From Candidatus Gottesmanbacteria bacterium RBG_16_52_11 (GTDB lineage Bacteria > Patescibacteriota > Microgenomatia > UBA10105 > UBA927), in assembly GCA_001779095.1 (NCBI GenBank), contig MFJD01000004.1, positions 173,031 through 237,030 of the forward strand: 64,000 nt of DNA, given 5' to 3'. The notes below the pieces were generated by a model. The model worked only from the letters and a program-made list of their open reading frames with translations, was not told the DNA's origin and searched no databases. Shown one piece after another: positions 1-64,000 of this stretch. The translations under genes were made by a program, and so were the position numbers. Positions within the stretch are counted from its first letter, which is position 1, and each line of letters starts with the position of its first letter.

Positions 1-1799
1 CCGGTACCGGTGAATTGCCGGCAGCAGCAGCCGGTATCACTTTTGCCCTGTCGGGTTACTTTTCGGCACGGATCTGGTCCGGGCACGTCGATACGATAGC
101 AGCTCAGTCCTATATGCCCTGGGTCGTTGGAGCCATGTTTCTGTTATGGCAAAAACCGTCAGTCAGACGGCTGGCAGCCGCCTCCCTGGCACTGGCTGTC
201 CAGATATATGCCGGTTACCAGACCATGGCCATGTACACGCTGGAGATAGTGGCGCTGGCGGTTATGCTTTTTTCGCTATACCGGAAAAGTCTCCGGCCGC
301 TGGTCCTGACGGCGGCAGCCGTAATCGGAGGATTGGGATTTGCGGCACTTCAAATGATTCCGAACTGGGAGTTTTTCGGTCGGAGTATCCGGACCTTCCC
401 GATGCCATACGAGTACCTCAGCCGGGGATCCCTGGTATGGGGCAGCCTGATCCAGCTTCTGTATCCGTTCCACTGGGGTGACCAGTACAGTTTCCGGGGT
501 CCGCCGCCCAATTACGGCGAGCAGGCGATGTATGTGGGTGTAGTGGGGATAGTTCTGGCAGTTGCCGCCCTTATCATATATCTACCCAAATTTTTTGAGT
601 TTCCCGGTGCTCGGAAAAAGGATGAAAACATTATCTACGTCGCAATATTTGCCGCCGCAGCGGTTATTTCGGTCTGGCTGGCTCTTGGTCCCAATGCTCC
701 GTACGACCTGAACCGGTTTCTCTGGGAATACGTACCCCTGTACCGCGGCATCCGGCATCCTTCACGGCATCTCATCCAGTTTGTCCTGGCGGCCAGCGTT
801 CTGACCGGAGTGGGTCTTTCAAGGGTTAAGCATAGGTTCCTGCAGCTCATGCTGACCGCACTGCTGATTGCTGATATGGGTATATTTGCCAGGCATTTCC
901 TGGAACTGAAGCCCGCTCCCGAAACCCGCCATGACCGTTTACTGGTTGCCGGTTTGACAGGGGGAGGCGGTCCGTACCGGCTATTGCAGAATTTCGGTAC
1001 CTGGGTGCCGCCGCGTGACGCATTGGATTTCGATGCCGCTGTGGTATACGGAATCTTTTCCGCTACCGGATACGATCCTTCGATACTCCGCAACTACTAT
1101 GAATTTGCCGATGCAGTCAACGGTAATCCGGGGACCGGTATCCTTGAGCACAATGTTCAGATTCCATACCTCAATACCGCGTCGCCCTATATCGGTTTTT
1201 TAAATATCCGGTATATTCTGGTGCCGATCGGTTACGATCCGGTCGGCGGCAGTCCGGACCGGTATTCACTGATAGCCGAAAATCCCCAGGAAGGGTACCG
1301 CCTGTACGAAAACCGCAGCGTTAGCCCCAGGTTTTTCGCGGTGAAAACCGTCACTATACTTCCGGCAAGGAGTGATGTGGCCGCCGCCGTCAGATCGAAT
1401 ACCGGTGACATAAGTGAGACGGTGTATGCCGCGTCCGGTGATGTTTCGAATGACGCCGCAACGCAGCCATCCGACTGTAAATCCGGGAGTGACGTCCGGA
1501 TCGTCCTGTCGGAGTATACCGTCAACCGGATTACCCTGAAAACCCAGTCCGACTGCAATGCGGTCCTTGCCAGTTCCGAGGTCATGTATCCGGGGTGGAC
1601 TGCCAGTATCGACGGCCGGCCGGCAAAATTATTCGAATCAAACCTGGCGTTCCGGACACTCATTCTGCCCCGGGGTACGCACACGGTAGAAATGCGGTTC
1701 GTACCCAGGACCGTAGCGTTCGGTCTCTCCATAACGTTCGGAACGGCCCTGTTGTTCGCATTCATACTGCGGACAGATGCTTTCCGGAAAGGTGTGTGA
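1..1799 (+). CDS. YfhO-like polytopic membrane glycosyltransferase (GT-C fold), 5'-truncated by window edge
   Basis: ORF 15..1799 aligns to the middle and C-terminus of three full-length paralogs in this window (the SGYF..ASYLPW block). It carries the shared C-terminal motif SSEVMYPGW.A.IDGR.A.L...NLAFRT...P.G.HTV.M.F. The N-terminus is absent because the ORF runs off the window start. Confidence 0.7.
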   Translation, partial: GTGELPAAAAGITFALSGYFSARIWSGHVDTIAAQSYMPWVVGAMFLLWQKPSVRRLAAASLALAVQIYAGYQTMAMYTLEIVALAVMLFSLYRKSLRPLVLTAAAVIGGLGFAALQMIPNWEFFGRSIRTFPMPYEYLSRGSLVWGSLIQLLYPFHWGDQYSFRGPPPNYGEQAMYVGVVGIVLAVAALIIYLPKFFEFPGARKKDENIIYVAIFAAAAVISVWLALGPNAPYDLNRFLWEYVPLYRGIRHPSRHLIQFVLAASVLTGVGLSRVKHRFLQLMLTALLIADMGIFARHFLELKPAPETRHDRLLVAGLTGGGGPYRLLQNFGTWVPPRDALDFDAAVVYGIFSATGYDPSILRNYYEFADAVNGNPGTGILEHNVQIPYLNTASPYIGFLNIRYILVPIGYDPVGGSPDRYSLIAENPQEGYRLYENRSVSPRFFAVKTVTILPARSDVAAAVRSNTGDISETVYAASGDVSNDAATQPSDCKSGSDVRIVLSEYTVNRITLKTQSDCNAVLASSEVMYPGWTASIDGRPAKLFESNLAFRTLILPRGTHTVEMRFVPRTVAFGLSITFGTALLFAFILRTDAFRKGV

Positions 1800-1803
1800 C
1801 TTT

Positions 1804-3990
1804 ATGAATAAAATCCGGATCCCGGAGCGGATGATACAACTGTCCCCACCGGTTTTGTATCTCATAGTTTTAATAGTTTTACTGGGTAAGGCACTGTTTC
1901 TGCCGCCGGACTTCTATCTGTTCGGATGGGATACGCTGGATATCCAGTACTTCACCAGGGAGTTTTTCCATCAGAGCCTGGCCGGCGGCACCATACCCTG
2001 GTGGGATCCGTACCGTTTCGCCGGCAACCCCTTTGCTGCCGCTGCCGACGGGCCGGTATTCTTTTATCCGCCGACCATTCTATTTGTATTCCTGCCCGTA
2101 GCCCGGGCATTGACCTGGTTTTACCTGATCCATATTTTTTCGGCCATGACCGGGACGTACCTGCTTCTCAGACGCTGGTTCAGACCGGTGCCGGCATGGG
2201 CCGGCGGGATAGTGTTCGGGCTGAGCGGTTACTTCTTCCCGCGGATTCTGGCCGGCACGGCCGGAAACCTGGCATCCGCGTCCTACCTGCCGTGGGTATT
2301 TGCCGCATTTGTGACGCTCAGTGAACCGCGGCAGGGCCGAAGCCGGGGAAAGCAAGTCGCAATCGCCGGACTGGTTTTCGGTCTGCAGCTTCTGGCCGGA
2401 GACCAGAGGATGGCAGTGTTCACGTTCATAGCCTGTCTGATCGCAGTCGTCTTTGCCGCTATCCGGCAGAAACACATAAGACCCGTAATCGGCGCGGTTC
2501 TGGCGGTTCTGACCGGCGTTGGTATCGCCGCCGTCCAGCTGGTCCCTCAGGTTCAGTACATGCAGCTTAGCCAGCGGACGGAACTGCCTTCCTACGAAAC
2601 CGCCAGTGACGGGGCATTGTCGCCGGAACGAATCGGCGAACTCCTGTTTCCGTTTACAAATTCGTACTCAATCAATAATGCAGCGTACCCGCCCTATGCC
2701 GAAAGTCCGTTCTACACGGGTATCCTGCCGCTCGTGTTGGCAGTTGCCGGACTGACCCTGACGCTCCTGACTTCATTAGCAGCAATTTTCCGCCGTCAGC
2801 CGGCAGGGAAGTCAGCGTATCCGGCGCTCCTGTTCGGAACAGTTGCCGCAGTTGCACTGTGGATTGCCATGGCACCGCATGCACCGGTCGACATATTCCG
2901 GATTCTCTGGAAACATATCCCGTTATTTTCCTTTGTCCGACTGCCGGTACGGTTTCTGCTTCTGTTTGCCCTCGGCATATCGGGACTGACCGCCCTGGCT
3001 TTGACCCAACTTGGCAAACGCGTTCTGCAAATTTTCGCCGCCGTATTCATTCTGGCGGAGCTGGTACCGTTTGCCGCAAGATGGCTCCTGCCCCAGCCGG
3101 TCCCACCGTCCCAGCATGACAGTGAACTGGTGTCGGTTCTGACCGGTGACCCGACGCTTAACCGGATCCACCTGAATTACTTCTACGTCGACCGGCTGGG
3201 GCAAAGCATTGATATGAATGCGCCGGTTGTGTACCGCCGGTTCGGGACAAACGGTTATTCACCCCTGATTCTTAAAAACTACTATGATTTCTACGTGGCA
3301 TCGCTTATCTATTATGACGCCCGATACCTGATCGGCATGAATCAGCTGCCGCCTATCACCGTGCTTTCGGGGAAAGCGCTTGATTTCCTAAACGTCAAGT
3401 ACTTATATAACAACCGGTCGTACGCAATCGGTGCCGATCCGACTTCATACCTGACCCGGATAGACAATCCCAATAAATGGTTTACCCTGTACGAAAACAG
3501 AAATGTTCTGCCGAGATTTTATCTGGCACCGGCGGCAAAGCGGATGCCGGACAGGGACGGAATATTTCAGGCAATCCGCCACAGAACCGAAGATTACACC
3601 AAGACCATACTGGTGACGGAGCCACTGGCCGGAAACTCCGATTATTACGCTGCAGACTGCCTTAAGGGTGAGATCGGACAGGTTACAGTCCTGTCGTACG
3701 GCCTGAACCGGGTAGAACTCCTGACGGACGCGCCGTGCGATGCCTACCTGGCAAGTTCGGAAGTCATGTATCCCGGATGGGCGGCCGAAATTGACGGCCG
3801 GCGGGCACCGCTTCTGACCGGAAACCTGGCTTTCCGGACAGTATTCGTCCCGGAAGGGAAGCACACGTTGGTGATGAAGTTCGTGCCGGTGAGTTTTCTG
3901 ACCGGAGGGGGTATTTCCATAGGAACAGTACTTATCTGGTTTCTAATTCTGCGACGAAACAAATTTCAGGCAATCCGGAATCGGGTATAA
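1804..3990 (+). CDS. YfhO-like polytopic membrane glycosyltransferase (GT-C fold)
   Basis: 737-aa ORF (track start 1777). An ATG at 1804 follows an AGGTG RBS-like site and lies 5 nt after the upstream stop. The N-terminal LFGWDTLDIQYF..FPWWDPY motif and C-terminal SSEVMYPGWAAEIDGRRAPL..GKHTLVMKF motif are shared with the 8336, 17904 and 15..1799 paralogs. Many predicted TM segments. Confidence 0.75.
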   Translation: MNKIRIPERMIQLSPPVLYLIVLIVLLGKALFLPPDFYLFGWDTLDIQYFTREFFHQSLAGGTIPWWDPYRFAGNPFAAAADGPVFFYPPTILFVFLPVARALTWFYLIHIFSAMTGTYLLLRRWFRPVPAWAGGIVFGLSGYFFPRILAGTAGNLASASYLPWVFAAFVTLSEPRQGRSRGKQVAIAGLVFGLQLLAGDQRMAVFTFIACLIAVVFAAIRQKHIRPVIGAVLAVLTGVGIAAVQLVPQVQYMQLSQRTELPSYETASDGALSPERIGELLFPFTNSYSINNAAYPPYAESPFYTGILPLVLAVAGLTLTLLTSLAAIFRRQPAGKSAYPALLFGTVAAVALWIAMAPHAPVDIFRILWKHIPLFSFVRLPVRFLLLFALGISGLTALALTQLGKRVLQIFAAVFILAELVPFAARWLLPQPVPPSQHDSELVSVLTGDPTLNRIHLNYFYVDRLGQSIDMNAPVVYRRFGTNGYSPLILKNYYDFYVASLIYYDARYLIGMNQLPPITVLSGKALDFLNVKYLYNNRSYAIGADPTSYLTRIDNPNKWFTLYENRNVLPRFYLAPAAKRMPDRDGIFQAIRHRTEDYTKTILVTEPLAGNSDYYAADCLKGEIGQVTVLSYGLNRVELLTDAPCDAYLASSEVMYPGWAAEIDGRRAPLLTGNLAFRTVFVPEGKHTLVMKFVPVSFLTGGGISIGTVLIWFLILRRNKFQAIRNRV

Positions 3991-4039
3991 TCCTAGATGT
4001 CGGCTTTCCGGGTTGATTTAGTAGTTTCACCATACTGAT

Positions 4040-5092
4040 TTGAAAAATAAAACTCCCATTACCACCGCAACCGATGATACAGCTGGAAAAAACCGTGACG
4101 AAACCAGGCAGCGGTTTACCAGGATTGCCCGGTGTCCCTCCTGCCGCAAAGGCAAATTGCTCTGGAACAGCCGGGTCGTGCGATGCGTCACCTGCTCCGC
4201 CTGGTATCCCATCACTGACGGAGTCCTGCAGTTAGTCCCGCTTACATCTGCATATACCGAAGACAGGAATTCTTTCCGGGAAAAGGTCGGGAAACGCTAC
4301 CGGTTAAAAGTCGACCGTAAAACCGTCAGTCCGGAGTCACCTCAGGAAGTGCAGAGACGGCATTTTGACAGATATGCGACCGACATTGATCAGTCATACA
4401 ACATCTACGAAACGATGGTTTTCTGGAGAGTGATCGACCGGAGTATATTTGACGGATGGATGAAGATTATTCCTAAGAATGCAGTTATTCTGGATGTGGG
4501 CTGTGCCCAGGGAAGAAGCGCCAAACCGTTTGTCGAAAATAAATATACCGTTATCGGTTTTGATATCGCCAAAAAGATGATTGAGGCCGGTAACAGCCGT
4601 TTCAAAGATCTGGCCAAACCGCCGCTTCTGTTTGTCGGCGACGCTACCACCATACCGGTGGCTGATGGCTGTGCTGATGTTGTCGTCCTGTACGGCGTAC
4701 TGCATCATCTGCCTCATCCCCGGCTGATTGCCAAAGAAATTGCCAGAGTACTCAAGCCCAAAGGAATATTTCTATCGTTAGAAAACAACCGGACACCTCT
4801 GCGATTTCTTTTTGACGTACTGCAGCGGCTGATGTGTCTATGGGATGAGAAGGCAGGTGAATCACCGACGATGTCAGCTGCCGATGTATCCGGTTGGTTT
4901 GCGGAAGCGGATATGACCGTGAGAACCCGTACCCATGTTTTCCTGCCGCCGCACTTGATCAACATACTGCCCGTTCCGGTAGGGTACCGGATAACTGCCT
5001 GGACCGATGCGGCAGCCTCAAGAATTCCCCTGATACGGGAGTGGGGAGGATTAATTGAAATTATCGGTACAAAAACCAACCAGATCAAATGA
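4040..5092 (+). CDS. Trm112-like zinc-ribbon domain fused to class I SAM-dependent methyltransferase
   Basis: N-terminal CPSC..17 aa..CVTCSAWYPITDGVLQL matches the Trm112/zinc-ribbon pattern. Downstream VILDVGCAQGRS (motif I, GxGxG) and DVVVLYGVLHHL (motif II/III) are typical of Rossmann-fold methyltransferases. Confidence 0.7.
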   Translation: MKNKTPITTATDDTAGKNRDETRQRFTRIARCPSCRKGKLLWNSRVVRCVTCSAWYPITDGVLQLVPLTSAYTEDRNSFREKVGKRYRLKVDRKTVSPESPQEVQRRHFDRYATDIDQSYNIYETMVFWRVIDRSIFDGWMKIIPKNAVILDVGCAQGRSAKPFVENKYTVIGFDIAKKMIEAGNSRFKDLAKPPLLFVGDATTIPVADGCADVVVLYGVLHHLPHPRLIAKEIARVLKPKGIFLSLENNRTPLRFLFDVLQRLMCLWDEKAGESPTMSAADVSGWFAEADMTVRTRTHVFLPPHLINILPVPVGYRITAWTDAAASRIPLIREWGGLIEIIGTKTNQIK

Positions 5093-6189
5093 TTAAAAAA
5101 ACTATCAGGGATCTGATCATCATTTCCGCAGTCTTTGCTATCGCAACGGAAATTCTTTTCGGGTACTTATCATCTGTAAATAAAATGGACTCCGTCTACC
5201 GGAACTGGGACGGACCGGGATATATCCTGGTTGCCAAAACCCTGTATGATCCCAATCTGATAAACCGGATTAATCCTTTTCCTTTTACACCGAAGTACTG
5301 GACTCTGACATATCCGCTGTACCCGGTTTTCATCCGGTTGTTTTCCTTTATCGGATATCCTCAGTCCATGATTTTAGTCAGTACAATATTTACGCTCCTG
5401 TTTATAATTGCGTTTTACTTTCTTCTGCGGAAACTTAACCCGCAGGCCAACGCTCTTGTCGTATGCCTACTACTAATTTTCTATCCGCCCAGATGGTTCA
5501 TCGTCAGCCATGTGGGGAGTTCGGAACCGCTGTTCCTGTTTCTGGAAGTAATGTTTCTGATTTTCTTCATGAAGAAGCAGTTCTTCCTGTCAGCAATTTG
5601 CGCCGGACTGGCGGCAGTGACCAAAGCTAACGGATTGTTTTTGCTTGCCGCAGTATCTATTTACGGCTTTCTGGAGATTTTCATCTGGCACACAAAATCT
5701 TTGGCTTCAGGTGTACGCCAGTATCTGCCGTTTCTGCTGGTGCCGGTTTTTCCGGCAGCCCTATATACGCTGTACTATTTCCGGTTCGGGGACTTTTTCA
5801 GCTATTCCCACTCGATGTCACAATATTATTACTTCATCTGGGGACATTTCCTGGGTATGTTCACCCATATTCCGGCAGGAGATTATGAAGTATGGAAAGA
5901 AGGCCTGGTATACACTTTCCTGATTTACCTGATTGCGATACATATTCTGGTACAGAAAAAGCAGTACCTAGTGGCAATAATCGGAGGTATTTACTACTTG
6001 GGAATAATGCAGATTACATTCACGGATATCAGCCGGTATTTCCTGCCGCTTCTGCCGATGGCATTTCTGGCTTATGCAAACGGTTTATCGAAAAAGCCGG
6101 TATATCTGGCGATGCTGCTTTGTGTCCCGCTGGTTTACCTTTACGCCATCGGATATATCAACTTTAATGTAGCTGAGGCAATACCGTAA
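5089..6189 (+). CDS. polytopic integral membrane protein, possible GT-C-type glycosyltransferase
   Basis: 366 aa, 8 or more hydrophobic segments. An early loop reads SVYRNWDGPGYILVAKTLYDP, and the start codon overlaps the upstream stop by 4 nt (operonic). The family could not be assigned from sequence alone. Confidence 0.4.
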   Translation: MIKKTIRDLIIISAVFAIATEILFGYLSSVNKMDSVYRNWDGPGYILVAKTLYDPNLINRINPFPFTPKYWTLTYPLYPVFIRLFSFIGYPQSMILVSTIFTLLFIIAFYFLLRKLNPQANALVVCLLLIFYPPRWFIVSHVGSSEPLFLFLEVMFLIFFMKKQFFLSAICAGLAAVTKANGLFLLAAVSIYGFLEIFIWHTKSLASGVRQYLPFLLVPVFPAALYTLYYFRFGDFFSYSHSMSQYYYFIWGHFLGMFTHIPAGDYEVWKEGLVYTFLIYLIAIHILVQKKQYLVAIIGGIYYLGIMQITFTDISRYFLPLLPMAFLAYANGLSKKPVYLAMLLCVPLVYLYAIGYINFNVAEAIP

Positions 6190-6211
6190 AGTCGGGTTCC
6201 ATAAACACGCG

Positions 6212-8185
6212 TCATTCAGCAATCCTTAGTTCGTAGACTTCGAGAAGGCCGAGTGTTTCCACGTAACTTAAGTCCTGACGGAGAAGACTGAAAAGTCGTG
6301 CAACCCGGCCGTTGTGCTGGAATCTGTCAGCGTCAACAAAAAGATGCCTGGCCGGCGACTTATGCACCGCGTCTATGAACGGATCGGGAGATTCCTCCGT
6401 CAGGTAGCAGGCCAGACAGCTGTGGCCGAGGGAATTCCGTGTTTTCAGAAGTATCAGGTACCAGGTATCCCAGACTGAAAGTATGGCAAACCGGCTGGCG
6501 GCGATATCGCTCCCATAGGATTTCCGGATGGAGTCGGCAGTCGGACCGAAGTAGGTAAATTCGTTTTCCGCCGGGCCGGTAATGAAACGCAGAGTAGTGA
6601 CCGGATTGGCATACTCCAGATTGGCAGTGCCCTGTTTGTATAAATAAGTTCCGGGTAAAGCCAAAAGTGCCGCCGCAACCAGAATAAACATTGCCAATGC
6701 CGGTTTAGGACCGGACCTTAATCCGTCCAGGGCTGTTTTCAGAAGATAAAAGGCACAGACTAAGAAGGGCAGGCTCAGGGCATGCAGGCCATTGAGGTGG
6801 CTGGAACCGGTGAAGTAGAGGAAATTGGCAAGTCCGGCAGCGGCTGTGAATAAGACTGTTTTTTCAACCGGAGACAGATGCCCTGTCTTCCGCATCCGGT
6901 AGATAAGATACCCTGTGGCCCCGGCCGGAACCAGAATCATGATCCAGGGATAGGGTGACTGCGGGAACGGCAGGGCAAATGAACTGGCGAAATACAGGCC
7001 GATGAATGCATAGTGTCTGATCCACATCGGCCAGACACCGGAAACCAGAAAACCGGCGAGGGATATAAGTAATGCTGTCCCGAAAGCGCAGGCCAAAACA
7101 GGAATAACCCGGGAGAGCGTATTTTTCAGGGATTCAGCTAAAGTCCGGCCGGAATGGCTGATCCACAGGTAGGCCGTGTAGGCAATCAACGTATACAGAC
7201 CGAAATCAAGCGTCCAAAGAAGCGCTACCGCAATCACTCCAGTTGTTAAATGGCGGGTTTTCAGCGGACCGGATTTGGGGAAACGGTTTTCGAGATAAAT
7301 CAGAATTGCCACCGGCAGCCAGATGCCCATGCGCCAGAATGACTGCTGGGGAAACTCGTAGGGGGCCCCGATTTTAACCAAGTGGTTGGCAAAAATGGCA
7401 TATACAGTCGACACGGACGCCCAGCGCCAGTCGCGCAGCAGTAGCTGAAACAGTACATACAGAAGGACAAATCCCGAAAACTGGATACCGGCGAACACCA
7501 GGTGCAGATTGGTAACGGTTAAGGGGATGAAACGGAATATCGTACTTAAGGTAACGACGGATAAAAAACCGTACCAGGAACGCGACTGAAGAAGCGGCTG
7601 GCCCTCTAAGAGGTCATGGACCGGACCGGCGTAATGGGTGTAGTCATAGAAGTTAAGCTTATTTATGCCGGTAGTCAGCCAGAAGATCAGAAGCACTGAT
7701 CCGCCGTGGAGCAAAATTTTAAATGTCCGGTTCAGGCGGAGGCGGGGAACCAGCAAAAGTAGTATTGCCGCGGCAATGATGACCGCGAACAGGTACTCAC
7801 CCGGTGTAACGTAGTTGTTGCCGGCAAATATGCCCATGTCAAACAGAGCCGGTGCAAACGATGCTGTAGGCTGGAGAGTAACGAAAAAGTACCTGATCCA
7901 AAGGATAACTGCCAAAAGGGCTGCAACAATGATGCCGTAGAGGGCAAAAATCCCGGATTTTGTTTCCGGGTGACCGGATGTTCCGGCGGGCAGGCGAAGA
8001 AGTACGGCCGGCAGAATCAGGGTGAAAATGCCCAGGCCGAACAGGTAAAGAAACGATTCGATCTCCCGCATCCCGGGCGCCAGAGCCTGATGGACAGCCG
8101 GTTCCAGCCGGGAAATAACGGCGATCAGTCCCGCTGAAACGGCGAGGGAAACGGCAATAAATCCGGGTGCGTTTATCCGAAACAT
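6212..8185 (-). CDS. large polytopic membrane protein (possible glycan polymerase / GT-C-like), unknown family
   Basis: 657-aa ORF, highly hydrophobic throughout with 12 or more predicted TM segments and a C-terminal soluble tail. No diagnostic motif was recognised. Confidence 0.4.
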   Translation of the reverse strand: MFRINAPGFIAVSLAVSAGLIAVISRLEPAVHQALAPGMREIESFLYLFGLGIFTLILPAVLLRLPAGTSGHPETKSGIFALYGIIVAALLAVILWIRYFFVTLQPTASFAPALFDMGIFAGNNYVTPGEYLFAVIIAAAILLLLVPRLRLNRTFKILLHGGSVLLIFWLTTGINKLNFYDYTHYAGPVHDLLEGQPLLQSRSWYGFLSVVTLSTIFRFIPLTVTNLHLVFAGIQFSGFVLLYVLFQLLLRDWRWASVSTVYAIFANHLVKIGAPYEFPQQSFWRMGIWLPVAILIYLENRFPKSGPLKTRHLTTGVIAVALLWTLDFGLYTLIAYTAYLWISHSGRTLAESLKNTLSRVIPVLACAFGTALLISLAGFLVSGVWPMWIRHYAFIGLYFASSFALPFPQSPYPWIMILVPAGATGYLIYRMRKTGHLSPVEKTVLFTAAAGLANFLYFTGSSHLNGLHALSLPFLVCAFYLLKTALDGLRSGPKPALAMFILVAAALLALPGTYLYKQGTANLEYANPVTTLRFITGPAENEFTYFGPTADSIRKSYGSDIAASRFAILSVWDTWYLILLKTRNSLGHSCLACYLTEESPDPFIDAVHKSPARHLFVDADRFQHNGRVARLFSLLRQDLSYVETLGLLEVYELRIAE

Positions 8186-8335
8186 ACGATTGCGGGGTAA
8201 AAGCCAGGTCCGGCCAATAACCCAATGTACCAGTCAATGGCGGAATTTACAATTTGCCGGAAAAGTCCGGTATCCTTCGGGTACAGCATTTGACGGTTAT
8301 TTGGTAGTATTGACAGTGACAACTGAATTGCGACT

Positions 8336-10480
8336 ATGTCCGCCCGGCTGAAAAAACTGATCATCCCCATGCTGCCGTATCTGTTTTTGTTTGTTGTGGC
8401 TCTGGTTATTTTCCATCCGGCATTAAACCTCAAGCCGGGAACATACCTGTTCGGATGGGACACGATGGATCAGGAATACTTCATCAAATCATTCTTCGGC
8501 GAAAACATCCGGCGCGGGGTTTTCCCGTGGTGGAATCCGTACGCGATGGGCGGGTATCCGTTCGCGTCAACCATCGACGCGGATACTTTTTATCCTCCGG
8601 TTTACCTGTTTGCGCTGCTGCCCGTGACGCAGGCGATTTCGTGGTATTACTTCATACACCTCCTTTTGGGATTAGCCGGCATGTACATCCTCTGCCGGAG
8701 ATGGTTTTCCGTCATACCGGCGCTTTTGGCAGCAGTCACTTTCATGTTTTCCGGACTATTTACCAGAATTCTGGCCGGGAGCTTCAGCATCGTCCCGTAT
8801 GCATACCTGCCGTGGTTAATGTTCCTGTTCCTCAGATCAGTTGCGGCAAATTCCCGGCGTGCGGTCTTGCGGGCTGCTGCCGCAACCGGAATTATCGGGG
8901 CGCTCCAGGTCACCGGCAGCAATCCCATCACGGTAATCTATAGCCATCTGGCGCTGATATTTGCAACCGCAGTGCTTTCGGTTTCCCGCAGAAGTCTCCG
9001 TCCGGTCCTCATCTATATATCTACCGCAGCGCTGATCGTCGGCCTGTCGGCTGTCACCACCGTGCCGATGCTTGAGGGGATATTAAATTCAGTCAGAAGC
9101 AACCTGACCTATGAATGGGCAGCGTCAGGGACGCTCCGATTTGCTGACCTCAGGCAGATGTTCCTACCCGTATTGTGGTCGTACCGGCCGGATATGAATG
9201 ATTATATGCCGTTTATCGAAAGTCCCTGGTACATCGGCATCCTGCCGCTTGTCCTTGCCGTGTCCGGACTTTTTTATGGGGTTGTTGCCGTCCTGAATTC
9301 CCTGCGCCACCGGGGGAAACGCAATACCGGTCCGGCCGTTATCATTTTCGGGATTCTGGCAGTTTTCGGGTTCTGGATGGCGTTGGGAAACCAGGCACCA
9401 TATGACTTATTCGGTCTTCTCTGGCGGTCCGTGCCGCTGTTCAGATTTATCAGGGTACCGATCAAGATTATGGTACTTTTCGTCTTCGGGATGGCAGGTT
9501 TGGCGGCATATGCAACCGAGTTGATAAGAAACCGGATTATCCGGACAGCAATTCTTTTCATAACCGTAATTGAATTAACCATATTTGCCCGGCAGTACGT
9601 CATTATTGCACTGGTTCCGGAAACCAGACACGATCAGGAGCTGGTAGCGACGCTGAAAAGCTCACAGGGGGATTACCGGATCCATCCCAATTACGTCAAA
9701 AGTTACCGCCTGGGGTATAGCTGGGACCTTAACGCCGCCAGCACCTACCGCTTTTTCTCAACCAGCGGCAATACCACATCGATTCCGGCTAACTATAACG
9801 ACTTATTCTATGCCCTGTTCCCGGGAACCGATCCGCTTTTCAGCGCCACCATGAATCAGATGCCCTGGGTGGGGTTGGATTCAGCCGGGATGGACATCCT
9901 GAATGTCAGATACATCCTGGTGCCGCGGGAAACTGAACTGGCGGAGCCCCATTATTCGCTGGTAATCGACAATCCGTCCCGGTGGTTCAGGCTGTATCGT
10001 AATAACCGGGCCTACCCCAGGTTCCGGCTTCTCAGCCGGGCTGCCGTCTACCCTGACCGGGCGGCTATGCGCCGGGCAATCGAAACCGGAAACGCCGATT
10101 TATCAGATGCCGTTTACCTGACCGAACGGGACGCCGGTGCATTGGGGACAGTTGCGGACTGTCCGTCCGCCAGTCCGGGAACAGTTTCTGTCGATGACTA
10201 TGACATATCCCGCATCAGGCTCAAAGCCGATGCGGTGTGTGATACTTACCTGACGACCGGTGAAACCATGTATCCGGGATGGTTGGCGGCAGTCGACGGA
10301 AAACGGGTGCCTATGGTTGAAGGCAATCTGGCACTGCGGACCCTGAAGATACCGCAGGGCGTTCATACGGTGGATATGTGGTACGATCCGCGTATTTACC
10401 GGATTGGGGGAGCAGTCAGCCTGGTGACCCTGATTGTCCTGGTTTTACTAAACCGAAAGCTTGGTTTTAAAGGAAATTAA
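8336..10480 (+). CDS. YfhO-like polytopic membrane glycosyltransferase (GT-C fold)
   Basis: 714 aa. N-terminal YLFGWDTMDQEYF..FPWWNPY and C-terminal GETMYPGWLAAVDGKRVPM..NLALRTLKIPQGVHTVDMWY motifs are paralogous to the 1804 and 17904 genes. Confidence 0.75.
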   Translation: MSARLKKLIIPMLPYLFLFVVALVIFHPALNLKPGTYLFGWDTMDQEYFIKSFFGENIRRGVFPWWNPYAMGGYPFASTIDADTFYPPVYLFALLPVTQAISWYYFIHLLLGLAGMYILCRRWFSVIPALLAAVTFMFSGLFTRILAGSFSIVPYAYLPWLMFLFLRSVAANSRRAVLRAAAATGIIGALQVTGSNPITVIYSHLALIFATAVLSVSRRSLRPVLIYISTAALIVGLSAVTTVPMLEGILNSVRSNLTYEWAASGTLRFADLRQMFLPVLWSYRPDMNDYMPFIESPWYIGILPLVLAVSGLFYGVVAVLNSLRHRGKRNTGPAVIIFGILAVFGFWMALGNQAPYDLFGLLWRSVPLFRFIRVPIKIMVLFVFGMAGLAAYATELIRNRIIRTAILFITVIELTIFARQYVIIALVPETRHDQELVATLKSSQGDYRIHPNYVKSYRLGYSWDLNAASTYRFFSTSGNTTSIPANYNDLFYALFPGTDPLFSATMNQMPWVGLDSAGMDILNVRYILVPRETELAEPHYSLVIDNPSRWFRLYRNNRAYPRFRLLSRAAVYPDRAAMRRAIETGNADLSDAVYLTERDAGALGTVADCPSASPGTVSVDDYDISRIRLKADAVCDTYLTTGETMYPGWLAAVDGKRVPMVEGNLALRTLKIPQGVHTVDMWYDPRIYRIGGAVSLVTLIVLVLLNRKLGFKGN

Positions 10481-10513
10481 AACGTATACCGTATACCGAA
10501 TACTTCTTCAGTT

Positions 10514-10523
10514 TGTGTATAAT
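10514..10523 (+). promoter_or_regulatory. sigma70-type extended -10 box (TGTGTATAAT) placed for a leaderless transcript of the GT2 gene
   Basis: TGTG-TATAAT lies 7 nt upstream of the ATG at 10530, with no room for an RBS. This is an inference from the consensus only. Confidence 0.35.
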
Positions 10524-10529
10524 CCTTCC

Positions 10530-11258
10530 ATGACGGAATTATCGGTGATTTTTCCCGTCCATAATGAGGCAGAGGGGATCGAGTCGTTTCTGGCCGATGC
10601 CCTGTCCACAATCAGGAAGTTAAATGTTTCCTTCGAGATTATCTGCGTGGAAAACGGTTCGACAGACGGCAGTTTGGCAATTCTTAAAAGTATTTCCAAA
10701 AAGATTAAAGACATCCGTGTCATCCGGTCCCCGAAGGGCTGGGGGAATGCGGTACGCGCGGGCATTGCTCAAGCCCGGGGAAAGCTGACCGTCTACATGG
10801 TCTCCGATTACCAGGTGGATCCCAAATACATCGCCCATATATATCATGCCTACCGTAACAGTCAGCTGGACGGGAGCGGATACCGGCTGGTAAAAGTCCG
10901 GCGGACAAACAGGGAGAATACCACCAGACTGGTGAATTCCCGGACGTATAACCTGCTGGCGTCCTTAATGTTCGGAGTGCCCAGCCGGGACATAAATGCC
11001 ACTCCGAAAGTGGCGGAAACCGCGCTTCTCAGGCGCCTGAACCTGACTTCGGATAACATCGCCATAGACCTCGAGCTGCTGCTCAAGCTGCAGTCAGAGG
11101 GGCTGGCGTGGCAGGAAATTCCTGTTCCTTCGATGCGCCGATCCAGCGGCCGGTCGACCACAAACATGAAAGCCGTATGGGAAATGATCAGCCATATGAT
11201 CGGATTCCGTTACGGAATTATCCGCAAACGCACGCCTTCAGTCACCGCCGGGAAATAA
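10530..11258 (+). CDS. GT2 family glycosyltransferase, polyprenyl-phosphate sugar synthase-like (DPM1/GtrB/CsbB type)
   Basis: Starts MTELSVIFPVHNEAEGI (the GT-A N-terminal signature) and has VENGSTDGS as the DxD-equivalent. It is about 240 aa and soluble. It follows a YfhO-like gene, matching the CsbB-YfhO pairing. The ORF-track start at 10461 is less plausible. Confidence 0.75.
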   Translation: MTELSVIFPVHNEAEGIESFLADALSTIRKLNVSFEIICVENGSTDGSLAILKSISKKIKDIRVIRSPKGWGNAVRAGIAQARGKLTVYMVSDYQVDPKYIAHIYHAYRNSQLDGSGYRLVKVRRTNRENTTRLVNSRTYNLLASLMFGVPSRDINATPKVAETALLRRLNLTSDNIAIDLELLLKLQSEGLAWQEIPVPSMRRSSGRSTTNMKAVWEMISHMIGFRYGIIRKRTPSVTAGK

Positions 11259-11296
11259 TATAAATAATCGGAGCGGGATTTGCTCCAACACCATTG

Positions 11297-12790
11297 ATGC
11301 TTATCGATCATTTTGTTACGATTCTGCCTATGCCCGGTGAAACTGTCCGGTATCGTGCGGTTGAGGATCGGCATGCCGTAGAACGGTACATGACGATGAA
11401 GTCAATCGGCCGGGATTTATTCGCCGACAGTCATGTCGTTCAAACAGGCCGGGTAAACAGCACCGATATTGACCTGGCATACCGCTTTATCGCAGATTCA
11501 GCCAGGGAAACCGATTCCGAAGTCTCCGCGTCCTTCTGGTGTCATCTCTTAATTACCCCCGAATTCATTAAATCACTGTCAGAGGAAGCAAACGCCCATG
11601 GAATTTCGGTCGATACGGATGCGATGGTATTTGCCGGAGTACTCCATGACGCCGCCAGGCTGGCATACCCGTCGGCGTACGCCCGGAACGATCTGATCCT
11701 GGACCGGATGCTCAAGGATTTCGGTATCCCCAAATCCGTCATTGATGTCCTGCCCTCATTCATCGAGCGGCTGGAAATTGCCAGCGCCATGGATTTCAGC
11801 GAGGAACAGCTGCGGGGTGACACCGGTCTGAAACACCATCAAAGCGTACTTCTGAATGCGTACCTGAGGAGTCTGACACCGGAGCAGATTATTTTCAACG
11901 TCGCCGATAATCTGTCGAAAAGGAACCATGTCGGCGTCCTGACAATGAATGATCTCAGGACGTACCTTCTGTACCTTGACGGCACGGTGTATAACGGCGA
12001 AAGCGTCTGGCCTTCAGTCAAAAATGCTTTAGCCAAACGCCGGGAGCACGCTTTGTTTCAGTGGCATCTGGTGCGCAGGTCCGTTGACTGGCTGTCTGAG
12101 AACGGCATACCGCTTGATCCGATAAGGGAAAACCTGAAGGATTACGGGGCCCGGCTGGTAGTTGCCGTCAGGCACGGAGAGGTGGAAAATCCCAGAGGCA
12201 TTGTCTACAACCGCGACAGTGTCATGGATCCGGCGGATATTGTCCGTTTAAGCGACGAGGGGCGGATGCAGATCCGGGGATTAGGGGAAAGGCTGTCCGC
12301 CCGCCGGTTCAGGTTTACCGGAATGCTGGTCAGCCCGAACACCAGAACCCTGGAGTCTGCCGGGGAATTAAGCCGTGTTTCCGGAATCACACCGGATACG
12401 GACGACAGGCTGGATGACACGTATGCACCGAATGTCTACCTGTCGGGCATGTCAATGGACCAGTTTCAGGAGGAGTTCAAAGGTGATATCTATGACGTAT
12501 CAGTATGGGGTGCTACTCACGAAAGACCGGAAACGATAGCTGCCAGAATATCCGACGTTGTACGTGATATGCGGGACAGCCTGTCTGCCGGAGAAGCGGG
12601 GATGGTCGTCACGCACGGAGATCCGCTGGCCTGGTTTCTGAATCAGGAGGAAACCGGACAGCTGCCGGCACCGCAAACGCTGAGGAACTCGCGATACCCG
12701 CCGAAAGGGAGCGCTGTCGTATTCGTATACGGACCGGACGACAGTTTGTTTACCAGCTATTTCATACACGGGACCGGGAAGAAGTATTGA
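11297..12790 (+). CDS. fusion protein: N-terminal HD-like domain (tentative) + C-terminal histidine phosphatase (PGM-like, RHG motif)
   Basis: The C-terminal third has VAVRHGEVENPRG (RHGE catalytic motif) and a second VTHGDPLAW histidine motif. The N-terminal half has H..HD-like residues (FWCHLL...VLHDAARL), which is a weak call. Confidence 0.5.
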   Translation: MLIDHFVTILPMPGETVRYRAVEDRHAVERYMTMKSIGRDLFADSHVVQTGRVNSTDIDLAYRFIADSARETDSEVSASFWCHLLITPEFIKSLSEEANAHGISVDTDAMVFAGVLHDAARLAYPSAYARNDLILDRMLKDFGIPKSVIDVLPSFIERLEIASAMDFSEEQLRGDTGLKHHQSVLLNAYLRSLTPEQIIFNVADNLSKRNHVGVLTMNDLRTYLLYLDGTVYNGESVWPSVKNALAKRREHALFQWHLVRRSVDWLSENGIPLDPIRENLKDYGARLVVAVRHGEVENPRGIVYNRDSVMDPADIVRLSDEGRMQIRGLGERLSARRFRFTGMLVSPNTRTLESAGELSRVSGITPDTDDRLDDTYAPNVYLSGMSMDQFQEEFKGDIYDVSVWGATHERPETIAARISDVVRDMRDSLSAGEAGMVVTHGDPLAWFLNQEETGQLPAPQTLRNSRYPPKGSAVVFVYGPDDSLFTSYFIHGTGKKY

Positions 12791-13428
12791 ATTATTTCTT
12801 TGCTTACCGCAAAGGAAACACCACTTTCTTTGCATATCCCGCGAAAGTGGTCAAAGAAACGACACCCCGGGTGAAGATTTTCCGATTGATCTAACCTCAC
12901 TCCGGCTGAGACAGAACCCGCAATCATACCTACAGGTTATCCGTCAAAAATATCCACAGGTCAGGAAAGTCTCATTCCTGACCTGTCAGCCTCCGTTCGA
13001 AAAGATCCATACCGGAAAATCTTCAACGGGGGAATATACCCAGATACCTATATACTTATATACCTATGTCCTGATGAATACTCCCGGCGGGGTTAATACA
13101 TAAATACGTAAATACCTAGATACCTATATATACTTATATACCTAATTCCGCGGAATACTCCCGGCGGGGATTATATCTAGATACCTAAATACTTATATAT
13201 ACTTCCCACCGGTTAGTCAGCCTGCGCTCGGTAAGTCCATTCCGGAAAATCATCAACGGTGTTTGATTGCGCAAGGCCAGGCCTTGCGAAGCTAACGGCG
13301 GGGTTAATACTTAAATACCCATATACCTAGATACCTAAATACTTATATACTTCTCTCTGACCAGCAAGAGGTGTTTATGGTATGATTGATCGATCTAACG
13401 GTCTAACTGAGTCAAGGAGGGAGAGTTT
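12791..13428. repeat. 638-bp repeat-dense, structure-rich intergenic region (repeat family A), homologous to 56316-56625
   Basis: Contents in order:
- hairpins ctttgc-ttacc-gcaaag (12797-12813) and tttctttg..caaagaaa (12825-12859);
- a conserved block gacaccccgggtgaagattttccg...ctcactccggctgagacaga;
- an 11-bp perfect inverted repeat caggtcaggaa/ttcctgacctg (12957-12985);
- two copies of the motif CAGCCTCCGTTCG...GGAAAATCTTCAACGGGG (about 12987 and 13218);
- three copies of CCCGGCGGGGTTAATA followed by ATACCTA/ATACTTA microrepeats;
- a 19-bp perfect palindrome CGCAAGGCCAGGCCTTGCG (13270-13288);
- AGGAGG RBS at 13415. Confidence 0.7.
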
Positions 13429-14352
13429 ATGCCGAAAAAGTTCAAACTGGTGATGATATCCGCGATGTACGAGAACGGCGGCAACACCCTGCAGCGGCAC
13501 CTCGACGGCCATCCGGAGCTTTACGTATACCCCTTTGAATCCCAGCCGGGTACATTCATGGTTCAGGACTTCCTGACCAGCCTGTTTCCCCAGAAGTACC
13601 GCTGGCCGGAGTTCGGCATCAGCGGCGACACCGGCCGGGACTACGAGATGATCATCGATGAGGAATTTAAGGTCCGCGTCAATACACCCCACGTATCCAA
13701 GTTCCGTCATGTATCGGACCTGGGGTGCACTAATGCCGACCGGAAAAAGGTATTCCTGCGGCTGATGAAAGGGAAAGCCCGAACCCGGGCGAACCTGATG
13801 GAGGCCTTTTACCGTTCGACATTCGAAGCCTGGAAAACACGGAAAAACAGCGGCAGGGAAATAGTTTATGTCGGTTACAGCCCGATCATCGGCGTCGACA
13901 GCGACAAGATCATCGCCGATTTCCCGGATTCCATTATCCTTCATATCGTCCGCAATCCCTATGCCGCATATGCCGAAACCAAAAGGCGGCCGGTGCCGTA
14001 TACGCTCTCAAGGTATACCCGGACCTGGAACATCATGCAGCTGGCGGCCCTGAATTTCGCCGGGCAATACCCTAAGAACGTAGTGGTGGTCCGGTTTGAG
14101 GATATGGTGGCGGATAAGGTCGGGTTTTTCCGGAAACTCAGTAAAACACTGGGTATCAGGTATTCCGACACCATGACGTATCCGTCCTGGAACGGGAAAA
14201 AACTTGACCATCAGTACCCGTGGGGAACGATCGAGATTCCGACGGAAAAAGCTAACCGGGAAACGACAAACGAACTAAACAGATCCGAACGCGAGCTGAT
14301 CAGTTCCCAGTCGGGCGTAATCAATAAGGCCTTAGGATACGACAAGTTATAA
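13429..14352 (+). CDS. sulfotransferase-like protein (tentative)
   Basis: 307 aa. A strong RBS (AGGAGGGAGAGTTT) sits upstream. ILHIVRNPYAAYAET resembles the sulfotransferase 3'-PAPS-binding motif (R[ND]PxDxxxS), and a Gly-rich N-terminal loop (SAMYENGGNT) stands in for the 5'-PSB motif. The call is not certain. Confidence 0.45.
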   Translation: MPKKFKLVMISAMYENGGNTLQRHLDGHPELYVYPFESQPGTFMVQDFLTSLFPQKYRWPEFGISGDTGRDYEMIIDEEFKVRVNTPHVSKFRHVSDLGCTNADRKKVFLRLMKGKARTRANLMEAFYRSTFEAWKTRKNSGREIVYVGYSPIIGVDSDKIIADFPDSIILHIVRNPYAAYAETKRRPVPYTLSRYTRTWNIMQLAALNFAGQYPKNVVVVRFEDMVADKVGFFRKLSKTLGIRYSDTMTYPSWNGKKLDHQYPWGTIEIPTEKANRETTNELNRSERELISSQSGVINKALGYDKL

Positions 14353-14358
14353 ATCCGC

Positions 14359-15468
14359 GTGATCCTGAGGCGTAGCGACCTTGTGACAGGAAAATCGGTT
14401 GTGAAAAAACTTCTGCCTAATCCCGATGAACTGCGGAAATACCGACAATGGCAGCGGGGAGTGTTTTTTTCCAAAGCAGACCTTATTCAAAGTCAAAAGT
14501 CAAAGATCAAAAGTCAAAATTACAGCTTAAAAGTCAAAAGTTTACAGAAAGTTGTTAAATATCACCTCAATTCAGAAATCACCCATCTTGAGAAACTTCC
14601 GCGGGCAACGCTGCACGATGTATTCCGGGTGAAAACCCCCGGGGGAAATTATATTGTCAGGACCAGGGCAGAAGAAATCAGGGCGTTTGAGTTTTACCTC
14701 GATGAACTGGCTTTCAAAGAAATGGCAAAACTCGGCGTGCGGTCCTGCGGGGTTGCTGCCGTCGATGTCTCCCGGACTTTGGTACCGTTTGACTATGAAA
14801 TCCTGACGGAGGCTGCCGGGTCATTGATCCACGACAGAGTCAGGATAGGTCGGATACGGCCGGAGGTATTCCGCGGGTTCGGCAGGGTCGTGGCTGTGAT
14901 TCATAATGTCAAAACCCGGAAATACGGTCCGTTTGACATGGAAAAACTGATATCCGGCGGTATCGCTGAAGGTATCTGGCTAACCTGGACAGATTACCTG
15001 CTGGTGAATCTGGATGAGCACGTCCAGACCTGCTTAGAGGCCGGAATATTAACCGACGCCGATGCAATGACGGTCCGCGAAATACTGCCCCGAATCCTTT
15101 TCAGTCTGCCGCCGGTGCCGCCGACCCTACTTCACGGGGATTTAGCCAACCACAACGCTTTCACCGACGGCAAAAGCATCACTGCGCTTGTCGACTGGGA
15201 GGATGCCGTCAGCGGTGATCCGGTGTACGATATCGCCTATTACGGCACGGGATGCTTCGGCCATGATGACTGGCTGAAGGAATTTATTGAAGGATACGTG
15301 GAAAATGCAGCACTACCTGCCGATTTTGAGCGGCGTTATGCCGGGTATTATATCCGGATTGCCCTGGCCAAAGCGGTAGGCCGCCTGAAGCATGGGAAAA
15401 AAGGACGGGGACTGCCCGACAGCGCAAAGCGGATTCAGGAGGGCGTCCGGGCACTCAAATCTGTTTGA
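14359..15468 (+). CDS. APH/choline-kinase-like phosphotransferase (protein-kinase-like fold)
   Basis: LLHGDLANHNAF (catalytic loop HGD...N) and VDWEDAVSGDPVYDIAY (the D[FW]E...D motif) are characteristic. The start is uncertain: the track start is a GTG, and the first about 60 codons contain a TCAAAAG heptamer tandem repeat. Confidence 0.6.
   Translation: MILRRSDLVTGKSVVKKLLPNPDELRKYRQWQRGVFFSKADLIQSQKSKIKSQNYSLKVKSLQKVVKYHLNSEITHLEKLPRATLHDVFRVKTPGGNYIVRTRAEEIRAFEFYLDELAFKEMAKLGVRSCGVAAVDVSRTLVPFDYEILTEAAGSLIHDRVRIGRIRPEVFRGFGRVVAVIHNVKTRKYGPFDMEKLISGGIAEGIWLTWTDYLLVNLDEHVQTCLEAGILTDADAMTVREILPRILFSLPPVPPTLLHGDLANHNAFTDGKSITALVDWEDAVSGDPVYDIAYYGTGCFGHDDWLKEFIEGYVENAALPADFERRYAGYYIRIALAKAVGRLKHGKKGRGLPDSAKRIQEGVRALKSV
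14486..14540. repeat. heptanucleotide tandem repeat (TCAAAAG)n, 5 contiguous copies plus 1 nearby
   Basis: Copies read ttcaaag tcaaaag tcaaaga tcaaaag tcaaaat ... tcaaaag, lying inside the 5' region of the kinase ORF. A 14-mer ATCAAAAGTCAAAA is shared with the 51821-51848 repeat. Confidence 0.7.
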
Positions 15469-15511
15469 TCAGGCTGACAGGTAATCGTGGCTTCTAGCGG
15501 CAGGGCGTATT

Positions 15512-16864
15512 TTATCTGACCGGATTAGCCGGGAGGTAGATCAGAAAGTTCCTTTGACAGCTCATTTGCTGCTCATCTTCACAGTTAGCTGTAGCTACGA
15601 ATAAGCCGTCAGTCCCAATGGACCATGCCTTAGGCAGGGCGGTAACCGAAAAGGATTTCACCGATCCGAGTGCATACTTCCGTCTTTCAAAGTATCCGGC
15701 GGTATTACTATCGGGGGTGAGTTTAGGATCTACTGCGCGGGCAACGGCTTGCAGCAGGTTAGCATCAGCAGGTACCGGAATTGTTTTTGCCGTTTCCAGT
15801 AAAACCTGCAGATCATAATCGGAGTCAATATTTGTAAGAGTCAGATCCGAAGCACCCAGTGCCAGTATTCTACGGCTCAGTATGATTTCGCGATTGGGGA
15901 TAAGCACGGCGGATGGCTTTCTTCCCGGAGCATCTGCGACAAGTTTCCGGAGCTGCCCTGCGGCCTGGGATACCCCTCCGATGAGTACTCTGAAATCTAC
16001 GGATAAACACCCGGATTTAAGGTAATCCAACCGGTCGTTAATTAATTTCAACCGTACCCCGGCGTCCGATTCAGGAGAGCTCAGATCAGTATCAGTAGCG
16101 CCTATGTTGGCTTGACCGTCAACAGCCGGTTCCGGAATTCCAGGTTCAACCGGAGCGGGCAGAAATTCTGAAAAATCAGGCTGTATGCCACCCACACCGA
16201 ACAATTGCCCCATTTCCTCTTCCGTTACTGACGGAGGCGGTTCAGGCATTACATCAGCAATATCAGGGGCAATTATCGGGAAGTAATTATCCGGTCTGCC
16301 GCCCCCTATTGCGGAATCAGGGTGCTCTACCCAATTATCCGGCTGGAATAAGGCCAGGTAACCAGAGTTCAGACCCGGATTACGCGGTTGGGGATCGTAC
16401 AGGAGATGAAGCCTGATTCGGGTAACCTGCTCTTTGGAATATTTGCTTTTCTGCATCCGTTTCCGGTCAGTCCAGACCCATAATGTTTGCTGTTGGTTCG
16501 TAAATACAAGTTCAGGATTAGCCTGGTAATCCGGGTAACTACGATGCAGGAGTTTACCGATTCTGGTATATGCATCCTGACGGAGACCATCATTATCAAT
16601 TTTGACTAAATTCAGAAGACCCAGGATCCTGTTTAATGGGAGTTCATTAGTTGAGGTTGTCCGCTCAGTAAAGGCACCATATACATATATCGGCGCGTCA
16701 GGAGTCCGGTCCGCCGCATCTTCGGCCAGCCTGGTAATTCCGTTTAAAACACTGATTAAGTCATACTCACCTACCGGAGATGTTCCATTCTGTGATCCAG
16801 CCCACAAGTCAACCACATCCGACCGAAAATAATTTAACGGGTGGTATTCTACACTTGTATTCAT
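15512..16864 (-). CDS. hypothetical protein (450 aa), no recognisable domain
   Basis: Long ORF with a Pro/Glu-rich central linker (PEPPPSVTEEE, PAPVEPGIPEPA). Its 3' end is convergent with the kinase gene, and an AT-rich divergent promoter region lies at 16865-16947. Confidence 0.5.
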   Translation of the reverse strand: MNTSVEYHPLNYFRSDVVDLWAGSQNGTSPVGEYDLISVLNGITRLAEDAADRTPDAPIYVYGAFTERTTSTNELPLNRILGLLNLVKIDNDGLRQDAYTRIGKLLHRSYPDYQANPELVFTNQQQTLWVWTDRKRMQKSKYSKEQVTRIRLHLLYDPQPRNPGLNSGYLALFQPDNWVEHPDSAIGGGRPDNYFPIIAPDIADVMPEPPPSVTEEEMGQLFGVGGIQPDFSEFLPAPVEPGIPEPAVDGQANIGATDTDLSSPESDAGVRLKLINDRLDYLKSGCLSVDFRVLIGGVSQAAGQLRKLVADAPGRKPSAVLIPNREIILSRRILALGASDLTLTNIDSDYDLQVLLETAKTIPVPADANLLQAVARAVDPKLTPDSNTAGYFERRKYALGSVKSFSVTALPKAWSIGTDGLFVATANCEDEQQMSCQRNFLIYLPANPVR

Positions 16865-16947
16865 AATGACCTATAATTATACAATTTGTATTAAAATTAA
16901 TCAAATATTAAGACCTGTAGCGTAATTAGTACTTATTATTCTGTGGT

Positions 16948-17907
16948 ATGATTGTCTCCAGCACTGCCGGGTTTATGAAACAGACTGCCGTAGTAACCGG
17001 GGCATCGGGATTTGTCGGCTCCAATATCGTCAGGAGACTACTGACTGACGGTTACCGGGTACACGCACTGGTCCGTAAAGGCGGCGATCCCTGGCGGCTC
17101 GTCGGCCTTCGAAACAAACTGGTATTGCATGAGGGCGTGCTTGACAGTAAATCCAGGCTGACTGCGCTTATGCACAAAGTGCGGCCGCAGGCGGTTTTCC
17201 ACCTGGCAACATACGGATCCTACCCAACGCAGATTGACCTAAGCCGCGTCATCAGGGTAAATGTCAACGGAACCGCTAATCTCCTTGAAAGCACGCTCCG
17301 CGTGCCGTATACGCGGCTGATTGTCGCCGGCAGCTCTTCGGAATACGGGAAAAAGGACGTCCCGATGCGTGAGGATGACGCTGTCGATCCAAACAACATG
17401 TATGCGGCAGCTAAGACGGCAGCCACCACACTGGCCCGGACATTCGCCCGGGTTTACCGTAAACCGGTTACGATATTCCGGCTATTCAGCGTCTACGGGC
17501 CCGGTGAGGAAAAGGGGAGGCTGGTGCGCTCCGTCATCGAATCGGCACTGGCGGGTGAGCCGGTCAGGCTAGCCAGCGGCAGGGAAGCCCGGGACCTGAT
17601 ATATACGGCGGATATTGCCGACGCTTTCGTATATACGGCCGGTCTGAAGCGGCAGATACCTGACGGGGAAATTTTCAACATCGGAACCGGTGTCCAGACT
17701 ACCATCCGGGAACTGGCGCAGAAAGTCATCCGGTTAACCGGCAGCAAATCGGAAATCAAACTGAACGCTTATGCCGGCCGGTTGTGGGACGCCTACACCT
17801 GGAAAGCCGATACGGCCAAAACCCGCAGTGAAATCGGCTGGACTGCCACAACCGGCCTGACCGACGGACTGAAAAAAACCATAGACTGGTACCGTAGCCG
17901 GGTATGA
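16948..17907 (+). CDS. NAD-dependent sugar epimerase/dehydratase (SDR family)
   Basis: AVVTGASGFVGSNIVRRL is the Rossmann GxxGxxG, and YAAAK is the SDR YxxxK catalytic motif. An alternative ATG lies at 16975 (MKQTAVVTG). ATTATTCTG sits immediately upstream (16934-16942). Confidence 0.8.
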   Translation: MIVSSTAGFMKQTAVVTGASGFVGSNIVRRLLTDGYRVHALVRKGGDPWRLVGLRNKLVLHEGVLDSKSRLTALMHKVRPQAVFHLATYGSYPTQIDLSRVIRVNVNGTANLLESTLRVPYTRLIVAGSSSEYGKKDVPMREDDAVDPNNMYAAAKTAATTLARTFARVYRKPVTIFRLFSVYGPGEEKGRLVRSVIESALAGEPVRLASGREARDLIYTADIADAFVYTAGLKRQIPDGEIFNIGTGVQTTIRELAQKVIRLTGSKSEIKLNAYAGRLWDAYTWKADTAKTRSEIGWTATTGLTDGLKKTIDWYRSRV

Positions 17908-20069
17908 AACGAACCGTATCAGCGGTTTTCCTGTTTGCCATCCTGTCTGCAATACTTCTCTGGCCGGCACTGGCGGCGCCGGACGGGATGATGCTTGCGG
18001 GTTATGACCTCCGGAGGTACTTCTATTTCATATACCGCTTCTGGAACGAAGCGATCGGAAGGAGGGAATTCCCGTGGTGGAACCCATATCTTTTCAACGG
18101 AATCCCGTTTGCCGCCAATCCGAAATCCGGCGTCTGGTATCCGCTTAACTGGATACTGGCAGCCGGTCCGGTGCCCCGGGCATTTGCAATCTATATTTGG
18201 TTTCACCTTGTTATTGCGATGACCGGGATGTACCGGCTGTTAAAGCTGAACCTGAAGACTTCCGGACTTCCGGCAGCAGCGGGGGGCGTGCTTTTCGGAT
18301 TGTCGGGATTCTTCGGGGCGAAGATATTCATCGGCGGGCTGGATATGATCGCCGCGGCAAGTTACATACCCTGGGTATTCGGTGCCTGGTGGCCTTTTCT
18401 TACCGGAACCGGCAGTATCAGGCGCCGGCAGCTGATGTATCCGGTGATTGTCACAGTAGTCCAGTTTGTCAGCGGATACCAGACGATATCGCTTTTTACC
18501 TGGATGTCGCTGGTACTGGCGTCATTGGTAGTTGCCGCAGCCAGAAGAACCGTCAAACCGTTAATCAGGATAGTACTCGGTCTGGCTGCTACTGCGGGAT
18601 TTTTGGGATTCACCCTGCTGCCTAACCGGGAATACCTCATATTAAGTCTGCGCAGCCGGGACATGTCATATGAAAGGTCGGCTCAGGGAGCCCTCACGCC
18701 GGAGCTTCTGGCGGAGCTGGTCCGGCCGGATGCTTTCGGCGGACCGGCGGGGAACACCGGACCGATGCAGTTTTTCTGGGAACGGGCGGGATACATCGGT
18801 GTAATCGGTCTGGTTTTGGCGGTTACGACGTTCTTAATTACCTTACTTCCAGCGCGTCTTGTCGGATCAGTCAGGTTATTCAGGGAATCAGGCAACCGAT
18901 TGCCGGTTCTGATTTTTTCCCTGACTGCGGTACTGGCGGTATGGATCAGCCTCGGGCCGAATGCACCGGTTGACATGTTCGAGGTTTTCTACCGGATTAA
19001 TCCCGTCTACCGGGGCATCCGGATACCGGCAAGGCACATGGTGCTGTTTACTTTTTCCGCCAGTGCCCTTGCCGGGCTTCTGCTGTCGCGGATCCGCCGG
19101 AAGGGAATTGTGCTTTGTATTCTGATATTGGCAACATTGGAACTGCTGCCGGCAGGCCGGAAATACGTGGAGCTTGCTCCGACACCAGCGGCGAAAGCCG
19201 ACCGCGAACTGGTTAGCTTACTGGTAAGCGATCCGGGAGTAAACCGGCTGATGGTTAATTATCCGCACGTATCCTACCCGACTGACAGTCTGGACACGAA
19301 CCAGGTATTGGAATTCCAAATCCGCTCGACCAACGGATATGAAACCGGGCAGCTCCGGGCAATTTACGAACTGGCGGAAATATTAAACGGCAATCCGGTG
19401 ACCGGTAATGAGTCGGACGCCCAGGTGCCGGTAATCGAACGGCCGGACCTGCCGTTCAGCAATGTTCTGGGCGGGACTTATGTTCTCGTTGATGCGTCCG
19501 ACGATCCGGTTACCCGAAGCGGAGTATCCGGGTATATTCCGCTGACAGACAGGACAGACCGTCCCTACCGGCTATACCGCAACCCCGCCGCGGCTCCCCG
19601 GCATTATCTGGTTACGGAATCCGACAATGTGCAGAGCTCAGAGGTATTTACAGCCGCGGTCAGGGATCCTGCGTTCAGTCTGGGCGACAAAGTAATTGGC
19701 TACCCCGATGCCTTACCACCCCTTGAAACAACCGGCTTCTGCAATCCATACGGCCGGGTAGAGACGTTATCATCAACGCTGAACAGCGTGACCGTGGCAG
19801 TTGACACCGGTTGTCCGGCTTATCTGGTTTCCACGGAGACGATGTATCCGGGATGGCGGGCATGGATTGACGGAACGGAAATTCCGGTATATTCGGCAAA
19901 CGGCGCTTTCCGGACTATCATCATCCCCCCGGGCAGCAGTATTGTCCGGTTTGAATTCTTCCCGCGAAGCTTCGTAGGCGGATCGATGCTGACGGTACTT
20001 ACGCTGGTAGTGCTTATACTGTTGCCGGGGAATACGGGTAATTTGCGAACCGTCCGGAACCGGTTATAA
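17904..20069 (+). CDS. YfhO-like polytopic membrane glycosyltransferase (GT-C fold)
   Basis: 721 aa with FPWWNPYLFNGIPFAA and C-terminal TETMYPGWRAWIDGTEIPV..NGAFRTIIIPPGSSIVRFEF motifs. A 4-nt start/stop overlap with the upstream epimerase indicates an operon. Confidence 0.75.
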   Translation: MKRTVSAVFLFAILSAILLWPALAAPDGMMLAGYDLRRYFYFIYRFWNEAIGRREFPWWNPYLFNGIPFAANPKSGVWYPLNWILAAGPVPRAFAIYIWFHLVIAMTGMYRLLKLNLKTSGLPAAAGGVLFGLSGFFGAKIFIGGLDMIAAASYIPWVFGAWWPFLTGTGSIRRRQLMYPVIVTVVQFVSGYQTISLFTWMSLVLASLVVAAARRTVKPLIRIVLGLAATAGFLGFTLLPNREYLILSLRSRDMSYERSAQGALTPELLAELVRPDAFGGPAGNTGPMQFFWERAGYIGVIGLVLAVTTFLITLLPARLVGSVRLFRESGNRLPVLIFSLTAVLAVWISLGPNAPVDMFEVFYRINPVYRGIRIPARHMVLFTFSASALAGLLLSRIRRKGIVLCILILATLELLPAGRKYVELAPTPAAKADRELVSLLVSDPGVNRLMVNYPHVSYPTDSLDTNQVLEFQIRSTNGYETGQLRAIYELAEILNGNPVTGNESDAQVPVIERPDLPFSNVLGGTYVLVDASDDPVTRSGVSGYIPLTDRTDRPYRLYRNPAAAPRHYLVTESDNVQSSEVFTAAVRDPAFSLGDKVIGYPDALPPLETTGFCNPYGRVETLSSTLNSVTVAVDTGCPAYLVSTETMYPGWRAWIDGTEIPVYSANGAFRTIIIPPGSSIVRFEFFPRSFVGGSMLTVLTLVVLILLPGNTGNLRTVRNRL

Positions 20070-20077
20070 TCTCTATC

Positions 20078-20986
20078 ATGGCAGTCAGTCTTAATAGGCC
20101 ACCTCAGCTGAACTCCGGACAGCTCCGGGAAAAAGCCCGCGAAGTCGCACTATCGGTACTCGACATATCATACCGCAACCGGATAGGCCACGTCGGATCG
20201 GCGCTGTCGATTTCGGACATACTGACTGCACTTTACTTTACCCGGTTGCGGATCAACCGGAAGACACTTGACCATCCCGAGCGCGACCGCTTCATCCTGT
20301 CGAAAGGCCACGCCGCCGCGGCGCTTTACGCCGCTCTTTACCATCGGGGAATACTGGATAAACGGGAGTTTGATTCGTTCGGGTGTGACGGGGGCTTATG
20401 CGAACATCCGGAAATTAAGGATCCCGGTGTGGAAATGACAGCCGGCAGCCTGGGACACGGGCTGGCGTTCGGAGCGGGAATCGCCCTGGGACTCCGGAAG
20501 AAGTATGCAGTATCCGGTATCCGGTATACAGTATCAAATCCAAAAAATATTCGGAATACTGAATACCGAACACGGAATACTTTCCCTCATGTCTTCGTGC
20601 TGATCTCGGACGGGGAATGCGGGGAAGGATCGGTATGGGAAGCGGCGTTATTCGCCTCCCGGATGGGTCTTGACAACCTGACGGCAATCCTTGACTACAA
20701 CGGCTGGCAGTGTTTCGGGCGCGTCAAAGACATTACGCCGTTGGAGCCGGTCGGGGATAAATGGCGGTCATTCGGATGGGACGCTGTCGAGGTTAACGGG
20801 CATGATACGACAGCACTGGCCGGTGTTTTCCGGAGCCCCAACCTGTCAGGGAAACCCCGGATAATTATCGCCCGGACCGTATCGGGCAAAGGCGTACCGG
20901 CCATCGAAAACCAGCTGATCGGCCACTATAAAGTTTTCACCGAAGCGGAGTACCTTACCGGGCGTCAGGAATTACTCAGCCACTGA
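20078..20986 (+). CDS. transketolase, N-terminal (ThDP/PP-domain) subunit of a split enzyme
   Basis: Carries DRFILSKGHAAAALYA and GSLGHGL..ISDGECGEGSVWEAA..A (the GDG ThDP-binding region). About 300 aa with no Pyr or C-terminal domains, which is typical of tktA-N split genes. It contains an unusual insertion of about 24 aa (nt about 20504-20590) compared with the paralog at 50943. Confidence 0.8.
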   Translation: MAVSLNRPPQLNSGQLREKAREVALSVLDISYRNRIGHVGSALSISDILTALYFTRLRINRKTLDHPERDRFILSKGHAAAALYAALYHRGILDKREFDSFGCDGGLCEHPEIKDPGVEMTAGSLGHGLAFGAGIALGLRKKYAVSGIRYTVSNPKNIRNTEYRTRNTFPHVFVLISDGECGEGSVWEAALFASRMGLDNLTAILDYNGWQCFGRVKDITPLEPVGDKWRSFGWDAVEVNGHDTTALAGVFRSPNLSGKPRIIIARTVSGKGVPAIENQLIGHYKVFTEAEYLTGRQELLSH

Positions 20987-23233
20987 TTTCAGGCGGCGCG
21001 TCCGGACTGAAAATGCAAGCAATCCAAGAATTCCCAGAACTGCTTCGGTCAGATATATCAGCGGACTGTAGACGCTCCGGACAAACGGCCGGTATTCAAG
21101 GTGCACGGTATGCATTCCCGGGTTGATCTGCACAGCCGATGCGGCAATGTTTGCCCGGATCAAAGGCCTGCTGACACCATCAACCCGGATTTGCCATAAC
21201 GGATCGTACAAAAGTTTGAAGAAAAGGTATCCCCTGTCGGGAGCAGAAATCTCCAGACGGTGACCGTTATAACCCCACTTAAGCCAGCGGTAGGAAAAGC
21301 CATCGGTTTTTGCTTCCGTATTGTAAATATCAGGCGGATCGGCGGGCAACGGTTCCGAAACCAGTATGGCACCCCGCTTAAGCGGTTCCGAAAACAGATC
21401 AACCGTGACAGCCGGGTCGGCTATACCGGCGCTTTTGACAGTTTCAGTGACAAACTCGACCGGTGGACCGGCGGTAGTGCGGTTATAAAACCATCCGGGT
21501 AACTGCCTGATAGTACCCAGCTGAACGTTTTCCAAATATATTGAATTGTCCGGCCAGATGTAGTTAAGAAGCGGCAGGTTGGCGATAATGGCTCCGGCAA
21601 ATCCCTGCTCCGGGTCGGTTTTCCAGGATTGGGAGAGAATTTGTTTCTGACTATCAACCAGCGGAGTAAAGCCGGCGTTAACCAGGTACTGGCCTTCGGT
21701 AAATGCCCGGTCCCGGTTTTCGATATCGCGATAGTAGCGGACCCCGTCAATCCCCACGGCAGCAATCAGAAGCGTGATGACGGCAATCCCGCGGGTGCGG
21801 TAACGGAGAAACAGTAGCGCCACGGTGCCGGCTTGAGCTAAGACCGCGAAAGTCAGAACTTCCGGTACGCGGGGGACAGTTCTCAGAAGCGGTGATGAAG
21901 TAATGATGCTTAATAAAGTGATTAAGACCGTACCGGATACTACGGTCAGCCACTTAACTGCCTGCCGGGAAGAATTCATGACTTGACCGCGGAGAAACCG
22001 GGAGATAAATGAACCGGCCAGAAGCAGCAGTACCAGCTGCAGACTCCAGGTGTTGTACTGGCTGATCTGGCGGATACGGTCGGTAAACGGCGTAATCCGG
22101 ATAAGCACGGCTGTCAGCGGGGTTCCGGCACAGATTGCAGACATAGCGACCACGACGGTCAACAGTGCCAATTCCCGCCTTTTCCAGCCGACGAGGAAGG
22201 ACAGTAATATCCCGGGCAGTACCAAAAGTCCCAGGTACCTGGTCGCGTGGACCACATTGGCTGACGGATTAATGATTTCCGATACGTGAGGGAAAGGATT
22301 AACGAGTCCGGCGTAGAACCTGCGGATATCCGGTGCATCTTCCAGAATCTGTGATTCCGAATTGCGGACCTCTCCGAGACTCGTCCGGATATACTTATCA
22401 GACTGTTCACGGACAATCGTGGCGTATACCACCAGCCAGAAAAGTATGATACCAGCGACCGTAAGCGTCATGACCGTACCCGGAAATGATTTTTTCCTGA
22501 AGTAAGTAAGGAATGCCCCGGCAATTTTCCGGAAGTAAAAGACCCCGGCAACCAGTATTAGAACACCCCAGAACCAGAGGTTATTGACGGTCCAGTAGTT
22601 AAATGTCGCGCCCTGGTAAAGGATGCCCAGGAGAAACAGATAAAAATTTCCCGTGGTGGGCTTTTTCACGAATGACACGGAAGACCAGAGAAGGAGGAAT
22701 ACGGCAATGGTCTCGGAATAGGAAAACCAGGAATTCAGCCAAGCAGCCATGCTGGTGAAGAAGTAGGTAGCGGCTAACATTACGGTCGTTAAGCGGTGGC
22801 GGAACAGGGTCATAACCAGGGCGGTAAAAAACACCAGTGACAGAAAGGGGTACAGCAGATACTGAAGTACCAGATACTGGAAATATTCGGCAACGGGATA
22901 CCCAAGCAGTGTCAGGAACCGTACAATCTGCGACCAGATATGCACAATCGGGGAGGAGGCCAGGGGTGAAGGCGGCATGATGAATGACTGGAAATACAGG
23001 GCAAAGCCGTCGGGAGCAGCCGGGCTCCAGTATGCCGGTTCACCGGATAATTCAAGCGAATGGATAGTCGGTCCGAAGTATGCCAGTCCGCCGGACATGT
23101 CGTGGCCGGGGATCTGTTTCAGTTCGAAGAATGCCCGGTCATAGGCCAGAAATCTGAGAAGGATCAGGCCGGCAGACAGTAGTATGACAAAAAGGGTGTC
23201 GTTCCCCTGGATTTTCCTCATCACCGGCCGCAT
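20972..23233 (-). CDS. divergent YfhO-like / GT-C polytopic membrane protein
   Basis: 753 aa, highly hydrophobic. The C-terminus YDPLWQIRVDGVSRPLIRANIAASAVQINPGMHTVHLEYRPF reproduces the Y-P/D-x-W..[IV]DG..(7)AN.A..(5)P.G.HTV motif of the four plus-strand YfhO-like genes, but the N-terminal region is not alignable with them. Confidence 0.55.
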   Translation of the reverse strand: MRPVMRKIQGNDTLFVILLSAGLILLRFLAYDRAFFELKQIPGHDMSGGLAYFGPTIHSLELSGEPAYWSPAAPDGFALYFQSFIMPPSPLASSPIVHIWSQIVRFLTLLGYPVAEYFQYLVLQYLLYPFLSLVFFTALVMTLFRHRLTTVMLAATYFFTSMAAWLNSWFSYSETIAVFLLLWSSVSFVKKPTTGNFYLFLLGILYQGATFNYWTVNNLWFWGVLILVAGVFYFRKIAGAFLTYFRKKSFPGTVMTLTVAGIILFWLVVYATIVREQSDKYIRTSLGEVRNSESQILEDAPDIRRFYAGLVNPFPHVSEIINPSANVVHATRYLGLLVLPGILLSFLVGWKRRELALLTVVVAMSAICAGTPLTAVLIRITPFTDRIRQISQYNTWSLQLVLLLLAGSFISRFLRGQVMNSSRQAVKWLTVVSGTVLITLLSIITSSPLLRTVPRVPEVLTFAVLAQAGTVALLFLRYRTRGIAVITLLIAAVGIDGVRYYRDIENRDRAFTEGQYLVNAGFTPLVDSQKQILSQSWKTDPEQGFAGAIIANLPLLNYIWPDNSIYLENVQLGTIRQLPGWFYNRTTAGPPVEFVTETVKSAGIADPAVTVDLFSEPLKRGAILVSEPLPADPPDIYNTEAKTDGFSYRWLKWGYNGHRLEISAPDRGYLFFKLLYDPLWQIRVDGVSRPLIRANIAASAVQINPGMHTVHLEYRPFVRSVYSPLIYLTEAVLGILGLLAFSVRTRRLKSVAE

Positions 23234-23315
23234 GCGCCTATCATAGCACGGGAGGCGGGCCGGTCTTGCACAAGCCGCCGGCTATGGGCGATAATACGTG
23301 CTTGTCATACCTGTT

Positions 23316-24248
23316 ATGAGAGCAGCATTTATCAGGGCGTTGTCCCGTGCGGCGGAGAAGGATTCCCGGATCATGCTGATAACCGGTGATTTGGGATACC
23401 GATATCTCGAGCCATTCGCCGAAAAGTTTCCCGACCGATACCTCAATATCGGGGTTGCGGAAGCCAATCTGGTAACGGTAGCCGCAGGACTGGCGACTAC
23501 CGGTTTCATACCGTTTGTGTATTCAATTGCCACGTTCGCCAGCATGCGGGCATTCGAACAGATCCGCAATGATGTCAGCCTCCAGAATCTGAATGTGAAA
23601 ATTGTCGGCATCGGGGCCGGATTTGCCTATACCAAAGCCGGACCGACCCACCATTCGGTGGAGGATATTGCGCTGATACGGACACTGCCGAATATAACGG
23701 TAATCGCGCCGGTTGATACCAACCAGGCGTACAGCGCGACAATTGCGGCAGCCAAACACCGCGGTCCGGTGTATCTTCGGCTCGGCAGGAATCCGGAAAG
23801 CGGGGTATTTGCCAAACCACCGCCTTTCACCATAGGCAAAGGGACGGTTATTTCCGGCGGAAAGGATATGGCAATCCTGGCAACCGGCACCACTGTGGGA
23901 CTAGCCCATGAAATAGCCGGAAAGATATCCGGAGTGGTAAAATCACCGACCATTGCCGTTTTCCCCTCCATAGTTCCGTTGGATCATGCGCTACTGCGAA
24001 CACTGGTGCGCGGGCACAGAATTTGGGTGACGGTGGAAGAGCACCGCCAGAGCGGCGGATTCGGTACGGCCGTCGGCGAGTGGTTGCTGACTCAGACAGG
24101 CAAAATTCCGCGTCTGGTCAAAGCCGGTGCCCGGGATGCACATTCCCAATTGTCTGCTGAACATAAGGAACTGATGAAGGAAGCGGGCTTAACCACCGGT
24201 GATGTTGCCAGGCGGATACGAGCTACTTTGCGGAGTCAGAGAAGGTAA
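23316..24248 (+). CDS. transketolase, C-terminal (Pyr + C-domain) subunit of a split enzyme
   Basis: Begins MRAAFIRAL (typical of tktB-type subunits). Carries FNIGVAEANLV, FASMRAFEQIRNDV and GPTHHSVEDIALIRTLPN. The track start at 23298 is a GTG, and the ATG at 23316 is preferred. Confidence 0.8.
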   Translation: MRAAFIRALSRAAEKDSRIMLITGDLGYRYLEPFAEKFPDRYLNIGVAEANLVTVAAGLATTGFIPFVYSIATFASMRAFEQIRNDVSLQNLNVKIVGIGAGFAYTKAGPTHHSVEDIALIRTLPNITVIAPVDTNQAYSATIAAAKHRGPVYLRLGRNPESGVFAKPPPFTIGKGTVISGGKDMAILATGTTVGLAHEIAGKISGVVKSPTIAVFPSIVPLDHALLRTLVRGHRIWVTVEEHRQSGGFGTAVGEWLLTQTGKIPRLVKAGARDAHSQLSAEHKELMKEAGLTTGDVARRIRATLRSQRR

Positions 24249-24262
24249 AGGGATTTTAGAGT

Positions 24263-24299
24263 ATTCAGTATGCAGTTTACGGTACAAAGCATACTGAAT
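24263..24299. terminator. bidirectional terminator-like hairpin between convergent genes
   Basis: An 11-bp stem ATTCAGTATGC / GCATACTGAAT with a 15-nt loop lies in the convergent gap between the 3' ends at 24248 (+) and 24364 (-). A second palindrome ACACTCG-A-CGAGTGT sits at about 24338-24352, and a T-run gatttttcc follows. Confidence 0.4.
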
Positions 24300-24363
24300 T
24301 CGTTCACCGTTGACTGATTTTTCCGGAGGTGTCTACCTGGTACACTCGACGAGTGTGCAATTA

Positions 24364-24651
24364 TTACGCGCTTAAGACGGTGGTCAGGCCGGCGCGGATG
24401 GCATCGGTGGCGTGGTGAGTGCGGTCACGGTCTTCGTCTTTGGCATCCTTGTCGATATTATCGAGTTCGGTCATGACTTTGTCATTAAACTCCGTCTGTA
24501 TCTCCGCCTGCTTGGCATCGAATTCATCAATGATCGACTCAAGCTCTTTAAGATCGGAAAGCGTAAGAGCATCAAGTGAAGCCAGAATTTCCACTTTGTC
24601 ATCATCTTCAAAAAGCCCGGTATTTTTTATTTTCTGCTTCAGTTCATCCAT
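24364..24651 (-). CDS. small acidic coiled-coil protein (95 aa), unknown function
   Basis: Rich in D/E/K (EDDDKVEIL, DKDAKDEDRDR). It lies immediately downstream of, and is co-oriented with, the 24655-25431 gene. Confidence 0.45.
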   Translation of the reverse strand: MDELKQKIKNTGLFEDDDKVEILASLDALTLSDLKELESIIDEFDAKQAEIQTEFNDKVMTELDNIDKDAKDEDRDRTHHATDAIRAGLTTVLSA

Positions 24652-24654
24652 AGT

Positions 24655-25431
24655 TTAAAGTTGCTGGAATCCGGCGACCATATTTCTAAACCCGGATACG
24701 ACAACCGGATTAACCAGCCGGAGCGGATTAATCTGCCTGTCCACCGATCCCCTCGGAAGCTTCATCCGCGCGTTATATTCGTCAACTGATTCATCGATTC
24801 TGTGTTTAATCCAACTTTTCTTACTAACCGGTTTCTCCGGGAGGAAGGTATCCAGCCGGGTCCGTTGGTTTCTGCCGAAGATTTCAAATAAGCTGGAAAT
24901 CATGAAGTCGGACTTTTTGGCGTGGGGCATGGTCCGTTCGAAATGATTAATGAGTGCGTTATAGCCAAGTCCGACGGCAACATCCTGCGCCAGATTGCTG
25001 AAATCTTTGTTCGGAGTGTACCTCAGTTTGAGTCTTTCCATCACCAGACCGATACCGACGCCGACTGCAGTCTGTTTGGCACCGGCCACGAACTGATCAT
25101 TCTGTTTGAGTGCGCCTAATTTCTCGCCTGCCCTCTGCCGCAGGTCAGCCAGTTTAGACTTGGCATCATTAGTAATTGATATGAAGGAGTCCCGGAACCG
25201 CTTCTGATTGGGTGTCTCAGGCAAATCAGGCGCCTCCTGTTGAGTCACGGTTTCCGACTTCACAGGTGCTTCCGCAGGCGGGAGAACCTCGGATTGTGCA
25301 GGTGATTCCGGTATAGCAGCCGGAGTTTCCGGTGTTTCGGCCCTCTGTTCGAGCTGCTGGATGGGTGTTTCGCCGGTATTTTCCGCCATAGATCTTATTT
25401 CCAGAGTGTCAGAAAACGGCGGAGTTGTCAA
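24655..25431 (-). CDS. hypothetical protein with Pro/Glu/Thr-rich N-terminal low-complexity region (258 aa)
   Basis: The N-terminal 90 aa are ETPETPAAIPESPAQSEVLPPAEAPVKSETVTQQEAPDLPETP. The C-terminal 160 aa look globular with no recognised motif. Confidence 0.45.
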   Translation of the reverse strand: MTTPPFSDTLEIRSMAENTGETPIQQLEQRAETPETPAAIPESPAQSEVLPPAEAPVKSETVTQQEAPDLPETPNQKRFRDSFISITNDAKSKLADLRQRAGEKLGALKQNDQFVAGAKQTAVGVGIGLVMERLKLRYTPNKDFSNLAQDVAVGLGYNALINHFERTMPHAKKSDFMISSLFEIFGRNQRTRLDTFLPEKPVSKKSWIKHRIDESVDEYNARMKLPRGSVDRQINPLRLVNPVVVSGFRNMVAGFQQL

Positions 25432-25469
25432 CCTGTCAGCCTGCCTGTGATATATTGGAGCGGTCAGGT

Positions 25470-26729
25470 ATGAGACTCCGTATTAATTCCATTCTATCCG
25501 GCCGGTACCTGTTTATCCTCCTGTTGGTTATGGGATTAATCTACCGGATAATCTTCGCGTCACTATCTGATTCCGGACTGTTCTGGGACATGGAGAGGTA
25601 CCACGGATTTGCCGTCGATATCCTATCGGGGAGATGGGCCGCCGACTGCTGCAACAAGAACGTCGGGTACGGCGCCTTCCTGGCCGGAATCTACGCAGTT
25701 TTCGGTCTGAACAACCTGACTGCGGTCAGACTCATTCAGGTGGCAGCCGATCTGGCAGTATCGGTATTTGTCTATCTGACTGCCGGGCGGCTGTTCGGAA
25801 GAAGGGAAGCCATGATAGCTTTCATCATCTACCTGACTAATCCCGTCACGTCATCCTATACGGGACTTCGGCTTCCGGAAAGCTTGTCTCTACTGGTGCT
25901 GTCACTTCTCGGATATATCTTTACTCTGCCGGGTTTCAAAACTAAGCCGGGATTATGGATCAGTACGGGATTGCTCCTTGGGGTATTTCTTTTCATACGG
26001 CAGAGTTTTTACCTCTTTGTCCTGGCATTTATGGCATTGGGTGCGTTTCTGTTTTTCCGCAGACTGAAACGGATTGCCTTCCTGGCGGCCGCCCTGGGGG
26101 GATTTTTCGCTGTATCCTGGTATACCCTGGCCGCCAATTATGCTGTGTTTAACAAAATCAGCCTGGTAGCTCCATACCATGCCTCGTACAGCAATATGTA
26201 CTACCAGTTTTACCAGCCGGGTCGCTGGCCGGAACTGACCCGATTCATGCCCCAGGTGGATCCCAGACTGACAGCCATTGTTCTTGAATATTATGCCACC
26301 CCCGATACACAGAAGGACGGTTACGAACGGAAATACAAACGGCTGTTCCTGGAACGGTTAAAAACCGATTGGCCGTTATACCTCCGCATCTGGGCGAGAA
26401 ATGCATATCTTCTTTGGGATAAGGAATACCTTTTTACTTATACCGATCGGTTCTACCCGGCTGACCGGTGGCCGGTCCGGATATATAATACGGCTTTTCT
26501 GGCCCTGTTTTTCGGTGGTTTGGTAAAGTATGCATTACATAATAGGAAGCGGGTAATGAATGACCCGCTGTTGGTATTCGTACTGATGCTTATGGGTTAT
26601 ATAACATTTACTTTCAGCCTGGTATCCAATGAGAGCCGGCATACTGTGGTATGTTATGCGTATGCCGCAATCTGGGCCGGTTACACACTGGCAAAATTAA
26701 TTCCTGAAAAAGCCCAAATTCAGACATAA
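25470..26729 (+). CDS. GT39/PMT_2 family (ArnT/dolichyl-phosphate-mannose-protein mannosyltransferase-like) GT-C glycosyltransferase
   Basis: First periplasmic loop reads DSGLFWDMERYHGFAVDILSGRW (the DE..Y..A..I..G.W signature of PMT_2/ArnT-like enzymes). Twelve or more TM segments. The ATG at 25470 is preferred over the TTG track start at 25425. Confidence 0.65.
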   Translation: MRLRINSILSGRYLFILLLVMGLIYRIIFASLSDSGLFWDMERYHGFAVDILSGRWAADCCNKNVGYGAFLAGIYAVFGLNNLTAVRLIQVAADLAVSVFVYLTAGRLFGRREAMIAFIIYLTNPVTSSYTGLRLPESLSLLVLSLLGYIFTLPGFKTKPGLWISTGLLLGVFLFIRQSFYLFVLAFMALGAFLFFRRLKRIAFLAAALGGFFAVSWYTLAANYAVFNKISLVAPYHASYSNMYYQFYQPGRWPELTRFMPQVDPRLTAIVLEYYATPDTQKDGYERKYKRLFLERLKTDWPLYLRIWARNAYLLWDKEYLFTYTDRFYPADRWPVRIYNTAFLALFFGGLVKYALHNRKRVMNDPLLVFVLMLMGYITFTFSLVSNESRHTVVCYAYAAIWAGYTLAKLIPEKAQIQT

Positions 26730-26731
26730 CC

Positions 26732-27721
26732 ATGTATACACTGGTGACCGGGGGTGCCGGATTTATAGGGAGTCATCTAACCGAGCGGTTGCTCCGGGAC
26801 GGACACACCGTCACGGTACTGGATAACTATTCCACCGGCCGGAAAGAGAACCTGGCACAACTGGCGAATTTCAAAAATCTGAAGGTTGTTGAAACGGATA
26901 TCTCCCGCGGTATAGTACCGATTGAAAAATATTTCCGGGAAGTTGACTGGGTGTTCCACCTGGCGGCACTGGCTGACATCGTCCCGTCAATCGTCAATCC
27001 GGTGGGATATTTCCGGGCGAATGTCGACGGCACCATGCATGTGCTTGAAGCCTGCCGGAAGCATAAAGTGAAACGGATTATCTATGCCGCTTCCTCGTCC
27101 TGTTACGGAATCGCGGACATAATTCCCACTCCGGAAACCGCCCCGATCCGTCCCCAGTACCCTTATGCGCTGACTAAATACCTGGGGGAGTGTGCGGTCC
27201 TTCACTGGGGCAAGGTCTACAAACTTCCGGTGGTGTCCCTGCGGATGTTTAACGTTTACGGGCCCCGCTCCAGAACCGGCGGTACATACGGGGCGGTTTT
27301 CGGCACTTTCCTAGCCCAGAAACTGGCCGGCAAACCCTTTACCATCGTGGGTGACGGTACCCAGACCCGGGATTTTACGTATGTAACCGATGTAGTTGAC
27401 GCGTTTCTGGCTGCGGCAAAATCCGACAACCAAAATGAAATCTTCAACGTCGGCAGCGACCACACCTACAGTGTCAACCGGCTGGTAAAACTGCTGGGCG
27501 GTCCCAGAGTCCGGATTCCCAAGCGGCCGGGCGAACCGGATGTGACCTATGCCGATATCTCAAAAATCAAGCGGATGCTGGGATGGAAACCGCAAGTCAG
27601 TTTCGAAACCGGAGTAGGGGAGATTCTCAAACACATAGACTACTGGAGGAAGGCGCCGGTCTGGACGCCGGATTCAATCGAGAAAGCCACCCGGGACTGG
27701 TTCAGGTATCTGGGTAAATAA
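26732..27721 (+). CDS. NAD-dependent sugar epimerase/dehydratase (UDP-sugar 4-epimerase/UXS-like)
   Basis: LVTGGAGFIGSHLTERL, YALTK (YxxxK) and NVYGPR motifs identify the family. 329 aa. Confidence 0.8.
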   Translation: MYTLVTGGAGFIGSHLTERLLRDGHTVTVLDNYSTGRKENLAQLANFKNLKVVETDISRGIVPIEKYFREVDWVFHLAALADIVPSIVNPVGYFRANVDGTMHVLEACRKHKVKRIIYAASSSCYGIADIIPTPETAPIRPQYPYALTKYLGECAVLHWGKVYKLPVVSLRMFNVYGPRSRTGGTYGAVFGTFLAQKLAGKPFTIVGDGTQTRDFTYVTDVVDAFLAAAKSDNQNEIFNVGSDHTYSVNRLVKLLGGPRVRIPKRPGEPDVTYADISKIKRMLGWKPQVSFETGVGEILKHIDYWRKAPVWTPDSIEKATRDWFRYLGK

Positions 27722-27761
27722 CTCGCCTTTCCGGCTGTTGTGCTCATCCTGAATCCGCCCT

Positions 27762-29159
27762 ATGATGGTTCCTATGGCATTTCAAGTGCTTCGTAACAAG
27801 TCCGGATTTATACCGTGGATCTTGATATTGGCCGTCATCGCCATATCATTTTGGCAGACCATCGCTAACCAGTGGTGGTACTGGGAATCATCCAAATACC
27901 TGGCTTTCTATCTGGGACTGGCGACACCGCTTGCGAAAATATTCGATTTCCGGGGAAATGATGCCTTACCGGCAGGGCAATACCGGATTCGGGACCTGGG
28001 TAACGTACTTAACTGGCTGGATGCGCAGTTGTTAGTACTCGGTTTGAAAGCCGGAATTCCCGCGCTGGTTTCCTATACATATTACGCGGCACTTCTGGCA
28101 ATTGCAGTCATCCAGATGTATTTTTCCCGGTTAAATTTCGGACGGCCGGCCAGATGGGTGGCAGCCGCATCGACATTACTTTTCCTGACGGCACCGGCAC
28201 CGTTTCTGACCGGGTCTTACGGCCGGACGAATAAAATCATCGTAGCCCTGCTTTTCATACTGGTATTCTGGATGGCTGTCGGATTTATCCGCCGGGTGAA
28301 AAGCAGCACCCTGACCCCGGTCTGGCTTTTCCTGCTCCTTTTGGCTGCGGCGCTAACCGACGAAACCGGCTTGGTCTTTCTTTTTGCCCTGGCAGTGATC
28401 GCCGGACTGTCGTCGATGAATCAGGGTTCCAGGCGGATTTTCAGAATTGTGCTATCTGCCGGCCTGGCTATCTTTGCGGTGTTTATATACCGTTATGCCT
28501 TAAGTCCGGCAATTGTATACCGGATTACCAGCATCCGGCCGCACCTCTGGGACGTAAAAACCGCCAATATCATGCAGCCGGAACTCCTGATCGGGGGACT
28601 TAGGATGTTCCTGACATACGTCGGCATGCAGTTCGGAAACACCGGCATATGGGGAGGCCTGGCGGCATTAACCGGCGGATTAGTCCTGGTAATTGCGGCT
28701 CAGTCCGGGCACGGACCGGTGACCGGTATTGTCAGACGGCTCTTCTGGCCCCTGATATACGTATTTGTCGCAGGACTATGCATTATGAGCCTGATACTAA
28801 TGTCCGCGACCCTGCCCGGTATCCTGTCACCGATGTCAGCCCTGATGACGTATCCGATTCCCTTTAATGCACTCTTTGCCTGCGGTGCCTGCCTGATCGG
28901 ATGTGCCGCTACCGCTACGAAGCCGGCGGCGCGGAAGCTTCTGGTCCTGACCCTTCTGGTGATGTCGGGATTTAATGTTTTGTCATTACCGTCCCACACA
29001 TCCCAGGTAAATAAGCTGCCCTGGGAGCGCAAAGACGCCAGGGAAATAATAATACCGGTTCTGGCACCGGGACCGTTTAATTTAAACACCTATCCGTTTA
29101 CCCATTATGAAGCGGCAGACGCGGTGATCAGCATCCGGGCCCGGATGGGGAAAAAATAA
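27762..29159 (+). CDS. polytopic integral membrane protein, unknown family (possible GT-C)
   Basis: 465 aa with about 12 hydrophobic segments and no recognisable catalytic motif. Confidence 0.45.
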   Translation: MMVPMAFQVLRNKSGFIPWILILAVIAISFWQTIANQWWYWESSKYLAFYLGLATPLAKIFDFRGNDALPAGQYRIRDLGNVLNWLDAQLLVLGLKAGIPALVSYTYYAALLAIAVIQMYFSRLNFGRPARWVAAASTLLFLTAPAPFLTGSYGRTNKIIVALLFILVFWMAVGFIRRVKSSTLTPVWLFLLLLAAALTDETGLVFLFALAVIAGLSSMNQGSRRIFRIVLSAGLAIFAVFIYRYALSPAIVYRITSIRPHLWDVKTANIMQPELLIGGLRMFLTYVGMQFGNTGIWGGLAALTGGLVLVIAAQSGHGPVTGIVRRLFWPLIYVFVAGLCIMSLILMSATLPGILSPMSALMTYPIPFNALFACGACLIGCAATATKPAARKLLVLTLLVMSGFNVLSLPSHTSQVNKLPWERKDAREIIIPVLAPGPFNLNTYPFTHYEAADAVISIRARMGKK

Positions 29160-29209
29160 TCCGGAAGTTGCCGGAAGCGCCGCAATAATGTATCTTGTGA
29201 AGAATTAAT

Positions 29210-30181
29210 ATGCGTTCCTTCTGGGAAGGAAAAAAAGTTGCCGTTACCGGGGGTACCGGATTTATCGGCAGCCATCTCGTCGAAGAACTTGTAAAGCAGG
29301 GCGCGCGGGTGACGGTGCCCACGTCTTCCGGAAATACCGGAAATCTCGGGCGTGTCATCAATCAGGTACGGATAGTCCGGGCGGACCTGACCGATCACAA
29401 ATCAGCCCGGAGAGTCTTCAGGGGTCTGGATATCGTGTTGCATCTGGCGGCAAAAGTTGCCGGCATCCTTTATAACAGCACCCATGGTGCGGAAATGTTC
29501 CGGACCAATGCGGCGCTTAACCAGACCGTTATTGACGCTGCTGCCGCAAGCGGGATAAAGCGGATGCTGGTCACTTCCAGCGCCTGCGTCTATGCCCGGT
29601 ATACTCCGCAGCCGATGCGGGAGGAATCCGGCATGGTTGATGAGCCGGAACCGACCAACGGTGGGTACGGTTGGTCCAAGCGGTTCGCGGAAGTCACCGC
29701 CGGATTATATGCCGGGCAGTTCGGCCTGGAGGTTGCCATTGCCCGTCCGTTTAACGCATACGGACCCCGGGACAACTTTGATCCGGCCATGTCCCATGTG
29801 ATTCCGGGTCTGATCACCCGGATCTATTCGGGAGAAAATCCGCTTAAAGTATGGGGATCGGGGAAGCAGACCCGGTCTTTTATATACGTCGATGATCTGG
29901 TGCGGGGGATGATGGATATCACCGAAAAATATGCGGTAGCCGATCCCGTCAACCTGGGCAGCGGTGAGGAAGTGACAATCGCACGTCTGGCCCGGATGCT
30001 GGTGAAACTGTCAGGAAAGAAGACGAAGATTATATTTGACACTTCCAAGCCCGACGGACAACCCCGGCGGCTATGCGACGTTATGTATGCGCGGAATAAG
30101 TTCGGTTTCGTAACGCGGGTAACACTCGAAGCCGGACTGGGTAAAATGCTTTTATGGTACGAACGTCACTTATCATCCTGA
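29210..30181 (+). CDS. NAD-dependent sugar epimerase/dehydratase/reductase
   Basis: VAVTGGTGFIGSHLVEEL, YGWSK (YxxxK) and NAYGPRD motifs identify the family. 323 aa. Confidence 0.8.
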   Translation: MRSFWEGKKVAVTGGTGFIGSHLVEELVKQGARVTVPTSSGNTGNLGRVINQVRIVRADLTDHKSARRVFRGLDIVLHLAAKVAGILYNSTHGAEMFRTNAALNQTVIDAAAASGIKRMLVTSSACVYARYTPQPMREESGMVDEPEPTNGGYGWSKRFAEVTAGLYAGQFGLEVAIARPFNAYGPRDNFDPAMSHVIPGLITRIYSGENPLKVWGSGKQTRSFIYVDDLVRGMMDITEKYAVADPVNLGSGEEVTIARLARMLVKLSGKKTKIIFDTSKPDGQPRRLCDVMYARNKFGFVTRVTLEAGLGKMLLWYERHLSS

Positions 30182-30843
30182 CCCGCAACGAAGTCAGCGG
30201 AATGAAGGCCATGCTGTCGCGGATTCCCTTTACCACCGTTGACGAGTACTTCCTGGTTGATTACCGCTCGACCGACGGGACGGTGGAGCTGGCCCGAAAA
30301 CATAAAATACCCGTCGTCGCCCAAAGGCATCCCGGCCGGGCGGAAGCATTCCGGATTGCGGCCGATAATGCCCGGGGGAATTATCTGATATTCTTCAGTC
30401 CTGACGGTAATGAAGATCCTTCAGACATTCCCAAGATAATCAGATTACTCAAGAAGGGGAATGACCTGGTGATTGCCAGCCGTTTCCTGCCGGGCAGCCG
30501 CAATGAGGAGGACGGGCAGACATTCAAATGGCGGGCTTGGGCAAATATGGGTTTTACCTTGCTGGCCAACCTTCTTTTCAACCGGGGCAGACCGTATGTT
30601 ACCGACTCGATCAACGGATACCGCGGTATCACAAAATCCGCGTTCGGAAAACTCGGGCTGGATGCCCAGGGTTTTGCCGTCGAATTCCAGATGACGATAC
30701 GGGCGATGAAGGCGGAACTGGCAATTACCGAATTCCCCACACTCGAAGGCCCGAGGATCGGGGGCCAAAGCACGTCTTACGCAGTACCCACGGGGCTGAA
30801 GTTTGTATATTATTTTCTCCGGGAAATATTTATCGGAGTCTGA
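30154..30843 (+). CDS. GT2 family glycosyltransferase (polyprenyl-phosphate sugar synthase-like)
   Basis: Begins MVRTSLIILTRNEVSG. Carries DYRSTDGT (the first acidic motif) and FFSPDGNEDPSDI (DxD-like). It overlaps the upstream epimerase by 28 nt. Confidence 0.7.
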   Translation: MVRTSLIILTRNEVSGMKAMLSRIPFTTVDEYFLVDYRSTDGTVELARKHKIPVVAQRHPGRAEAFRIAADNARGNYLIFFSPDGNEDPSDIPKIIRLLKKGNDLVIASRFLPGSRNEEDGQTFKWRAWANMGFTLLANLLFNRGRPYVTDSINGYRGITKSAFGKLGLDAQGFAVEFQMTIRAMKAELAITEFPTLEGPRIGGQSTSYAVPTGLKFVYYFLREIFIGV

Positions 30844-30850
30844 TTGTCCG

Positions 30851-32368
30851 TCAGGAACCGGCGTTAATATTTTCCCCGGTACGCAGGAGTTTCAAACCTG
30901 CCGGATTAGCGTATAGCCAGAAGTTGTCGTTTTTTCCCCAGAAGTACACCGCCGGTGAATGGTGGATCAGGGTAAATCCTTCGGGATCGTTTTCCGGAAG
31001 CGGAAAATCCAACAGAAGAAGGAAAGGGCGGGATTTGGGAAATGCATTTTTTGCCAGACTTACAGCTACATCGGGCGGAAGTGCATCATTTATCCGTTTA
31101 TGTCGTGCATCGATAACGTTGAACGAACCGGCCCGTTGATACTCCGGATACCAGAATTGCCTGTCATTAAAATAGACCAGCACATCTATGGTCATATAAG
31201 CGTGATATGCGGCAATATCCCAGTTTTCAATTCTGTTCCGTTTAATAAAAGCAGCCATGTCTTTTCCGCCGGAAAACGGATAACGGTAATCATTCACATA
31301 CGAAAATCCCGTGTAAATCCAGGAGATACCCAGGAGGCAACTGAAAACAAAAAGGAATATATTCCAGGATATTCTACGGATCAAATCGCGGTGCTGATGT
31401 TTGCCGGTCATCCAAAGGAAAAATATTATGGATATTAACGTGAGACCATGATGCCGGTTGTATCCGGAATACACATAAACATTGATGTAATAAAAGTAAC
31501 CCCAGGTAACCAGCGCCATCAATGTCAGAGGAATATTGTGTATGAGAATTGGGATAAGAGTGGCCAAACAAATGACAGTTCCAATCCTGATTATTTGGGA
31601 AAAGTAAGGCAACTGAATAATGTCCGGTTTGTCAATCGGGAGTGAAGGGACGATGGATTGACGGAGTACTTTCGTAAACTGGGAAGATATGTCCTGTGGT
31701 TTTGCCCAATTCACCAGCTCGGGATTCGGGGTCAGAAGCGCGGCAGTGAATACACCCTGCGCAACCATCAGCGTCAGCACTGTAAAACGGGCGACATTGA
31801 ATTTCCCATACCGGTACATCTCAAATCCGTAAAGGACCGTCAGAAATCCCGCCGGAACCAAAGAGAAAATATTTGCCTGATACAGGAGTACGATCAGCAT
31901 TCCGTATAAAACGGGTTTATCGAACCGTCTGGGGTAGATGGCGGCGACTGATAACAGAAGTGCCCAGGTCAGGACATAATTGCGCTGAACGACAGCGTAC
32001 TCATATGCCAGGAGATACGAAAAAATAAGCAGGATCTTCACTGGCAGGGGAATATTCTTATTGACAAACAGCAGGAGCCAGATAGCGAATATCGCGATGC
32101 CCGCATGGATAATGCCCATGGTTTCAAACGGCAGACCGGCTTTGGCAAACGGAGACAGGATAACAAACCAGGTAATCGGCACGCCTTCATTGGGAACATT
32201 GGCGACCATTTCCGGAATCGATGCTTCCCTGGCCCACCTCCAGGGATGGGCTTCATCCCGCCAGGGCTCATGATGGGATATGCCGAAAAGTACCAATAAG
32301 GAATAAATGGCAAAAATGATAAAGAGTACAGCATTATTCTTCGGTATATATGGCCGCTTCATGTCCAT
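30851..32368 (-). CDS. 'HEPWRDEAHPW'-family polytopic membrane protein, paralog 1 (putative GT-C glycosyltransferase)
   Basis: 505 aa. The first loop is GISHHEPWRDEAHPWRWAREAS, which has a DE catalytic-loop-like motif as in GT-C enzymes. About 11 TM segments and a C-terminal soluble domain of about 150 aa (YPFSGGKDMAAFIKRN..FWYPEY). Paralogous to the 33513 and 35191 genes. Confidence 0.5.
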   Translation of the reverse strand: MDMKRPYIPKNNAVLFIIFAIYSLLVLFGISHHEPWRDEAHPWRWAREASIPEMVANVPNEGVPITWFVILSPFAKAGLPFETMGIIHAGIAIFAIWLLLFVNKNIPLPVKILLIFSYLLAYEYAVVQRNYVLTWALLLSVAAIYPRRFDKPVLYGMLIVLLYQANIFSLVPAGFLTVLYGFEMYRYGKFNVARFTVLTLMVAQGVFTAALLTPNPELVNWAKPQDISSQFTKVLRQSIVPSLPIDKPDIIQLPYFSQIIRIGTVICLATLIPILIHNIPLTLMALVTWGYFYYINVYVYSGYNRHHGLTLISIIFFLWMTGKHQHRDLIRRISWNIFLFVFSCLLGISWIYTGFSYVNDYRYPFSGGKDMAAFIKRNRIENWDIAAYHAYMTIDVLVYFNDRQFWYPEYQRAGSFNVIDARHKRINDALPPDVAVSLAKNAFPKSRPFLLLLDFPLPENDPEGFTLIHHSPAVYFWGKNDNFWLYANPAGLKLLRTGENINAGS

Positions 32369-32937
32369 GATTTGTGGTAAAGCCGGTTCAGAATAATTAC
32401 AGCATAACCGTTGAAATAGAGGGGGAGTGAGTTTTTTTTTATCATATAAGATTTATCCGATCCGGCAATAATTCCCGAAACGAGCATCCGGTTGATTCTT
32501 TTTCGGATAATCGTATCGGTATTATATGTTTTTAAAATCTGGGCAGCAGTTATTCCCTTGTATCCAGCATTGGCAATGACAGCCAATAGTCTGATTCGGA
32601 TGGCAGATTCAAGAAGTGCTCCGAAGACGACCAGCACATAGACTCCGATAATTAACGTGTAAAGAATCAGAGCACCGATAAGTATTATCAGCTGAGCAAA
32701 TAACGGATAATAGGCCGCAATCGTTATATATCGGAAGAAAGGGAAGTAGATCAGAATCGAAATAACTGACGAGGCGACATACAACATAATAGGCCATATG
32801 TATATTTTTTCCGGCGGCAAAAACCTGACTATTACCAGGTGAATAACATAGAAAATCGAGGAAAACGCCAAGGCGTTTAATACTATCAGCATATCTAGAG
32901 ATAAGTACATATCGGGTATCATCCGCTTGACCTCCAA
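32359..32937 (-). CDS. small membrane protein with C-terminal winged-helix-like domain (type B, 192 aa)
   Basis: Four or five N-terminal TM helices, then GITAAQILKTYNTDTIIRKRINRMLVSGIIAGSDKSYMIKKN (helix-turn-helix plus wing pattern). AT-rich. Paired with the 32919-33443 gene, and homologous in architecture to the 40152-40742 gene. Confidence 0.5.
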   Translation of the reverse strand: MEVKRMIPDMYLSLDMLIVLNALAFSSIFYVIHLVIVRFLPPEKIYIWPIMLYVASSVISILIYFPFFRYITIAAYYPLFAQLIILIGALILYTLIIGVYVLVVFGALLESAIRIRLLAVIANAGYKGITAAQILKTYNTDTIIRKRINRMLVSGIIAGSDKSYMIKKNSLPLYFNGYAVIILNRLYHKSWT

Positions 32938-33443
32938 CCGATGATTCTGCGATAGATTTCAATTAGGATATACAGGAATTTGCCTTTGGTCGAAACAAAA
33001 TAAGCATCTGATTTCCGGCCAACAAAACCCATGTGTATCAGGTCGTTGATCCGGTTAGTCACGAGTTCGGTATCTGAGAACAATTTTTTCAGTTCCTTTT
33101 CAGTAGCCCGTCCGCGCTTTACCAGGTAAAGATATATTTTTGCCGACGGGCTGTAATCGCCGTATACGGCGCTGCCGGAATAAAGGATATAAATGACAGA
33201 TATCACAACGTATATGACAGTAGCCGTCAGCGGTAACGGATACATCAGCAACGCCGCCCAACCTGAGTGACCCAAACGGGGTAAAGTATTAAGTACCATC
33301 CAGTTCAGTAGACCACCTGATATAAAAAACAGAAAAATACTCCGAGGCAGATAAATCCGGCCGGAAGCTGCTGCGTTGTGGATTAGGATATGTGCCCCGG
33401 CCACCAGGAGAAATATGGTGATACTTACAAAAATATCCAGCAT
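32919..33443 (-). CDS. small membrane protein with C-terminal winged-helix (MarR/ArsR-like) domain (type A, 174 aa)
   Basis: Three N-terminal TM helices, then SAKIYLYLVKRGRATEKELKKLFSDTELVTNRINDLIHMGFVGRKSDAYFVSTKGKFLY, a typical wHTH. Counterpart of the 39652-40155 gene. Confidence 0.55.
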   Translation of the reverse strand: MLDIFVSITIFLLVAGAHILIHNAAASGRIYLPRSIFLFFISGGLLNWMVLNTLPRLGHSGWAALLMYPLPLTATVIYVVISVIYILYSGSAVYGDYSPSAKIYLYLVKRGRATEKELKKLFSDTELVTNRINDLIHMGFVGRKSDAYFVSTKGKFLYILIEIYRRIIGWRSSG

Positions 33444-33512
33444 ATTCTGAAAATATTCGTTACTCTAACAGTGTATATGAACCACTATCCAATATGTTCC
33501 GAGGCAGTCAGT

Positions 33513-34982
33513 TCATAAGGCAATACCGCGGCCGTATAACCATAAATTTTCCGTTTCGTTCGACCAGAAGTATGTAGCACCCGATGTATGAAGCAGCGAA
33601 TATCCTGCGGATTCCTCATCCGGGAGGGGAAATGACAGAAGCAGTAATACCGGTTTTCCTGGCGGAAAAGCGCGGTCTATCCGTCGGAAGGCATCATACG
33701 TCGAGAGACTGAAAAATAGTGCGTGATACCGATTATCACTGGTATTATAGTATCCCTTCGCACCGAATTCGGGGTACCAAAACTGTTTGTTATTCAGGTA
33801 CGGCAGAACGGCCAGCCCGTGGGATGCAATATAAGCCACAGTATCATATTTATCCAGGTTATTCTGTTTCAGGTAGGTAGCCATATCCCGGGCACCGGAA
33901 GAAGCATAAGTATAGTCAGCACTGTATATATACTTCGTATACCCGAGGGAAACAGTAAATAATACTGCCAGACTGACGAGTAAAACACTACGAACAGCTT
34001 GTCTCACCGGGGTCAACGGCTTCTGGTCGATTCCGCCTAACCAGAAAAAAACAACAAGATATATCAGCAGCAGTCCGTGGTGCCGGATTGATCCTTTATG
34101 GACGTACAGATTAACATACAACCACCAGGAGACGGTAGAAACGCACAGGATAAAAATATGCGTATTCCTCCAGAGAAAAAGCAGAATACCAGGGATCAGT
34201 AGTGCAGTCAGAATAGTAATAATAGTATTAATTTCCGGGGATAGGAAAGGTGCTGCAGGGTGCTGGGGAAATGAAGGAACAATTGCGTTACGGATGATAA
34301 CCGGCAGCTCAAGTAATGGATTGTCGGGAGGGTAATTAATAATCCGAGCAGCACCGTTTCGGAGAGTCAGAAACGTAAAAGCGGCGCTGACCGATAAAAC
34401 CGCAACAGATAGGATAGTCCCTGGTGCCAGTAATTTTTTCCGTAAGATGTCAAAAACAAATAACATCATGAACACCCCTGCAGGAAGTATACTGAATGAG
34501 TTCGTCTGAAACAGCAAAGAGATAAGCAAACTGTAAAGGATGGGTTTAGTAAGCCTCTTATCATACAGGGCTGCGATGGCAAATGTGAGTAAAACAGTCA
34601 GTACATAATTTCTTGATATAACCGAGTATTCATATGCCATATAGTAGGTAAACGGGAATAGGATTTTCAGAAGCATCGGTAATTTCGCGAATCGGAGTAA
34701 TATGTAGACTGCGGTTATGGCAAGTCCCGCATGGATAAATGACATTGTCAGGTAAGGAAAGCCGGCAGGCGCGAAAGGCTTGAGGATCAAAAACCAAAGT
34801 ATCGGCGTGCCTTCATTCCGGATATCTTCTGAAACAATAATACCAAGCGGAGTCTCCCGGGCTTTCATCCAAGGATGTGCCTCGTCCCTCCAGGGTTCAT
34901 GGTACAGAACTCCGAAGATGATGAGGCTGGCGTATATAAACCAAATTGCCACGTACGGCAGAGTCTTCCGCGGAAATGACAT
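33513..34982 (-). CDS. 'HEPWRDEAHPW'-family polytopic membrane protein, paralog 2
   Basis: 489 aa with GVLYHEPWRDEAHPWMKARETP. Same architecture as the 30851 and 35191 genes. Confidence 0.5.
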   Translation of the reverse strand: MSFPRKTLPYVAIWFIYASLIIFGVLYHEPWRDEAHPWMKARETPLGIIVSEDIRNEGTPILWFLILKPFAPAGFPYLTMSFIHAGLAITAVYILLRFAKLPMLLKILFPFTYYMAYEYSVISRNYVLTVLLTFAIAALYDKRLTKPILYSLLISLLFQTNSFSILPAGVFMMLFVFDILRKKLLAPGTILSVAVLSVSAAFTFLTLRNGAARIINYPPDNPLLELPVIIRNAIVPSFPQHPAAPFLSPEINTIITILTALLIPGILLFLWRNTHIFILCVSTVSWWLYVNLYVHKGSIRHHGLLLIYLVVFFWLGGIDQKPLTPVRQAVRSVLLVSLAVLFTVSLGYTKYIYSADYTYASSGARDMATYLKQNNLDKYDTVAYIASHGLAVLPYLNNKQFWYPEFGAKGYYNTSDNRYHALFFSLSTYDAFRRIDRAFPPGKPVLLLLSFPLPDEESAGYSLLHTSGATYFWSNETENLWLYGRGIAL

Positions 34983-35190
34983 ACCTGTGCCAGTATATAG
35001 AGAATCGAATCAGCGGGAAAGTGACTGTCTCCATTCACAAATGCTACTATCCGCTGACAGTGCATGACCGATAGTGTCAACGGCTTCAACTAATTCTGCT
35101 CCATTCCCACGGGTATTGAGTTTATCTACTGTCTGATCGGGGAGGTTTTGTCAGAACCTGAAAGGGCACGTAACACGTCGGAAGACTCCG

Positions 35191-36678
35191 TCAATTCACA
35201 TCCCCATAGGAATACAAAAAGAATTCCTCGGGCCAACTGGACCATATATAAGAGCCGCGGGATTCATACAGCAGCTCGTACCCATCGTAACCTCCCGGGA
35301 AAGTGTATTCGATCGGTGAGGACAGAAGGAGCAAATGGGGCTTCGTACCGAAAGTTGCTTTTATCCTAACCAATGCATCGGCGGGTTTGAGCACATCCGC
35401 CGGTTTATGATACCGGACGTCGAATAAATTATAATATCCGGTTTTCCCGTATTCCGGATACCAGAACTGTTTATCCTTAAAATACGGTAATACGGCAATT
35501 CCGTGGGAACTGCGGTATGCAACTATATCCATATGCAGGAGATTACGAGTCACAATGAATTCCGCCGTATTTTTTGATCCTGAAAAATTGGAAGTATAGT
35601 CCTGGCTATAGAGATAAGCGGTATACGCCCATGAAATAACAAGGAGTATCGAGAGAGAAGTGAAGAAAATGGCTTTCACACCCGATTCAAATTTTGATTT
35701 CCCTGCCTGTACTGTTTCCGAAAACCACCATAAGAAAATAATATAGACCTGAAACAGACCATGGTGTCTGGTATTTCCCGTATGGATAAATGCATTAATA
35801 AGGAGAAGCCATCCAAGACTTGCTGCTGTGATGAGGAGAGCTGACCCGTTCCGTAATACTTTCACAAAAAGAGCAATGAAAAGTATTGCCGTAATAATTG
35901 ATATGGCACCGTCCATTGATTGCACATCAAGGTTCAGGGGACGGTAATGGTCAAACGAGGGGATGAACGCGTTTCGGAGTATAACTGGTATTTGTTCCAG
36001 AGGATATTTGGGTATATCCGGATTTATTGAATATGCCGGGTCGGGTATTAGCATGAAGAATGTAATCAAGGCACTGGCGAACATTATGGATAAAGCTGCC
36101 AGGCGTTGCGGTGATAGTAAACGGCTTCTCATTAATTGAAAGCCGTTAAGTACCATTAATACACCTGCGGGTACGATACTGTAGAGATTCGTCTGGAACA
36201 GGAGGGCAACCAGTGTTGCATAGCGCAGGGGTCTATCGAACCGTAGGGCATGCAAAGAAGCAATGGCGAACAGAAGCACAACTGTAAGTACGTAATTCCT
36301 GGCAATAATTGAGTACTCATACGCGAAAAAATAGGAAAAAAGCATCAATACCTTGACCACCGAGGGAAATTTACCGTACTTCAGGAGCAAAAAAGCAAAC
36401 GTAATCGCGATGACACCATGGAGAAAATTCATCGTCTGATACGGAAATCCGAATTTGGCAAACGGCACCAGCATCATAAACCAGAGAACCGGAGTGCCTT
36501 CGTATTTGGCGTTATCGATGATAGTTGGAATGGAATCCTGACGTGCCATCATCCAGGCATGTGCCTCGTCCCTCCAGGGTTCATGATGAAATACTCCGAA
36601 GAGTATCAGCGCAATGTAAAGCAGAAAAACAATAGTTAATAACGTTTGTTTGCGGATCAGAACCGGTATAAGCCTCAT
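35191..36678 (-). CDS. 'HEPWRDEAHPW'-family polytopic membrane protein, paralog 3
   Basis: 495 aa with GVFHHEPWRDEAHAWMMARQDS and a C-terminal FWYPEYGKTGYYN block shared with paralogs 1 and 2. Confidence 0.5.
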   Translation of the reverse strand: MRLIPVLIRKQTLLTIVFLLYIALILFGVFHHEPWRDEAHAWMMARQDSIPTIIDNAKYEGTPVLWFMMLVPFAKFGFPYQTMNFLHGVIAITFAFLLLKYGKFPSVVKVLMLFSYFFAYEYSIIARNYVLTVVLLFAIASLHALRFDRPLRYATLVALLFQTNLYSIVPAGVLMVLNGFQLMRSRLLSPQRLAALSIMFASALITFFMLIPDPAYSINPDIPKYPLEQIPVILRNAFIPSFDHYRPLNLDVQSMDGAISIITAILFIALFVKVLRNGSALLITAASLGWLLLINAFIHTGNTRHHGLFQVYIIFLWWFSETVQAGKSKFESGVKAIFFTSLSILLVISWAYTAYLYSQDYTSNFSGSKNTAEFIVTRNLLHMDIVAYRSSHGIAVLPYFKDKQFWYPEYGKTGYYNLFDVRYHKPADVLKPADALVRIKATFGTKPHLLLLSSPIEYTFPGGYDGYELLYESRGSYIWSSWPEEFFLYSYGDVN

Positions 36679-36774
36679 GGTACTTCCGGTATGGAAACTT
36701 CGATTTCCCTTAAAGTCATGATTATACTAACATATAGGATTATGACAGAGAGGAATTGAATTCCATATATACTT

Positions 36775-37518
36775 ATGCGTCTTTATAAAGAGGAAAAACA
36801 CGAAGTCATATATCAGACCCAGGTTAATGATCCGTTTTTTAATTACGTAACGGAACTCATGTTTTCCCGGATGACCGGGCCAGGCCGCCTGCTGGATATG
36901 GGTTGCGGCAGCGGACGTAACATCATATTGGCTGCACAAAGGGGATTTGAGGGAGTCGGAATAGATATCAACAGTAAGTCACTTGAGGTTGCCGGGGAAT
37001 ATGCCAAAAGGATGGGCGTTGATAAGAAGACCAGGTTTATCAGGGCAGACCTGAGAAACCTGACATTGCTGGGATTAGGCAAGTTTGATTACGTGATGAT
37101 GCAGGAAGTGATCGAGCATGTCGAGGATTATCAGGCGCTGATCGATCTGTCATACCGGTTGCTTAAGAAAGGCGGCAGACTACTGTTAAGTACGCCGAAC
37201 GATCCGTCTCAGTGGAACCTGCTGGATGAGTATGCTGAACATGTGCGTCGCTTCAGACCGGTGGAGATACGTAGTGCGCTGAAGGAATTTTCCAGGATAG
37301 AAATATTTACTGTTGGGTTTCCCATACAGAGACTGACGATAACCATCTATGATCTGATGCTGAGAATCCTAAAGCGCCAGCATAAAGCCAAACTGTTCCG
37401 CCGCAACGACTTATTCCACGCGTTGTATTTCACTATAGGCGCTGCAGTCATGAATTTCGACGGACTATTTAACGGAATTCACATGGGAACTACTATAGTG
37501 GCGGGTGCGGAGAAGTGA
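36775..37518 (+). CDS. class I SAM-dependent methyltransferase
   Basis: LLDMGCGSGRN (motif I), DYVMMQEVIEHV and LLLSTPN motifs identify the family. Confidence 0.7.
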   Translation: MRLYKEEKHEVIYQTQVNDPFFNYVTELMFSRMTGPGRLLDMGCGSGRNIILAAQRGFEGVGIDINSKSLEVAGEYAKRMGVDKKTRFIRADLRNLTLLGLGKFDYVMMQEVIEHVEDYQALIDLSYRLLKKGGRLLLSTPNDPSQWNLLDEYAEHVRRFRPVEIRSALKEFSRIEIFTVGFPIQRLTITIYDLMLRILKRQHKAKLFRRNDLFHALYFTIGAAVMNFDGLFNGIHMGTTIVAGAEK

Positions 37519-37577
37519 ATCCCGTAAAATACTAATGGTATACTCGATAATTATCGTCCGGTAATAATTTTATTAGA

Positions 37578-38282
37578 ATGACCAGAAATCCCGGCGTCAG
37601 TATTGTCGTCATGGCGTATAACGAGGAACAGAACCTCGGTCCTACTATCGACGGGATCATGCGGGAAGTCCCCAAGGCAACCCGGAATTATGAAATCATA
37701 ATCGTCGAAGACGGCAGCACCGACGGGACGCTTGCAGTGGCAAAACAATATGCCCGGAGAAACCGTCGCATCAGGATAGTCCGGCACCGGATAAATTTCG
37801 GATTCGGAACTTCGTTTAAGGACGGTGTTGCCGCCGCGGAAAAAAAATACGTAATCGGTTTCCCCGGTGATAACGACACGTCACCGGTGTCCCTGAGACA
37901 GATTATCGGGCGCGCAAATGACCGGACAGTCGTTATTTCCTATCCAATCGACTGGAAACAGCGTTCCCTGGCGCGGCACATTATTTCCAGAAGCGTCGTG
38001 ATCCTGTTTAACCTCCTGTTTGGGATGCGACTCCGGTATTATACCGGACAGTTCCTGTGCCGGACTGGCGAACTGCAGAGGATGAATTTAAAGTCCAAAG
38101 GATTTGCCGTATACGCCGAAGCCAAAGTCCGGTTCCGGTATATGGGGATGAAATTTGAAGAAATACCGTTTGAGCATATCGGCCGGAAATTCGGTACCAC
38201 CAAAGCGATATCGTTCAGAAGCCTCTTAGAGACTCTGGAAACGATCGGAATACTCTTAACCGATATTTTTTTCAGAAAGTAA
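37578..38282 (+). CDS. GT2 family glycosyltransferase (DPM1/GtrB-like), paralog of 41787-42539
   Basis: VSIVVMAYNEEQNLGPTIDGIMREVP..IIVEDGSTDGT. About 60% identical to the 41787 gene product. Confidence 0.75.
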   Translation: MTRNPGVSIVVMAYNEEQNLGPTIDGIMREVPKATRNYEIIIVEDGSTDGTLAVAKQYARRNRRIRIVRHRINFGFGTSFKDGVAAAEKKYVIGFPGDNDTSPVSLRQIIGRANDRTVVISYPIDWKQRSLARHIISRSVVILFNLLFGMRLRYYTGQFLCRTGELQRMNLKSKGFAVYAEAKVRFRYMGMKFEEIPFEHIGRKFGTTKAISFRSLLETLETIGILLTDIFFRK

Positions 38283-38373
38283 TTCCTTAATTATTCGAAC
38301 AGACAGATGTGGGATTTCCCGGTAAGAATAGATTATTTTTACTTTAAAGTAGTATAGCTGTTTTTGAGTTGGT

Positions 38374-39579
38374 ATGAAATTATTGCGGACGCTTTTACTA
38401 ACAACAAAAGCTTATGATCCACTGTTGGCTTTACGTGGTTATTCAATTATTCTGATTGTCTGGTGGCACGTCTATTCATATTACCCAGTATATGCTTTTC
38501 ATAATGCCAGCCCTAACTACTGGTTACTATCATCAAGCCCATATGTAGGAGTCTGGACGTTTTTTATACTTTCGGGCTACTTAATCGGAAAGGGTTTTTT
38601 TGCCGGAAGATATACATTATCACCCCGAAATCTAATCCGTTTTTATATACATCGGTTAATGAAGATTGCGCCTTTATACTACCTGACAATAATATATATC
38701 TATTTTGTTCATATAATTCCCTATGGATATACCGAAACCAAACTTGCTCCATTTTTTTTCTTTAATGCAGCCAATCTGATTAATGACAGGTATTTGGGAT
38801 ATCTCTGGTTTGTATCGGTAGTGATTCAGCTTTATATCCTGTCTCCGCTAATCTATCTTGTGAACCGTATGATCCGGTTATTTCGAGTACCTGTATACGT
38901 ACCGTGGTTAATCATATTGGTATATTTTTTACTAATTCCGTTCACCTTTTCCATGCCATATTTACTTCAGAACAGGATGTATTATGATATCACTTTCTAT
39001 TCTTCCGTAGCAGTTAATTTAAGCTTCTTTCTTATCGGATTTTTCATAAATATACTATTTACGAATAAAAACAGTAGTGAGCAACAGGAAAGAATTACAG
39101 GTCGCCCGGCAGTAAAAAAAGTGATGGAAATAGGAGCCAACGTAAGTCTCGTGATACTATATATTATTTCCTCTTATGTTACCGAAAAATTTCTAATCGA
39201 TTATAATTCTAATCTTTTTAATATTATGTTCATTTTGCCTATTTTAACCGTAAGCATAGTCATATATTTCATAGTCACATCAGAGGGTGAAAACCATAAG
39301 AGAAACCGACACAGACAGATACAAGCTAATCACCGGACAATAAATATATTTGAAAAAGTCGGTCAATATTCCTATGGAGTATATTTGATTCACTACCTGG
39401 TTATTTATAGGCTTAAGTATAATTGCCATGCCAACTGTACAATTGCGGATTTACTTTATAAGCAATTACTAGTGTTCGGATGGAGCATGATCATAACAGT
39501 TATTATATACACGATTGCTGGAACTCTGAGAAAACGGATAATCCGAATCAAGCTGAATCCGTTTAAGTATTTACTGTGA
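38374..39579 (+). CDS. acyltransferase family 3 (membrane O-acyltransferase, OafA/WecH-like)
   Basis: LRGYSIILIVWWHV is the acyltransferase-3 N-terminal signature (RG..ILLVV..H). About 10 TM segments. The gene is strongly AT-rich compared with its flanks. Confidence 0.65.
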   Translation: MKLLRTLLLTTKAYDPLLALRGYSIILIVWWHVYSYYPVYAFHNASPNYWLLSSSPYVGVWTFFILSGYLIGKGFFAGRYTLSPRNLIRFYIHRLMKIAPLYYLTIIYIYFVHIIPYGYTETKLAPFFFFNAANLINDRYLGYLWFVSVVIQLYILSPLIYLVNRMIRLFRVPVYVPWLIILVYFLLIPFTFSMPYLLQNRMYYDITFYSSVAVNLSFFLIGFFINILFTNKNSSEQQERITGRPAVKKVMEIGANVSLVILYIISSYVTEKFLIDYNSNLFNIMFILPILTVSIVIYFIVTSEGENHKRNRHRQIQANHRTINIFEKVGQYSYGVYLIHYLVIYRLKYNCHANCTIADLLYKQLLVFGWSMIITVIIYTIAGTLRKRIIRIKLNPFKYLL

Positions 39580-39651
39580 AAATAAGGGAAAGGATCGTGT
39601 TCGCAATAAATTAATAAGACACTGCGGAGCGTTATTCCGCTGCCAGCATAT

Positions 39652-40155
39652 ATGATTAGCGTACTTGCCAGCATCCTACTGTTTATTGCAACTCTAGTGA
39701 TTCATATTATGGTCAGGCGTCCCAATGCCCGGAGTATCGGAATCGGAAAGGTGGTAGCGGATTTTGCGGTTGCCTGTATCCTAGCGGCAGTGGCAATTGT
39801 GGCACTTGGGGAATGGTTCAGGGACATCACGCCACCGCTGCCGCTGACCGGAATTGCGATATACGGATTTGCGGCTTTTTCGTATGTGTCTTTTTCCGCT
39901 AGCCCGTTTCTGGGGGATGAAAGCCCTTCGTCCGTAATCGTACTTTTGGCGAGGGAGAAGGGCAGTATGACGCTTGACGATGTATTATCCGAATTCCCGG
40001 ACCGGTCGATTGTCGACAAGCGGATTGCGGATCTGATCAGTACCGGCTGGATAAAAAGGACCCGGAAGGGACTGGTGGCAACCGGGACAGGCCGGATTAT
40101 CGCTGCAGCGTTTGGTACATACCGGCGGTTACTGGGATTAGGGGAGACGGGATGA
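39652..40155 (+). CDS. small membrane protein with C-terminal winged-helix domain (type A, 167 aa)
   Basis: Three TM helices, then SVIVLLAREKGSMTLDDVLSEFPDRSIVDKRIADLISTGWIKRTRKGLVATGTGRII (wHTH). A 4-nt overlap with the next gene. Confidence 0.55.
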   Translation: MISVLASILLFIATLVIHIMVRRPNARSIGIGKVVADFAVACILAAVAIVALGEWFRDITPPLPLTGIAIYGFAAFSYVSFSASPFLGDESPSSVIVLLAREKGSMTLDDVLSEFPDRSIVDKRIADLISTGWIKRTRKGLVATGTGRIIAAAFGTYRRLLGLGETG

Positions 40156-40742
40156 ATATTGACCGGCTGATAATAATCCAGGCGATAACCAGCTCAGCCG
40201 CAATGATGGCGCTGCAGACGTTCGTAATGTCCGGGAAATACAAACAGGCAATCCTCAGGAGCCTTATGGCTGCATTCGGATACGCCACAATTTGCCATTA
40301 CCTGATATCCGCGGCAGTTCTAGCGTATTTACTAAACAGCGGACCGGTGCCGGATTTGTTACCGCTTTATGCTTATCCGGTAATATCATTCATTCTCTTC
40401 GGACTGGTCTGTTTTTCCGTTGTCCTGACGGTTTTCGGCCTCACAGTTACGTCACTCCGGATCCATATCCTGACCGAAATAGCTGATGCAGGAGAACCCG
40501 GAATCGCAGAGACTGCACTTGAGAAGAAATATTCCAAGCGGGAAGTCATGGTTGTGCGGCTGATCCGGCTGACCGAATCCGGCGAACTTGTGAATCGGGG
40601 CCGGCGGTATTTCCCGGTTTACCACCGCTCCTACTTTCTGCTGCATACATTTATCCTGATGTTATACAATCGGCTGTATAATCTGCCCGGGTATGCCCGG
40701 TATTGGAAGAGCGTGGGAGCGAAGTTATTGACGGGAAAATAA
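40152..40742 (+). CDS. small membrane protein with C-terminal winged-helix-like domain (type B, 196 aa)
   Basis: Four TM helices, then IAETALEKKYSKREVMVVRLIRLTESGELVNRGRRYFPV. Counterpart of the 32359-32937 gene. Confidence 0.5.
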   Translation: MNIDRLIIIQAITSSAAMMALQTFVMSGKYKQAILRSLMAAFGYATICHYLISAAVLAYLLNSGPVPDLLPLYAYPVISFILFGLVCFSVVLTVFGLTVTSLRIHILTEIADAGEPGIAETALEKKYSKREVMVVRLIRLTESGELVNRGRRYFPVYHRSYFLLHTFILMLYNRLYNLPGYARYWKSVGAKLLTGK

Positions 40743-40800
40743 TTATTCTGATTATTCTAATTAACCTAATTATTCTAAGCATCCCACAATTTATTTACCG
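40742..40800 (+). promoter_or_regulatory. ATTATTCTAA motif array (3 copies) immediately upstream of epimerase gene
   Basis: attattctgATTATTCTAAttaacctaATTATTCTAAgc...tttattt lies 7 nt before the ATG at 40807. Related arrays occur at 42521-42567 and 46453-46500, with single copies at 16934 and 38291. Confidence 0.45.
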
Positions 40801-40806
40801 GATTTT

Positions 40807-41790
40807 ATGAACGTACTGGTTACCGGCGCGGGGGGTTTCATCGGCAGTCACATGGTGGATCACTTACTGGAAAAGGGCCACAGTGTTACCGGCTTGGATA
40901 TATTTTCCCGGGGTAAGGAAGAGCATCTACCGTCGAAACAGTATGGAAACCTGCTCCGGCTGATCCAGGCAGACGTGTCTGACCGCACGGCGCTACGGGA
41001 GAAATATTTCCGGGGCGTCGACTGGGTGTTTCACTTCGCCGGCCGCTCCAGTAACGTCAAGTCGCTCGAGAATCCGCCGGAGTACCATGCCGTCAATGCC
41101 ACCGGTACGCTGAACATGCTGATTGCTGCCCATAAGGCTAAGGTGAAACGGTTCGTCTACGCGGCATCGTATTCGTGTTACGGCCAGCCACGAAAGTTTC
41201 CTACCCCGGAAACGGCGCTACTCAAGCCGGAATTCCCGTATGCCCTGACTAAGCTGGCAGGCGAACGCTATACACTGCACTGGCATCGGGCATTCGGATT
41301 GCCGACGATATCCCTGAGGATGACCAGCGTTTATGGGCCGAAAATCCGGACCGGTGGGAACTTCGGGCCAGTAGTCTCACTTTTTGTCGGGCAGAAAACG
41401 GACAGGAAGCCGTTTACAGTAGCCGGTGACGGCAGCCAGAGCCGGGATTTCGTGTATATCGATGACGTGGTTGAAGCGTTTCTGGCTGCTGCCCGGTCGG
41501 ATGTTGCCGGGGAAGTATTTAACGTCGGCAGCGGCCGGTCAGTCAGCCTCAATCGACTGGTGGAACTGCTAGGCGGTCCGGTGACATATGTCTCCAGAAG
41601 GCCGGGAGAAGTCAATAAAACTCTGGCGGATATAAAGAAAATTAAAAAATATTTGGGGTGGACTCCAAAGGTACGTTTTAACCACGGAATCAGAAGGGTG
41701 CTTGAAAGTGCAGGACAAACGGTGAAGCCCGGATTTAATGTCAGAACAATCCGTCCGTCAACAAACAGGCGGAAAGGCGGACACGTATGA
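40807..41790 (+). CDS. NAD-dependent sugar epimerase/dehydratase
   Basis: LVTGAGGFIGSHMVDHL, YALTK and SVYGPK motifs identify the family. About 55% identical to the 26732 gene product. Confidence 0.8.
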   Translation: MNVLVTGAGGFIGSHMVDHLLEKGHSVTGLDIFSRGKEEHLPSKQYGNLLRLIQADVSDRTALREKYFRGVDWVFHFAGRSSNVKSLENPPEYHAVNATGTLNMLIAAHKAKVKRFVYAASYSCYGQPRKFPTPETALLKPEFPYALTKLAGERYTLHWHRAFGLPTISLRMTSVYGPKIRTGGNFGPVVSLFVGQKTDRKPFTVAGDGSQSRDFVYIDDVVEAFLAAARSDVAGEVFNVGSGRSVSLNRLVELLGGPVTYVSRRPGEVNKTLADIKKIKKYLGWTPKVRFNHGIRRVLESAGQTVKPGFNVRTIRPSTNRRKGGHV

Positions 41791-42539
41791 AGAAGGTTAG
41801 TAAATTGAGCAGGGCGAAGACAGGAAAAACCGGTACCGGTATCATCGTGATGGCATACAACGAAGAAAAGAATCTGGGTCCGGCCCTGGACGGTCTGTTG
41901 CGGGAAGTCCCCAAAGTTACCGATGACTTCGAGATACTGGTCATAGACGACGGATCGGATGACTCAACCGGCAATGTTGCCGATAAGTACGGCCGGAAAA
42001 GCCGGCATATCCGGGTGGTCCACCACCGGGAAAACCGGGGATTCGGCCGTTCTTTCCGCAGTGGTGTCAGCCTGACCCGGAAGCGGTACGTGGTGGGATT
42101 CCCCGGTGATAACGATACATCACCCGCATCCCTGGCGCAGCTAGTCAGGCGGGCAAACGACCGCACGGTCGTGACCTGTTATCCGACGGACCTCAGTAAC
42201 CGTTCGGCATTCCGCCATCTGATATCCAAGTCGTTCGTGGTGCTGATGAACGCTGTTTTCAGAATGAACCTGAAATACTTCAACGGGTCATTCATATACC
42301 TCACCGAAGCGGTTAAAAACCTGAATCTTAAGTCAGACGGATTTGCCATATACGCCGAAGCCAAAGTCCGGCTGCGGCATCTGGGATATCCTTTTGAGGA
42401 AATTCCGTTCATTTATACGGGCAGAAAGCACGGTACGTCCAAAGCAGTAACCGGCAAAAGCGTCCGGGAGACTCTGGAAACGATCATTACTTTAGTGAAG
42501 GATATATATCTTAAAAAAAGAATAAATTATTCTAATTAA
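41787..42539 (+). CDS. GT2 family glycosyltransferase (DPM1/GtrB-like)
   Basis: GIIVMAYNEEKNLGPALDGLLREVP..LVIDDGSDDST. The C-terminal 6 codons (RINYSN) are encoded by the ATTATTCTAATTAA repeat motif. Confidence 0.75.
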   Translation: MKKVSKLSRAKTGKTGTGIIVMAYNEEKNLGPALDGLLREVPKVTDDFEILVIDDGSDDSTGNVADKYGRKSRHIRVVHHRENRGFGRSFRSGVSLTRKRYVVGFPGDNDTSPASLAQLVRRANDRTVVTCYPTDLSNRSAFRHLISKSFVVLMNAVFRMNLKYFNGSFIYLTEAVKNLNLKSDGFAIYAEAKVRLRHLGYPFEEIPFIYTGRKHGTSKAVTGKSVRETLETIITLVKDIYLKKRINYSN

Positions 42540-42567
42540 CCTAATTGACCTGATTATTCTAAAAAAG
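42521..42567 (+). promoter_or_regulatory. ATTATTCTAA motif array (2 copies) upstream of epimerase gene
   Basis: aataaATTATTCTAAttaacctaattgacctgATTATTCTAAaaaag lies 4-19 nt before the ATG(s) at 42572/42587. Confidence 0.4.
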
Positions 42568-42571
42568 AAGT

Positions 42572-43600
42572 ATGGCTAAAATAAATATGAAAAGGACAGT
42601 GCTGGTAACCGGAGCCGGAGGCTTTATCGGCAGCCATCTGGTCGACAGGCTATACGCCGACGGACATGATGTGACCGGTATCGGTAACTTTGCCGGGGGT
42701 TCCGATGAGCATCTGGCAGGTAAAACCGACCGGTCACGGATCAGATTCATTGAGGCCGATATCACTGACAGCCGGCAGCTGAAGGCTGAATATTTCCACG
42801 GTACCGACTGGGTATTTCATTTGGCAGCGCGTTCGGGGAATGCCAAGTCTTTGGCAGAACCTTTTGCATTCCATGAAACCAATGTCAGCGGAACGGTCAA
42901 TGTACTCGAAGCCGCGCGCAAAGCAAACGTAAAAAAGCTTATTTACGCTGCGTCATCCACCTGCTACGGCAATGCCCGGTGCCCGACGCCGGAAACGGCA
43001 CCGGTTGCACCCGTGTCACCCTACGGACTGACGAAGTTCCTGGGTGAGGAGTACGTCATGCACTGGGGCCAGGTTTTCCGGCTGCCGGTCGTCAGCCTCC
43101 GGCTTTACTACGTTTACGGACCGAAAATCAGGCCCGGCGGTTCATACGGAGCATTAGTAACCATGTTTCTTAACCAGCTCCTGACTGAAGGACATGTGAC
43201 CCTCAGCGGCGACGGAAGTCAGAAACGTGACTTTACGTACGTCGCCGATGCCGTTGACGCCCTGGTAACCGCTGCGCGGTCTTCCATATTCGGGGAAATT
43301 TTCAACGCCGGCAGCGGTCAAGTTTCGGACCTGAAAAAACTTGCCGGTCTGTTAGGCGGCAGGATAGTGCATGCCAAGCCGCTGTCCGGTGAAATAATGT
43401 CAGCCTACCCGGATCTCCATAAAATCAGGAGAATCCTGAAATGGAAACCAAAGACTGATATCATAACCGGAATTGCAATGGTTCTGGCCAGCCGGGATAT
43501 GTGGGAGAAAAATCCCGGTAACGCGCCGGACCGGATGCGTGACAATCTTAAAAATCGTCAGAGGAACAGCAGGATCAGAAGATTAAAAATTAATGTATGA
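42572..43600 (+). CDS. NAD-dependent sugar epimerase/dehydratase
   Basis: LVTGAGGFIGSHLVDRL, YGLTK and YVYGPK motifs identify the family. An alternative ATG at 42587 would begin MKRTVLVTG. Confidence 0.8.
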   Translation: MAKINMKRTVLVTGAGGFIGSHLVDRLYADGHDVTGIGNFAGGSDEHLAGKTDRSRIRFIEADITDSRQLKAEYFHGTDWVFHLAARSGNAKSLAEPFAFHETNVSGTVNVLEAARKANVKKLIYAASSTCYGNARCPTPETAPVAPVSPYGLTKFLGEEYVMHWGQVFRLPVVSLRLYYVYGPKIRPGGSYGALVTMFLNQLLTEGHVTLSGDGSQKRDFTYVADAVDALVTAARSSIFGEIFNAGSGQVSDLKKLAGLLGGRIVHAKPLSGEIMSAYPDLHKIRRILKWKPKTDIITGIAMVLASRDMWEKNPGNAPDRMRDNLKNRQRNSRIRRLKINV

Positions 43601-44307
43601 AAAAATCTAAGAAAACCGTCGATGCGGGCAGGTATAACCGGGATAAAGAACTCTTATCGTCCCATTACAGCCAATATTACCGGGATTATCCGGACGGGGT
43701 CACCCTGCCGCCGGAAATTGCCGAACTGGTCGACAAAAACATGATCCGGCTCTTAATCCGCCTGGCCCGTTACAAGTTCGTCGCCCGGATTGTCAAACCG
43801 TCGGATACGGTACTGGATGTGGGTTGCGGCCTGGGATTGGGAGACATCTTCCTCGGACAGCATGCCGGACACGTCACCGGTATCGATATCAGGGAGCATG
43901 AAATTGCCGAAGCCCGGTCCGTAAACCGGCGTGATAATGTAACTTTCAAGGTAATAGATCTTTACAATCTACCCCGGAACCGGAAGTTCGACGTGGTCAT
44001 TGCCCTGGACGTAATCGAGCATATGGCAGTTGAAGACGGCCGGAAACTCCTGAAAGCCATGGCAACGCACCTGAAACCTGACGGCATGGCCGTCATCGGA
44101 ACCCCGAGCATCTATTCATATCCGTATCAGGGACACTTGAGCCAGGCCGGGCATATCAAATGTTACGATCAGAAGGAGCTGACGGACCTGATGGAATCCG
44201 TGTTCGGCCGGACGGTCGCGTTATCGATGAACGACGAGGTAGTGCATACGGGACACCCCAAAATGAGCTGGTATTATTTCGTCCTGGCATTTAACCCGAA
44301 AAAGTAA
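43597..44307 (+). CDS. class I SAM-dependent methyltransferase
   Basis: VLDVGCGLGLG (motif I) and DVVIALDVIEHM motifs identify the family. 4-nt overlap with the upstream gene. Confidence 0.7.
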   Translation: MKKSKKTVDAGRYNRDKELLSSHYSQYYRDYPDGVTLPPEIAELVDKNMIRLLIRLARYKFVARIVKPSDTVLDVGCGLGLGDIFLGQHAGHVTGIDIREHEIAEARSVNRRDNVTFKVIDLYNLPRNRKFDVVIALDVIEHMAVEDGRKLLKAMATHLKPDGMAVIGTPSIYSYPYQGHLSQAGHIKCYDQKELTDLMESVFGRTVALSMNDEVVHTGHPKMSWYYFVLAFNPKK

Positions 44308-44320
44308 AGAAATTACGGTT

Positions 44321-44845
44321 ATGCTAAAAAAATACCCGTCCGCTAAAAGCACGACGTTTTATTTCAACGAAAGCATTATCACCATTGACACCGGTCTGAT
44401 CAGAAGGCTGAAGGATTCATCCCGGAAGGACAAGTTAGGCAGGGCGCGGGTATGCCTCCATTCCGGACCGGATGCAGCGGTACAGGAAATGATCATCGCC
44501 ATGGACCGGAAAACGTATGTCAGGCCGCACCGGCACCACACGAAAACCGAGTCCACACATATTATCGAGGGAGAACTGCTGATAATACTTTTTGACGATA
44601 CCGGTAAACCGGTCCGGCGGATCAGTTTGCGGGCTGGAAAAACGGGGCAACCGTTTGCCTGCCGCATACCGCAGATGACCTGGCATACCCAGATACCTCA
44701 GACCCAAACCGCCGTGATCCACGAAATCATCAGCGGTCCTTTCAGTTCCGGCAGTTCAGATTTTGCTACCTGGGCACCGGAGGAGGGGGATACGGAAGCC
44801 TCAGACCGGTACATCAGAAAAATTAACCGCATAGCCCGCAGATAG
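44321..44845 (+). CDS. cupin-fold protein, WbuC-like (sugar-pathway associated)
   Basis: 174 aa. RVCLHSG...VRPHRHH.TESTHIIEGELLI is a cupin metal-binding His cluster arranged as in the WbuC family. The call is tentative. Confidence 0.45.
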   Translation: MLKKYPSAKSTTFYFNESIITIDTGLIRRLKDSSRKDKLGRARVCLHSGPDAAVQEMIIAMDRKTYVRPHRHHTKTESTHIIEGELLIILFDDTGKPVRRISLRAGKTGQPFACRIPQMTWHTQIPQTQTAVIHEIISGPFSSGSSDFATWAPEEGDTEASDRYIRKINRIARR

Positions 44846-44898
44846 ATTGGTTTTCTTTCCTTGAATCCCGTAAGAAAGATGATATTATCATTGCGAAG

Positions 44899-46440
44899 AT
44901 GGAAGGGCAGTTATCCAAAATAAAACGCGTCTCAAGTCTGGCAAAGATTACCGCCAGACTGAAGAAAGACGGCAAAAGAATAGTTCTGTGCCACGGGGTT
45001 TTTGACCTCGTACATCCGGGTCATGTCAGGCATTTCGCCTCCGCCCGTAACCACGGTGACGTGCTGATCGTCACCATCACCGCCGATAAGTTCGTCAACA
45101 AAGGGCCCGGCAGGCCGATATTCCGTCAGGAGCTGCGGGCCGAAGTGCTGGCTGCGATTGCCTTCATTGACTACATAGCGATAGTTAACTCCGGTTCGGC
45201 TGTTGACGCTATCCGGAAAATCCGGCCGGATTATTACGTAAAAGGGCCTGATTACCGCAACCGTAAGCCGACACCGTCGGTACCCCGGAAGCTGGGCGAA
45301 GAGGAGAAGGCGGTGCTGTCAGTCGGCGGACAGCTGATATTTACCGATGATGCGGTCATCTACAGCTCGTCCAAAATCATCAGCGATTACCTGGAGGTGT
45401 ATCCTCCCCGGACTAAACGGTTCCTGACGGAAATGAAACGGAAATACACGTCGGAAAAACTGATTGCCGACCTGACAAAACTGAAAAAACTCAAAATTCT
45501 AGTAATCGGGGATGCCATTATCGACCAGTACCATTACTGCCTGCCGATGGGAAAATCATCCAAGGAACCGGTAATGGTGCACCGGTATGTGGCGGACGAG
45601 TCCTACATGGGCGGAGTCCTGGCGACTGTCAACCACCTGTCATCCCTTTCCCGAAACCTGACGCTCCTGACAGTACTCGGGAAGAAAAATTCATTCAGGT
45701 CGTTTATCACCCGTCGTCTGCGTCCCCAGGTCAAGCCGGTCTTTCTTTACCAGTCCAAAGACCCCACCATCATTAAACGCAGGTTCCTCGACTTGAATAA
45801 CCGGCAGAAATTGTTCCAGATCAGCTACCTGCATGAGGATTTCGTGCTGCCGGAGCAAACGGAAAAATTAATCCTGGGGTACCTGAAAAAAGAACTGCCG
45901 AAGTTCGACCTGGTGGTGGTCAACGATTACGGCCACGGCATGATGACACCCAAGACCATCCGCCATATCTGCCGGCACGCCAGATATATCGCATTAAACG
46001 TCCAGACCAACAGCGCTAATTTCGGATTCAATGTCGTCACTAAATACCCGCGGGCTGACTTCGTTTGCATCGATAACCAGGAAATCCGGCTGGCGACCCA
46101 GGACCGTTTCAGCGACCTGACACTGTTGATCCGCTCGATCCAGCGGAAACTGAAATGTTCGTTCATGATCGTCACCAAGGGACCATACGGCGCAGTCGGT
46201 TATTCCCAGCAGGCGGGATTCGTCGAGGTGCCGGCGCTAACCGACCGGATCGTGGACCGGGTCGGAGCCGGGGACGCGCTGTTTGCCATTGCCTCACCCT
46301 GCGTTTACGCCGGCATGCCGCCGGACGTGGTGACTTTTATGGGTAACGTAGCCGGCGCTCTCAAAGTCCAGGTCATCGGCAACAAAAAGCAGATCGAGTT
46401 TGTGGACCTGGCAAAATATATCACCAGATTACTAAAATAA
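44899..46440 (+). CDS. bifunctional sugar-phosphate nucleotidyltransferase (cytidylyl/adenylyltransferase-like, HxGH) + pfkB-family sugar kinase; HldE-like with reversed domain order
   Basis: The N-terminal part (IVLCHGVFDLVHPGHVRHFASARNHGDVLIVTITAD) resembles TagD / RfaE domain II. The C-terminal 300 aa form a ribokinase-like domain with VDRVGAGDALFA (the DTxGAGD anion hole). Neighbouring genes fit a nucleotide-heptose pathway. Confidence 0.7.
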   Translation: MEGQLSKIKRVSSLAKITARLKKDGKRIVLCHGVFDLVHPGHVRHFASARNHGDVLIVTITADKFVNKGPGRPIFRQELRAEVLAAIAFIDYIAIVNSGSAVDAIRKIRPDYYVKGPDYRNRKPTPSVPRKLGEEEKAVLSVGGQLIFTDDAVIYSSSKIISDYLEVYPPRTKRFLTEMKRKYTSEKLIADLTKLKKLKILVIGDAIIDQYHYCLPMGKSSKEPVMVHRYVADESYMGGVLATVNHLSSLSRNLTLLTVLGKKNSFRSFITRRLRPQVKPVFLYQSKDPTIIKRRFLDLNNRQKLFQISYLHEDFVLPEQTEKLILGYLKKELPKFDLVVVNDYGHGMMTPKTIRHICRHARYIALNVQTNSANFGFNVVTKYPRADFVCIDNQEIRLATQDRFSDLTLLIRSIQRKLKCSFMIVTKGPYGAVGYSQQAGFVEVPALTDRIVDRVGAGDALFAIASPCVYAGMPPDVVTFMGNVAGALKVQVIGNKKQIEFVDLAKYITRLLK

Positions 46441-46452
46441 CCGGAAACAAAT

Positions 46453-46500
46453 CCAATTAATCTAATTGTTCTAAACAGGGAAATTATTCTAATTTAAATC
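46453..46500 (+). promoter_or_regulatory. ATTATTCTAA-related motif array upstream of epimerase gene
   Basis: atccaattaatctaattgttctaaacagggaaATTATTCTAAtttaaatc lies 10 nt before the ATG at 46510. Confidence 0.4.
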
Positions 46501-46509
46501 ATTAATGGG

Positions 46510-47565
46510 ATGACAGACTCAGGGAAAAAGGTATCAAGAGAGGGATCCATAAAGACGGTCCTGGTGACCGGCGGCGGAGGATATGTCGGGGCTGTATTGG
46601 TGCCGAAACTGCTGGCCGCAGGGTACCGGGTGAGAGTGCTTGACTGGTTTATTTACGGTGAAGACGTCTTTGGTAAATACGGTAAGGATCCGAAACTGAC
46701 TATACTCCGGGGAGACTTACGGGACCGGAAATCAGTGGAAAAAGCTCTGAAAGGCGCCGATGCCGTCATCCATCTGGCATGTATATCCAATGATCCCAGT
46801 TTCGAACTCGATCCGGCTCTTGGCAGGACAGTGAATTACGATGCGACCGCACTTCTCACCGACTTGTCCTGCGACGAAGGTGTAACGCGTTTCGTTTTTG
46901 CCTCCTCATCGAGCGTCTACGGGGTCAAAACCGAATCCGACGTCACCGAGGACCTGCCGCTTAAACCGCTCACCGATTACTCTAAATACAAGGCGCTCTC
47001 GGAGGAATACATATTAAAAAAAGGCAGCCGGGATTTTACCGTGCTGATCCTGCGGCCGGCTACGGTCTGCGGCTATTCCCCGCGGATGCGGCTGGATCTG
47101 ACCGTGAATATCCTGACCATCAATGCCCTGATTAACAACCGGATAACGGTATTCGGCGGCTCGCAGCTGCGGCCCAACATCCACATCGGCGACATGACCG
47201 ACCTCTACGTCAAAACCATGGAGTTCCCCGGGGAAAAAATTGCCGGAAAGATTTATAATGCCGGTTACGAGAACATGAAGGTATTGGATATTGCGCGCAT
47301 GGTCAAAAAAGTCCTGGGAAAAAGGGATATAGAAATATCCGTCAAACCGACGGACGACCTGCGGTCCTACCACATCAATTCGGACAAAATCAGGCGGGAG
47401 CTGGGATTTGCCCCCCGGCACACCATCCGGGAAGCCATATCCGATATTAAAAGCGCCTACGAATCGGGAAAGCTGCCGGACCCCACGACGGATATCAGAT
47501 ATGTAAACATCAAAACCATGAAAGCCCTGTCCGGAAAGCTTGCGGGTAAATCCGGGTATGCCTAA
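46510..47565 (+). CDS. NAD-dependent sugar-nucleotide epimerase (candidate heptose 6-epimerase role)
   Basis: VLVTGGGGYVGAVLVPKL and YSKYK (YxxxK) motifs identify the family. 351 aa. Located between the HldE-like and GmhA-like genes. Confidence 0.75.
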   Translation: MTDSGKKVSREGSIKTVLVTGGGGYVGAVLVPKLLAAGYRVRVLDWFIYGEDVFGKYGKDPKLTILRGDLRDRKSVEKALKGADAVIHLACISNDPSFELDPALGRTVNYDATALLTDLSCDEGVTRFVFASSSSVYGVKTESDVTEDLPLKPLTDYSKYKALSEEYILKKGSRDFTVLILRPATVCGYSPRMRLDLTVNILTINALINNRITVFGGSQLRPNIHIGDMTDLYVKTMEFPGEKIAGKIYNAGYENMKVLDIARMVKKVLGKRDIEISVKPTDDLRSYHINSDKIRRELGFAPRHTIREAISDIKSAYESGKLPDPTTDIRYVNIKTMKALSGKLAGKSGYA

Positions 47566-48238
47566 AACCAAAGCAGCCAATACGATATCCCCTGTCAACC
47601 AAATACTCGAAGATCATATCTCCTCCTACATCATGGAACTGATCCGCTGCCTGGTGATGCTGGATAAAATAAAGATAGGGGAGGCAGTCGGAATCCTGAC
47701 CCAGGCTTACCGGGACGGGAAAAAGGTCTTCATCATCGGTAACGGCGGCAGCGCTTCCAACGCTTCGCATATGTCCTGCGATCTGAGCAAAGGCACGCTG
47801 TCGCGGATTTACGATGACAGCGAACCCCGGTTCAAAGCCTATTCACTGACTGATAACGTCGCCATCATGACTGCATTCGGCAATGACCTGAGTTACGAGG
47901 ATATTTTCGTCCAGCAGCTGCGAAACCTGGTGGAAAGCGGGGACGTGGTTATAGCGCTGTCAGGCAGCGGGAACAGTCCGAACGTGATAAAAGCCGTCCT
48001 GTATGCCAGGAAGTGTCAGGCAAAAACAATCGGATTCTTAGGGTTTAAGACCGGGGGGAAACTGGCTGCCATCGTAGACTGCGCCGTCATTGCTGACAGC
48101 AACAAGTACGGCCAGTGTGAGGACATACAGCTGATACTGGACCATATCCTGACGTCCTGGCTGGCCATCGTGAAAGCAGAGCACGATAACGGGAATAAGG
48201 GGAGACGTAAAGCGGGAAGGCCCCGAAAGACGGGTTAA
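47540..48238 (+). CDS. gmhA: SIS-domain sedoheptulose-7-phosphate isomerase (GmhA-like)
   Basis: KKVFIIGNGGSASNASHMSCDL and VVIALSGSGNSPNVIKAV are the GmhA-type SIS motifs. The start is uncertain: in-frame Met codons lie at 47558 and 47633, and the track start overlaps the upstream gene by 26 nt. Confidence 0.7.
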   Translation: MRVNPGMPKTKAANTISPVNQILEDHISSYIMELIRCLVMLDKIKIGEAVGILTQAYRDGKKVFIIGNGGSASNASHMSCDLSKGTLSRIYDDSEPRFKAYSLTDNVAIMTAFGNDLSYEDIFVQQLRNLVESGDVVIALSGSGNSPNVIKAVLYARKCQAKTIGFLGFKTGGKLAAIVDCAVIADSNKYGQCEDIQLILDHILTSWLAIVKAEHDNGNKGRRKAGRPRKTG

Positions 48239-48239
48239 A

Positions 48240-49301
48240 CTAATTTACTTCAGGACGGCGGGCAAAGGCGGTGCCGGCCGGCGTGTCAGAATCCCCGTTG
48301 ATCCGGAAATTTTCCGGCTGTTTGGCGGAGTATCCGGACTCCAGAAGCGATTTGGCACCGAAGGCTTTCACCAGTGTTCCGGTCACCCTGCCTTCGGCAT
48401 CACTAACTGAGAAAGTATCACCCCGGTTGTTCCTGACCCCTTCCAGGTAAATATAGGTGTTGTTTTCGATATATTTAACAACTTCATTCCAGTTGTCAAA
48501 GACCCTGGCTGCTCCGGATTCCGTCAGTGTCTTTACCATCAGTTCAGTTGGCTTGTTTCCTTCTCCGACAACGGCAGGCACGGCAAAAACCGTTGCACCG
48601 GCTGCGACTGCAGCCTTAACTCCGGTCGGCGAGTCTTCGAAAACCAGAAGCCCTGAAGGGGAGATATTCATCTCTTTTGCCGCCAGCTGATAGACGTCCG
48701 GCGAAGGTTTGCCGTGTTTGACGTCATGCCTAAGAAGGACCGGATTACCGTACAGCATCTCCCGCAGTCCCGAACGGTCAATAATGATGCCGGCCTGGGT
48801 GCTCCTGGTCACCGAACAGATGGTGTACGGCACTCCGAGCTGGGAGACCATCTGGATCAGTCTGGCGGAACCTTCGCGCGGCCGGAAAACGGCCTCACTG
48901 AACATCCCGTCGAATATCGCATCCTTAAGTTCGATCATCTTCCCGACATTCCAGGCTTTGAGCAGATCTCCGGAACCGGGATTTTTCCGGGCAAGTTCAA
49001 GCAGTTGCTCCATAACCGCGGTATCGGGACCGCCGACAAATGACGGAACCTGCCGCATGATTTCGTCCACCGAATCGGGAAGAGTAATTCCCAAAGCTCC
49101 GGCTACTTCCCGGTGCGCCCGGTGATGAAGTGATTCAAGATCCACCAGGGTGCCTTCCAGGTCCAGTGCCACACCGGAGAATATTTTCAGCGTATCCTCG
49201 GCTTCTGGTTTAAGTATCAGGGCGCCATGCATATAATAAACTAGATTGTTAATTATAGGATTAAAGTTACCTTTCGTCAATTTCAGACTACCTAAGCTCA
49301 A
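48240..49301 (-). CDS. HAD-superfamily hydrolase (subfamily IA, phosphatase/beta-PGM-like) with about 100-aa C-terminal extension
   Basis: VALDLEGTLVD (motif I DxDGT), SVTRS (motif II), KPSPDVY (motif III) and FEDSPTGVKAAVAAG (motif IV). A candidate heptose-bisphosphate phosphatase by context. Confidence 0.65.
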   Translation of the reverse strand: MSLGSLKLTKGNFNPIINNLVYYMHGALILKPEAEDTLKIFSGVALDLEGTLVDLESLHHRAHREVAGALGITLPDSVDEIMRQVPSFVGGPDTAVMEQLLELARKNPGSGDLLKAWNVGKMIELKDAIFDGMFSEAVFRPREGSARLIQMVSQLGVPYTICSVTRSTQAGIIIDRSGLREMLYGNPVLLRHDVKHGKPSPDVYQLAAKEMNISPSGLLVFEDSPTGVKAAVAAGATVFAVPAVVGEGNKPTELMVKTLTESGAARVFDNWNEVVKYIENNTYIYLEGVRNNRGDTFSVSDAEGRVTGTLVKAFGAKSLLESGYSAKQPENFRINGDSDTPAGTAFARRPEVN

Positions 49302-49349
49302 AAATGGTAAAATTGACGGTCAGAGTAGTGTGGGTAGAAACCGGATATT

Positions 49350-49952
49350 ATGGAAACCGTCATCGGCATTGACCTTGATAATACGATAATCAGTTTTGAC
49401 CGCATTCTCCATGCCAGCGCATCGGAACTGGGGCTGGTCGGCCGGGGGATACCGGTCCGCAAGGATGCGGTGAAGCAGGCCATACTTGAGCGCCACGGAG
49501 ACCGGGTGTGGCACCATATCCAGAAAATTGCCTACGGCCTCAGGATGGAGGAAGCCCGACTTATCCGGGGAGCGGTGCCATTCATCAGCGAATGTCTCAG
49601 AAGTGGTATCAGGGTATATATAATCAGCCATAAAGCTGAATTAGTGGAGGTGAACGGAGTCAGAATTAATCTGAGGAATAAAGCTATGCAGTTTTTAAAG
49701 AAAAGGTTCATAATAGGGTCTGAAACTGATCGGCTTAATGAACAGAATATCTTTTTCGAGCCGACACGGGCCGACAAGCTGGCACGGATTGCCAAACTCA
49801 GGTGTACGCATTTCATCGATGACCTGGAAGATGTTTTTCGCGAAGACGGATTCCCGGAAACCGTCACAAAAATCCTGCTCGGCCATACGACTGATAGTTC
49901 CTGGATGACCTGTCCGACATGGGGAAAAGTAAGTCAATACTTTTTCGGGTGA
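49350..49952 (+). CDS. small HAD-like phosphatase (tentative)
   Basis: N-terminal IGIDLDNTII (DxDxT motif I) in a 200-aa protein. The other HAD motifs were not clearly resolved. Confidence 0.4.
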   Translation: METVIGIDLDNTIISFDRILHASASELGLVGRGIPVRKDAVKQAILERHGDRVWHHIQKIAYGLRMEEARLIRGAVPFISECLRSGIRVYIISHKAELVEVNGVRINLRNKAMQFLKKRFIIGSETDRLNEQNIFFEPTRADKLARIAKLRCTHFIDDLEDVFREDGFPETVTKILLGHTTDSSWMTCPTWGKVSQYFFG

Positions 49953-49956
49953 GCAA

Positions 49957-50946
49957 ATGAAGGCAGCATTAGAAGATATTGTGAGCAGGATATTGGGGAC
50001 AACCGGCTTATCCCTAAGACCGGGTCCGGCCGGATTCAACAGTACAATTTATATATCGGATACGGATTCCGGACGGTACCTGGTCAAGGTGTATAAGCGA
50101 AGACCCCGGGACCATCGGAACCGGCTGGAAACGGAATTCCGGAGCCTCAAGTACCTCTGGGCGCAGGGTTTGCGGCAAGTGCCGGAACCGGTGGGACGAA
50201 ACCAAAGCCGGGCAATCGGAATATACCGGCATATGACCGGAGTACGCCCAGAGACAAAAACAATCGCTGATTTCGATCAGGCAGTCCGGTTCCTGCGGCA
50301 GCTTAGGTCATTAAGCCGCAAGACCTCTTCTGAGAGGTTCAGCCGGGCCTCGGAAGCGTGTTTCTCGCTTTCCGAATACCTGGATGCGGTACGCCGACGG
50401 TATGCCCGACTGGTGCGGGTAGCCGATACCCGACTGCAGAAGTTTCTCAGGGACGGGTTTCTGCCGTATTTCCGGGAGACTGCCGATTATGCAGCCGGAG
50501 AATATGCCCGGGCCGGACTGACACGGTTTACCCGTCTGCCCCGTAAAGCCAGGACTTTAAGCCCTTCCGACTTCGGATTCCACAATGCGCTCAAAGATGA
50601 CCGGGGACGGATTATTTTCCTGGATTTTGAGTATTTCGGCTGGGATGATCCGGCCAAACTTATTTCGGATTTCCTGCTCCATCCGGCAATGGAACTGGCC
50701 CAGGTGGAGCAGCGCTATTTCTTCCATAAGGCATACCCCCTTTACAAAAATGCGGATCTCCGGGCCCGCCTGCCGTCTGTATACCGGATTTGCGCTCTGA
50801 AATGGTGTATGATCATGCTCAATGCGTTTCTCCGGAAGGAAGACGCCGGGGTCCAGAGCCGGCAACTGACTAAAGCCAAGTCAATGCTGTCACGGATTGC
50901 CGCGGAAGTCCGGACCGGAAATTTGCCCTTCAGCGGCGAATTATGA
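49957..50946 (+). CDS. APH/choline-kinase-like phosphotransferase
   Basis: GFHNALKDDRGRIIFLDFEYFGWDDPAKLISDF carries the catalytic loop and the D[FW]E..(6)D motif of the family. 4-nt overlap with the downstream gene. Confidence 0.6.
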   Translation: MKAALEDIVSRILGTTGLSLRPGPAGFNSTIYISDTDSGRYLVKVYKRRPRDHRNRLETEFRSLKYLWAQGLRQVPEPVGRNQSRAIGIYRHMTGVRPETKTIADFDQAVRFLRQLRSLSRKTSSERFSRASEACFSLSEYLDAVRRRYARLVRVADTRLQKFLRDGFLPYFRETADYAAGEYARAGLTRFTRLPRKARTLSPSDFGFHNALKDDRGRIIFLDFEYFGWDDPAKLISDFLLHPAMELAQVEQRYFFHKAYPLYKNADLRARLPSVYRICALKWCMIMLNAFLRKEDAGVQSRQLTKAKSMLSRIAAEVRTGNLPFSGEL

Positions 50947-51788
50947 GGAATAATTACCGTAAATCCATTCCGCTTGACCGGCGCTCGCTGGCGCTGCGGA
51001 AACTGATCCTGTCCGCATATACCTCAGCCCGGCGGGGACACCTGGGCAGTTATTTGTCGCTGGTTGAGATCCTCAGAGTGCTGTATGACTCGGTTCTCAG
51101 GTACGATCCGCGCAAACCCGACTGGCCCGGGCGTGACAGGTTTATCCTGAGCAAAGGCCATGGGTCAGTGGCCCTCTATGCCATACTTGCCGATAAGGGA
51201 TTTTTCTCTCCGGAACTGCTGCCTACATTCGTGAAATTTGACAGCATGTTCGGTCAGCATCCGGACAGCCGCAAAGTCCCGGGAGTCGAGGCTTGTACCG
51301 GATCGCTGGGGCATGGGTTGTCAGTCGGGGTGGGGATGGCGCTTTCTGCCCGAATCGACAAACAGAAGCACCGGGTCTTCGTAGTCATTAGTGACGCTGA
51401 GAGCCAGGAGGGTTCGGTCTGGGAAGCGGCGCTTTCCATTGCCAAGCATAACCTGACAAATCTGGTGGTAATTGTTGACTATAACCACATGCAGAGCTAC
51501 GGGCGGACGCGGGAAGTGCTTGATTTGGAGCCGCTGGCTGCCAAATGGAAAAGCTTCGGATTTGGCGTAGAACAGGTGAACGGGCATGACGTAAAAAAGC
51601 TCAGGCAGTCATTTCTGAAAGCAGTGAATAAACCCAGCCGGCCACAGGTAGTCATCTGCCATACGGTCAAGGGCAAGGGGATTGCGGGGATAGAAAATAA
51701 CGTGTCCTGGCACCACAAAACAAAACTCAGTGATGAGGATGTGGAAATGTTATACGCGAATCTAAGACAACGGGGGTCAGAGAATTAA
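50943..51788 (+). CDS. transketolase, N-terminal subunit (second copy)
   Basis: DRFILSKGHGSVALYA and GSLGHGLSVGVGMAL..VVISDAESQEGSVWEAAL identify the subunit. About 55% identical to the 20078 gene product and lacks its insertion. Confidence 0.8.
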   Translation: MRNNYRKSIPLDRRSLALRKLILSAYTSARRGHLGSYLSLVEILRVLYDSVLRYDPRKPDWPGRDRFILSKGHGSVALYAILADKGFFSPELLPTFVKFDSMFGQHPDSRKVPGVEACTGSLGHGLSVGVGMALSARIDKQKHRVFVVISDAESQEGSVWEAALSIAKHNLTNLVVIVDYNHMQSYGRTREVLDLEPLAAKWKSFGFGVEQVNGHDVKKLRQSFLKAVNKPSRPQVVICHTVKGKGIAGIENNVSWHHKTKLSDEDVEMLYANLRQRGSEN

Positions 51789-51820
51789 GCGCTGGTGAAA
51801 ATGTTTAGTATGCCGTTAAT

Positions 51821-51848
51821 TCAAAACTCAAAAATCAAAAGTCAAAAC
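51821..51848. repeat. heptanucleotide tandem repeat (TCAAAAN)4 in the transketolase N/C intergenic spacer
   Basis: tcaaaac tcaaaaa tcaaaag tcaaaac. Shares the 14-mer ATCAAAAGTCAAAA with the 14486-14540 repeat. Confidence 0.6.
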
Positions 51849-51934
51849 TACAACGTAAAATTCAAGACCGGAAAACGATAAAGAAATTTTCCATTGCATG
51901 CAGCTTAAATCATAATAACCGGAACCGTAATCAT

Positions 51935-52957
51935 ATGAGAAAGACCAGCCTGGAACAGGTTTATCTGTTAGCTAAAAAAGACAAACGGGTGGTATTCGTG
52001 GGATCGGACCTGGGACACGGGACACTCGATAAGTTCAAAGCCGAAATGCCGGACCGGTTCTTCATGGAAGGAGTGTCGGAGCAGCATCTTACGGGCATGC
52101 TGGCCGGAATGGCGTTATCGGGCAAAGTGCCGTACTTCAATACCATCGCCGTGTTTGCCTACCGGCGGTGCCTGGAGCAGGTGATACTCGACGTAGCCAT
52201 CCCGAACCTGCCGGTCAGGATCATCGCCTCGGGTGGCGGATTCGTCTACGTGCCGCTGGGACCGACCCACCTGGCGACAGATGACCTGGCGATACTCCGG
52301 ACCGTACCCAACATGACGGTTATCGCTCCGGCTGATGCAGCGGAGATGGCACGGCTGATGCCTCTGACACTCAACTGGCCCGGGCCGATATATATCAGGC
52401 TCGCCAAAGGCGGGGATCCCGTAGTCACCCCGGCCGACGTACCCTTCAGAATCGGCAAAGCCGTGCCGGTAGCTACCGGCTCGGACTTACTGATCATTAC
52501 CACCGGCATCACCCTGCAGTTTGCACTTGTTGCCCGGAAAATGCTGGCTGCTGAGGGGATTAAAGCCGGAGTTCTCCATGTCCCGACCGTCAAGCCGCTG
52601 GACCAAGACGGGATTCTGTCGCGGATCGCCAAAGTCCGGGGTGTAGTCACTATTGAGGAGGGAGTCCGGCTTGGGGGGTTGGGCAGCGCCATCGGGGAGC
52701 TGATGCTTGACGAGGGACTCGTGCGGCCGCTGACGCGGATCGGACTTCCGGACGAATTCACCCTCCACTACGGTACACAACTGGAGCAGTTGGCATATTA
52801 CGGCATATCCGGGGATGGGATAGTCCGGGCAGCCCGGAAGCTCCTGGGTGGTCGGGTCAGGACGCGGACGCTGGCTCACGCAGCGCGTCGTAAACTCTTA
52901 AGAGTCCGTCCTCAACCCTCAACACAGGTACAACGGGGTACAAGTCGTCGGGCGTAA
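51935..52957 (+). CDS. transketolase, C-terminal subunit (second copy)
   Basis: FFMEGVSEQHLTGMLAGMAL and GPTHLATDDLAILRTVPNM identify the subunit. The last 40 aa are a basic tail that overlaps the convergent gene at 52857-53657 by about 100 nt. Confidence 0.8.
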   Translation: MRKTSLEQVYLLAKKDKRVVFVGSDLGHGTLDKFKAEMPDRFFMEGVSEQHLTGMLAGMALSGKVPYFNTIAVFAYRRCLEQVILDVAIPNLPVRIIASGGGFVYVPLGPTHLATDDLAILRTVPNMTVIAPADAAEMARLMPLTLNWPGPIYIRLAKGGDPVVTPADVPFRIGKAVPVATGSDLLIITTGITLQFALVARKMLAAEGIKAGVLHVPTVKPLDQDGILSRIAKVRGVVTIEEGVRLGGLGSAIGELMLDEGLVRPLTRIGLPDEFTLHYGTQLEQLAYYGISGDGIVRAARKLLGGRVRTRTLAHAARRKLLRVRPQPSTQVQRGTSRRA

Positions 52958-53657
52958 AAATCAGGGCAAAGTCCTCGGGAGTGGTGGCGTCGGTAGGCGG
53001 ATACTGTATCCGGTAAAATTCCATGGATTTAGCAAATACCGCCGGCAGGTCAGGATCATTACCCAGCAGCAAATCCCTGACAGTCTCGGCGCAGAGCTGG
53101 TCCTCCATCAGGTTAGGATCTCCGGCAAATACCGGTTCCCGGCCGCCCGAGGGTACCAGTGTGATCCGTTCCGCCCTGCCGTGATTTGTAACCAGCCATT
53201 CCGACAGGGTCCGGAGATTGGAGTAATTGCCCACCACTATCGGACCGGCCCCCTTACTCCACAGCTCGCTTAAGGTGTAGGTACCGTTGTTGGTCAGAAT
53301 TACGACCGTCTTCCCACTAACGTCGGCAGCTGCCACTTCGGCCGGATGATTGGAACAGGTGAATTTCCCGGACAGGTCCGGATCAGGACTTTCGCCGAAG
53401 AGGGCGGCATCGGGAAACCGATTGAGGGCTGCGCGGACGGTGTCCCGGGTCACCACATAAAGTCTTTTCGCGCTGATAGCCAGGCGGTTGATGTTCTGGG
53501 AGGCAGAGATCACATCAAACATTACCGCCGGACCTGTCAGTTTTTCCGGCAGATCCCAGGGATAGGCAATGTCAATGGTGCCTTGGTACGTAAATTCTCC
53601 GGACTTGGGTGTTTCCTGGGCCAGCATATATGCCGCGGGAAAATTATGGTCAGTCAA
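52857..53657 (-). CDS. hypothetical protein (266 aa); weak resemblance to 2-phosphosulfolactate phosphatase (ComB) fold
   Basis: PAVMFDVISASQNI and VVILTNNGTY blocks are reminiscent of ComB-family motifs. This is low confidence. Confidence 0.3.
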   Translation of the reverse strand: MTDHNFPAAYMLAQETPKSGEFTYQGTIDIAYPWDLPEKLTGPAVMFDVISASQNINRLAISAKRLYVVTRDTVRAALNRFPDAALFGESPDPDLSGKFTCSNHPAEVAAADVSGKTVVILTNNGTYTLSELWSKGAGPIVVGNYSNLRTLSEWLVTNHGRAERITLVPSGGREPVFAGDPNLMEDQLCAETVRDLLLGNDPDLPAVFAKSMEFYRIQYPPTDATTPEDFALIFTPDDLYPVVPVLRVEDGLLRVYDALREPASAS

Positions 53658-54081
53658 GCGGCAGCTGCATCAGCTCACGCAGCTCGGCGACCGTATGATA
53701 TTCAACGAAAACCCGTTCCCGGCCGCTCTGGACGTGAGTCAGGACATTAAAACGCCGGTTATCAGGATCATACGCAGCATCGATCAATTCAATCCTGGTT
53801 CCGTCAGCGGTGACGTAAAAGGGAGTGATTGTTTCTGTTTGTCCGCCTGAATCGTCATTCTCCAGACGGTAGGTAAGTGGTTCGTGGACGTTGCCGTTAT
53901 CGCGGATAATCTGCCTTTCCAAGCCTTCCGCGACTCCGTACCAGGAATCCCCCGGATCTCCCCGGACGACAAAATTCGCTCCGTCAAATCCCAGATTACG
54001 CAGCAGTCCGGCCAGGCTTTCTTCAGGCATGATTTGCGCCTGAAGCTCCAGGTAACGGCGTCTATCGTCCTCAACAGCCAT
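53650..54081 (-). CDS. hypothetical protein (143 aa)
   Basis: ORF co-oriented with, and overlapping by 8 nt, the downstream 52857-53657 gene. No recognisable motif. Confidence 0.4.
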   Translation of the reverse strand: MAVEDDRRRYLELQAQIMPEESLAGLLRNLGFDGANFVVRGDPGDSWYGVAEGLERQIIRDNGNVHEPLTYRLENDDSGGQTETITPFYVTADGTRIELIDAAYDPDNRRFNVLTHVQSGRERVFVEYHTVAELRELMQLPLD

Positions 54082-54113
54082 AGGAGATTGTGCGGGCCAG
54101 GAAACTGATTATA

Positions 54114-55586
54114 TCACAGGATTCTTTTGACCGGCTGGTCGGGACCGGCAAAATCCCGGTCACCGGCCGGATGCTTCGCCGGTGCATCATATTCACCGAT
54201 AGACTCCAGTGGCAGATAAGAGACCATGGTGTGATCATACGCATATTTGGCATTCACATCGGGAATTTCCGGCATTTCTCCGTGCTGGTGGGCATAGATC
54301 AGCTGACGGGGGCGGTAACGGTGTATCAGAGATTTCAGATTATCGATCATCAGGACATCCTGCTTTCCCGGTTTTCTGCCCGGGGCGTGGCGCCGGTTAT
54401 CCAGATGGTGGTGGGCCAGCATGATTATTTCCAGACCCTCGGATCTGGCCTGACTGACCTCGTCAGCAATTAGCTCCAATCTGTCTTCCGGCACGTTTCC
54501 CAGATACTTGAGTTCGTTAAACGGTACCAGGATGTGGTAGGTCGCTTTAGAACGAAGTCCGCTGATTTCTTTGGTGCAGTTTATCCCCATACCCTCCAGA
54601 TATTTTTGGGTATCAAATACCCGGTCCAGGCCGTGGGAAATCGCGTCCTGACCGGCCGGCATGTCTTCGTTACCCTCGATCCAGACTATTTTGACGCCCC
54701 GACCTTTCAGTTTCAGAAGCGGCAGGGAAAGCTGTCTAGCACTTTCTTCGTACTGGTCCATATAGTTCTGGCGGATTTCTTTGGGCAGAGTCTTCACCCA
54801 GGTGCCGGAGTTAAGCCCGACTGCCGGGGGTTCCGCCACGGCCTGCCTGATCCAGGAAATATATGTTCCGAGTACCCCGTCGGGTGGAGTTTCATCCGTT
54901 ATAGCGGGTAAATCCGCAACCGGATATGCCTTCATCTGTTGCCGGGCTAGTGATAGAAGCGGTGTTAGGTCACCGGGATCGGTAAGCTTTGTCCCCCCCA
55001 TATCTTCGATGGCAAAACGCAGAAGCCGGATGGCTCCGGCGCGGATGGTGGGACTTTCGGTGCCGGCCGCACCGGCAGTGCTGCCAAGAATTTCCGCCGG
55101 CGAGATATCGGGATTTTGGGAGACGAGGAGATTCACCCGGTTCATCAGGTTGTCGTAGAAAAGCTTCTTCTGGCGGACCGTGCTCAGGTCTTTGGCGCCC
55201 GGCAAATCGCCGCCCAGAAATACCGTATCAGGCAGATCAGCTTCCCTGGCGTCGGCCAGTTCATTCAGGTGTGATAAAAGTTCCGGACTGCCGCCGTGGA
55301 TACAGCCGATGTAGAACATCCGGTCTTCGTACTTACGGCGGATTTCGGCAGCTTTTTCCGGGGAAAGCGACGCGCGGTATGATCCGATGACCAAAGACCG
55401 GTCAACATTGTTGTCCACGGCTGCCGATTCGATTTCCAATCGGAGCGCTGACGGGAAATGTGACCCGGTCGACCGGTCAAGTGCAGCCGCGTCATCCAGA
55501 CGGGTTTTCCGGCCGGGACTGATACCGGTTTCCTGGGATGGGGGAATATGCCATTCGTGCGCGCCAGGGACTATTTCGGCTGACAT
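54114..55586 (-). CDS. metallophosphoesterase (calcineurin-like)-related protein with atypical metal-ligand motifs
   Basis: Shows the ordered motif pattern FYIGCIHGG (I), FLGGDLPG (II), IEGNED (III, GNH[DE]-like), IMLAHHH (V) and YAHQHGE (VI, GHxH-like). Several canonical His/Asp ligands are substituted. Confidence 0.4.
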
Positions 55587-55652
55587 GGGGGAATTATACC
55601 ACGGCGCTTGACAGGCTATTAGCGTTGCCGTACCCTTCCCGGTAAAGGATTT

Positions 55653-56315
55653 ATGGGTAAGCTGCTTCGGATCATTACCCCACTACATAAACGGACAACC
55701 CGGGACTATATCGGCCGGATGACGGACAACAAGGTCGAGGCCATGGGAGTGGCCAAAAAGTACGGCCGGGATTACTGGGACGGGGACAGGCGGTACGGTT
55801 ACGGCGGATACCGCTACGACGGGAGATGGGAAAAAGTCGCCCGGAAACTGATCCGTACCTACAAACTGAAAAAGAATGCCAGGATTCTCGATGTCGGCTG
55901 CGGCAAGGCGTTCCTTCTCTATGAACTCAAGAAACTGCTGCCCCAATCCACTATCGTGGGCATGGATATTTCCCGCTGGGGGCTGTCACACGCTCCGAAG
56001 GAAATCCGGAAATACTTACGGGTCCACCGGGCAGAGGATACATACCCATTTAAGGACTGGGAGTTCGATCTGGTAATTTCCATCACTACGCTCCACAATC
56101 TGACCATCGACAAACTGGCTGCGGCATTGGGCGAAATCGAGCGGGTGGGAAAACACAAGTATATTGCGGTCGAGAGCTATAGGAACGACCCGGAGCAGTT
56201 CAATTTACAGTGCTGGGCGCTCACCTGCGCTGCCTTTTTCAGCAAAAGGGAATGGGTCTGGCTCTACCGGCATTTCGGGTATACCGGGGATTACGAGTTT
56301 ATTTATTTTGAGTAA
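55653..56315 (+). CDS. class I SAM-dependent methyltransferase
   Basis: [12 protein letters not shown] (motif I) and [12 protein letters not shown] motifs identify the family. Confidence 0.7.
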
Positions 56316-56625
56316 ACCCTTTTTTCGTTGCTTGCTCAAATAACATACTCGATTTCTTTGCTCGTCCAAAGAAATCGGGGAAAGAAAGGACGCCCCGGGT
56401 GAAATTTTTCCGGGATTTCTAATCCTCACTCTGGCTGGGACAGAGAGGATTTATCAGATCCGAATATACAGTTGGTATGGACTTCCCAAGTATTAGGTAT
56501 AGTACTGTGAACAACTAGCCAGCCTCCGTTCGGAAAGGAATCCGCTGAAAAATTCCAACGGGGATTATTATTAAAGGTATGATGTATAATCCTTCTCGGA
56601 AAATCTTCAACGGGGAAAATCTAGT
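56316..56625. repeat. 310-bp structured intergenic region (repeat family B), homologous to 12791-13030
   Basis: Contains hairpin atttctttg-ctcgtc-caaagaaat (56352-56375), where the stem is conserved and the loop differs from copy A. Also the conserved block gacgccccgggtgaaatttttccggg...ctcactctggctgggacaga, and two copies of the CAGCCTCCGTTCGG...CAACGGGG motif. The second copy carries the exact 18-mer GGAAAATCTTCAACGGGG found at about 13014, ending 10 nt before the ATG at 56626. Confidence 0.65.
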
Positions 56626-57660
56626 ATGAAAGCGGCAATCCTGACAGAACTAAAAAAACCGCTGGTGGTGGCGGATATCGATCTGCCGAAAACCCCGGAC
56701 TACGGACAGGTCCTGGTGAGGGTCAGGTATTCCGGCATCTGCGGGGCGCAGCTTAATGAAATCGACGGCGCCAAAGGTCCCGATAAGTTCCTGCCGCACC
56801 TGTTGGGGCATGAAGGCGGGGGAGTAGTGGAAAAAGTCGGGCAGGGTGTGACACAAGTTAAACGGGGCGACCATGTGGTGCTCCATTGGCGGCAGGGACG
56901 GGGCATCCAGTCCGCCACTCCGGTATACCGGTGGGGTAAGAAAAAGGTGAATGCCGGCTGGGTGACTACTTTCAACGAGTACGCCGTGGTATCGGAAAAC
57001 CGGGTGACGCCGATACCCAGAGATTACAGTCTGGAGTCAGCATCCCTTTACGGCTGCGCCATTACATCGGCATTCGGGGTGGTGCATAACGACGCCGGCC
57101 TGAAAAGCGGCGAGTCGATTATCATATACGGGGCCGGAGGAGTCGGATCGGCAATAATTCTGGCCGCCCGGGTAGCCGGCGCCAATCCGATAGTGGCGGT
57201 TGACATCCTGGATTCCAAACTCAATTTTGCCCGGACAATCGGGGCAACCCATACTTTAAACGGTTCAAAAACAGATATTGAAAAGGCGGTCCGACCGGTC
57301 GTTGGTGATGCCGGGGCTGATGTGACTGTCGACACTACCGGCATAGCCGGTATCCGGGAACTGGCTTACCGGAGCGCATCGCCGGCCGGCCGGACGGTGC
57401 TGGTGGGCGTACCGAGAAAGGGCGAAACCATGTCTATCGATTCATTCCCGCTGCATTTTGACAAAGTTCTGACCGGCAGCCACGGCGGCGACGCCGATCC
57501 GGCCTACGATATCCCCAGGCTGATCCGGCTGGAGAGAACCGGAGCATTCGATCCTGCTAAACTGATTACGAAAACATACCCCCTGGACAGGATAAATGAA
57601 GCAATTGCCGCAGTCAGAAACGGCAGCGTCATCCGGGCGGCAGTGAAAATGGATTTATAA
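56626..57660 (+). CDS. zinc-type medium-chain alcohol/sugar dehydrogenase (MDR family)
   Basis: GICGAQLNEIDG (the GHE/C zinc-ligand region), LLGHEGGGVVEKVG and GAGGVGSAIILAARVAG (NAD Rossmann fold). Confidence 0.8.
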   Translation: MKAAILTELKKPLVVADIDLPKTPDYGQVLVRVRYSGICGAQLNEIDGAKGPDKFLPHLLGHEGGGVVEKVGQGVTQVKRGDHVVLHWRQGRGIQSATPVYRWGKKKVNAGWVTTFNEYAVVSENRVTPIPRDYSLESASLYGCAITSAFGVVHNDAGLKSGESIIIYGAGGVGSAIILAARVAGANPIVAVDILDSKLNFARTIGATHTLNGSKTDIEKAVRPVVGDAGADVTVDTTGIAGIRELAYRSASPAGRTVLVGVPRKGETMSIDSFPLHFDKVLTGSHGGDADPAYDIPRLIRLERTGAFDPAKLITKTYPLDRINEAIAAVRNGSVIRAAVKMDL

Positions 57661-57694
57661 GTCCGCTGATATTCATCAGATCCCGGAGCATCAG

Positions 57695-58498
57695 ATGTTT
57701 AACAGTCAAAAGCTAAGACAGGCGGATTGTGTAATGTCAGGGAGATTACGCCATACGGCAAAAACCATCGACTGGGGGGATGAAGCTTCCTTCACCGGGC
57801 CGCAGCATTATTTCCGGGAAAGTTTGATAATCCGGACAATAAAGTCAGTTCTCCCTAAGGGAAATGTGCTGGATCTGGGGTGCGGCGGCGGCAGCCTGAT
57901 GGTACGGCTGGCCAGACAGGGATACCACGCATACGGAATTGATATGTCCCCCAAAGCGGTTGCCCGGGTGAAGGCAACGGTTGCGGGATATGCCTGGCGC
58001 AAAATGGTGCATGTCCGGACGGGCGATGCGACAAAAATCCCCTACCCCCCGGCCAGTATGGACGCGGTCGTAGCCGGTGAAACCCTGGAACATGTCATCC
58101 ATGACCGGGTAGCGGTCAGCGAAGCGTACCGGGTACTAAAACCGGGCGGCAGTTTCATCATTACGGTACCGGCAAATCCCCGTAAATTCGGTGAGATTGA
58201 CCGCCTGGCCGGTCATGTCAGACGGTATACCCGGAATGATCTGAGCTACATTCTGAAAAACGCCGGATTTACGGTCGAACGGATTTTTCAGTGGGGTTTT
58301 CCGCTGACGAACCTGTGGCAGACGTATCTGCTTCTGCCCCTGATCCGGTGGCGGATAAAGCAGGGGGATGCCGTACCTGCGCCTGTCTGGCCGGAGCCGG
58401 CACTACGACTACTGTCTCAGGTATTTTCCGTAGATCTTGTAATCCGCCGGGGCGATCGGGGAGACTGTCTGTTTGCCGTTGCCCGGAAAAATCCATAG
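57695..58498 (+). CDS. class I SAM-dependent methyltransferase
   Basis: VLDLGCGGGSL (motif I) and DAVVAGETLEHV motifs identify the family. Confidence 0.7.
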   Translation: MFNSQKLRQADCVMSGRLRHTAKTIDWGDEASFTGPQHYFRESLIIRTIKSVLPKGNVLDLGCGGGSLMVRLARQGYHAYGIDMSPKAVARVKATVAGYAWRKMVHVRTGDATKIPYPPASMDAVVAGETLEHVIHDRVAVSEAYRVLKPGGSFIITVPANPRKFGEIDRLAGHVRRYTRNDLSYILKNAGFTVERIFQWGFPLTNLWQTYLLLPLIRWRIKQGDAVPAPVWPEPALRLLSQVFSVDLVIRRGDRGDCLFAVARKNP

Positions 58499-58515
58499 TG
58501 TATGCTATACGTTGT

Positions 58516-59757
58516 ATGACGGGGAGACGGATATATATCCTGGCAGTGCTTCTGGCCGGGTTACTTCTCAGGTTGTGGCTGTCAGATCTGGCGCCGAAGA
58601 ATCTGGAATGGGACGCGTATTACTACTTTCAGGCGGGACGTGATATCGCAGCCGGGACAGCCCGGGCGAACTGCTGCAATATGGCTCCGGGCTACCCGCT
58701 GTTTCTGGCGGTCCATCAGATTATATTCGGTCCGGCGGCCCTCTCTGCAGTCCGAATCAGTCAGGCAGTTCTGGATCTTATCACAGCTGTCCTGGTCTAC
58801 GTGCTCGCCCGGCGTCTGTTCGGCGCGAAAGCAGCCATGCCAGCTTTCACAGTGGCAGCGCTGCAACCTCTGACGCCTTCATATACCGGACTGATCCTCA
58901 CGGAAACCCTGACGCTGACACTGGTCACTGGGGCGGCCTCAATCCTGACGGCCCGGAAATTCAGCCGGACACCGTATCTCTGGTTTGCGCTGGGTGCGGT
59001 ACTCGGGTATACGGCAATCGTGAAAATGTCCCTGTTTCAGTTTACTGCCGTCATGCTGGCTGTCATGGCATTATACTTCGTGATACGGAAAAAGTGGCTG
59101 TTCGTACCCGTTGCTTTGGGGGGGTTTGCCGCAGCGGTATCCTACTCGGTGTACCTTAATTTGCAGACATTCGGAATTGCCAGCATTGTCCCTCCGTACC
59201 GGACCCTGATCGGCCCGCTTTACATCTCATCTTCCATGGGCAGAAGCGGTGAAATGCAGGGAGAACCCTACACCGTGACACCCGAGTATACGGAGTATAT
59301 CGGGGAGTATTACCGGTTGTATAATTCCGATCCGGAAAAACTGGTCGCCCACGACCGCAGCTACCGGGAGAAACTGATTTCCAAGATAAAAAGCGAGCCC
59401 GGGTATTACGTCAGACAGTTGCTGCGCAATAATATCTGGATGTGGGACAAGTATCACCTGTTTATTTACCGCGACCCGTTTTATCCGGCTGACGCAATAT
59501 GGCTGCGGACCGGAAACCTGCTGATACTATCCCTGCATCTGGTCGGGCTTTTCAGTTTCGTGATTCCGGACCGGCGCCGGCTGAGGCATCCGCTGGTTTT
59601 ATGGTCGCTGGCAATGGGGGGTTATACGGCGCTTGCCTACCCGGTATTCAATAATGAAACCAGACTGTCATTGCCGTATTACCCCCTGGTATTCCTGTGG
59701 GCGGGATACGGAATATGGACAGTTACGCAAAAAATCCTTTTACGGAGGCAGTCGTGA
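58516..59757 (+). CDS. GT39/PMT_2 family GT-C glycosyltransferase (ArnT-like)
   Basis: LEWDAYYYFQAGRDIAAG (the DE/D.YY..A..I loop), TETLTL and about 11 TM segments. The ATG at 58516 (MTGRRIYILAVLLAG) is preferred, because the track start at 58291 overlaps the upstream methyltransferase. Confidence 0.65.
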   Translation: MTGRRIYILAVLLAGLLLRLWLSDLAPKNLEWDAYYYFQAGRDIAAGTARANCCNMAPGYPLFLAVHQIIFGPAALSAVRISQAVLDLITAVLVYVLARRLFGAKAAMPAFTVAALQPLTPSYTGLILTETLTLTLVTGAASILTARKFSRTPYLWFALGAVLGYTAIVKMSLFQFTAVMLAVMALYFVIRKKWLFVPVALGGFAAAVSYSVYLNLQTFGIASIVPPYRTLIGPLYISSSMGRSGEMQGEPYTVTPEYTEYIGEYYRLYNSDPEKLVAHDRSYREKLISKIKSEPGYYVRQLLRNNIWMWDKYHLFIYRDPFYPADAIWLRTGNLLILSLHLVGLFSFVIPDRRRLRHPLVLWSLAMGGYTALAYPVFNNETRLSLPYYPLVFLWAGYGIWTVTQKILLRRQS

Positions 59758-60533
59758 GTTTCCCGGTAAAGGTTGCCTCTGCAGAACGGACCGATCCGGA
59801 TAATCCGTCAGTTTACCCCGTGCTTCTTGAGCACCTGGCAGCTTACCGGTTTGCCGTGGCCTACGTCCGCGGCAAAAAGGTGCTGGAGCTGGGGTGCGGA
59901 ACCGGGTACGGAGCGCAGTTAATAGCCCGCAATGCCAGGCAGGTTACGGCAATTGATATAGACAGGGCAACCATAGAAACGTGTCAGGCCGCAAATACCA
60001 GACGAAACCTGAAATTCCTGACTTCCCCGGTGGAGACGTTTTCGGACGGGCGCAGGTATGACGTGGTGGTGTCTTTTCAGGTGATCGAGCATCTGAGGAA
60101 TCCGGCGAAGCTTCTTGAGACGGCCGGGAAGCATCTGACGAAGCCGGGAGTTCTGATACTGTCAACGCCGAACAAGACGACCCAGGGATACAACGAGAAT
60201 CCGTTTCACTTCCGGGAATTTACCGCGGGCGAGCTGGAGGAATTTCTGGGGAAACGTTTCCGGAAAACCGTACTCTTCGGAGTATACGGAAACCGGACGG
60301 TTGAAACCTACGAATCCGGGCGCAGGGAGAAAATCGGACGGATCTTCGCCCTGGATCCGCTGCGGATAAGGCGCGTCATTCCCCGGCCGGTGAGGCAGGT
60401 AATCTTCAATTACGCTGCCATGGCAGTCAAAGGCAGCATCGGACAGCCGCAACCGGGGCGGGGGAATTATATATACCGGGTGCTGTCCCGGACAATCGGG
60501 GCGATAGACCTGATTGCGGTTTCGGATACCTAA
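59715..60533 (+). CDS. class I SAM-dependent methyltransferase
   Basis: VLELGCGTGYGA (motif I) and DVVVSFQVIEHL motifs identify the family. The track start at 59697 is a GTG, and an ATG lies at 59715. Confidence 0.7.
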   Translation: MDSYAKNPFTEAVVSFPVKVASAERTDPDNPSVYPVLLEHLAAYRFAVAYVRGKKVLELGCGTGYGAQLIARNARQVTAIDIDRATIETCQAANTRRNLKFLTSPVETFSDGRRYDVVVSFQVIEHLRNPAKLLETAGKHLTKPGVLILSTPNKTTQGYNENPFHFREFTAGELEEFLGKRFRKTVLFGVYGNRTVETYESGRREKIGRIFALDPLRIRRVIPRPVRQVIFNYAAMAVKGSIGQPQPGRGNYIYRVLSRTIGAIDLIAVSDT

Positions 60534-61602
60534 TATGGACCGGCCTCACGTTGATATCCTGATTATCAGCTTCGACAACATATCGGATACCCGGGAATGC
60601 CTGGATTCGGTACTCCGGACTGTATACCCGGATTTCACGGTGCATGTGGTTGATAACGGGTCCGATAATGCCGGGTTCAGGCAGCTCAAACAGGAATTCC
60701 CTGATCCGCGGTTGCGCTTTACCAGAAACAGGGACAATCCCGGATTTGCAGTCACCAACAACCGGCTGCTGTCCCGGGTGGGCGGACCGTTGGCGGTGCT
60801 TCTGAATAACGATACGACGGTAGATCCGAAGTGGCTGACACATCTGGTGAGAAGGATGATGTCGGATACCATACTGATAGCCTGCCAGCCGAAAATCCGT
60901 TCCTACTACCACCGCAGTTACTTCGACTATGCCGGCGGCGGGGGAGGGTATATCGATGCTCTGGGATATCCGTATGTGCGCGGCCGGGTCGGATTTGTGC
61001 TGGAGAAGGACACCGGCCAGTACGATGATCCGGCCGGGATCCAGTGGGCCAGCGGTTCGGCCATGATGGTACGGATCCGTGACTTTGCCCGGGTGGGCAA
61101 ACTGGAAGAGACGTTTTTCATGTACCAGGAAGAGATCGACTGGTGCTGGCGGGCGCTGCGGCTGGGGTACCGGATCGGATTTACCCCGGAATCCGTGGTG
61201 TATCACAAAGGCGCCCAGGCGGCCAAGCATAATCTGGACCGGCGGACCTACCTGGTCCACCGGAATAACCTGCTGATGGTAGCCCGCAATGCTCCCGTGA
61301 CTGCGCTTATATGGATCATTCCCGTCCGGATAGTTCTGGATTTGGCCGCGGCGGCGTACTACCTGGGTAAGGGTCATGCGGGTTTTGTCGGATCGGTGGT
61401 GGCGGCGTATGCGGCATTCCTCCGCAGGCTGCCGGGTGTAATAGCCAGCCGGAAAAGTTCCGGCATAACGGAACGGAAAATCCGCTTCCGGCCGCTGAGC
61501 ATGTACTTGGCGTATTTTCTTCTCGGGCGAAGACGCTACAGCGAGCTGGTGGGGTTGCGGCAGCGGAACACGTCGCAGCTTATTGCCTATACCATATACT
61601 AA
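60514..61602 (+). CDS. GT2 family glycosyltransferase (larger, rhamnosyl/galactofuranosyl-transferase-like type)
   Basis: ILIISFDNISDTRECLDSVL..VVDNGSDN (the N-terminal GT-A and DxD-like motifs). 362 aa with a hydrophobic C-terminal tail. Confidence 0.7.
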   Translation: MRFRIPNMDRPHVDILIISFDNISDTRECLDSVLRTVYPDFTVHVVDNGSDNAGFRQLKQEFPDPRLRFTRNRDNPGFAVTNNRLLSRVGGPLAVLLNNDTTVDPKWLTHLVRRMMSDTILIACQPKIRSYYHRSYFDYAGGGGGYIDALGYPYVRGRVGFVLEKDTGQYDDPAGIQWASGSAMMVRIRDFARVGKLEETFFMYQEEIDWCWRALRLGYRIGFTPESVVYHKGAQAAKHNLDRRTYLVHRNNLLMVARNAPVTALIWIIPVRIVLDLAAAAYYLGKGHAGFVGSVVAAYAAFLRRLPGVIASRKSSGITERKIRFRPLSMYLAYFLLGRRRYSELVGLRQRNTSQLIAYTIY

Positions 61603-61634
61603 TCTAGAGCGCCTGGTATGGTAGATTTGGGTAT

Positions 61635-62879
61635 ATGAAAAGCAAATGGGAAACGGTTCTACTCACCGGACTTCTGACCGGCGGGGTAATATTTAAGTTC
61701 TGGTTTGCCCGGCTGAATCCCCAGCCGTTTATCTACGACCAGTGGCAGTATTTCAATTACGCCGTGCAGATGCTCCACAATGGTATCTGGGCGGATCCGT
61801 CCCGACTGTACGGTTTTCCGCTGCTTCTGGTTCCTCTGGTCCGGTTTTTCGGCGATGCCCGGATTCCGTTCACAGTGTGGAATGCGGTTGTGGATTCATT
61901 AACCGGACTGTTGGTCTTTGCCATAGCCAGGCGCACCATCGGGGGGACCGTGCCCTGGATAGCGCTGGTACTGTACCTGGTTAATCCCTTCACCGCCGGA
62001 TACGTCGGGGTGATGCTGACTGAGATGCCGGCAATCCTTTTCGTAACACTGCTTGGTTATCTGGTCGTAATTTCAAGCCGGACAAGGCAGCCGGCGGCAA
62101 TGCTTCTGACCGGACTGATTGCCGGATTCCTGCCGCAGATCCGGCCGGGATATGCGTACTTTTCGGCAGGAGTCCTCGTCTGGCTTCTTATTCATGTTGT
62201 CAGGTCCGTGAAGCGGTCGGGGCTGCCGGTAGCGCTGATCACGCTGGTGCTTTTTGCACTACCTTTTTTCTACAATATCGCAGCCAACCTGCGGATTTTC
62301 AATCAGTTCTCGGTCCAGTCGGTGGATGATGCGTTCTGGCGGGAAGCGTACCTGTCTGTTGTAGTTGACAAGGCACTGCCGACCGGGGATAACCGCCTCT
62401 GGCAGTGGCCGGCGGAAGCGCATCTGACCTGGGTCGAGTACTCATCTCCGACGACGCCGGAGGGGAGAGCCGCCATGGCGGATAAGTATAAGGACAAGGT
62501 TCTGTCCCATTTCCGGCAGGATCCGAAGGGGTTCATACTGTCGCATATCATCAGGATGAAGAATTCGTGGGAGAAGACGTATGTATATCCGTATGACGTA
62601 ATCCGGGAACTGCCCTACCGGAATCTGACGTACAACGGAAACGCCTTACTCCTGATTCTGGGATCCGGGGGTCTTATTGCCGGGCTTATACAATCACGCA
62701 AGCGCCGGGAAATCCGGCCGGCAGTCTGGTACAGCCTGGCTTTATTTGCCTACATGACCGTCACCCACGCCTTCACAACCGGCGAGGAGCGGTTTACTTT
62801 GCCGGCGTATCCGCTGGTGATACTGTGGACTGCTTACCTTATTCAGAAGTTATTTAAATCAGTCAGGTTACTTAGCTGA
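61635..62879 (+). CDS. GT39/PMT_2-like GT-C membrane glycosyltransferase
   Basis: IYDQWQYFNYAVQMLHNGIW first loop, LTEMPAILFV, and about 10 TM segments. Similar in architecture to the 25470 and 58516 genes. Confidence 0.6.
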   Translation: MKSKWETVLLTGLLTGGVIFKFWFARLNPQPFIYDQWQYFNYAVQMLHNGIWADPSRLYGFPLLLVPLVRFFGDARIPFTVWNAVVDSLTGLLVFAIARRTIGGTVPWIALVLYLVNPFTAGYVGVMLTEMPAILFVTLLGYLVVISSRTRQPAAMLLTGLIAGFLPQIRPGYAYFSAGVLVWLLIHVVRSVKRSGLPVALITLVLFALPFFYNIAANLRIFNQFSVQSVDDAFWREAYLSVVVDKALPTGDNRLWQWPAEAHLTWVEYSSPTTPEGRAAMADKYKDKVLSHFRQDPKGFILSHIIRMKNSWEKTYVYPYDVIRELPYRNLTYNGNALLLILGSGGLIAGLIQSRKRREIRPAVWYSLALFAYMTVTHAFTTGEERFTLPAYPLVILWTAYLIQKLFKSVRLLS

Positions 62880-64000
62880 AGGAGACGGGTTAACCCGGAA
62901 GATGACCGCTTCCGGGATGGCGGCGGCTTCATGGAAATTCTCGAGAATGTAGTCTTCTATGACGGTAAACTCCCGGAATGACGGGTCGACCGGCAAAGGT
63001 ATGAGGACGATCTCAACCTGTTTATTTTTCAGCTCCGAGATGACACGCATTTCGATATCCGGCGTATAGATACGGTTGAATCCGAACATTACCGGATAGT
63101 ACGTCGGCGGCTGCGAATCCCTGAGGTAGTAGTACTCCGGCTGGTTGCCGAAAACGTAGAACCGGCCGGCCGGAGGATTTGCCAAGTCCAACAGTCCCAG
63201 AACCCGCCCGGTGCGGGGATTTCGGAACTGGTCGGTCCGTTTCGGAAGCATGTCAAAATATTCGTGAGCGGTTTTGCGGTAGGTAACCAGCAGGAGCCCC
63301 AGTACCAGAACCGCGTAGAGAATCCGGTGGTGGCCTTTCGATTGCGAAATAACGGCGGCGACGAACAGGGAAAAGAAAGCTACTGCCGGAGGCATATGGA
63401 ATTCCTGGCAGCAGGGGACGAAACTCAAAAAAAGCGATACCGTAAGAAATCCCAGGAGAAGCCCCAGAGATCTGATTCTTTTACCGGCGGCAGCGACAGT
63501 CAGACCGGCAACCAATACTATAACCGAGGTAAACAATACGTCGCGGTAAAGCACGTTGGTGGGATGCAGCAGGGCAAACCTGCCCTGGGCCCGGTTAAAC
63601 AGAATCAGGTTATCGACAAACTCCTCTATCCCTCCGGCCAGATAGTAGTAGACAGCGGGCAATAACCAGCCGGCTGCGATGACGAAAAGATAGACTGTCC
63701 GACGGCGCAATATCATCACGGGAATAAGGAGTGCCGCGGCCGTCGGTTTGATAAAGGATGCCAGAAGTATCAGGATAGCGGTCGCGGTGTCAGTCCGTTT
63801 GCCGGGAATTCCGAGCATCAGGAGGTAGACGGTCAGGCAGAAGGCAGTAATGACGGTTTCATCCCAGAGATTGTTCAGATACATCTGATACCCCAGGAGG
63901 AGGTACAAAGCCGTACCGGCGGCAAATCCTGCTGCGCTGGAGGTTTTCCATAAGATTCTCAGCACCAGAAGCAGATTCAGGGTCAGAACCGACAGGTAGA
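62868..64000 (-). CDS. polytopic membrane protein, 5'-truncated by window edge (possible GT-C)
   Basis: The track start at 63965 is a GTG, and the reading frame stays open to the window end (64000), so the true N-terminus lies outside the window. Highly hydrophobic. The C-terminal soluble domain resembles those of the HEPW-family paralogs (..FWYP..-like). Confidence 0.45.
   Translation of the reverse strand, partial: YLSVLTLNLLLVLRILWKTSSAAGFAAGTALYLLLGYQMYLNNLWDETVITAFCLTVYLLMLGIPGKRTDTATAILILLASFIKPTAAALLIPVMILRRRTVYLFVIAAGWLLPAVYYYLAGGIEEFVDNLILFNRAQGRFALLHPTNVLYRDVLFTSVIVLVAGLTVAAAGKRIRSLGLLLGFLTVSLFLSFVPCCQEFHMPPAVAFFSLFVAAVISQSKGHHRILYAVLVLGLLLVTYRKTAHEYFDMLPKRTDQFRNPRTGRVLGLLDLANPPAGRFYVFGNQPEYYYLRDSQPPTYYPVMFGFNRIYTPDIEMRVISELKNKQVEIVLIPLPVDPSFREFTVIEDYILENFHEAAAIPEAVIFRVNPSPSAK

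What the first reader, a model, noticed from the sequence alone, without database searches (positions are those of the whole stretch)
30851..36678. Tandem triplet of 'HEPWRDEAHPW' polytopic membrane paralogs with C-terminal soluble domain, a candidate uncharacterised GT-C family
Three co-oriented genes (505, 489 and 495 aa) share a strictly conserved first-loop motif H(H/Y)EPWRDEAH(P/A)W, about 11 TM helices, and a conserved C-terminal about 150-aa domain (FWYPEY..., YFWG/IWSS). The Asp-Glu within an early extracytoplasmic loop parallels the catalytic DE/DD motif of GT-C enzymes (PMT, ArnT, Emb/Aft). I do not recognise this motif as belonging to a named family. Triplication suggests three successive linkages or donor specificities.
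Basis: partly seen in the sequence, partly recalled or inferred. Interest (0 to 1): 0.65.

Follow-up and report, generated by a model that had tools for sequence, protein, structure and literature searches.

The report
Three unannotated GT-C membrane glycosyltransferase paralogs
Three neighbouring genes in a candidate-phyla-radiation bacterium encode membrane enzymes with the fold of lipid-linked-sugar glycosyltransferases (GT-C); they belong to a large family found across bacteria and archaea that matches no model in Pfam-A or NCBIfam and no solved structure by sequence.

Summary
Three minus-strand genes (505, 489 and 495 aa; 39-42% identical) all carry HEPWRDEAH(P/A)W just after the first transmembrane helix. 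The predicted structure has 11 transmembrane helices and a C-terminal alpha/beta domain of about 135 aa.

The GT-C interpretation is supported.
- Charge bias in 56 homologues places the motif outside the cell.
- H32, W35, D37, E38, R127 and H305 are nearly invariant in 133 homologues.

The family has no Pfam, NCBIfam or PDB sequence match. It has about 4,600-7,600 clusters at 50% identity in many bacterial phyla and some archaea.

Gene context puts it in the transferase position of multi-component extracytoplasmic glycosylation systems. The window has three small GT2 enzymes resembling polyprenyl-phosphate-sugar synthases. Elsewhere the neighbours are GtrA flippases, a UbiA-HAD-GtrA operon, and in about a quarter of loci an overlapping gene resembling UDP-galactopyranose mutase.

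Donor, acceptor and the reason for the triplication remain inferred.

The parts
35191..36678 (-). Paralog C (495 aa), GT-C-fold membrane protein and first gene of the operon
33513..34982 (-). Paralog B (489 aa)
   Evidence: ORF. 42% identical to C, with all conserved residues retained. Sister of C in the NJ tree.
30851..32368 (-). Paralog A (505 aa), last gene of the operon
   Evidence: ORF. 39% identical to C. P0012 = A2Z33_03980.
36553..36585 (-). Signature HEPWRDEAHAW of paralog C (residues 32-42), at the end of TM1 and start of the first outer loop; proposed catalytic acid pair D37/E38
   Evidence: Translation. Helix boundaries. Conservation. Outside orientation.
34869..34901 (-). Signature HEPWRDEAHPW of paralog B (residues 28-38)
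   Evidence: Translation.
32240..32272 (-). Signature HEPWRDEAHPW of paralog A (residues 33-43)
   Evidence: Translation.
35194..35592 (-). C-terminal extracytoplasmic alpha/beta domain of paralog C (residues 363-495). The equivalent parts of B and A are about 33516-33908 and 30854-31279.
32919..33443 (-). Small membrane protein, type 1 (174 aa): 3-4 hydrophobic helices plus a basic C-terminal domain of about 80 aa with faint winged-helix matches
   Evidence: ORF. Hydropathy and charge. Faint TrmB, Lrs14 and Sta1 matches below cut-offs. Paralogous to 39652-40155.
32359..32937 (-). Small membrane protein, type 2 (192 aa), overlapping both the type-1 gene and paralog A
   Evidence: ORF overlaps. 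Alignment with 40152-40742 and a pair in a related locus. A profile of the pair also finds pairs next to family members in Lentisphaerae and Verrucomicrobia loci.
30154..30843 (+). Small GT2 (229 aa, no membrane anchor), convergent with paralog A; candidate polyprenyl-phosphate-sugar synthase
   Evidence: PF00535. Its only PDB sequence match is the archaeal dolichol-phosphate-mannose synthase 5mlz, E 2e-10 over residues 3-208. Best NCBIfam match is AglJ, below cut-off.
29210..30181 (+). SDR epimerase/reductase overlapping the GT2 start (nucleotide-sugar modification)
   Evidence: PF01370. Best NCBIfam match is GDP-L-fucose synthase, E 1e-60, below cut-off.
36775..37518 (+). SAM methyltransferase, divergent from paralog C
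   Evidence: Pfam.
37578..38282 (+). Second small GT2 (234 aa)
   Evidence: PF00535. Matches over nearly its full length to ArnC structures (residues 7-222) and to PgfS; the match to GtrB sll0501 covers the N-terminal part only (residues 7-113).
38374..39579 (+). Acyltransferase_3 membrane protein (glycan O-acylation)
   Evidence: PF01757, E 2e-29.
39652..40742 (+). Second pair of small membrane proteins (167 aa at 39652-40155, 196 aa at 40152-40742)
40807..42539 (+). SDR epimerase (40807-41790) overlapping a third small GT2 (41787-42539, 250 aa)

Best explanation
The three genes encode active paralogs of an unannotated family of GT-C-fold glycosyltransferases.

Architecture (shown). Each protein has its N-terminus in the cytoplasm, 11 transmembrane helices, a helical first outer loop and a C-terminal alpha/beta domain outside the membrane. 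That domain resembles the extramembrane domains of ArnT and the oligosaccharyltransferases.

Mechanism (inferred).
- A cytoplasmic small GT2 loads a modified sugar from a nucleotide sugar onto polyprenyl phosphate.
- The lipid-linked sugar is flipped across the membrane.
- The GT-C paralog binds its phosphate with the conserved outer-face basic residues (R127, R304/H305).
- The acid pair D37/E38 at the start of the first outer loop acts as base or metal ligand to transfer the sugar to an acceptor on the cell surface.

Triplication (inferred). Three paralogs, three GT2 genes and several sugar-modifying enzymes in one island suggest that each paralog adds a different sugar or linkage to a surface glycan or glycoprotein of this Gottesmanbacteria cell.

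Family level (inferred). The frequent coupling to a gene resembling UDP-galactopyranose mutase, and one UbiA-HAD-GtrA operon, suggest that many members transfer furanose sugars. No such gene lies in this window.
For: Fold.
- AF2 model pLDDT 93, pTM 0.92.
- The best Foldseek match is ArnT 5ezm (E 8e-4, TM 0.57), followed by AftA, STT3, PglB and EmbA.
- The C-terminal domain searched alone gives GT-C enzyme chains as its 8 best matches, with low Z.

Topology.
- Cytoplasmic short loops carry 13.9 K+R on average and outer short loops 2.4. The latter are the conserved R127 and R304.
- The first outer loop has net charge -2.75.

Conservation. All near-invariant residues lie on the outer face. The first outer loop is the most conserved region among the paralogs.

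Published GT-C features that are matched. A catalytic Asp after TM1 (PMC11127046). A large loop after TM1 with a DxD-like motif, a conserved Arg between TM3 and TM4, a larger loop before the last four helices, and 11 helices in POMT, TMTC, ALG9 and ALG12 (PMC6801728).

Context in the window. Three anchor-less GT2 enzymes whose best matches are dolichol- or undecaprenyl-phosphate sugar synthases.

Context elsewhere.
- GT2-SDR-family-methyltransferase in a close relative.
- Family-GtrA-GT2 and GtrA-FAD-family, confirmed by Pfam PF04138.
- Family-UbiA-HAD-GtrA on a Rhizobium plasmid.
- An FAD gene in 26 of 80 loci, in 18 of them immediately upstream on the same strand and usually overlapping. Its closest solved relatives are eukaryote-type UDP-galactopyranose mutases, E 2e-18, with shared GGH, KVW, W..(E/Q)R and NQDH motifs.
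Against: - There is no biochemical evidence for any family member.
- No sequence-level link to any known GT-C family was found: Pfam, NCBIfam and a PDB profile search gave nothing, and hhalign against PMT_2 gave probability 1.9%.
- The residue-level superposition of D37/E38 on a known catalytic Asp could not be done, because the tools return neither coordinates nor structural alignments.
- No GtrA, MATE or Wzx-type flippase was recognised next to the triplet, so the flipping step in this window is unassigned.
- About half of the homologous loci show no glycosylation genes nearby.
- The mutase-like partner and UbiA are absent from the 64-kb window, so the furanose idea may not apply to these three genes.
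Confidence: 0.75

Rival explanations
1. The proteins are GT-C-fold enzymes that transfer a preassembled glycan from a polyprenyl-diphosphate carrier. They would act like an oligosaccharyltransferase, ligase or polymerase rather than adding single sugars from polyprenyl-monophosphate donors.
For: The C-terminal domain resembles the globular domains of AglB and STT3. PglB, STT3 and AglB are among the fold matches. One Omnitrophota locus has a Wzx-type flippase gene nearby.
Against: The recurrent neighbours are GtrA flippases and small GT2 enzymes of the Dol-P/Und-P-sugar synthase type. Both are hallmarks of monophosphate donors. The best global matches are ArnT, ALG12, ALG3 and AftB, all of which use monophosphate donors. 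No WWDxG-type motif appears among the conserved residues of the C-terminal domain.
Confidence: 0.1
2. The proteins have the GT-C fold but are not glycosyltransferases. They would be non-catalytic scaffolds, like PIG-U/GAB1 of the GPI transamidase, or lipid-carrier binders or transporters.
Against: Near-invariant acidic, basic and aromatic residues cluster on the outer membrane face at the position of GT-C active sites. All three paralogs keep them. Operons with sugar-activating enzymes and GtrA recur.
Confidence: 0.05
3. The three paralogs are glycosyltransferases but do the same reaction. They would be redundant or condition-specific isoforms, or would act on different acceptors with one donor, rather than making three different linkages.
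For: The catalytic loop is 56-60% identical and the conserved residues are identical in all three. Tandem arrays of two or three copies recur in other phyla, in some cases with a single adjacent GT2.
Against: The paralogs are old: they are about 40% identical and are interleaved with orthologues from other metagenomes in the tree. They differ most in the long fourth outer loop, at 22-39% identity. The island holds three small GT2 genes and many different sugar-modifying enzymes.
Confidence: 0.25

Closest known systems
ArnT (undecaprenyl-phosphate-L-Ara4N:lipid A transferase, CAZy GT83; PDB 5EZM/5F15)
   Different: No detectable sequence similarity: PF13231 and PF02366 are not matched, the PDB profile search is empty, and hhalign against PMT_2 relatives gives probability 1.9%. 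The signature differs (HEPWxDEA, YEY..ARNY, RHxG). 11 transmembrane helices are predicted here. The acceptor is unknown.
Mycobacterial arabinofuranosyltransferases AftB and AftA, and GT136 (Citrobacter youngae ORF12) of the pentofuranose three-component systems
   Different: GT136 has a beta-rich carbohydrate-binding module and is reported as closest in sequence to ArnT. Here the C-terminal domain is alpha/beta and no similarity to ArnT is detectable. The GT136 partners (PPPRS-PRP fusion, MATE flippase) are absent from the window. A direct sequence comparison with ORF12 was not possible.
Gtr-type and CsbB/GtcA/YfhO-type multi-component transmembrane glycosylation systems (GT2 synthase + GtrA flippase + GT-C transferase)
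   Same: The same logic and gene neighbourhood are found. A Cloacimonadota locus has family-GtrA-GT2 (326 aa). Omnitrophota and other loci have GtrA-FAD-family. The window has three GT2 genes of the Dol-P/Und-P-sugar synthase type.
   Different: The window has no PF04138 GtrA. Its GT2 enzymes lack the C-terminal membrane helices of GtrB and CsbB. Pairs of unrelated small membrane proteins with a winged-helix-like tail occupy the operon instead. The family does not match YfhO or any other GT-C model in Pfam-A.
ALG12/ALG9 (GT22) and ALG3 (GT58) Dol-P-Man mannosyltransferases
   Different: These are eukaryotic ER enzymes with no C-terminal globular domain comparable to the one here. There is no sequence similarity.

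Membership tests
GT-C superfamily (fold class of polyisoprenyl-linked-donor glycosyltransferases) | Polytopic membrane core with the GT-C helix arrangement | tested here: met
GT-C superfamily | Large extracytoplasmic loop after TM1 carrying a conserved acidic (DxD-like) motif | tested here: met
   The loop spans residues 32-81 and has three helices. D37 is 131/133 and E38 133/133. Charge bias places it outside. The feature is as described in PMC11127046 and PMC6801728. Superposition of these residues on a known catalytic Asp was not possible.
GT-C superfamily | Conserved basic residues in short outer loops (between TM3 and TM4, and before the last two helices) that bind the donor phosphate | tested here: inconclusive
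   R127 (132/133) lies between TM3 and TM4. R304 (109/133) and H305 (125/133) lie between TM9 and TM10. The positions match the pattern in PMC6801728. Their role in phosphate binding is inferred.
GT-C superfamily | Uses a polyisoprenyl-phosphate-linked or polyisoprenyl-diphosphate-linked sugar donor | not testable with these tools
   Only context is available: neighbouring synthase-like GT2, GtrA and UbiA-HAD genes.
PMT_2 / ArnT / PMT clan (Pfam PF13231, PF02366; CAZy GT83, GT39) | Match to the family profile, or profile-profile similarity | tested here: not met
   None of 56 members matches any Pfam GT-C model at E up to 0.1. hhalign against an alignment of PMT_2 proteins gives probability 1.9%. 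The PDB profile search gives nothing below E 1.
GT136 (C. youngae ORF12 type) | Sequence similarity to ORF12, a beta-rich C-terminal carbohydrate-binding module, and PPPRS and MATE partners | not tested
The indirect signs differ: the C-terminal domain is alpha/beta, and the window has no UbiA/PPPRS or MATE gene. One distant Rhizobium member does have UbiA-HAD-GtrA partners.
Gtr-type three-component glycosylation system (functional class) | Adjacent GT2 polyprenyl-phosphate-sugar synthase | tested here: met
   The GT2 at 30154-30843 ends 8 nt from the end of paralog A. Two more lie at 37578-38282 and 41787-42539. Their best matches are DPMS, AglJ, PgfS and ArnC, below NCBIfam cut-offs.
Gtr-type three-component glycosylation system (functional class) | Adjacent GtrA-family (PF04138) flippase | tested here: not met
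   None of the four small membrane proteins of the window matches PF04138 at E up to 1. The feature is met in other loci of the family: L004, L010, L069 and L088.
YfhO (PF09586) | Match to PF09586 | tested here: not met
   The three paralogs do not match. Four other large proteins of the window match its C-terminal end weakly.

The most novel reading that the evidence does not exclude
The family may be a previously undescribed class of extracytoplasmic furanosyltransferases. In about a quarter of species it is translationally coupled to a eukaryote-type UDP-galactopyranose-mutase homologue, often together with GtrA or a small GT2. This implies a lipid-phosphate-linked hexofuranose donor, for example polyprenyl-P-Galf, for which I found no report in the held literature. 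One proteobacterial branch instead uses the UbiA-HAD route to polyprenyl-P-pentofuranose. In the candidate-phyla-radiation branch seen here, the mutase is replaced by SDR enzymes and methyltransferases. The GtrA flippase may be replaced by a new heterodimeric pair of small membrane proteins with winged-helix-like tails. These could flip the lipid-linked sugar or anchor the membrane-less GT2 enzymes.
Probability: 0.25. Interest if true: 0.75.

Novelty: new variant of a known kind. Interest (0 to 1): 0.55.

Why it matters
GT-C enzymes build or decorate cell-surface glycans in all domains of life, and several are drug targets (the Emb proteins) or resistance factors (ArnT). This finding adds a large family to that class: thousands of sequence clusters in many bacterial phyla and in archaea, with no Pfam, NCBIfam or PDB sequence match. 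It comes with a clear signature (HEPWxDEA...W; YEY..ARNY; RHxG) and specific residues to mutate.

The recurring operon with a UDP-galactopyranose-mutase homologue gives a concrete, testable hypothesis for the donor sugar. That hypothesis would extend the recently described extracytoplasmic pentofuranose systems to hexofuranoses.

For candidate-phyla-radiation bacteria, whose envelopes are almost unstudied, the island shows heavy investment in outer-face glycosylation. A 64-kb stretch holds three of these genes, at least seven other candidate GT-C genes, and many sugar-modifying enzymes.

Tried and rejected
- Pfam-A and NCBIfam scans of the three paralogs and of 56 family members gave no family. 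The only match was a short one to LIC_13387, E 0.0013, below cut-off.
- A profile search of PDB sequences gave nothing below E 1.
- hhalign against an alignment of PMT_2 proteins built from the window's own PMT_2 genes gave probability 1.9%, so no sequence-level link could be claimed.
- The AlphaFold-database fold library was not available.
- A homologue search with the 174-aa small protein returned only itself, so no deep alignment or structure could be made for it.
- The promoter and terminator scan was no better than shuffles. One 10/12 promoter-like site lies upstream of paralog C at 36748-36721.
- tblastn of the FAD partner against the window, and Pfam scans of the remaining window ORFs, found no mutase-like, UbiA or GtrA gene.
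- Literature searches for the family, for PRK07208, for GT-C in Patescibacteria and for lipid-linked galactofuranose returned nothing relevant.
- The supplement of the GT136 paper held no usable ORF12 sequence.
- Rejected: an O-antigen ligase, Wzy or SEDS-type enzyme. None of these appears among the top fold matches.

Full report
**Observation.** The three ORFs exist exactly as described, all on the minus strand: 35191-36678 (495 aa, paralog C), 33513-34982 (489 aa, B) and 30851-32368 (505 aa, A).
- They are 39-42% identical to each other.
- Each carries HEPWRDEAH(P/A)W.
- C is 100% identical to A2Z33_04000 of Candidatus Gottesmanbacteria bacterium RBG_16_52_11, a candidate-phyla-radiation bacterium.
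- The region is not a pure triplet. Two small membrane-protein genes (174 and 192 aa) lie between B and A, with 19-nt and 10-nt overlaps, so the order is C, B, small-1, small-2, A in one probable operon.
- The whole 30-40 kb stretch has lower G+C (0.39-0.49) than its flanks (0.51-0.55).

**Family.**
- A word-indexed search found 57 homologues, all unnamed and without Pfam domains. One carries a C-terminal TPR fusion.
- A profile of 56 sequences scored against 1.84 billion cluster representatives found 7,655 proteins at E<=1e-3 and 4,626 at E<=1e-30.
They come from Proteobacteria, Bacteroidota, Acidobacteriota, Omnitrophota, Patescibacteria, Planctomycetota, Verrucomicrobiota, Cyanobacteria, Actinomycetota, Clostridia, Leptospiraceae and archaea (Methanoperedens, Methanosarcinales, a DPANN genome).
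- No member matches any Pfam-A or NCBIfam model.
- The profile finds no PDB sequence.
- In 133 aligned members the signature is nearly invariant: H32 133/133, E33 124, P34 123, W35 132, D37 131, E38 133, A39 124, W42 131. Also conserved are Y122 131, R127 132, Y129 131, R304 109, H305 125, G307 128 and S366 130.

**Fold.** An AlphaFold2 model of paralog C built on the 56-sequence alignment is confident (mean pLDDT 93, pTM 0.92). It shows 11 transmembrane helices, three short helices in the loop after TM1, a loop of about 40 residues before the last four helices, and an alpha/beta domain at residues 363-495.
- The next matches are helical-repeat proteins at very poor rmsd.
- Foldseek independently ranks ArnT first (E 8e-4, TM 0.57 over the full length), followed by AftA, STT3, PglB, EmbA and ALG3.

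**Topology and active site.** I used the model's helices as boundaries and 56 homologues for the counts.
- Loops assigned to the cytoplasm carry 13.9 Lys+Arg on average.
- Short outer loops carry 2.4, and these are essentially the conserved R127 and R304.
- The first outer loop has net charge -2.75.

The N-terminus is therefore inside, and the HEPWRDE motif, which begins at the end of TM1, faces outside. All near-invariant residues lie on the outer membrane face: the end of TM1 and start of the first loop, the TM3-TM4 turn, the TM9-TM10 turn, and the start of the C-terminal domain.

This is the layout published for GT-C enzymes. It includes a catalytic Asp after TM1 (PMC11127046). It also includes a large first loop with a DxD-like motif, a conserved Arg between TM3 and TM4, a basic residue before the last two helices, a larger loop before the last four helices, and 11 helices in POMT, TMTC, ALG9 and ALG12 (PMC6801728).

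Among the three paralogs the first loop is the most conserved region (56-60%) and the long fourth outer loop the least (22-39%). All three keep every conserved residue, so all three are probably active. I could not superpose residues, because neither coordinates nor structural alignments are returned.

**Context in the window.** The triplet sits in a large glycan island.
- Next to it are three small GT2 proteins without membrane anchors (229, 234 and 250 aa).
  - Their best NCBIfam matches, all below cut-off, are AglJ, PgfS, ArnC, PpgS and a haloarchaeal dolichyl-phosphate hexose transferase.
  - Their PDB sequence matches include the Pyrococcus dolichol-phosphate-mannose synthase, which is the only match of the first GT2. 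The second matches ArnC over nearly its full length and GtrB sll0501 over the N-terminal part.
- Around them lie five SDR epimerase/dehydratase genes, two methyltransferases, an acyltransferase_3 and heptose-pathway genes.
- The window also holds three PMT_2 genes, four large proteins with weak YfhO matches, several large polytopic proteins with no match, a sulfotransferase, kinases and split transketolases.
- No GtrA, MATE, UbiA or mutase gene was found.
- Instead there are two pairs of small membrane proteins: 174+192 aa inside the operon, and 167+196 aa at 39652-40742. Each pair consists of two related types. Each protein has 3-4 hydrophobic helices and a basic tail of about 80 residues with faint winged-helix matches.
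- The same pair occurs in a related locus. A profile of the pair also finds copies next to family members in a Lentisphaerae and a Verrucomicrobia genome.

**Context elsewhere.**
- Close relatives lie in similar clusters. One has an overlapping GT2 (236 aa)-SDR-family-methyltransferase operon followed by a carbamoyltransferase.
- Among 80 loci from different species, the commonest neighbour is an FAD protein of about 500 aa.
  - It is present in 26 loci. In 18 it is immediately upstream on the same strand, usually overlapping by 3-76 nt.
  - These loci include Gammaproteobacteria, Patescibacteria, Omnitrophota, Bacteroidota, Planctomycetota, Gemmatimonadota, Actinomycetota and Methanoperedens.
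  - Two further cases came from metagenome contigs.
  - It belongs to NCBIfam PRK07208, which is named only 'hypothetical protein'.
  - Its closest solved relatives by far are eukaryote-type UDP-galactopyranose mutases (E 2e-18 to 4e-18; the next family is at 6e-7). The GGH, KVW, W..(E/Q)R and NQDH motifs align.
- GtrA genes (PF04138) precede this pair in two loci checked with Pfam, L004 (Cloacimonadota) and L010 (Omnitrophota), and in a third, L069, identified by BLAST/HMM only. The Cloacimonadota locus also reads family-GtrA-GT2 (326 aa)-GT87.
- In Methanoperedens the order is GT2-FAD-family, all overlapping.
- On Rhizobium ruizarguesonis plasmid pRlX1, a distant member is followed by UbiA prenyltransferase, a HAD hydrolase and GtrA. 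It is 22% identical and has the motifs HHVMFRDEV and YEYSVMARNY. That gene set is the one that makes and flips polyprenyl-phosphate-ribofuranose in the pentofuranose three-component systems (PMC11127046).
- Tandem arrays of two or three family genes recur in Omnitrophota, Bacteroidota and Leptospiraceae.
- About half of the loci show no informative neighbours.

**Mechanism.**
- Shown: the fold, the topology, the conservation pattern and the gene neighbourhoods.
- Inferred: each paralog takes a polyprenyl-phosphate-linked sugar on the outer leaflet. It holds the phosphate with R127 and R304/H305. It uses D37/E38 as general base or metal ligand to glycosylate a surface acceptor. The C-terminal domain and the variable fourth loop contribute acceptor recognition.
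- In the window, the three GT2 enzymes would make three lipid-linked donors from nucleotide sugars tailored by the SDR enzymes and methyltransferases. The small membrane-protein pairs are candidates for the unassigned flipping or GT2-anchoring step.
- The furanose-donor idea rests on the mutase-like and UbiA-HAD partners of other members. It is not supported for this window.
- The NJ tree places all three paralogs in one clade with relatives from other metagenomes. B and C are sisters and A branches separately, so the duplications are old.

**Comparison and membership.** The proteins work like ArnT, AftB or GtrC-type transferases and meet the structural criteria of the GT-C superfamily. They are not members of PMT_2/ArnT/PMT or YfhO by any sequence test I could run. 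Membership in GT136 or in other recent CAZy families could not be tested.

**Novelty and limits.** This is a new sequence family within a known fold class. It has its own signature and a partner, the UDP-galactopyranose-mutase homologue, that I did not find described together with GT-C enzymes.

The limits are these:
- There is no biochemistry.
- There is no residue-level structural superposition.
- CAZy and InterPro were not checked.
- The AlphaFold-database library was unavailable.
- The neighbourhood statistics come from 80 loci chosen by similarity, many of them truncated.
- The donor, the acceptor and the meaning of the triplication are inference.

Noticed in passing
window 32359-33443 (-) and 39652-40742 (+); L082 14814-15840; L023 3750-4979; L019 9409-10317: Pairs of small membrane proteins (167-196 aa) of two related types, always type 1 followed by type 2, with overlapping genes. 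Each has 3-4 hydrophobic helices plus a basic C-terminal domain with faint winged-helix matches (TrmB, Lrs14, Sta1). They match no Pfam family and lie next to GT-C or GT2 genes in candidate-phyla-radiation, Lentisphaerae and Verrucomicrobia loci. They may be a flippase or a GT2 anchor.
   Followed up: partly
L003, L006, L007, L009, L010, L012, L014-L016, L046, L047, L057, L063, L067-L069 and others; L086, L087: An FAD protein of about 500 aa (NCBIfam PRK07208, named only 'hypothetical protein') lies immediately upstream of the family gene, usually overlapping it, in many phyla and in an archaeon. Its closest solved relatives are eukaryote-type UDP-galactopyranose mutases, with shared GGH, KVW and NQDH motifs. 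It is absent from the window.
   Followed up: partly
L088 (Rhizobium ruizarguesonis plasmid pRlX1, CP140857.1 628920-632591): A distant family member annotated as a hypothetical protein is followed by UbiA prenyltransferase, a HAD hydrolase and GtrA in one operon. This is the gene set of a polyprenyl-phosphate-pentofuranose glycosylation system, in a culturable organism.
   Followed up: partly
window 15-1799, 1777-3990, 8336-10480, 17904-20069 (+); 25425-26729, 58291-59757, 61635-62879 (+): Four large proteins have weak matches to the C-terminal end of YfhO, and three match PMT_2. Including the triplet, the 64-kb window therefore holds at least ten candidate GT-C genes.
   Followed up: partly
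window 27762-29159 (+), 6212-8185 (-), 20972-23233 (-), 15512-16864 (-), 5089-6189 (+), 62868-63965 (-): Further large ORFs have no Pfam match. The 465-aa one next to the cluster is clearly polytopic. They may be additional unannotated membrane glycosylation enzymes.
   Followed up: no
window about 30000-40000: The G+C content falls to 0.39-0.49, against 0.51-0.55 in the flanks, over the stretch that holds the triplet, the methyltransferase, a GT2 and the acyltransferase. This may reflect horizontal origin or membrane-protein composition.
   Followed up: no
window 20078-20986 and 23298-24248; 51935-52957; L082 939-2683: Split transketolase genes (separate N-terminal and pyrimidine/C-terminal halves), together with APH-type kinases and a sulfotransferase (13429-14352), sit inside the glycan island. 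The same kinase-transketolase-methyltransferase set is found in a related locus.
   Followed up: no
P0050 (651 aa); L010 9512-10993 and L087 3886-5277: One family member has a C-terminal TPR fusion, as in TMTC-type GT-C enzymes. B12-binding radical SAM genes and methyltransferases recur next to the FAD-family pair.
   Followed up: no

What the first reader, a model, noticed from the sequence alone, without database searches (positions are those of the whole stretch)
39652..40800. Second copy of the membrane-wHTH pair sits directly upstream of the ATTATTCTAA array and an epimerase operon
In the plus-strand copy of the module, the type B gene ends at 40742, which is exactly where the triple ATTATTCT(A/G)A array begins, 7 nt before the epimerase ATG at 40807. 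This arrangement suggests autoregulation or control of the downstream operon. The module lies immediately after the AT-rich (likely acquired) acyltransferase gene.
Basis: inference. Interest (0 to 1): 0.5.

Follow-up and report, generated by a model that had tools for sequence, protein, structure and literature searches.

The report
Repeat element marking sugar-epimerase gene starts
A 36-base element made of four 9-base repeats sits in front of several sugar-nucleotide epimerase genes in an uncultured (CPR) bacterium, and it lies next to the pair of membrane-anchored winged-helix proteins only because that pair normally sits just upstream of such a gene.

Summary
Genes A (39652-40155) and B (40152-40742) are distant paralogs: each has three membrane helices plus a cytoplasmic MarR/PadR-like winged helix. 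They belong to an uncharacterised family with at least 671 representative clusters. In every related locus recovered, A and B are adjacent inside glycosylation operons, often in the order GT2-A-B-SDR.

The "triple" repeat is a 4 x 9-nt array (40742-40778). It ends 28 nt before the epimerase ATG, not 7. Two more 4 x 9 arrays (42526-42562, 46456-46492) and one single unit (16935-16943) also lie just upstream of SDR epimerase/dehydratase genes. That covers 4 of the 6 SDR genes in the window, from at least three subfamilies. No other gene has a non-coding copy (Fisher p about 4e-5).

In relatives, B and the SDR gene are 4-10 nt apart with no array. So the array is a lineage-specific element tied to SDR genes, and its position next to B follows from conserved gene order.

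My best guess is a cis-acting expression signal, such as an internal promoter or operator, recognised by an unknown factor. Binding by A/B is not excluded, since they are the only HTH proteins in the 64 kb, but nothing supports it. The acyltransferase gene does look like an inserted foreign gene (GC 34.5%).

The parts
39652..40155 (+). Type A gene: 167 aa, three membrane helices plus a cytoplasmic winged helix and a C-terminal helix
40152..40742 (+). Type B gene: 196 aa, distant paralog of A with the same architecture; ATGA overlap with A
   Evidence: ORF. hhalign A family vs B family: probability 98%, E 1e-13 over 147 columns. B lies next to A in every locus recovered where the sequence past A is held.
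40742..40778 (+). Array 1: ATTATTCTG ATTATTCTA ATTAACCTA ATTATTCTA A; starts on the last base of B's stop codon; 28 nt before the SDR1 ATG
40807..41790 (+). SDR1, NAD-dependent epimerase/dehydratase
   Evidence: Pfam PF01370, E 4e-58
42526..42562 (+). Array 2: ATTATTCTA ATTAACCTA ATTGACCTG ATTATTCTA A; overlaps the last codons and stop of GT2b; 9 nt before the SDR2 ATG
42572..43600 (+). SDR2, epimerase/dehydratase, 50% identical to SDR1
46456..46492 (+). Array 3: ATTAATCTA ATTGTTCTA AACAGGGAA ATTATTCTA A; 17 nt before the SDR3 ATG; follows the HldE-like gene
46510..47565 (+). SDR3, epimerase/dehydratase of a different subfamily (27% identity to SDR1)
16935..16943 (+). Single unit ATTATTCTG, 4 nt before the ATG of a fourth SDR gene (16948-17907); overlaps a TATTAT -10-like hexamer placed as for a leaderless transcript
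32359..33443 (-). First copy of the pair (A' 32919-33443, B' 32359-32937), followed by a 505-aa membrane protein; no array
37578..38282 (+). GT2a: ArnC/GtrB-like polyprenyl-phosphate glycosyltransferase core without the C-terminal membrane hairpin; the usual upstream neighbour of A in relatives
38374..39579 (+). Acyltransferase_3 gene, GC 34.5%, inserted into the GT2-A junction
38290..38299 (+). One-mismatch unit ATTATTCGAA, 8 nt after the GT2a stop

Best explanation
Two separate things sit side by side here.

(1) The pair. A and B are an anciently duplicated, translationally coupled pair of small inner-membrane proteins. Each has three membrane helices followed directly by a strongly basic cytoplasmic MarR/PadR-like winged helix. 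They are a fixed internal component of a glycosylation module. That module comprises a polyprenyl-phosphate GT2 that lacks its own membrane anchor, then A, then B, then an SDR sugar-nucleotide epimerase, plus GT-C-type transferases and methyltransferases. It is found in many uncultured bacteria.

(2) The array. The repeat is a genome-specific 36-37-nt element of four 9-nt units. The last unit, ATTATTCTA, is invariant; the third unit is variable. It has been placed, always in the gene's orientation, 4-28 nt upstream of the start codons of SDR genes from at least three subfamilies. It widens junctions that are 0-10 nt in relatives.

The array lies next to B only because an SDR gene normally follows B.

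Inferred mechanism: the element is a cis-acting expression signal that lets SDR genes be expressed or controlled separately from the genes upstream. I favour an internal promoter or operator. Each unit carries a -10-like TATTCT/AATTAT hexamer, and this genome has almost no Shine-Dalgarno sequences and many -10-like hexamers 5-9 nt before start codons. The factor that recognises the element is unknown.

Shown: the anatomy, the statistics, the synteny and the fold. Inferred: that the element is functional, that it acts at the DNA level, and what binds it.
For: Array statistics: 8 exact ATTATTCTRA against 0.2 expected. The tandem pattern ATTNNNCTRATTNNNCTR is found only at the three arrays.

SDR association:
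- The window has 6 SDR genes.
- Non-coding copies precede 4 of them and none of about 50 other genes. Fisher p is 4e-5, or 2e-4 if the coding-embedded copy before the 505-aa gene is counted.
- The four SDRs share only 25-32% identity, apart from one 50% pair, and their DNA is not alignable. So the shared element is not left over from gene duplication.

Synteny:
- GT2-A-B-SDR in L006 and L008, and A-B-SDR in L007, with B-to-SDR gaps of 4, 10 and 9 nt.
- HldE and the SDR overlap in L008, against 69 nt plus array 3 here.
- No tandem array was found in L001, L003 or L005, and no ATTATTCTRA array in L001-L005.

Pair:
- The domain has a mean net charge of +6.9 across 68 members.
- A and B are homologous.
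- A-B adjacency holds in all 12 loci where the sequence past A is held: the two window copies plus L001-L003 and L005-L011.

Genome style: 4 of 54 genes have an SD-like word. -10-like hexamers peak 5-9 nt before starts (8 against about 1 expected). The unit before SDR 16948 overlaps such a hexamer.
Against: - No transcription data exist.
- None of the arrays has a convincing -35/-10 pair. The consensus scan gives only one weak 9/12 match, at 40728-40755.
- With TATTCT as the -10, the implied leaders would be 0-24 nt and mostly lack an SD.
- The distance from the element to the ATG varies from 4 to 28 nt.
- The sample is one 64-kb window of one genome, so the SDR association could weaken genome-wide.
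- Two SDR genes (26732, 29210) lack the element.
- The element could act in RNA instead, since it probably lies inside operon transcripts. No terminator is predicted between B and SDR1.
Confidence: 0.45

Rival explanations
1. First reader's model. The A/B heterodimer is a membrane-tethered transcription factor. Its winged helices bind the 9-bp repeats and control the epimerase genes and the rest of the operon, perhaps in response to lipid-linked sugar intermediates sensed in the membrane.
For: - The domains are strongly basic, +6.9 on average, with an invariant Arg in the recognition helix.
- No other HTH, sigma or NusG-like protein was found among the ORFs of the 64-kb island.
- All arrays lie within the same glycosylation island as the two pairs.
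Against: - The pair family occurs widely without any such array. In relatives A-B-SDR is one tight operon with 4-10 nt junctions.
- The second pair, A'/B', has no array.
- Two arrays and the single unit are far from either pair.
- Direct 9-bp repeats do not suit a pseudo-twofold winged-helix dimer.
- The winged helix starts about 5 residues after the third membrane helix, which leaves little room for DNA.
- A position in the middle of the operon between enzymes, with translational coupling, is more typical of subunits than of regulators.
Confidence: 0.12
2. The array acts in RNA. It is transcribed as part of the operon and serves one of three roles: a G-poor, A/U-rich landing site for ribosomes (via protein S1) in a genome that lacks Shine-Dalgarno sequences; a site for an RNA-binding protein or RNase; or a Rho loading site (UC dinucleotides every 9 nt) that sets polarity on the SDR genes.
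For: - Strict co-orientation with the downstream gene.
- Location within 4-28 nt of start codons, partly overlapping the upstream coding sequence and stop codon.
- No terminator is predicted upstream.
- 50 of 54 genes lack an SD-like word.
- The arrays are G-poor (1-4 G in 37 nt).
Against: - Predicted unpaired probability of the arrays (0.44-0.47) equals the background (0.44).
- A general need for unstructured RNA would not conserve an exact 9-10-mer in front of unrelated SDR genes.
- No Rfam family matches.
- The unit before SDR 16948 lies in a divergent promoter region, not inside an operon.
Confidence: 0.22
3. The arrays have no function of their own. They are slippage-generated minisatellites, recombination or insertion scars left when SDR-containing gene cassettes were shuffled, or a small repeat family that happens to occupy intergenic gaps.
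For: - The arrays flank modules: SDR1-GT2b lies between arrays 1 and 2, and SDR2 through HldE between arrays 2 and 3.
- The island shows clear gene insertion (the acyltransferase) and other tandem-repeat regions, such as the 8-nt arrays at 13034-13350.
- The arrays are absent from relatives.
Against: - All three arrays have exactly four units with the same pattern of conservation: the outer units are conserved and the third is free.
- All have the same orientation and the same kind of downstream gene.
- A fourth SDR gene carries the unit in a different context.
- The arrays have no inverted repeats or target duplications typical of mobile elements.
Confidence: 0.15
4. About the pair only. A/B are not regulators. 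They are membrane subunits of the glycosylation machinery: an anchor and/or flippase partner for the anchor-less polyprenyl-phosphate GT2. The parallels are DPM2/DPM3 for human DPM1, Rv3632 for PpgS, and GtrA or ArnE/ArnF.
For: - GT2a aligns with ArnC residues 10-223 of 322-327 and lacks ArnC's C-terminal membrane helices.
- A GT2 of 231-250 aa lies directly beside the pair in L001, L003, L005, L006, L008, L009 and L010, and one inserted gene away in the window.
- No GtrA, Wzx, ABC or SMR-type flippase was recognised anywhere in the island.
- Paired, overlapping paralogous small membrane genes are typical of heterodimeric membrane subunits.
Against: - There is no sequence or fold relation to GtrA, SMR or DPM2/3.
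- The cytoplasmic domain looks like a DNA-binding winged helix and is highly basic.
- Three helices per subunit is unusual for a flippase.
Confidence: 0.4

Closest known systems
MarR / PadR / ArsR-type winged-helix transcription regulators
   Different: No family HMM is matched above threshold. The domain is fused directly to three N-terminal membrane helices. The genes come as a paralogous pair inside biosynthetic operons. No palindromic operator is evident.
Membrane-bound one-component regulators (ToxR, CadC, TcpP; BcrR)
   Same: A DNA-binding-type domain tethered to the membrane in one polypeptide. BcrR shows that such proteins can sense lipid-carrier-related signals (from my own knowledge).
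   Different: ToxR and CadC have an N-terminal OmpR-type domain, one membrane helix and a periplasmic sensor. BcrR has an N-terminal XRE-type HTH and four C-terminal helices. Here the order is reversed, there is no extracytoplasmic domain, and the proteins form a two-gene pair.
Small membrane partners of polyprenyl-phosphate glycosyltransferases (GtrA; ArnE/ArnF; DPM2/DPM3; Rv3632 with PpgS)
   Same: The genomic role looks alike: small membrane proteins encoded beside an ArnC/GtrB/DPM1-like GT2 and GT-C transferases. The GT2 lacks its own membrane helices, as human DPM1 and PpgS do (family facts from my own knowledge).
   Different: There is no sequence or fold similarity. Each protein has three helices plus a winged helix, rather than four helices (GtrA, ArnE/F) or two helices plus a coiled coil (DPM3).
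JUMPstart/ops element upstream of polysaccharide gene clusters (RfaH-dependent)
   Same: A short (about 39 nt), oriented, conserved non-coding element found just upstream of polysaccharide-related genes within transcribed regions.
   Different: The ops core GGCGGTAG is absent from the arrays. No NusG/RfaH paralog is present in the window. The element here is internally repetitive (4 x 9 nt), precedes individual SDR genes rather than whole clusters, and is seen in only one genome.
Operators made of contiguous short direct repeats (omega repressor heptads of pSM19035; ParR-type centromere repeats)
   Same: Arrays of contiguous short direct repeats placed next to promoters and bound cooperatively by small DNA-binding proteins (from my own knowledge).
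   Different: Those are plasmid partition or copy-control systems bound by ribbon-helix-helix proteins. No such protein is found here, and the unit length and sequence are different.

Membership tests
MarR/PadR/ArsR winged-helix regulators | Winged helix-turn-helix fold | tested here: met
MarR/PadR/ArsR winged-helix regulators | Sequence match to the family profile above the curated threshold | tested here: not met
   Pfam and NCBIfam give only sub-threshold hits: HTH_45, DUF1803, TrmB, Sta1 and Lrs14, with E 1e-4 to 0.08.
MarR/PadR/ArsR winged-helix regulators | Sequence-specific DNA binding to an operator, usually an inverted repeat | not testable with these tools
   Only indirect evidence: a basic domain. 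The nearby arrays are direct repeats, not inverted ones.
ToxR/CadC-type membrane regulators | N-terminal OmpR-type winged helix, single membrane helix, periplasmic sensor domain | tested here: not met
   The model shows three N-terminal membrane helices followed by the winged helix, with no extracytoplasmic domain.
GtrA / SMR-type (ArnE/ArnF) lipid-sugar flippases | Match to GtrA (PF04138) or SMR/EamA profiles; four membrane helices | tested here: not met
   No such Pfam hit at E up to 0.1 for A, B, A' or B', nor at E up to 0.01 for 68 family members. Each protein has three helices.
GtrA / DPM2-DPM3-like partners of polyprenyl-phosphate GT2 | Encoded beside an ArnC/GtrB/DPM1-like GT2 and GT-C transferases; the GT2 lacks its own anchor | tested here: met
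   Synteny in the loci listed under the accessory-subunit rival. GT2a aligns with ArnC 10-223 and stops before ArnC's membrane helices.
GtrA / DPM2-DPM3-like partners of polyprenyl-phosphate GT2 | Physical complex with, or functional requirement for, the GT2 | not testable with these tools
   No multimer prediction or experiment was available.
JUMPstart/ops-RfaH antitermination | ops core GGCGGTAG in the element and a NusG/RfaH paralog | tested here: not met
   One chance GGCGGTAG at 21470, none in the arrays. No NusG/KOW protein among the window ORFs scanned.
Sigma-70 promoter | -35 and -10 hexamers at 16-18 bp spacing upstream of a transcription start | tested here: inconclusive
   Only one weak 9/12 match overlaps array 1 (40728-40755). 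The units contain 4/6 -10-like hexamers. The unit before 16948 overlaps a 5/6 TATTAT hexamer 8 nt before the ATG. No transcription-start data.
Known structured RNA families (Rfam) | Match to a covariance model | tested here: not met
   No hit at the gathering score in the whole window. Nothing at the arrays with E up to 1.
Phase-variable simple sequence repeats | Perfect tandem units whose copy number varies between cells or strains | tested here: inconclusive
   The units are imperfect and all three arrays have exactly four units, which argues against. No population data were available.

The most novel reading that the evidence does not exclude
A and B represent a new class of membrane-integral, heterodimeric winged-helix transcription factors. 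Embedded in the lipid-carrier glycosylation machinery, they sense polyprenyl-phosphate-sugar status. In this genome they bind the 9-bp repeat arrays to match nucleotide-sugar (SDR) enzyme supply to membrane demand, directly coupling lipid-linked glycan assembly to transcription.
Probability: 0.1. Interest if true: 0.75.

Novelty: new variant of a known kind. Interest (0 to 1): 0.45.

Why it matters
CPR bacteria have very few recognisable regulators, and almost nothing is known about how they control gene expression.

- An oriented repeat element that marks functionally related genes (SDR sugar-nucleotide enzymes) of different ancestry would be a rare, testable example of a regulon signal in this group.
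- The A/B family is widespread (at least 671 clusters at 50% identity), unannotated, and always paired inside glycosylation operons.
- If A/B are regulators, they show a new way to wire membrane glycan assembly to transcription.
- If A/B are subunits, they may be the missing anchor or flippase for anchor-less polyprenyl-phosphate glycosyltransferases.

Either answer would improve annotation of many cell-surface glycosylation clusters in uncultured bacteria.

Tried and rejected
- **Word-indexed protein searches.** Searches for A, B and the family alignment returned essentially only the query itself. The family was found only by the full HMMER scan.
- **Locus scans.** The genome and metagenome scans depend on one exact peptide and gave only 1 and 3 loci.
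- **Extending beyond the window.** Four attempts through exact-protein look-up failed.
- **Structure of B.** The 2-sequence run gave an unusable model, pLDDT 52. The afdb50 fold library was unavailable.
- **RNA explanations.** No Rfam match, no tRNA, and the arrays are not predicted to be more unpaired than background.
- **ops/RfaH idea.** Rejected (no NusG paralog).
- **Remnant of gene duplication.** Rejected, because the SDR genes are 25-50% identical and their DNA does not align.
- **CRISPR-like or mobile-element reading.** Rejected: no spacers, no inverted ends.
- **In-frame stop-codon idea.** The array overlaps upstream reading frames in different phases in arrays 1 and 2, so this was dropped.
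- **Literature searches.** Nothing found on this family or element.
Full report
**Source.** ORF 39652-40155 is 100% identical to hypothetical protein A2Z33_04020 of Candidatus Gottesmanbacteria bacterium RBG_16_52_11. This is a CPR/Microgenomates genome bin with a contig of 266,770 bp. ORF 40152-40742 is A2Z33_04025.

**Checking the observation**
- The two ORFs exist and overlap by ATGA.
- They are paralogs of a minus-strand pair, A' 32919-33443 and B' 32359-32937 (27% identity, E 1e-19; 31% over 94 residues, E 8e-9).
- B's stop codon TAA occupies 40740-40742. The repeat starts on its last base.
- The repeat is four contiguous 9-nt units, not three: ATTATTCTG, ATTATTCTA, ATTAACCTA, ATTATTCTA, plus a final A (40742-40778). 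It ends 28 nt, not 7, before the ATG at 40807.
- ATTATTCTRA occurs 8 times in the window against 0.2 expected; no shuffle reached that count.
- The acyltransferase gene (Pfam Acyl_transf_3) has GC 34.5% and GC3 35.6%. Its neighbours have about 50-54% and 56-61%.
- That gene splits a GT2-to-A junction that is only 2-12 nt in relatives. The "likely acquired" remark therefore holds.

- The same four-unit architecture recurs at 42526-42562: ATTATTCTA ATTAACCTA ATTGACCTG ATTATTCTA A. It overlaps the last codons and stop of a GT2 gene and lies 9 nt before the ATG at 42572.
- It recurs again at 46456-46492: ATTAATCTA ATTGTTCTA AACAGGGAA ATTATTCTA A, 17 nt before the ATG at 46510.
- The tandem pattern ATTNNNCTRATTNNNCTR is found without mismatch only at these three places.
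- A single unit, ATTATTCTG, lies at 16935-16943, 4 nt before the ATG at 16948.
- All four downstream genes are NAD-dependent epimerase/dehydratase (SDR) genes.
- The window has six SDR genes, and four carry the element. No other gene has a non-coding copy (Fisher p 4e-5; 2e-4 if the copy before the 505-aa membrane gene is counted).
- The two exact copies at 38446 and 32388 (minus strand) are in-frame ATT ATT CTG (Ile-Ile-Leu) inside membrane-protein coding sequence. I treat them as chance.
- The four element-bearing SDRs are 25-32% identical to each other, apart from one 50% pair, and their DNA does not align. The shared upstream element is therefore not left over from gene duplication.

**The pair**
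- A profile of A plus A', searched against 1.84 billion representative proteins, found 671 hits at E up to 1e-3 and 184 at E up to 1e-10. Nearly all the best 150 listed are 150-185 residues and most match over nearly their full length.
- The alignment shows three N-terminal hydrophobic helices with a conserved His. These are followed by the motifs PLPxT and SPxLGDESPSSKI, a winged-helix segment (FSDxxLIxKRLxDL with an invariant Arg), and a conserved C-terminal YRxxLGWxxxG.
- None of 68 members matches a Pfam family above threshold. They give only weak winged-helix hits. NCBIfam likewise gives nothing.
- AlphaFold gives a confident model (pLDDT 92): helices 2-28, 31-55 and 64-86, then a three-helix winged helix with a beta hairpin, then a helix at 145-160.
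- The cytoplasmic part has a mean net charge of +6.9 across the family.
- B could not be modelled well (pLDDT 52 from two sequences). However, profile-profile comparison shows B is homologous to A over 147 columns (probability 98%, E 1e-13). B therefore has the same three-helix plus winged-helix design.

**Genomic context**
A and B are adjacent in every locus recovered where the sequence past A is held:

| Locus | Gene order |
|---|---|
| L001 | GT2, A, B, 541-aa membrane protein, methyltransferase |
| L005 | PMT_2 (opposite strand), A, B, GT2 (opposite strand) |
| L006 | GT2, A, B, SDR, PMT |
| L007 | dehydrogenase, A, B, SDR |
| L008 | GT2, A, B, SDR, HldE-like, SDR, SIS |
| L009 | membrane protein, A, B, GT2 |
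| L010 | GT2, A, B |
| L011 | methyltransferase, A, B |

- The window has the L008 order, with extra genes inserted.
- The B-to-SDR gaps in L006, L007 and L008 are 4, 9 and 10 nt. HldE and its SDR overlap in L008. In the window the corresponding gaps are 64 and 69 nt and hold arrays 1 and 3.
- No tandem array turned up in L001, L003 or L005, and L001-L005 hold no ATTATTCTRA array; L006-L011 were not scanned for repeats.
- The array is thus a lineage-specific addition at SDR gene starts. Its adjacency to B follows from the conserved order B-SDR.

**What the array does (inference)**
- The whole window is a glycosylation island. It holds many GT2, GT-C-like (PMT_2, YfhO-like), methyltransferase, SDR, split transketolase, HldE-like and SIS genes.
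- No sigma factor, NusG paralog or conventional regulator is recognisable in it.
- Only 4 of 54 genes have a Shine-Dalgarno-like word. -10-like hexamers pile up 5-9 nt before start codons (8 against about 1 expected), which suggests frequent leaderless transcripts.
- The unit before SDR 16948 overlaps such a hexamer (TATTAT, 8 nt before the ATG). Every unit contains TATTCT or AATTAT, which match TATAAT at 4 of 6 positions, including A2 and T6.
- I therefore favour a DNA-level expression signal (internal promoter and/or operator) that uncouples SDR genes from the genes upstream.
- Against this: there is no convincing -35 element. The consensus scan gives only one weak match. The distance to the ATG varies from 4 to 28 nt.
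- An RNA-level role is the main rival: a ribosome landing site, a protein or RNase site, or Rho loading on evenly spaced UC dinucleotides. Predicted accessibility of the arrays is no higher than background, and no Rfam family matches.
- A neutral origin is less likely, because the four-unit pattern, the orientation and the type of downstream gene all repeat.

**What the pair does**
Two readings remain open.
- *Regulator.* The fold, the basic charge and the lack of any other HTH protein in the island favour a membrane-tethered regulator.
- *Subunit.* Several points favour a structural partner, either anchor or flippase.
  - The pair sits in the middle of the operon, with translational coupling.
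  - It is regularly associated with a GT2. That GT2 aligns with ArnC residues 10-223 but lacks ArnC's membrane helices.
  - No recognisable flippase is present in the island.
  - DPM2/DPM3, Rv3632, GtrA and ArnE/ArnF are functional parallels (from my own knowledge). There is no sequence or fold relation to them.
- I put the subunit reading at about 0.4, any regulator role at about 0.35, and specific binding of A/B to the arrays at about 0.12.

**Verdict.** The proposed causal link between the pair and the array is not supported. The array is an SDR-gene-associated element in one CPR genome. The pair is a member of a large, unannotated family built into glycosylation operons. Both are moderately interesting and experimentally tractable. 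Neither has a proven mechanism.

Noticed in passing
window 12790-13429: A 640-nt gene-free region upstream of a sulfotransferase gene holds four arrays of 8-nt tandem units, (A/T/G)ATAC(C/T)TA. Three of them are preceded by CGGCGGGG(T/A)TAATAC. There is also a 24-nt direct repeat (13006, 13236) with an inverted copy at 12865. The units share an ACCTA core with the degenerate units of the 9-nt arrays. No Rfam hit.
   Followed up: partly
window 38374-39579: The acyltransferase_3 gene has GC 34.5% and GC3 35.6%, far below its neighbours. It is inserted into a GT2-to-A junction that is 2-12 nt in related loci, so it is probably horizontally acquired.
   Followed up: yes
window 30851-36678 (minus strand): Three paralogous membrane proteins of about 490-505 aa (38-42% identical, no Pfam hit) flank the A'/B' pair. 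This block has lower GC (40-46%) than the plus-strand cluster, so the second pair may be a xenolog rather than a local duplicate.
   Followed up: partly
whole window: Only 4 of 54 genes have a Shine-Dalgarno-like word, and -10-like hexamers peak 5-9 nt before start codons. This suggests that leaderless mRNAs are common in this genome.
   Followed up: partly
whole window: Words containing CCGG (CCGGCCGGA, TTCCGGAAA and others) are the most over-represented 8-10-mers.
   Followed up: no
window 36679-36774: The divergent intergenic region between the 495-aa membrane gene and a methyltransferase gene holds near-perfect inverted repeats (GTCATGATTA...GGATTATGAC and GGAATTGAATTCC). These are a possible operator. 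The region gave a spurious mir-44 hit in Rfam.
   Followed up: no
window 32333-32397 (minus strand mRNA): The unit AUUAUUCU upstream of the 505-aa gene's AUG and a perfectly complementary AGAAUAAU 28-35 nt inside the gene could form an 8-bp stem enclosing the start codon. This may be chance.
   Followed up: no
window 13013-13031 and about 56590-56610: The sequence CGGAAAATCTTCAACGGGG recurs upstream of the alcohol-dehydrogenase-like gene at 56626 and in the 13-kb repeat region.
   Followed up: no

What the first reader, a model, noticed from the sequence alone, without database searches (positions are those of the whole stretch)
44321..52957. Self-contained nucleotide-heptose pathway physically coupled to a dedicated split transketolase
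Consecutive genes encode the following:
- a WbuC-like cupin (44321-44845);
- an HldE-like nucleotidyltransferase + pfkB kinase (44899-46440);
- an SDR epimerase (46510-47565);
- a GmhA-type SIS isomerase (47540-48238);
- a HAD-IA phosphatase (48240-49301, minus strand);
- a small HAD-like protein (49350-49952);
- an APH-like kinase (49957-50946);
- a split transketolase N+C pair (50943-52957).

By established biochemistry, transketolase makes sedoheptulose-7-P. GmhA isomerises it, a kinase/phosphatase/nucleotidyltransferase sequence makes NDP-heptose, and an epimerase converts the D,D to L,D form.

A pathway-embedded transketolase supplying the C7 precursor, plus an extra APH-like kinase and cupin (possible further heptose modification), is an unusual complete 'pentose-phosphate-to-activated-heptose' cassette inside a glycosylation island.
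Basis: partly seen in the sequence, partly recalled or inferred. Interest (0 to 1): 0.7.

Follow-up and report, generated by a model that had tools for sequence, protein, structure and literature searches.

The report
Heptose-type sugar cassette with altered transketolase
The genes are real and form part of a sugar-building gene cassette shared by many uncultured bacteria, but its "transketolase" has a rebuilt substrate pocket and most likely decorates the activated sugar with a two-carbon unit instead of supplying its seven-carbon precursor.

Summary
All nine ORFs exist at the stated coordinates with the stated domains. The window is from Candidatus Gottesmanbacteria RBG_16_52_11 (CPR).

The genes belong to a cassette that recurs in 81 reference genomes of CPR, Omnitrophota, Planctomycetota, Elusimicrobiota and others, and in two cultured bacteria. 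Typical order: SDRb, reversed HldE-like fusion (FUS), GmhA-like SIS, SDRa, [small HAD, APH-like kinase, split TK], methyltransferase, Zn-ADH, cupin.

A heptose-type core is supported. Both fusion domains and the SIS protein match heptose-specific models best. GmhB-type phosphatases flank the core in some loci. SDRa most resembles 6VO6, which I believe is the GDP-heptose C4-dehydrogenase Cj1427.

The "dedicated S7P supply" reading is not supported:
- The TK keeps its ThDP and catalytic residues but replaces the acceptor/phosphate residues (H461G, D469L, R520K, S385G), as do all cassette TKs from the metagenome-assembled genomes (MAGs).
- E1 alpha/beta or YerE-like ThDP enzymes, which cannot make S7P, occupy the same slot elsewhere.
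- SIS and FUS do not co-vary with ThDP type.
- A second altered TK pair lies 30 kb upstream.

The minus-strand HAD-IA gene is not conserved (0/83). The best reading is a ThDP carboligase tailoring a keto-heptose nucleotide. That role has been proposed, but not proven, for Streptomyces split TKs.

The parts
39652..40742 (+). Two small multi-pass membrane proteins (39652-40155 and 40152-40742). They are candidate flippase subunits for a polyprenyl-phosphate sugar.
   Evidence: No Pfam or NCBIfam hit. Homologs sit next to the GT2 and SDRb genes in L010, L012 and L013. Two similar small genes follow a GT2 in L091. The flippase role is an inference by analogy with ArnE/ArnF.
40807..41790 (+). SDRb: a GalE/WbpP-type extended SDR and the most constant partner of the fusion gene. 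42572-43600 is a paralog.
   Evidence: Pfam Epimerase 197 bits. Best PDB matches are UDP-hexose 4-epimerases (181-143 bits). Present in 39 of 40 full loci, usually directly upstream of the fusion gene.
41787..42539 (+). GT2 glycosyltransferase of the polyprenyl-phosphate sugar synthase type (ArnC/AglJ/PpgS-like).
   Evidence: Co-occurs with the cassette in about 20 loci.
44321..44845 (+). WbuC-family cupin, a candidate keto-sugar epimerase.
   Evidence: TIGR04366 130 bits, above the cut-off of 42. Cupins of this type (DUF6016) close the cassette in L001, L028, L031, L048, L062, L082, L089 and L090. The epimerase role is an inference.
44899..46440 (+). FUS: bifunctional nucleotidyltransferase (N-terminal) plus PfkB sugar-phosphate kinase (C-terminal). 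It is HldE-like with the domain order reversed.
   Evidence: rfaE_dom_II 105.8 bits and rfaE_dom_I 118.6 bits, both below the equivalog cut-offs. Best PDB matches are HldC 5x9q and HldA 4e84. 33% and 22% identity to the two halves of E. coli HldE. The HxGH and GAGD motifs are invariant in 15 family members. More than 7000 homologs.
46510..47565 (+). SDRa: a Cj1427-like SDR and the candidate NDP-heptose C4-dehydrogenase that creates the keto group.
   Evidence: Best PDB match 6vo6/6vo8, 141 bits, full length, about 37% identity, with the shared SPRMRLDL-VN segment and YxxxK motif. HldD model only 64 bits. Lies immediately before the ThDP genes in most loci.
47540..48238 (+). GmhA-like SIS isomerase of a distinct clade.
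   Evidence: gmhA TIGR00441 100.8 bits (cut-off 209), DiaA 68.9. All the best PDB matches are phosphoheptose isomerases. The signature is H61, D65 (Glu in GmhA), E172 (Gln in GmhA) and H180, with R69 lost, in all but two (L027, L069) of 53 cassette homologs.
48240..49301 (-). HAD-IA beta-phosphoglucomutase-like hydrolase. It is lineage-specific and not a conserved cassette member.
   Evidence: Found in 0 of 83 related loci. It is on the opposite strand. An 11/12 sigma-70-like site lies inside its annotated 5' end.
49350..49952 (+). 'had': a small capped HAD-fold phosphatase from an unannotated family, the functional partner of the APH-like kinase.
   Evidence: Invariant DxDxT, SHK, K and DD motifs. 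No Pfam assignment in any of the 120 listed homologs (263 found). Model pLDDT 96.5. Best TM scores 0.66-0.68 with 5'(3')-deoxyribonucleotidases; no GmhB among the listed matches. Fused to APH in L030 and L082.
49957..50946 (+). APH/choline-kinase-fold small-molecule kinase. Its stop overlaps the TKN start by 4 nt.
   Evidence: Pfam APH 42 bits. Model pLDDT 95.3. Equally distant from LicA/ChoK, APH(2'')/APH(9), NahK and homoserine kinase. Three independently chosen homologs all lie in the same cassette, directly before TKN-TKC.
50943..51788 (+). TK-like N subunit (ThDP/PP domain).
   Evidence: Transketolase_N 152 bits. 238 bits to the C. hydrogenoformans split TK 6yak. H26, H66, H100, D155, N185 and H261 are conserved. 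The GDG motif reads SDA.
51935..52957 (+). TK-like C subunit (Pyr plus C domains) with a remodelled acceptor pocket.
   Evidence: 185 bits to 6yaj. E411, H473 and R358 are kept. H461 is Gly, D469 is Leu, R520 is Lys and S385 is Gly, as in the cassette TKs of all MAG loci. G-L-K is the commonest pocket among the 150 nearest cluster representatives.
52857..53657 (-). ComB-like (2-phosphosulfolactate phosphatase family) protein, a possible accessory phosphatase.
   Evidence: PF04029 48.6 bits. Homologs lie directly upstream of the fusion gene in L010 (48% identity) and L011 (31% identity).
55653..56315 (+). MTz: a class I SAM methyltransferase. It is a conserved follower of TKN-TKC and lies outside the finding's coordinates.
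   Evidence: Median 62% identity. Found in 20 of 40 full loci, directly after TKC in L013, L022, L028, L031, L032, L040, L048, L089, L090 and L091.
56626..57660 (+). Zn-dependent alcohol dehydrogenase, partner of MTz and candidate reductase of the new side-chain ketone.
   Evidence: Found in 15 of 40 full loci, directly after MTz. The reductase role is an inference. FabG or adh_short proteins take this place in L088 and L089.

Best explanation
The region is one copy of a widespread, uncharacterised cassette that makes and then tailors a nucleotide-activated heptose-type sugar for the cell envelope.

Proposed steps:
1. The GmhA-like SIS protein isomerises a ketose phosphate, most simply sedoheptulose-7-P from ordinary metabolism.
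2. The reversed HldE-like fusion phosphorylates C1.
3. A phosphatase removes the distal phosphate. Its identity in this window is unresolved.
4. The fusion's nucleotidyltransferase domain forms the NDP-heptose.
5. The Cj1427-like SDR (46510) oxidises the NDP-heptose to a keto-heptose.
6. The split TK-like ThDP enzyme transfers a two-carbon hydroxyacetyl unit onto that carbonyl. This gives a C-branched or chain-extended sugar.
7. The Zn-ADH reduces the new side-chain ketone, the methyltransferase methylates, and the cupin epimerises.
8. A GT2, two small membrane proteins and PMT_2-type GT-C enzymes deliver the sugar through a polyprenyl-phosphate carrier.

Shown here: domain identities, the active-site signatures, gene order and co-occurrence.

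Inferred: every substrate and product, the position attacked by the ThDP enzyme, and the roles of the had-APH pair and of the Zn-ADH, methyltransferase and cupin.
For: Heptose core:
- Both fusion domains and the SIS protein match heptose-specific models far better than any alternative.
- GmhB-type phosphatases sit beside SIS or FUS in L030, L034, L067 and L077. In L003 one is fused to an HldC-like nucleotidyltransferase.
- SDRa's best solved relative is 6vo6/6vo8 (141 bits, about 37% identity).
- The function of Cj1427 as the GDP-heptose C4-dehydrogenase that feeds tailoring enzymes is described in PMC10680097.

Tailoring role of the TK:
- The cofactor and catalytic residues are kept, but H461G, D469L, R520K/T and S385G/I are found in the TKC-like subunits of all the MAG loci that carry one. 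The characterised C. hydrogenoformans split TK keeps H, D and R.
- G-L-K is the dominant pocket among the 150 nearest cluster representatives, and canonical H-D-R is rare.
- 35 of 40 full loci carry a ThDP enzyme next to the fusion gene: TK-like in 26, E1 alpha in 12 and YerE-like in 5. The E1 alpha/beta pair occupies the same slot, after SDRa or SIS.
- The window's closest SIS relatives (67, 63 and 63% identity) and closest FUS relative (61%) lie in E1-type loci. Nearest-neighbour ThDP type matches 26/41 against 23.9 +/- 3.5 expected by chance.
- A second altered TK pair lies in the same island, with no SIS or FUS nearby.
- Recurrent neighbours are keto-sugar tailoring enzymes: DegT aminotransferases, TylCIII-type C-methyltransferases, RmlD reductases and radical-SAM enzymes.
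- The literature describes YerE-like, E1-type and (as a proposal) split-gene TK enzymes that branch deoxy-keto sugars. The branch ketone is then reduced or methylated (PMC12247030).
Against: - There are no biochemical data. Split-TK sugar branching itself has never been shown in vitro.
- R358 is kept, and Lys at position 520 could still bind a phosphate.
- The cassette TK of S. carbinolicus keeps the canonical H461/D469/R520 pocket.
- TK and SIS tend to co-occur (19 of 26 TK loci; Fisher p = 0.09).
- The tightly linked, sometimes fused, had-APH pair is unexplained. It would fit a scheme that handles sugar phosphates upstream of the isomerase.
- All the heptose enzymes score below the NCBIfam equivalog cut-offs, and the SIS clade has a changed catalytic tetrad. 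The sugar therefore need not be D-glycero-D-manno-heptose.
- The link between 6VO6 and Cj1427 rests on my memory and on the matching deposit name. It was not verified with the tools.
- All loci were collected through the fusion gene, so TK-like genes outside this context were not sampled.
Confidence: 0.55

Rival explanations
1. The split TK is an ordinary transketolase dedicated to supplying sedoheptulose-7-P to a GmhA/HldE/GmhB/HldD-type pathway that ends in NDP-L,D-heptose.
For: TK lies next to GmhA-like and HldE-like genes. The ThDP and catalytic His residues are intact. The closest solved structure is a genuine split transketolase. 19 of 26 TK loci also have SIS. The S. carbinolicus cassette TK has a canonical pocket.
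Against: H461, D469, R520 and S385, which hold the sugar-phosphate substrates in canonical TK, are replaced in every MAG cassette TK. E1 alpha/beta and YerE-like enzymes, which cannot make S7P, replace the TK in the same slot, and do so with near-identical SIS and FUS. All 6 full loci that have SIS but no TK carry E1 or YerE instead. No SDR resembles HldD best. A second altered TK pair lies far from any heptose gene.
Confidence: 0.1
2. Non-canonical precursor supply. The TK-like enzyme condenses a C2 donor with an unusual, possibly unphosphorylated, aldose. The APH-like kinase adds a terminal phosphate handle. SIS and FUS process the product. The small HAD then removes the handle. This would give an NDP-sugar other than D-glycero-D-manno-heptose.
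For: had, APH, TKN and TKC form a tight unit with 4-nt gaps or overlaps. had and APH are fused in several genomes. A kinase plus a phosphatase acting on one position would explain the fusion. The SIS clade has an altered catalytic tetrad. The loss of phosphate-binding residues fits an unphosphorylated acceptor.
Against: SIS and FUS of TK-type and E1-type loci are intermixed, and the window's closest relatives are of E1 type. TK-like pairs without had-APH have even fewer phosphate-binding residues (T520, I385), yet they sit in the same slot. A methyl-ketone product of E1 or YerE enzymes could not be a substrate for an aldose-ketose isomerase, yet those loci keep SIS. The unit is followed by a methyltransferase and a reductase, which is typical of tailoring.
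Confidence: 0.15
3. The had-APH-TK-MT-ZnADH module builds a separate small substituent, for example a methylated polyol or hydroxy-acid phosphate. This is attached to the glycan independently of the heptose nucleotide.
For: The module behaves as a unit that is present in only part of the cassettes (10 of 40 full loci for had/APH). The APH fold is as close to choline/ethanolamine kinases as to sugar kinases. In S. carbinolicus the TK arm sits among pseudaminic-acid-type genes, not next to FUS.
Against: In every case examined, the module lies inside or next to a FUS cassette, directly after the Cj1427-like SDR. No dedicated transferase or second activating enzyme travels with it. The E1 alpha/beta replacements in the same slot match the known NDP-sugar branching enzymes.
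Confidence: 0.1
4. The adjacency has no functional meaning. The island simply packs several independent sugar pathways side by side.
For: The island is large and heterogeneous, with many SDRs, methyltransferases and glycosyltransferases. Three minus-strand genes interrupt the cassette in this window.
Against: The same order recurs across at least ten phyla and in two cultured bacteria. Start/stop overlaps are present.
Confidence: 0.03

Closest known systems
ADP-heptose pathway of Gram-negative bacteria (GmhA, HldE or HldA+HldC, GmhB, HldD)
   Same: It has an SIS isomerase closest to GmhA. It has a PfkB kinase and a cytidylyltransferase-fold nucleotidyltransferase closest to the two HldE domains. 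GmhB-type phosphatases are present in some related cassettes.
   Different: The domain order of the fusion is reversed. All scores are far below the equivalog cut-offs. The GmhA catalytic/Zn tetrad H-E-Q-H is changed to H-D-E-H, and R69 is lost. There is no GmhB in the window. No SDR is HldD-like. The host is a CPR bacterium, a group generally thought to lack LPS (from my own knowledge).
Campylobacter jejuni GDP-heptose modification pathways (Cj1427 C4-dehydrogenase, cupin C3/C5 epimerases, C4 reductases; PMC10680097)
   Same: The SDR next to the ThDP genes is most similar to 6vo6/6vo8 (141 bits). A cupin and further SDRs accompany it. The logic matches: activate the heptose, oxidise it to a keto hub, then tailor it.
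   Different: The activating enzymes are HldE-like, not HddA/HddC-like. The cupin is of the WbuC/DUF6016 family. The C. jejuni pathways contain no ThDP enzyme. The identity of 6VO6 as Cj1427 is from memory.
ThDP-dependent branching of deoxy-keto nucleotide sugars: YerE-like lyases, E1-type alpha/beta enzymes (aldgamycin, kibdelomycin KbDH) and the split-gene TKs proposed for miharamycin and amipurimycin (PMC12247030)
   Same: A split TK sits in a nucleotide-sugar cluster directly after an oxidoreductase. It is followed by a reductase and a methyltransferase. All three ThDP classes occur interchangeably in this cassette family.
   Different: According to the review, the known split-TK candidates number 13, all come from Streptomycetes, and none has been characterised in vitro. 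Here the clade is large, spans many uncultured phyla, acts in a heptose-type context, and travels with a had-APH pair. I could not compare sequences with the Streptomyces enzymes.
Split-gene transketolase of Carboxydothermus hydrogenoformans (PDB 6YAK/6YAJ)
   Same: It has the same two-subunit architecture and is the best solved relative (238 and 185 bits). The ThDP-binding and catalytic His/Glu residues are identical.
   Different: The C. hydrogenoformans enzyme keeps H461, D469 and R520. The window enzyme has G, L and K at those positions, and reads SDA instead of GDG.
Arn-type lipid-carrier glycosylation (ArnC GT2, ArnE/F flippase, ArnT GT-C)
   Same: A GT2 of the polyprenyl-phosphate sugar synthase type, two small membrane proteins and several PMT_2 GT-C proteins surround the cassette.
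   Different: There is no sequence-level equivalence to the Arn proteins. The acceptor is unknown. The analogy comes from my own knowledge of the system.

Membership tests
GmhA (sedoheptulose-7-phosphate isomerase) | Scores above the curated equivalog cut-off of the gmhA models | tested here: not met
   TIGR00441 100.8 bits against a cut-off of 209. It is still the best family, ahead of DiaA at 68.9.
GmhA (sedoheptulose-7-phosphate isomerase) | Catalytic/Zn tetrad His61, Glu65, Gln172, His180 (E. coli numbering) | tested here: inconclusive
   H61 and H180 are kept. E65 is Asp and Q172 is Glu in the window protein and in all but two (L027, L069) of 53 cassette homologs (L069 keeps Glu65 and has Gln at 180; L027 has Leu at 180). 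R69 is lost. The changes are conservative but systematic.
HldE (bifunctional heptose-7-P kinase / heptose-1-P adenylyltransferase) | Kinase domain N-terminal and adenylyltransferase C-terminal, scoring above the equivalog cut-off | tested here: not met
   The order is reversed: nucleotidyltransferase at residues 17-162 and kinase at 193-505. Scores are 161 against 521 for the full model, and 118.6/345 and 105.8/181.5 for the two domains.
HldE (bifunctional heptose-7-P kinase / heptose-1-P adenylyltransferase) | Both domains specifically closest to the heptose enzymes rather than to generic PfkB or TagD families, with the catalytic motifs intact | tested here: met
   The next-best PfkB family scores 25 bits or less, and TagD scores 40 bits. 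The best PDB matches are HldC and HldA. HxGH and GAGD are invariant.
GmhB (heptose-1,7-bisphosphate 7-phosphatase, HAD-IIIA) | A HAD-IIIA histidinol-phosphatase-like protein in the cluster | tested here: not met
   tblastn with E. coli GmhB finds nothing in the window. 48240 is HAD-IA. 49350 is a capped HAD nearest to deoxyribonucleotidases. GmhB-like genes do occur in L003, L030, L034, L067 and L077.
HldD (ADP-L-glycero-D-manno-heptose 6-epimerase) | An SDR scoring best with the heptose 6-epimerase models | tested here: not met
   TIGR02197 gives 64 bits (SDRa), 96 bits (40807) and 109 bits (42572), against a cut-off of 275. GalE/LegB/WbpP-type or 6vo6-type matches are better.
Transketolase (EC 2.2.1.1) | ThDP/Mg binding (GDG...N), cofactor-activating Glu411, and catalytic His26/His66/His100/His261/His473 | tested here: met
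   All are conserved. GDG reads SDA, with the Mg-binding Asp kept.
Transketolase (EC 2.2.1.1) | Sugar-phosphate binding residues Arg358, Ser385, His461 and Arg520, and the C2-hydroxyl-reading Asp469 | tested here: not met
   The pocket reads R358, G385, G461, L469, K520. The same pattern occurs in the TKC-like subunits of all the MAG loci that carry one. The C. hydrogenoformans split TK has H, D and R at 461, 469 and 520.
ThDP-dependent nucleotide-sugar branching enzymes (YerE-like / E1-type / split TK) | Encoded in a nucleotide-sugar cluster next to an oxidoreductase able to form the keto acceptor, with downstream reductase or methyltransferase | tested here: met
   The order SDRa-(had-APH)-TKN-TKC-MT-ZnADH is conserved. 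E1 alpha/beta and YerE-like enzymes occupy the same slot elsewhere.
ThDP-dependent nucleotide-sugar branching enzymes (YerE-like / E1-type / split TK) | Demonstrated carboligation onto a keto sugar | not testable with these tools
   This needs enzyme assays. It has not been shown even for the Streptomyces split TKs.
Cj1427-type NDP-heptose C4-dehydrogenase | Full-length homology to Cj1427 exceeding that to epimerases or dehydratases | tested here: inconclusive
   141 bits to 6vo6/6vo8 against 112 bits for the next hit (PelX-type epimerase). The assignment of 6VO6 to Cj1427 is from memory.

The most novel reading that the evidence does not exclude
A large, previously unrecognised clade of split transketolase-like enzymes with a G461/L469/K520 pocket, working with a dedicated phosphatase-kinase pair, forms C-C bonds on nucleotide-activated keto-heptoses. 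This would give CPR bacteria, Omnitrophota, Planctomycetota and other uncultured phyla C-branched or nine-carbon surface sugars not yet described. It would also be the first natural transketolase-type reaction on a nucleotide sugar outside Streptomyces antibiotics.
Probability: 0.35. Interest if true: 0.75.

Novelty: new variant of a known kind. Interest (0 to 1): 0.6.

Why it matters
If the reading is right, it has four consequences.

1. Transketolase-type C2 transfer onto nucleotide sugars is so far only a hypothesis, resting on 13 Streptomyces genes. It would turn out to be a common way of diversifying cell-surface sugars across much of the uncultured bacterial world.

2. It would define a sequence signature that separates these carboligases from metabolic transketolases: G461/L469 with K or T at position 520. 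That would prevent pentose-phosphate-pathway mis-annotation in CPR and other reduced genomes, where the presence or absence of TK is used to infer metabolism.

3. It would give biocatalysis a pool of natural TK variants with remodelled acceptor pockets.

4. Two cultured carriers were found, Azospirillum oryzae KACC 14407 and Solidesulfovibrio carbinolicus DSM 3852. They make the question experimentally tractable.

Tried and rejected
- An exact look-up of the fusion protein found nothing. The source was identified through the 100%-identical P0001.
- Literature searches for TK in heptose, O-antigen, CPR, nucleotide-sugar or flagellin-glycosylation contexts gave nothing direct.
- Krug et al. 2024 and Romo et al. 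2019 are not held. The Streptomyces split TKs could therefore not be compared.
- Profile searches of had and APH against the PDB, Pfam and NCBIfam gave only marginal hits: MtnX at E = 0.21 and LicA at E = 0.004.
- Their confident structures gave only generic fold matches.
- The promoter/terminator scan was at chance level.
- The 147-nt gap between TKN and TKC shows no frameshift.
- A crude ORF-clustering count undercounted SIS and was replaced by tblastn counts.
- I considered HAD-IA 48240 as the GmhB analogue and rejected it as a conserved component (0/83).
- I considered the SDRs as 4,6-dehydratases. I rejected this on reading the active-site strand: ASYSCYG, ASSTCYG and ASSSSVYG carry no Asp/Glu pair (sequences; the reading rests on my own knowledge).
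- Whether the genome holds a canonical TK elsewhere could not be checked, because only the 64-kb window is held.

Full report
**Observation.** Pfam and NCBIfam confirm the domain content.
- 44321: a WbuC-family cupin, above its curated cut-off.
- 44899: a two-domain protein with a cytidylyltransferase-fold nucleotidyltransferase at the N-terminus and a PfkB kinase at the C-terminus.
- 46510: an extended SDR.
- 47540: an SIS_2 protein whose best family is GmhA.
- 48240 (minus strand): a HAD-IA hydrolase.
- 49957: an APH-family kinase.
- 50943 and 51935: a split transketolase.
- 49350: a 200-aa protein that matches no library model. It has invariant HAD motifs, and its model (pLDDT 96.5) is a capped HAD fold.

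The genes are tightly packed. The APH stop overlaps the TKN start by 4 nt, and had and APH are 4 nt apart. The surroundings are a glycosylation island of glycosyltransferases, methyltransferases, SDRs and GT-C (PMT_2) proteins.

**Source and breadth.** The fusion protein is 100% identical to a hypothetical protein of Candidatus Gottesmanbacteria bacterium RBG_16_52_11, a CPR bacterium. The fusion belongs to a family of more than 7000 proteins. A scan of one genome per species returned 80 loci, nearly all from uncultured lineages: Gottesman- and Andersenbacteria, Omnitrophota, Planctomycetota, Elusimicrobiota, Margulisiibacteriota, Chloroflexota and others. Full-length homologs also exist on plasmids of two cultured bacteria, Azospirillum oryzae and Solidesulfovibrio carbinolicus.

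**A conserved cassette.** I ran tblastn of the window proteins against these loci. The recurrent order is SDRb, fusion, SIS, SDRa, [had, APH, TKN, TKC], methyltransferase, Zn-ADH, cupin.

Counts among the 40 loci with at least 6 kb on both sides:

| Gene | Loci |
|---|---|
| SDRb | 39 |
| SDRa | 29 |
| TK-like N subunit | 26 |
| SIS | 25 |
| Methyltransferase of the 55653 type | 20 |
| Zn-ADH of the 56626 type | 15 |
| had and APH | 10 each |
| Cupin | 6 |

- The minus-strand HAD-IA gene has no counterpart in any of 83 loci.
- Three APH homologs, chosen without reference to the fusion gene, all lie in the same cassette directly before TKN-TKC-MT.
- The finding's borders are therefore too narrow. 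They miss SDR 40807, MT 55653 and Zn-ADH 56626. In this window, three minus-strand genes separate the last two from TKC.

**The heptose-type core.**
- The kinase domain scores 118.6 bits with the HldE domain-I model, against 25 bits or less for any other PfkB family. The nucleotidyltransferase scores 105.8 bits with HldE domain II, against 40 bits for TagD. The SIS protein scores 100.8 bits with gmhA, against 68.9 for DiaA.
- The best solved relatives are HldC, HldA and phosphoheptose isomerases.
- The catalytic motifs HxGH and GAGD are invariant in the fusion family.
- GmhB-type phosphatases lie beside SIS or the fusion gene in L030, L034, L067 and L077. In L003 one is fused to an HldC-like nucleotidyltransferase.

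None of the proteins qualifies as an equivalog, however:
- All scores are well below the curated cut-offs.
- The domain order is the reverse of HldE.
- The SIS clade has a uniform altered tetrad. H61 and H180 are kept, Glu65 is Asp, Gln172 is Glu, and Arg69 is lost, in all but two (L027, L069) of 53 homologs.

Its best solved relative, over the full length at about 37% identity, is 6VO6/6VO8. I believe this is C. jejuni Cj1427, the dehydrogenase that converts GDP-heptose to the 4-keto hub used for further tailoring (function from PMC10680097). The link from that PDB code to Cj1427 is from memory.

**The transketolase is not a canonical one.** I aligned the window enzyme with E. coli TktA, the characterised split TK of C. 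hydrogenoformans (the best PDB match), and about 40 cassette-linked homologs.
- All cofactor and catalytic residues are kept: H26, H66, H100, D155, N185, H261, E411 and H473.
- The residues that hold the sugar-phosphate substrates are replaced: H461 to Gly, D469 to Leu, R520 to Lys, and S385 to Gly.
- Every TK-like C subunit in the MAG loci has Gly at 461 and almost always Leu at 469. R520 is Lys where had-APH is present and usually Thr where it is absent.
- An exhaustive search of 1.8 billion cluster representatives found 1546 relatives at E <= 1e-30. Of the 150 closest, about 48 have G-L-K and only about 8 have the canonical H-D-R, mostly at the lowest ranks.
- The window also holds a second split TK-like pair (20078-20986 and 23298-24248). 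It sits among SDRs and GT-C proteins, far from any heptose gene, and has Gly461 and Ala469.
- Caveats: R358 is retained, Lys520 is still basic, and the S. carbinolicus cassette TK keeps the canonical pocket.

**Interchangeable ThDP enzymes.**
- 35 of the 40 full loci carry a ThDP enzyme next to the fusion gene: TK-like in 26, E1 alpha/beta in 12 and acetolactate-synthase-like (YerE-like) in 5, with few overlaps.
- The E1 pair occupies the same position as TKN-TKC, directly after SDRa or SIS. Examples are L003, L004, L012, L070, L074 and the A. oryzae plasmid.
- E1 and YerE-type enzymes transfer acyl anion equivalents from 2-oxo acids and cannot make S7P. Their methyl-ketone products could not be isomerised by an aldose-ketose isomerase. 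Those loci nevertheless keep SIS.
- SIS and the fusion protein do not sort by ThDP type. The window's closest SIS relatives (67, 63 and 63% identity) and its closest fusion relative (61%) lie in E1-type loci. Nearest-neighbour type matching is 26/41, against 23.9 +/- 3.5 expected by chance.
- The association of TK with SIS is weak (19/7/6/8; Fisher p = 0.09).
- Other recurrent neighbours are the usual tools for tailoring keto-sugar nucleotides: DegT aminotransferases, TylCIII-type C-methyltransferases, RmlD-type reductases and radical-SAM enzymes.

**Literature.** A 2025 review (PMC12247030) describes three ThDP classes that branch deoxy-keto nucleotide sugars:
- YerE-like lyases.
- E1-type alpha/beta enzymes, as in aldgamycin and kibdelomycin.
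- Split-gene transketolases, as a proposal only. These are suggested to transfer a hydroxyacetyl unit in miharamycin and amipurimycin biosynthesis. The review counts 13 candidates, all from Streptomycetes and none characterised in vitro.

The review also notes that the introduced ketone is commonly reduced or methylated. That matches the Zn-ADH (or FabG/adh_short) and methyltransferase that follow the TK pair here. It further notes that the active YerE-like enzyme JanthE has CDG in place of GDG, so the SDA variant in the window's TKN need not mean inactivity.

**The had-APH pair.** The two proteins are fused into one polypeptide in L030, L082 and several database entries, so they act together. 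Both models are confident (pLDDT 96.5 and 95.3), but the fold matches are generic.
- had is a capped HAD phosphatase nearest to 5'(3')-deoxyribonucleotidases; GmhB does not appear among the 50 listed matches.
- APH is a kinase equally distant from choline kinases, aminoglycoside phosphotransferases and the sugar-1-kinase NahK.

Their role remains unresolved. They might supply the donor, or add and remove a transient phosphate handle.

**Most likely mechanism.**
1. A ketose phosphate, most simply S7P from central metabolism, is isomerised by the GmhA-like protein.
2. The fusion protein phosphorylates it at C1.
3. A phosphatase removes the distal phosphate. The window offers four candidates: had, HAD-IA, the ComB-like protein and a metallophosphoesterase.
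4. The fusion protein activates the sugar as an NDP-heptose.
5. SDRa oxidises it to a keto-heptose.
6. The TK-like enzyme adds a hydroxyacetyl unit to the carbonyl.
7. The Zn-ADH, the methyltransferase and the cupin finish the sugar.
8. A GT2 of the polyprenyl-phosphate type, two small membrane proteins and GT-C enzymes deliver it to the envelope.

Only the domain identities, residue patterns and gene linkage are shown here. All substrates and products are inferred.

**Verdict.** The heptose-type activation core is supported as "works like", but it fails membership of the canonical families. The central claim, a transketolase dedicated to supplying S7P, is not supported.

What is present is a widespread, uncharacterised variant of ThDP-dependent nucleotide-sugar tailoring. 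It is built on a reversed HldE-like fusion and on a distinct clade of split transketolase-like enzymes.

All the evidence is computational, and all loci were collected through the fusion gene. I rate the tailoring interpretation at about 0.55.

Noticed in passing
window 20078-20986 (+) and 23298-24248 (+): A second split transketolase-like pair, separated by a 753-aa minus-strand ORF with no family hit (20972-23233). SDRs, a YfhO-like protein and a PMT_2 GT-C protein flank it. Its C subunit also lacks the canonical acceptor residues (Gly461, Ala469) but keeps R520. It is 42% and 33% identical to the first pair.
   Followed up: partly
window 50943-51788, and 51789-51934: The ThDP motif GDG reads S-D-A in the window's TKN; most homologs have GDG and a few have SDG. 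A 147-nt AT-rich gap separates TKN from TKC, whereas the two genes abut or overlap in other loci. No frameshift is visible. TKC and the SIS protein both end in Arg/Lys-rich tails of about 20-35 residues that homologs do not seem to share.
   Followed up: partly
L030 (564-aa ORF), L082 (521-aa ORF); P0253, P0255, P0275, P0355: The small HAD phosphatase and the APH-like kinase are fused into a single polypeptide in several genomes.
   Followed up: partly
L003 8883-9959: A 358-aa protein directly upstream of the fusion gene. It is itself a fusion of an HldE-domain-II-like nucleotidyltransferase and a GmhB-type HAD-IIIA phosphatase. A 353-aa CTP_transf_like protein also lies near the fusion gene in the P0002 locus.
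   Followed up: partly
L088 (S. carbinolicus pDCAR1, NZ_CP026539.1) and L091: In these loci the cassette abuts nonulosonic-acid genes: pseB, pseC, pseF, and NeuB/NeuC-like and CMP-sugar synthetase-like genes. This raises the possibility of a link to flagellin-type or NulO glycosylation. The S. carbinolicus TK keeps the canonical H461/D469/R520 pocket.
   Followed up: partly
window 52857-55586 (minus strand): Three minus-strand genes interrupt the cassette between TKC and the methyltransferase: a ComB-like 2-phosphosulfolactate-phosphatase-family protein, a 143-aa ORF and a 490-aa metallophosphoesterase. ComB-like homologs lie directly upstream of the fusion gene in L010 and L011.
   Followed up: partly
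window 49252-49280 (minus strand): The best sigma-70-like match in the region (TTGACG, 17-nt spacer, TATAAT; 11 of 12) lies inside the annotated 5' end of the HAD-IA ORF. The real start may therefore be further downstream, and the gene may have its own promoter. Overall, the scan did not exceed chance.
   Followed up: no
window 32001-40000: G+C drops to 0.39-0.46, against about 0.52-0.55 elsewhere. This stretch lies just upstream of the cassette and holds methyltransferase, GT2 and acyltransferase genes. It may have been acquired horizontally.
   Followed up: no
P0002 locus (JGI 3300075153; no DNA available): In the closest relative of the window's fusion protein (66% identity), the SIS gene is 561 aa long. 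That is about 350 residues more than usual, and the extra part has no Pfam assignment.
   Followed up: no
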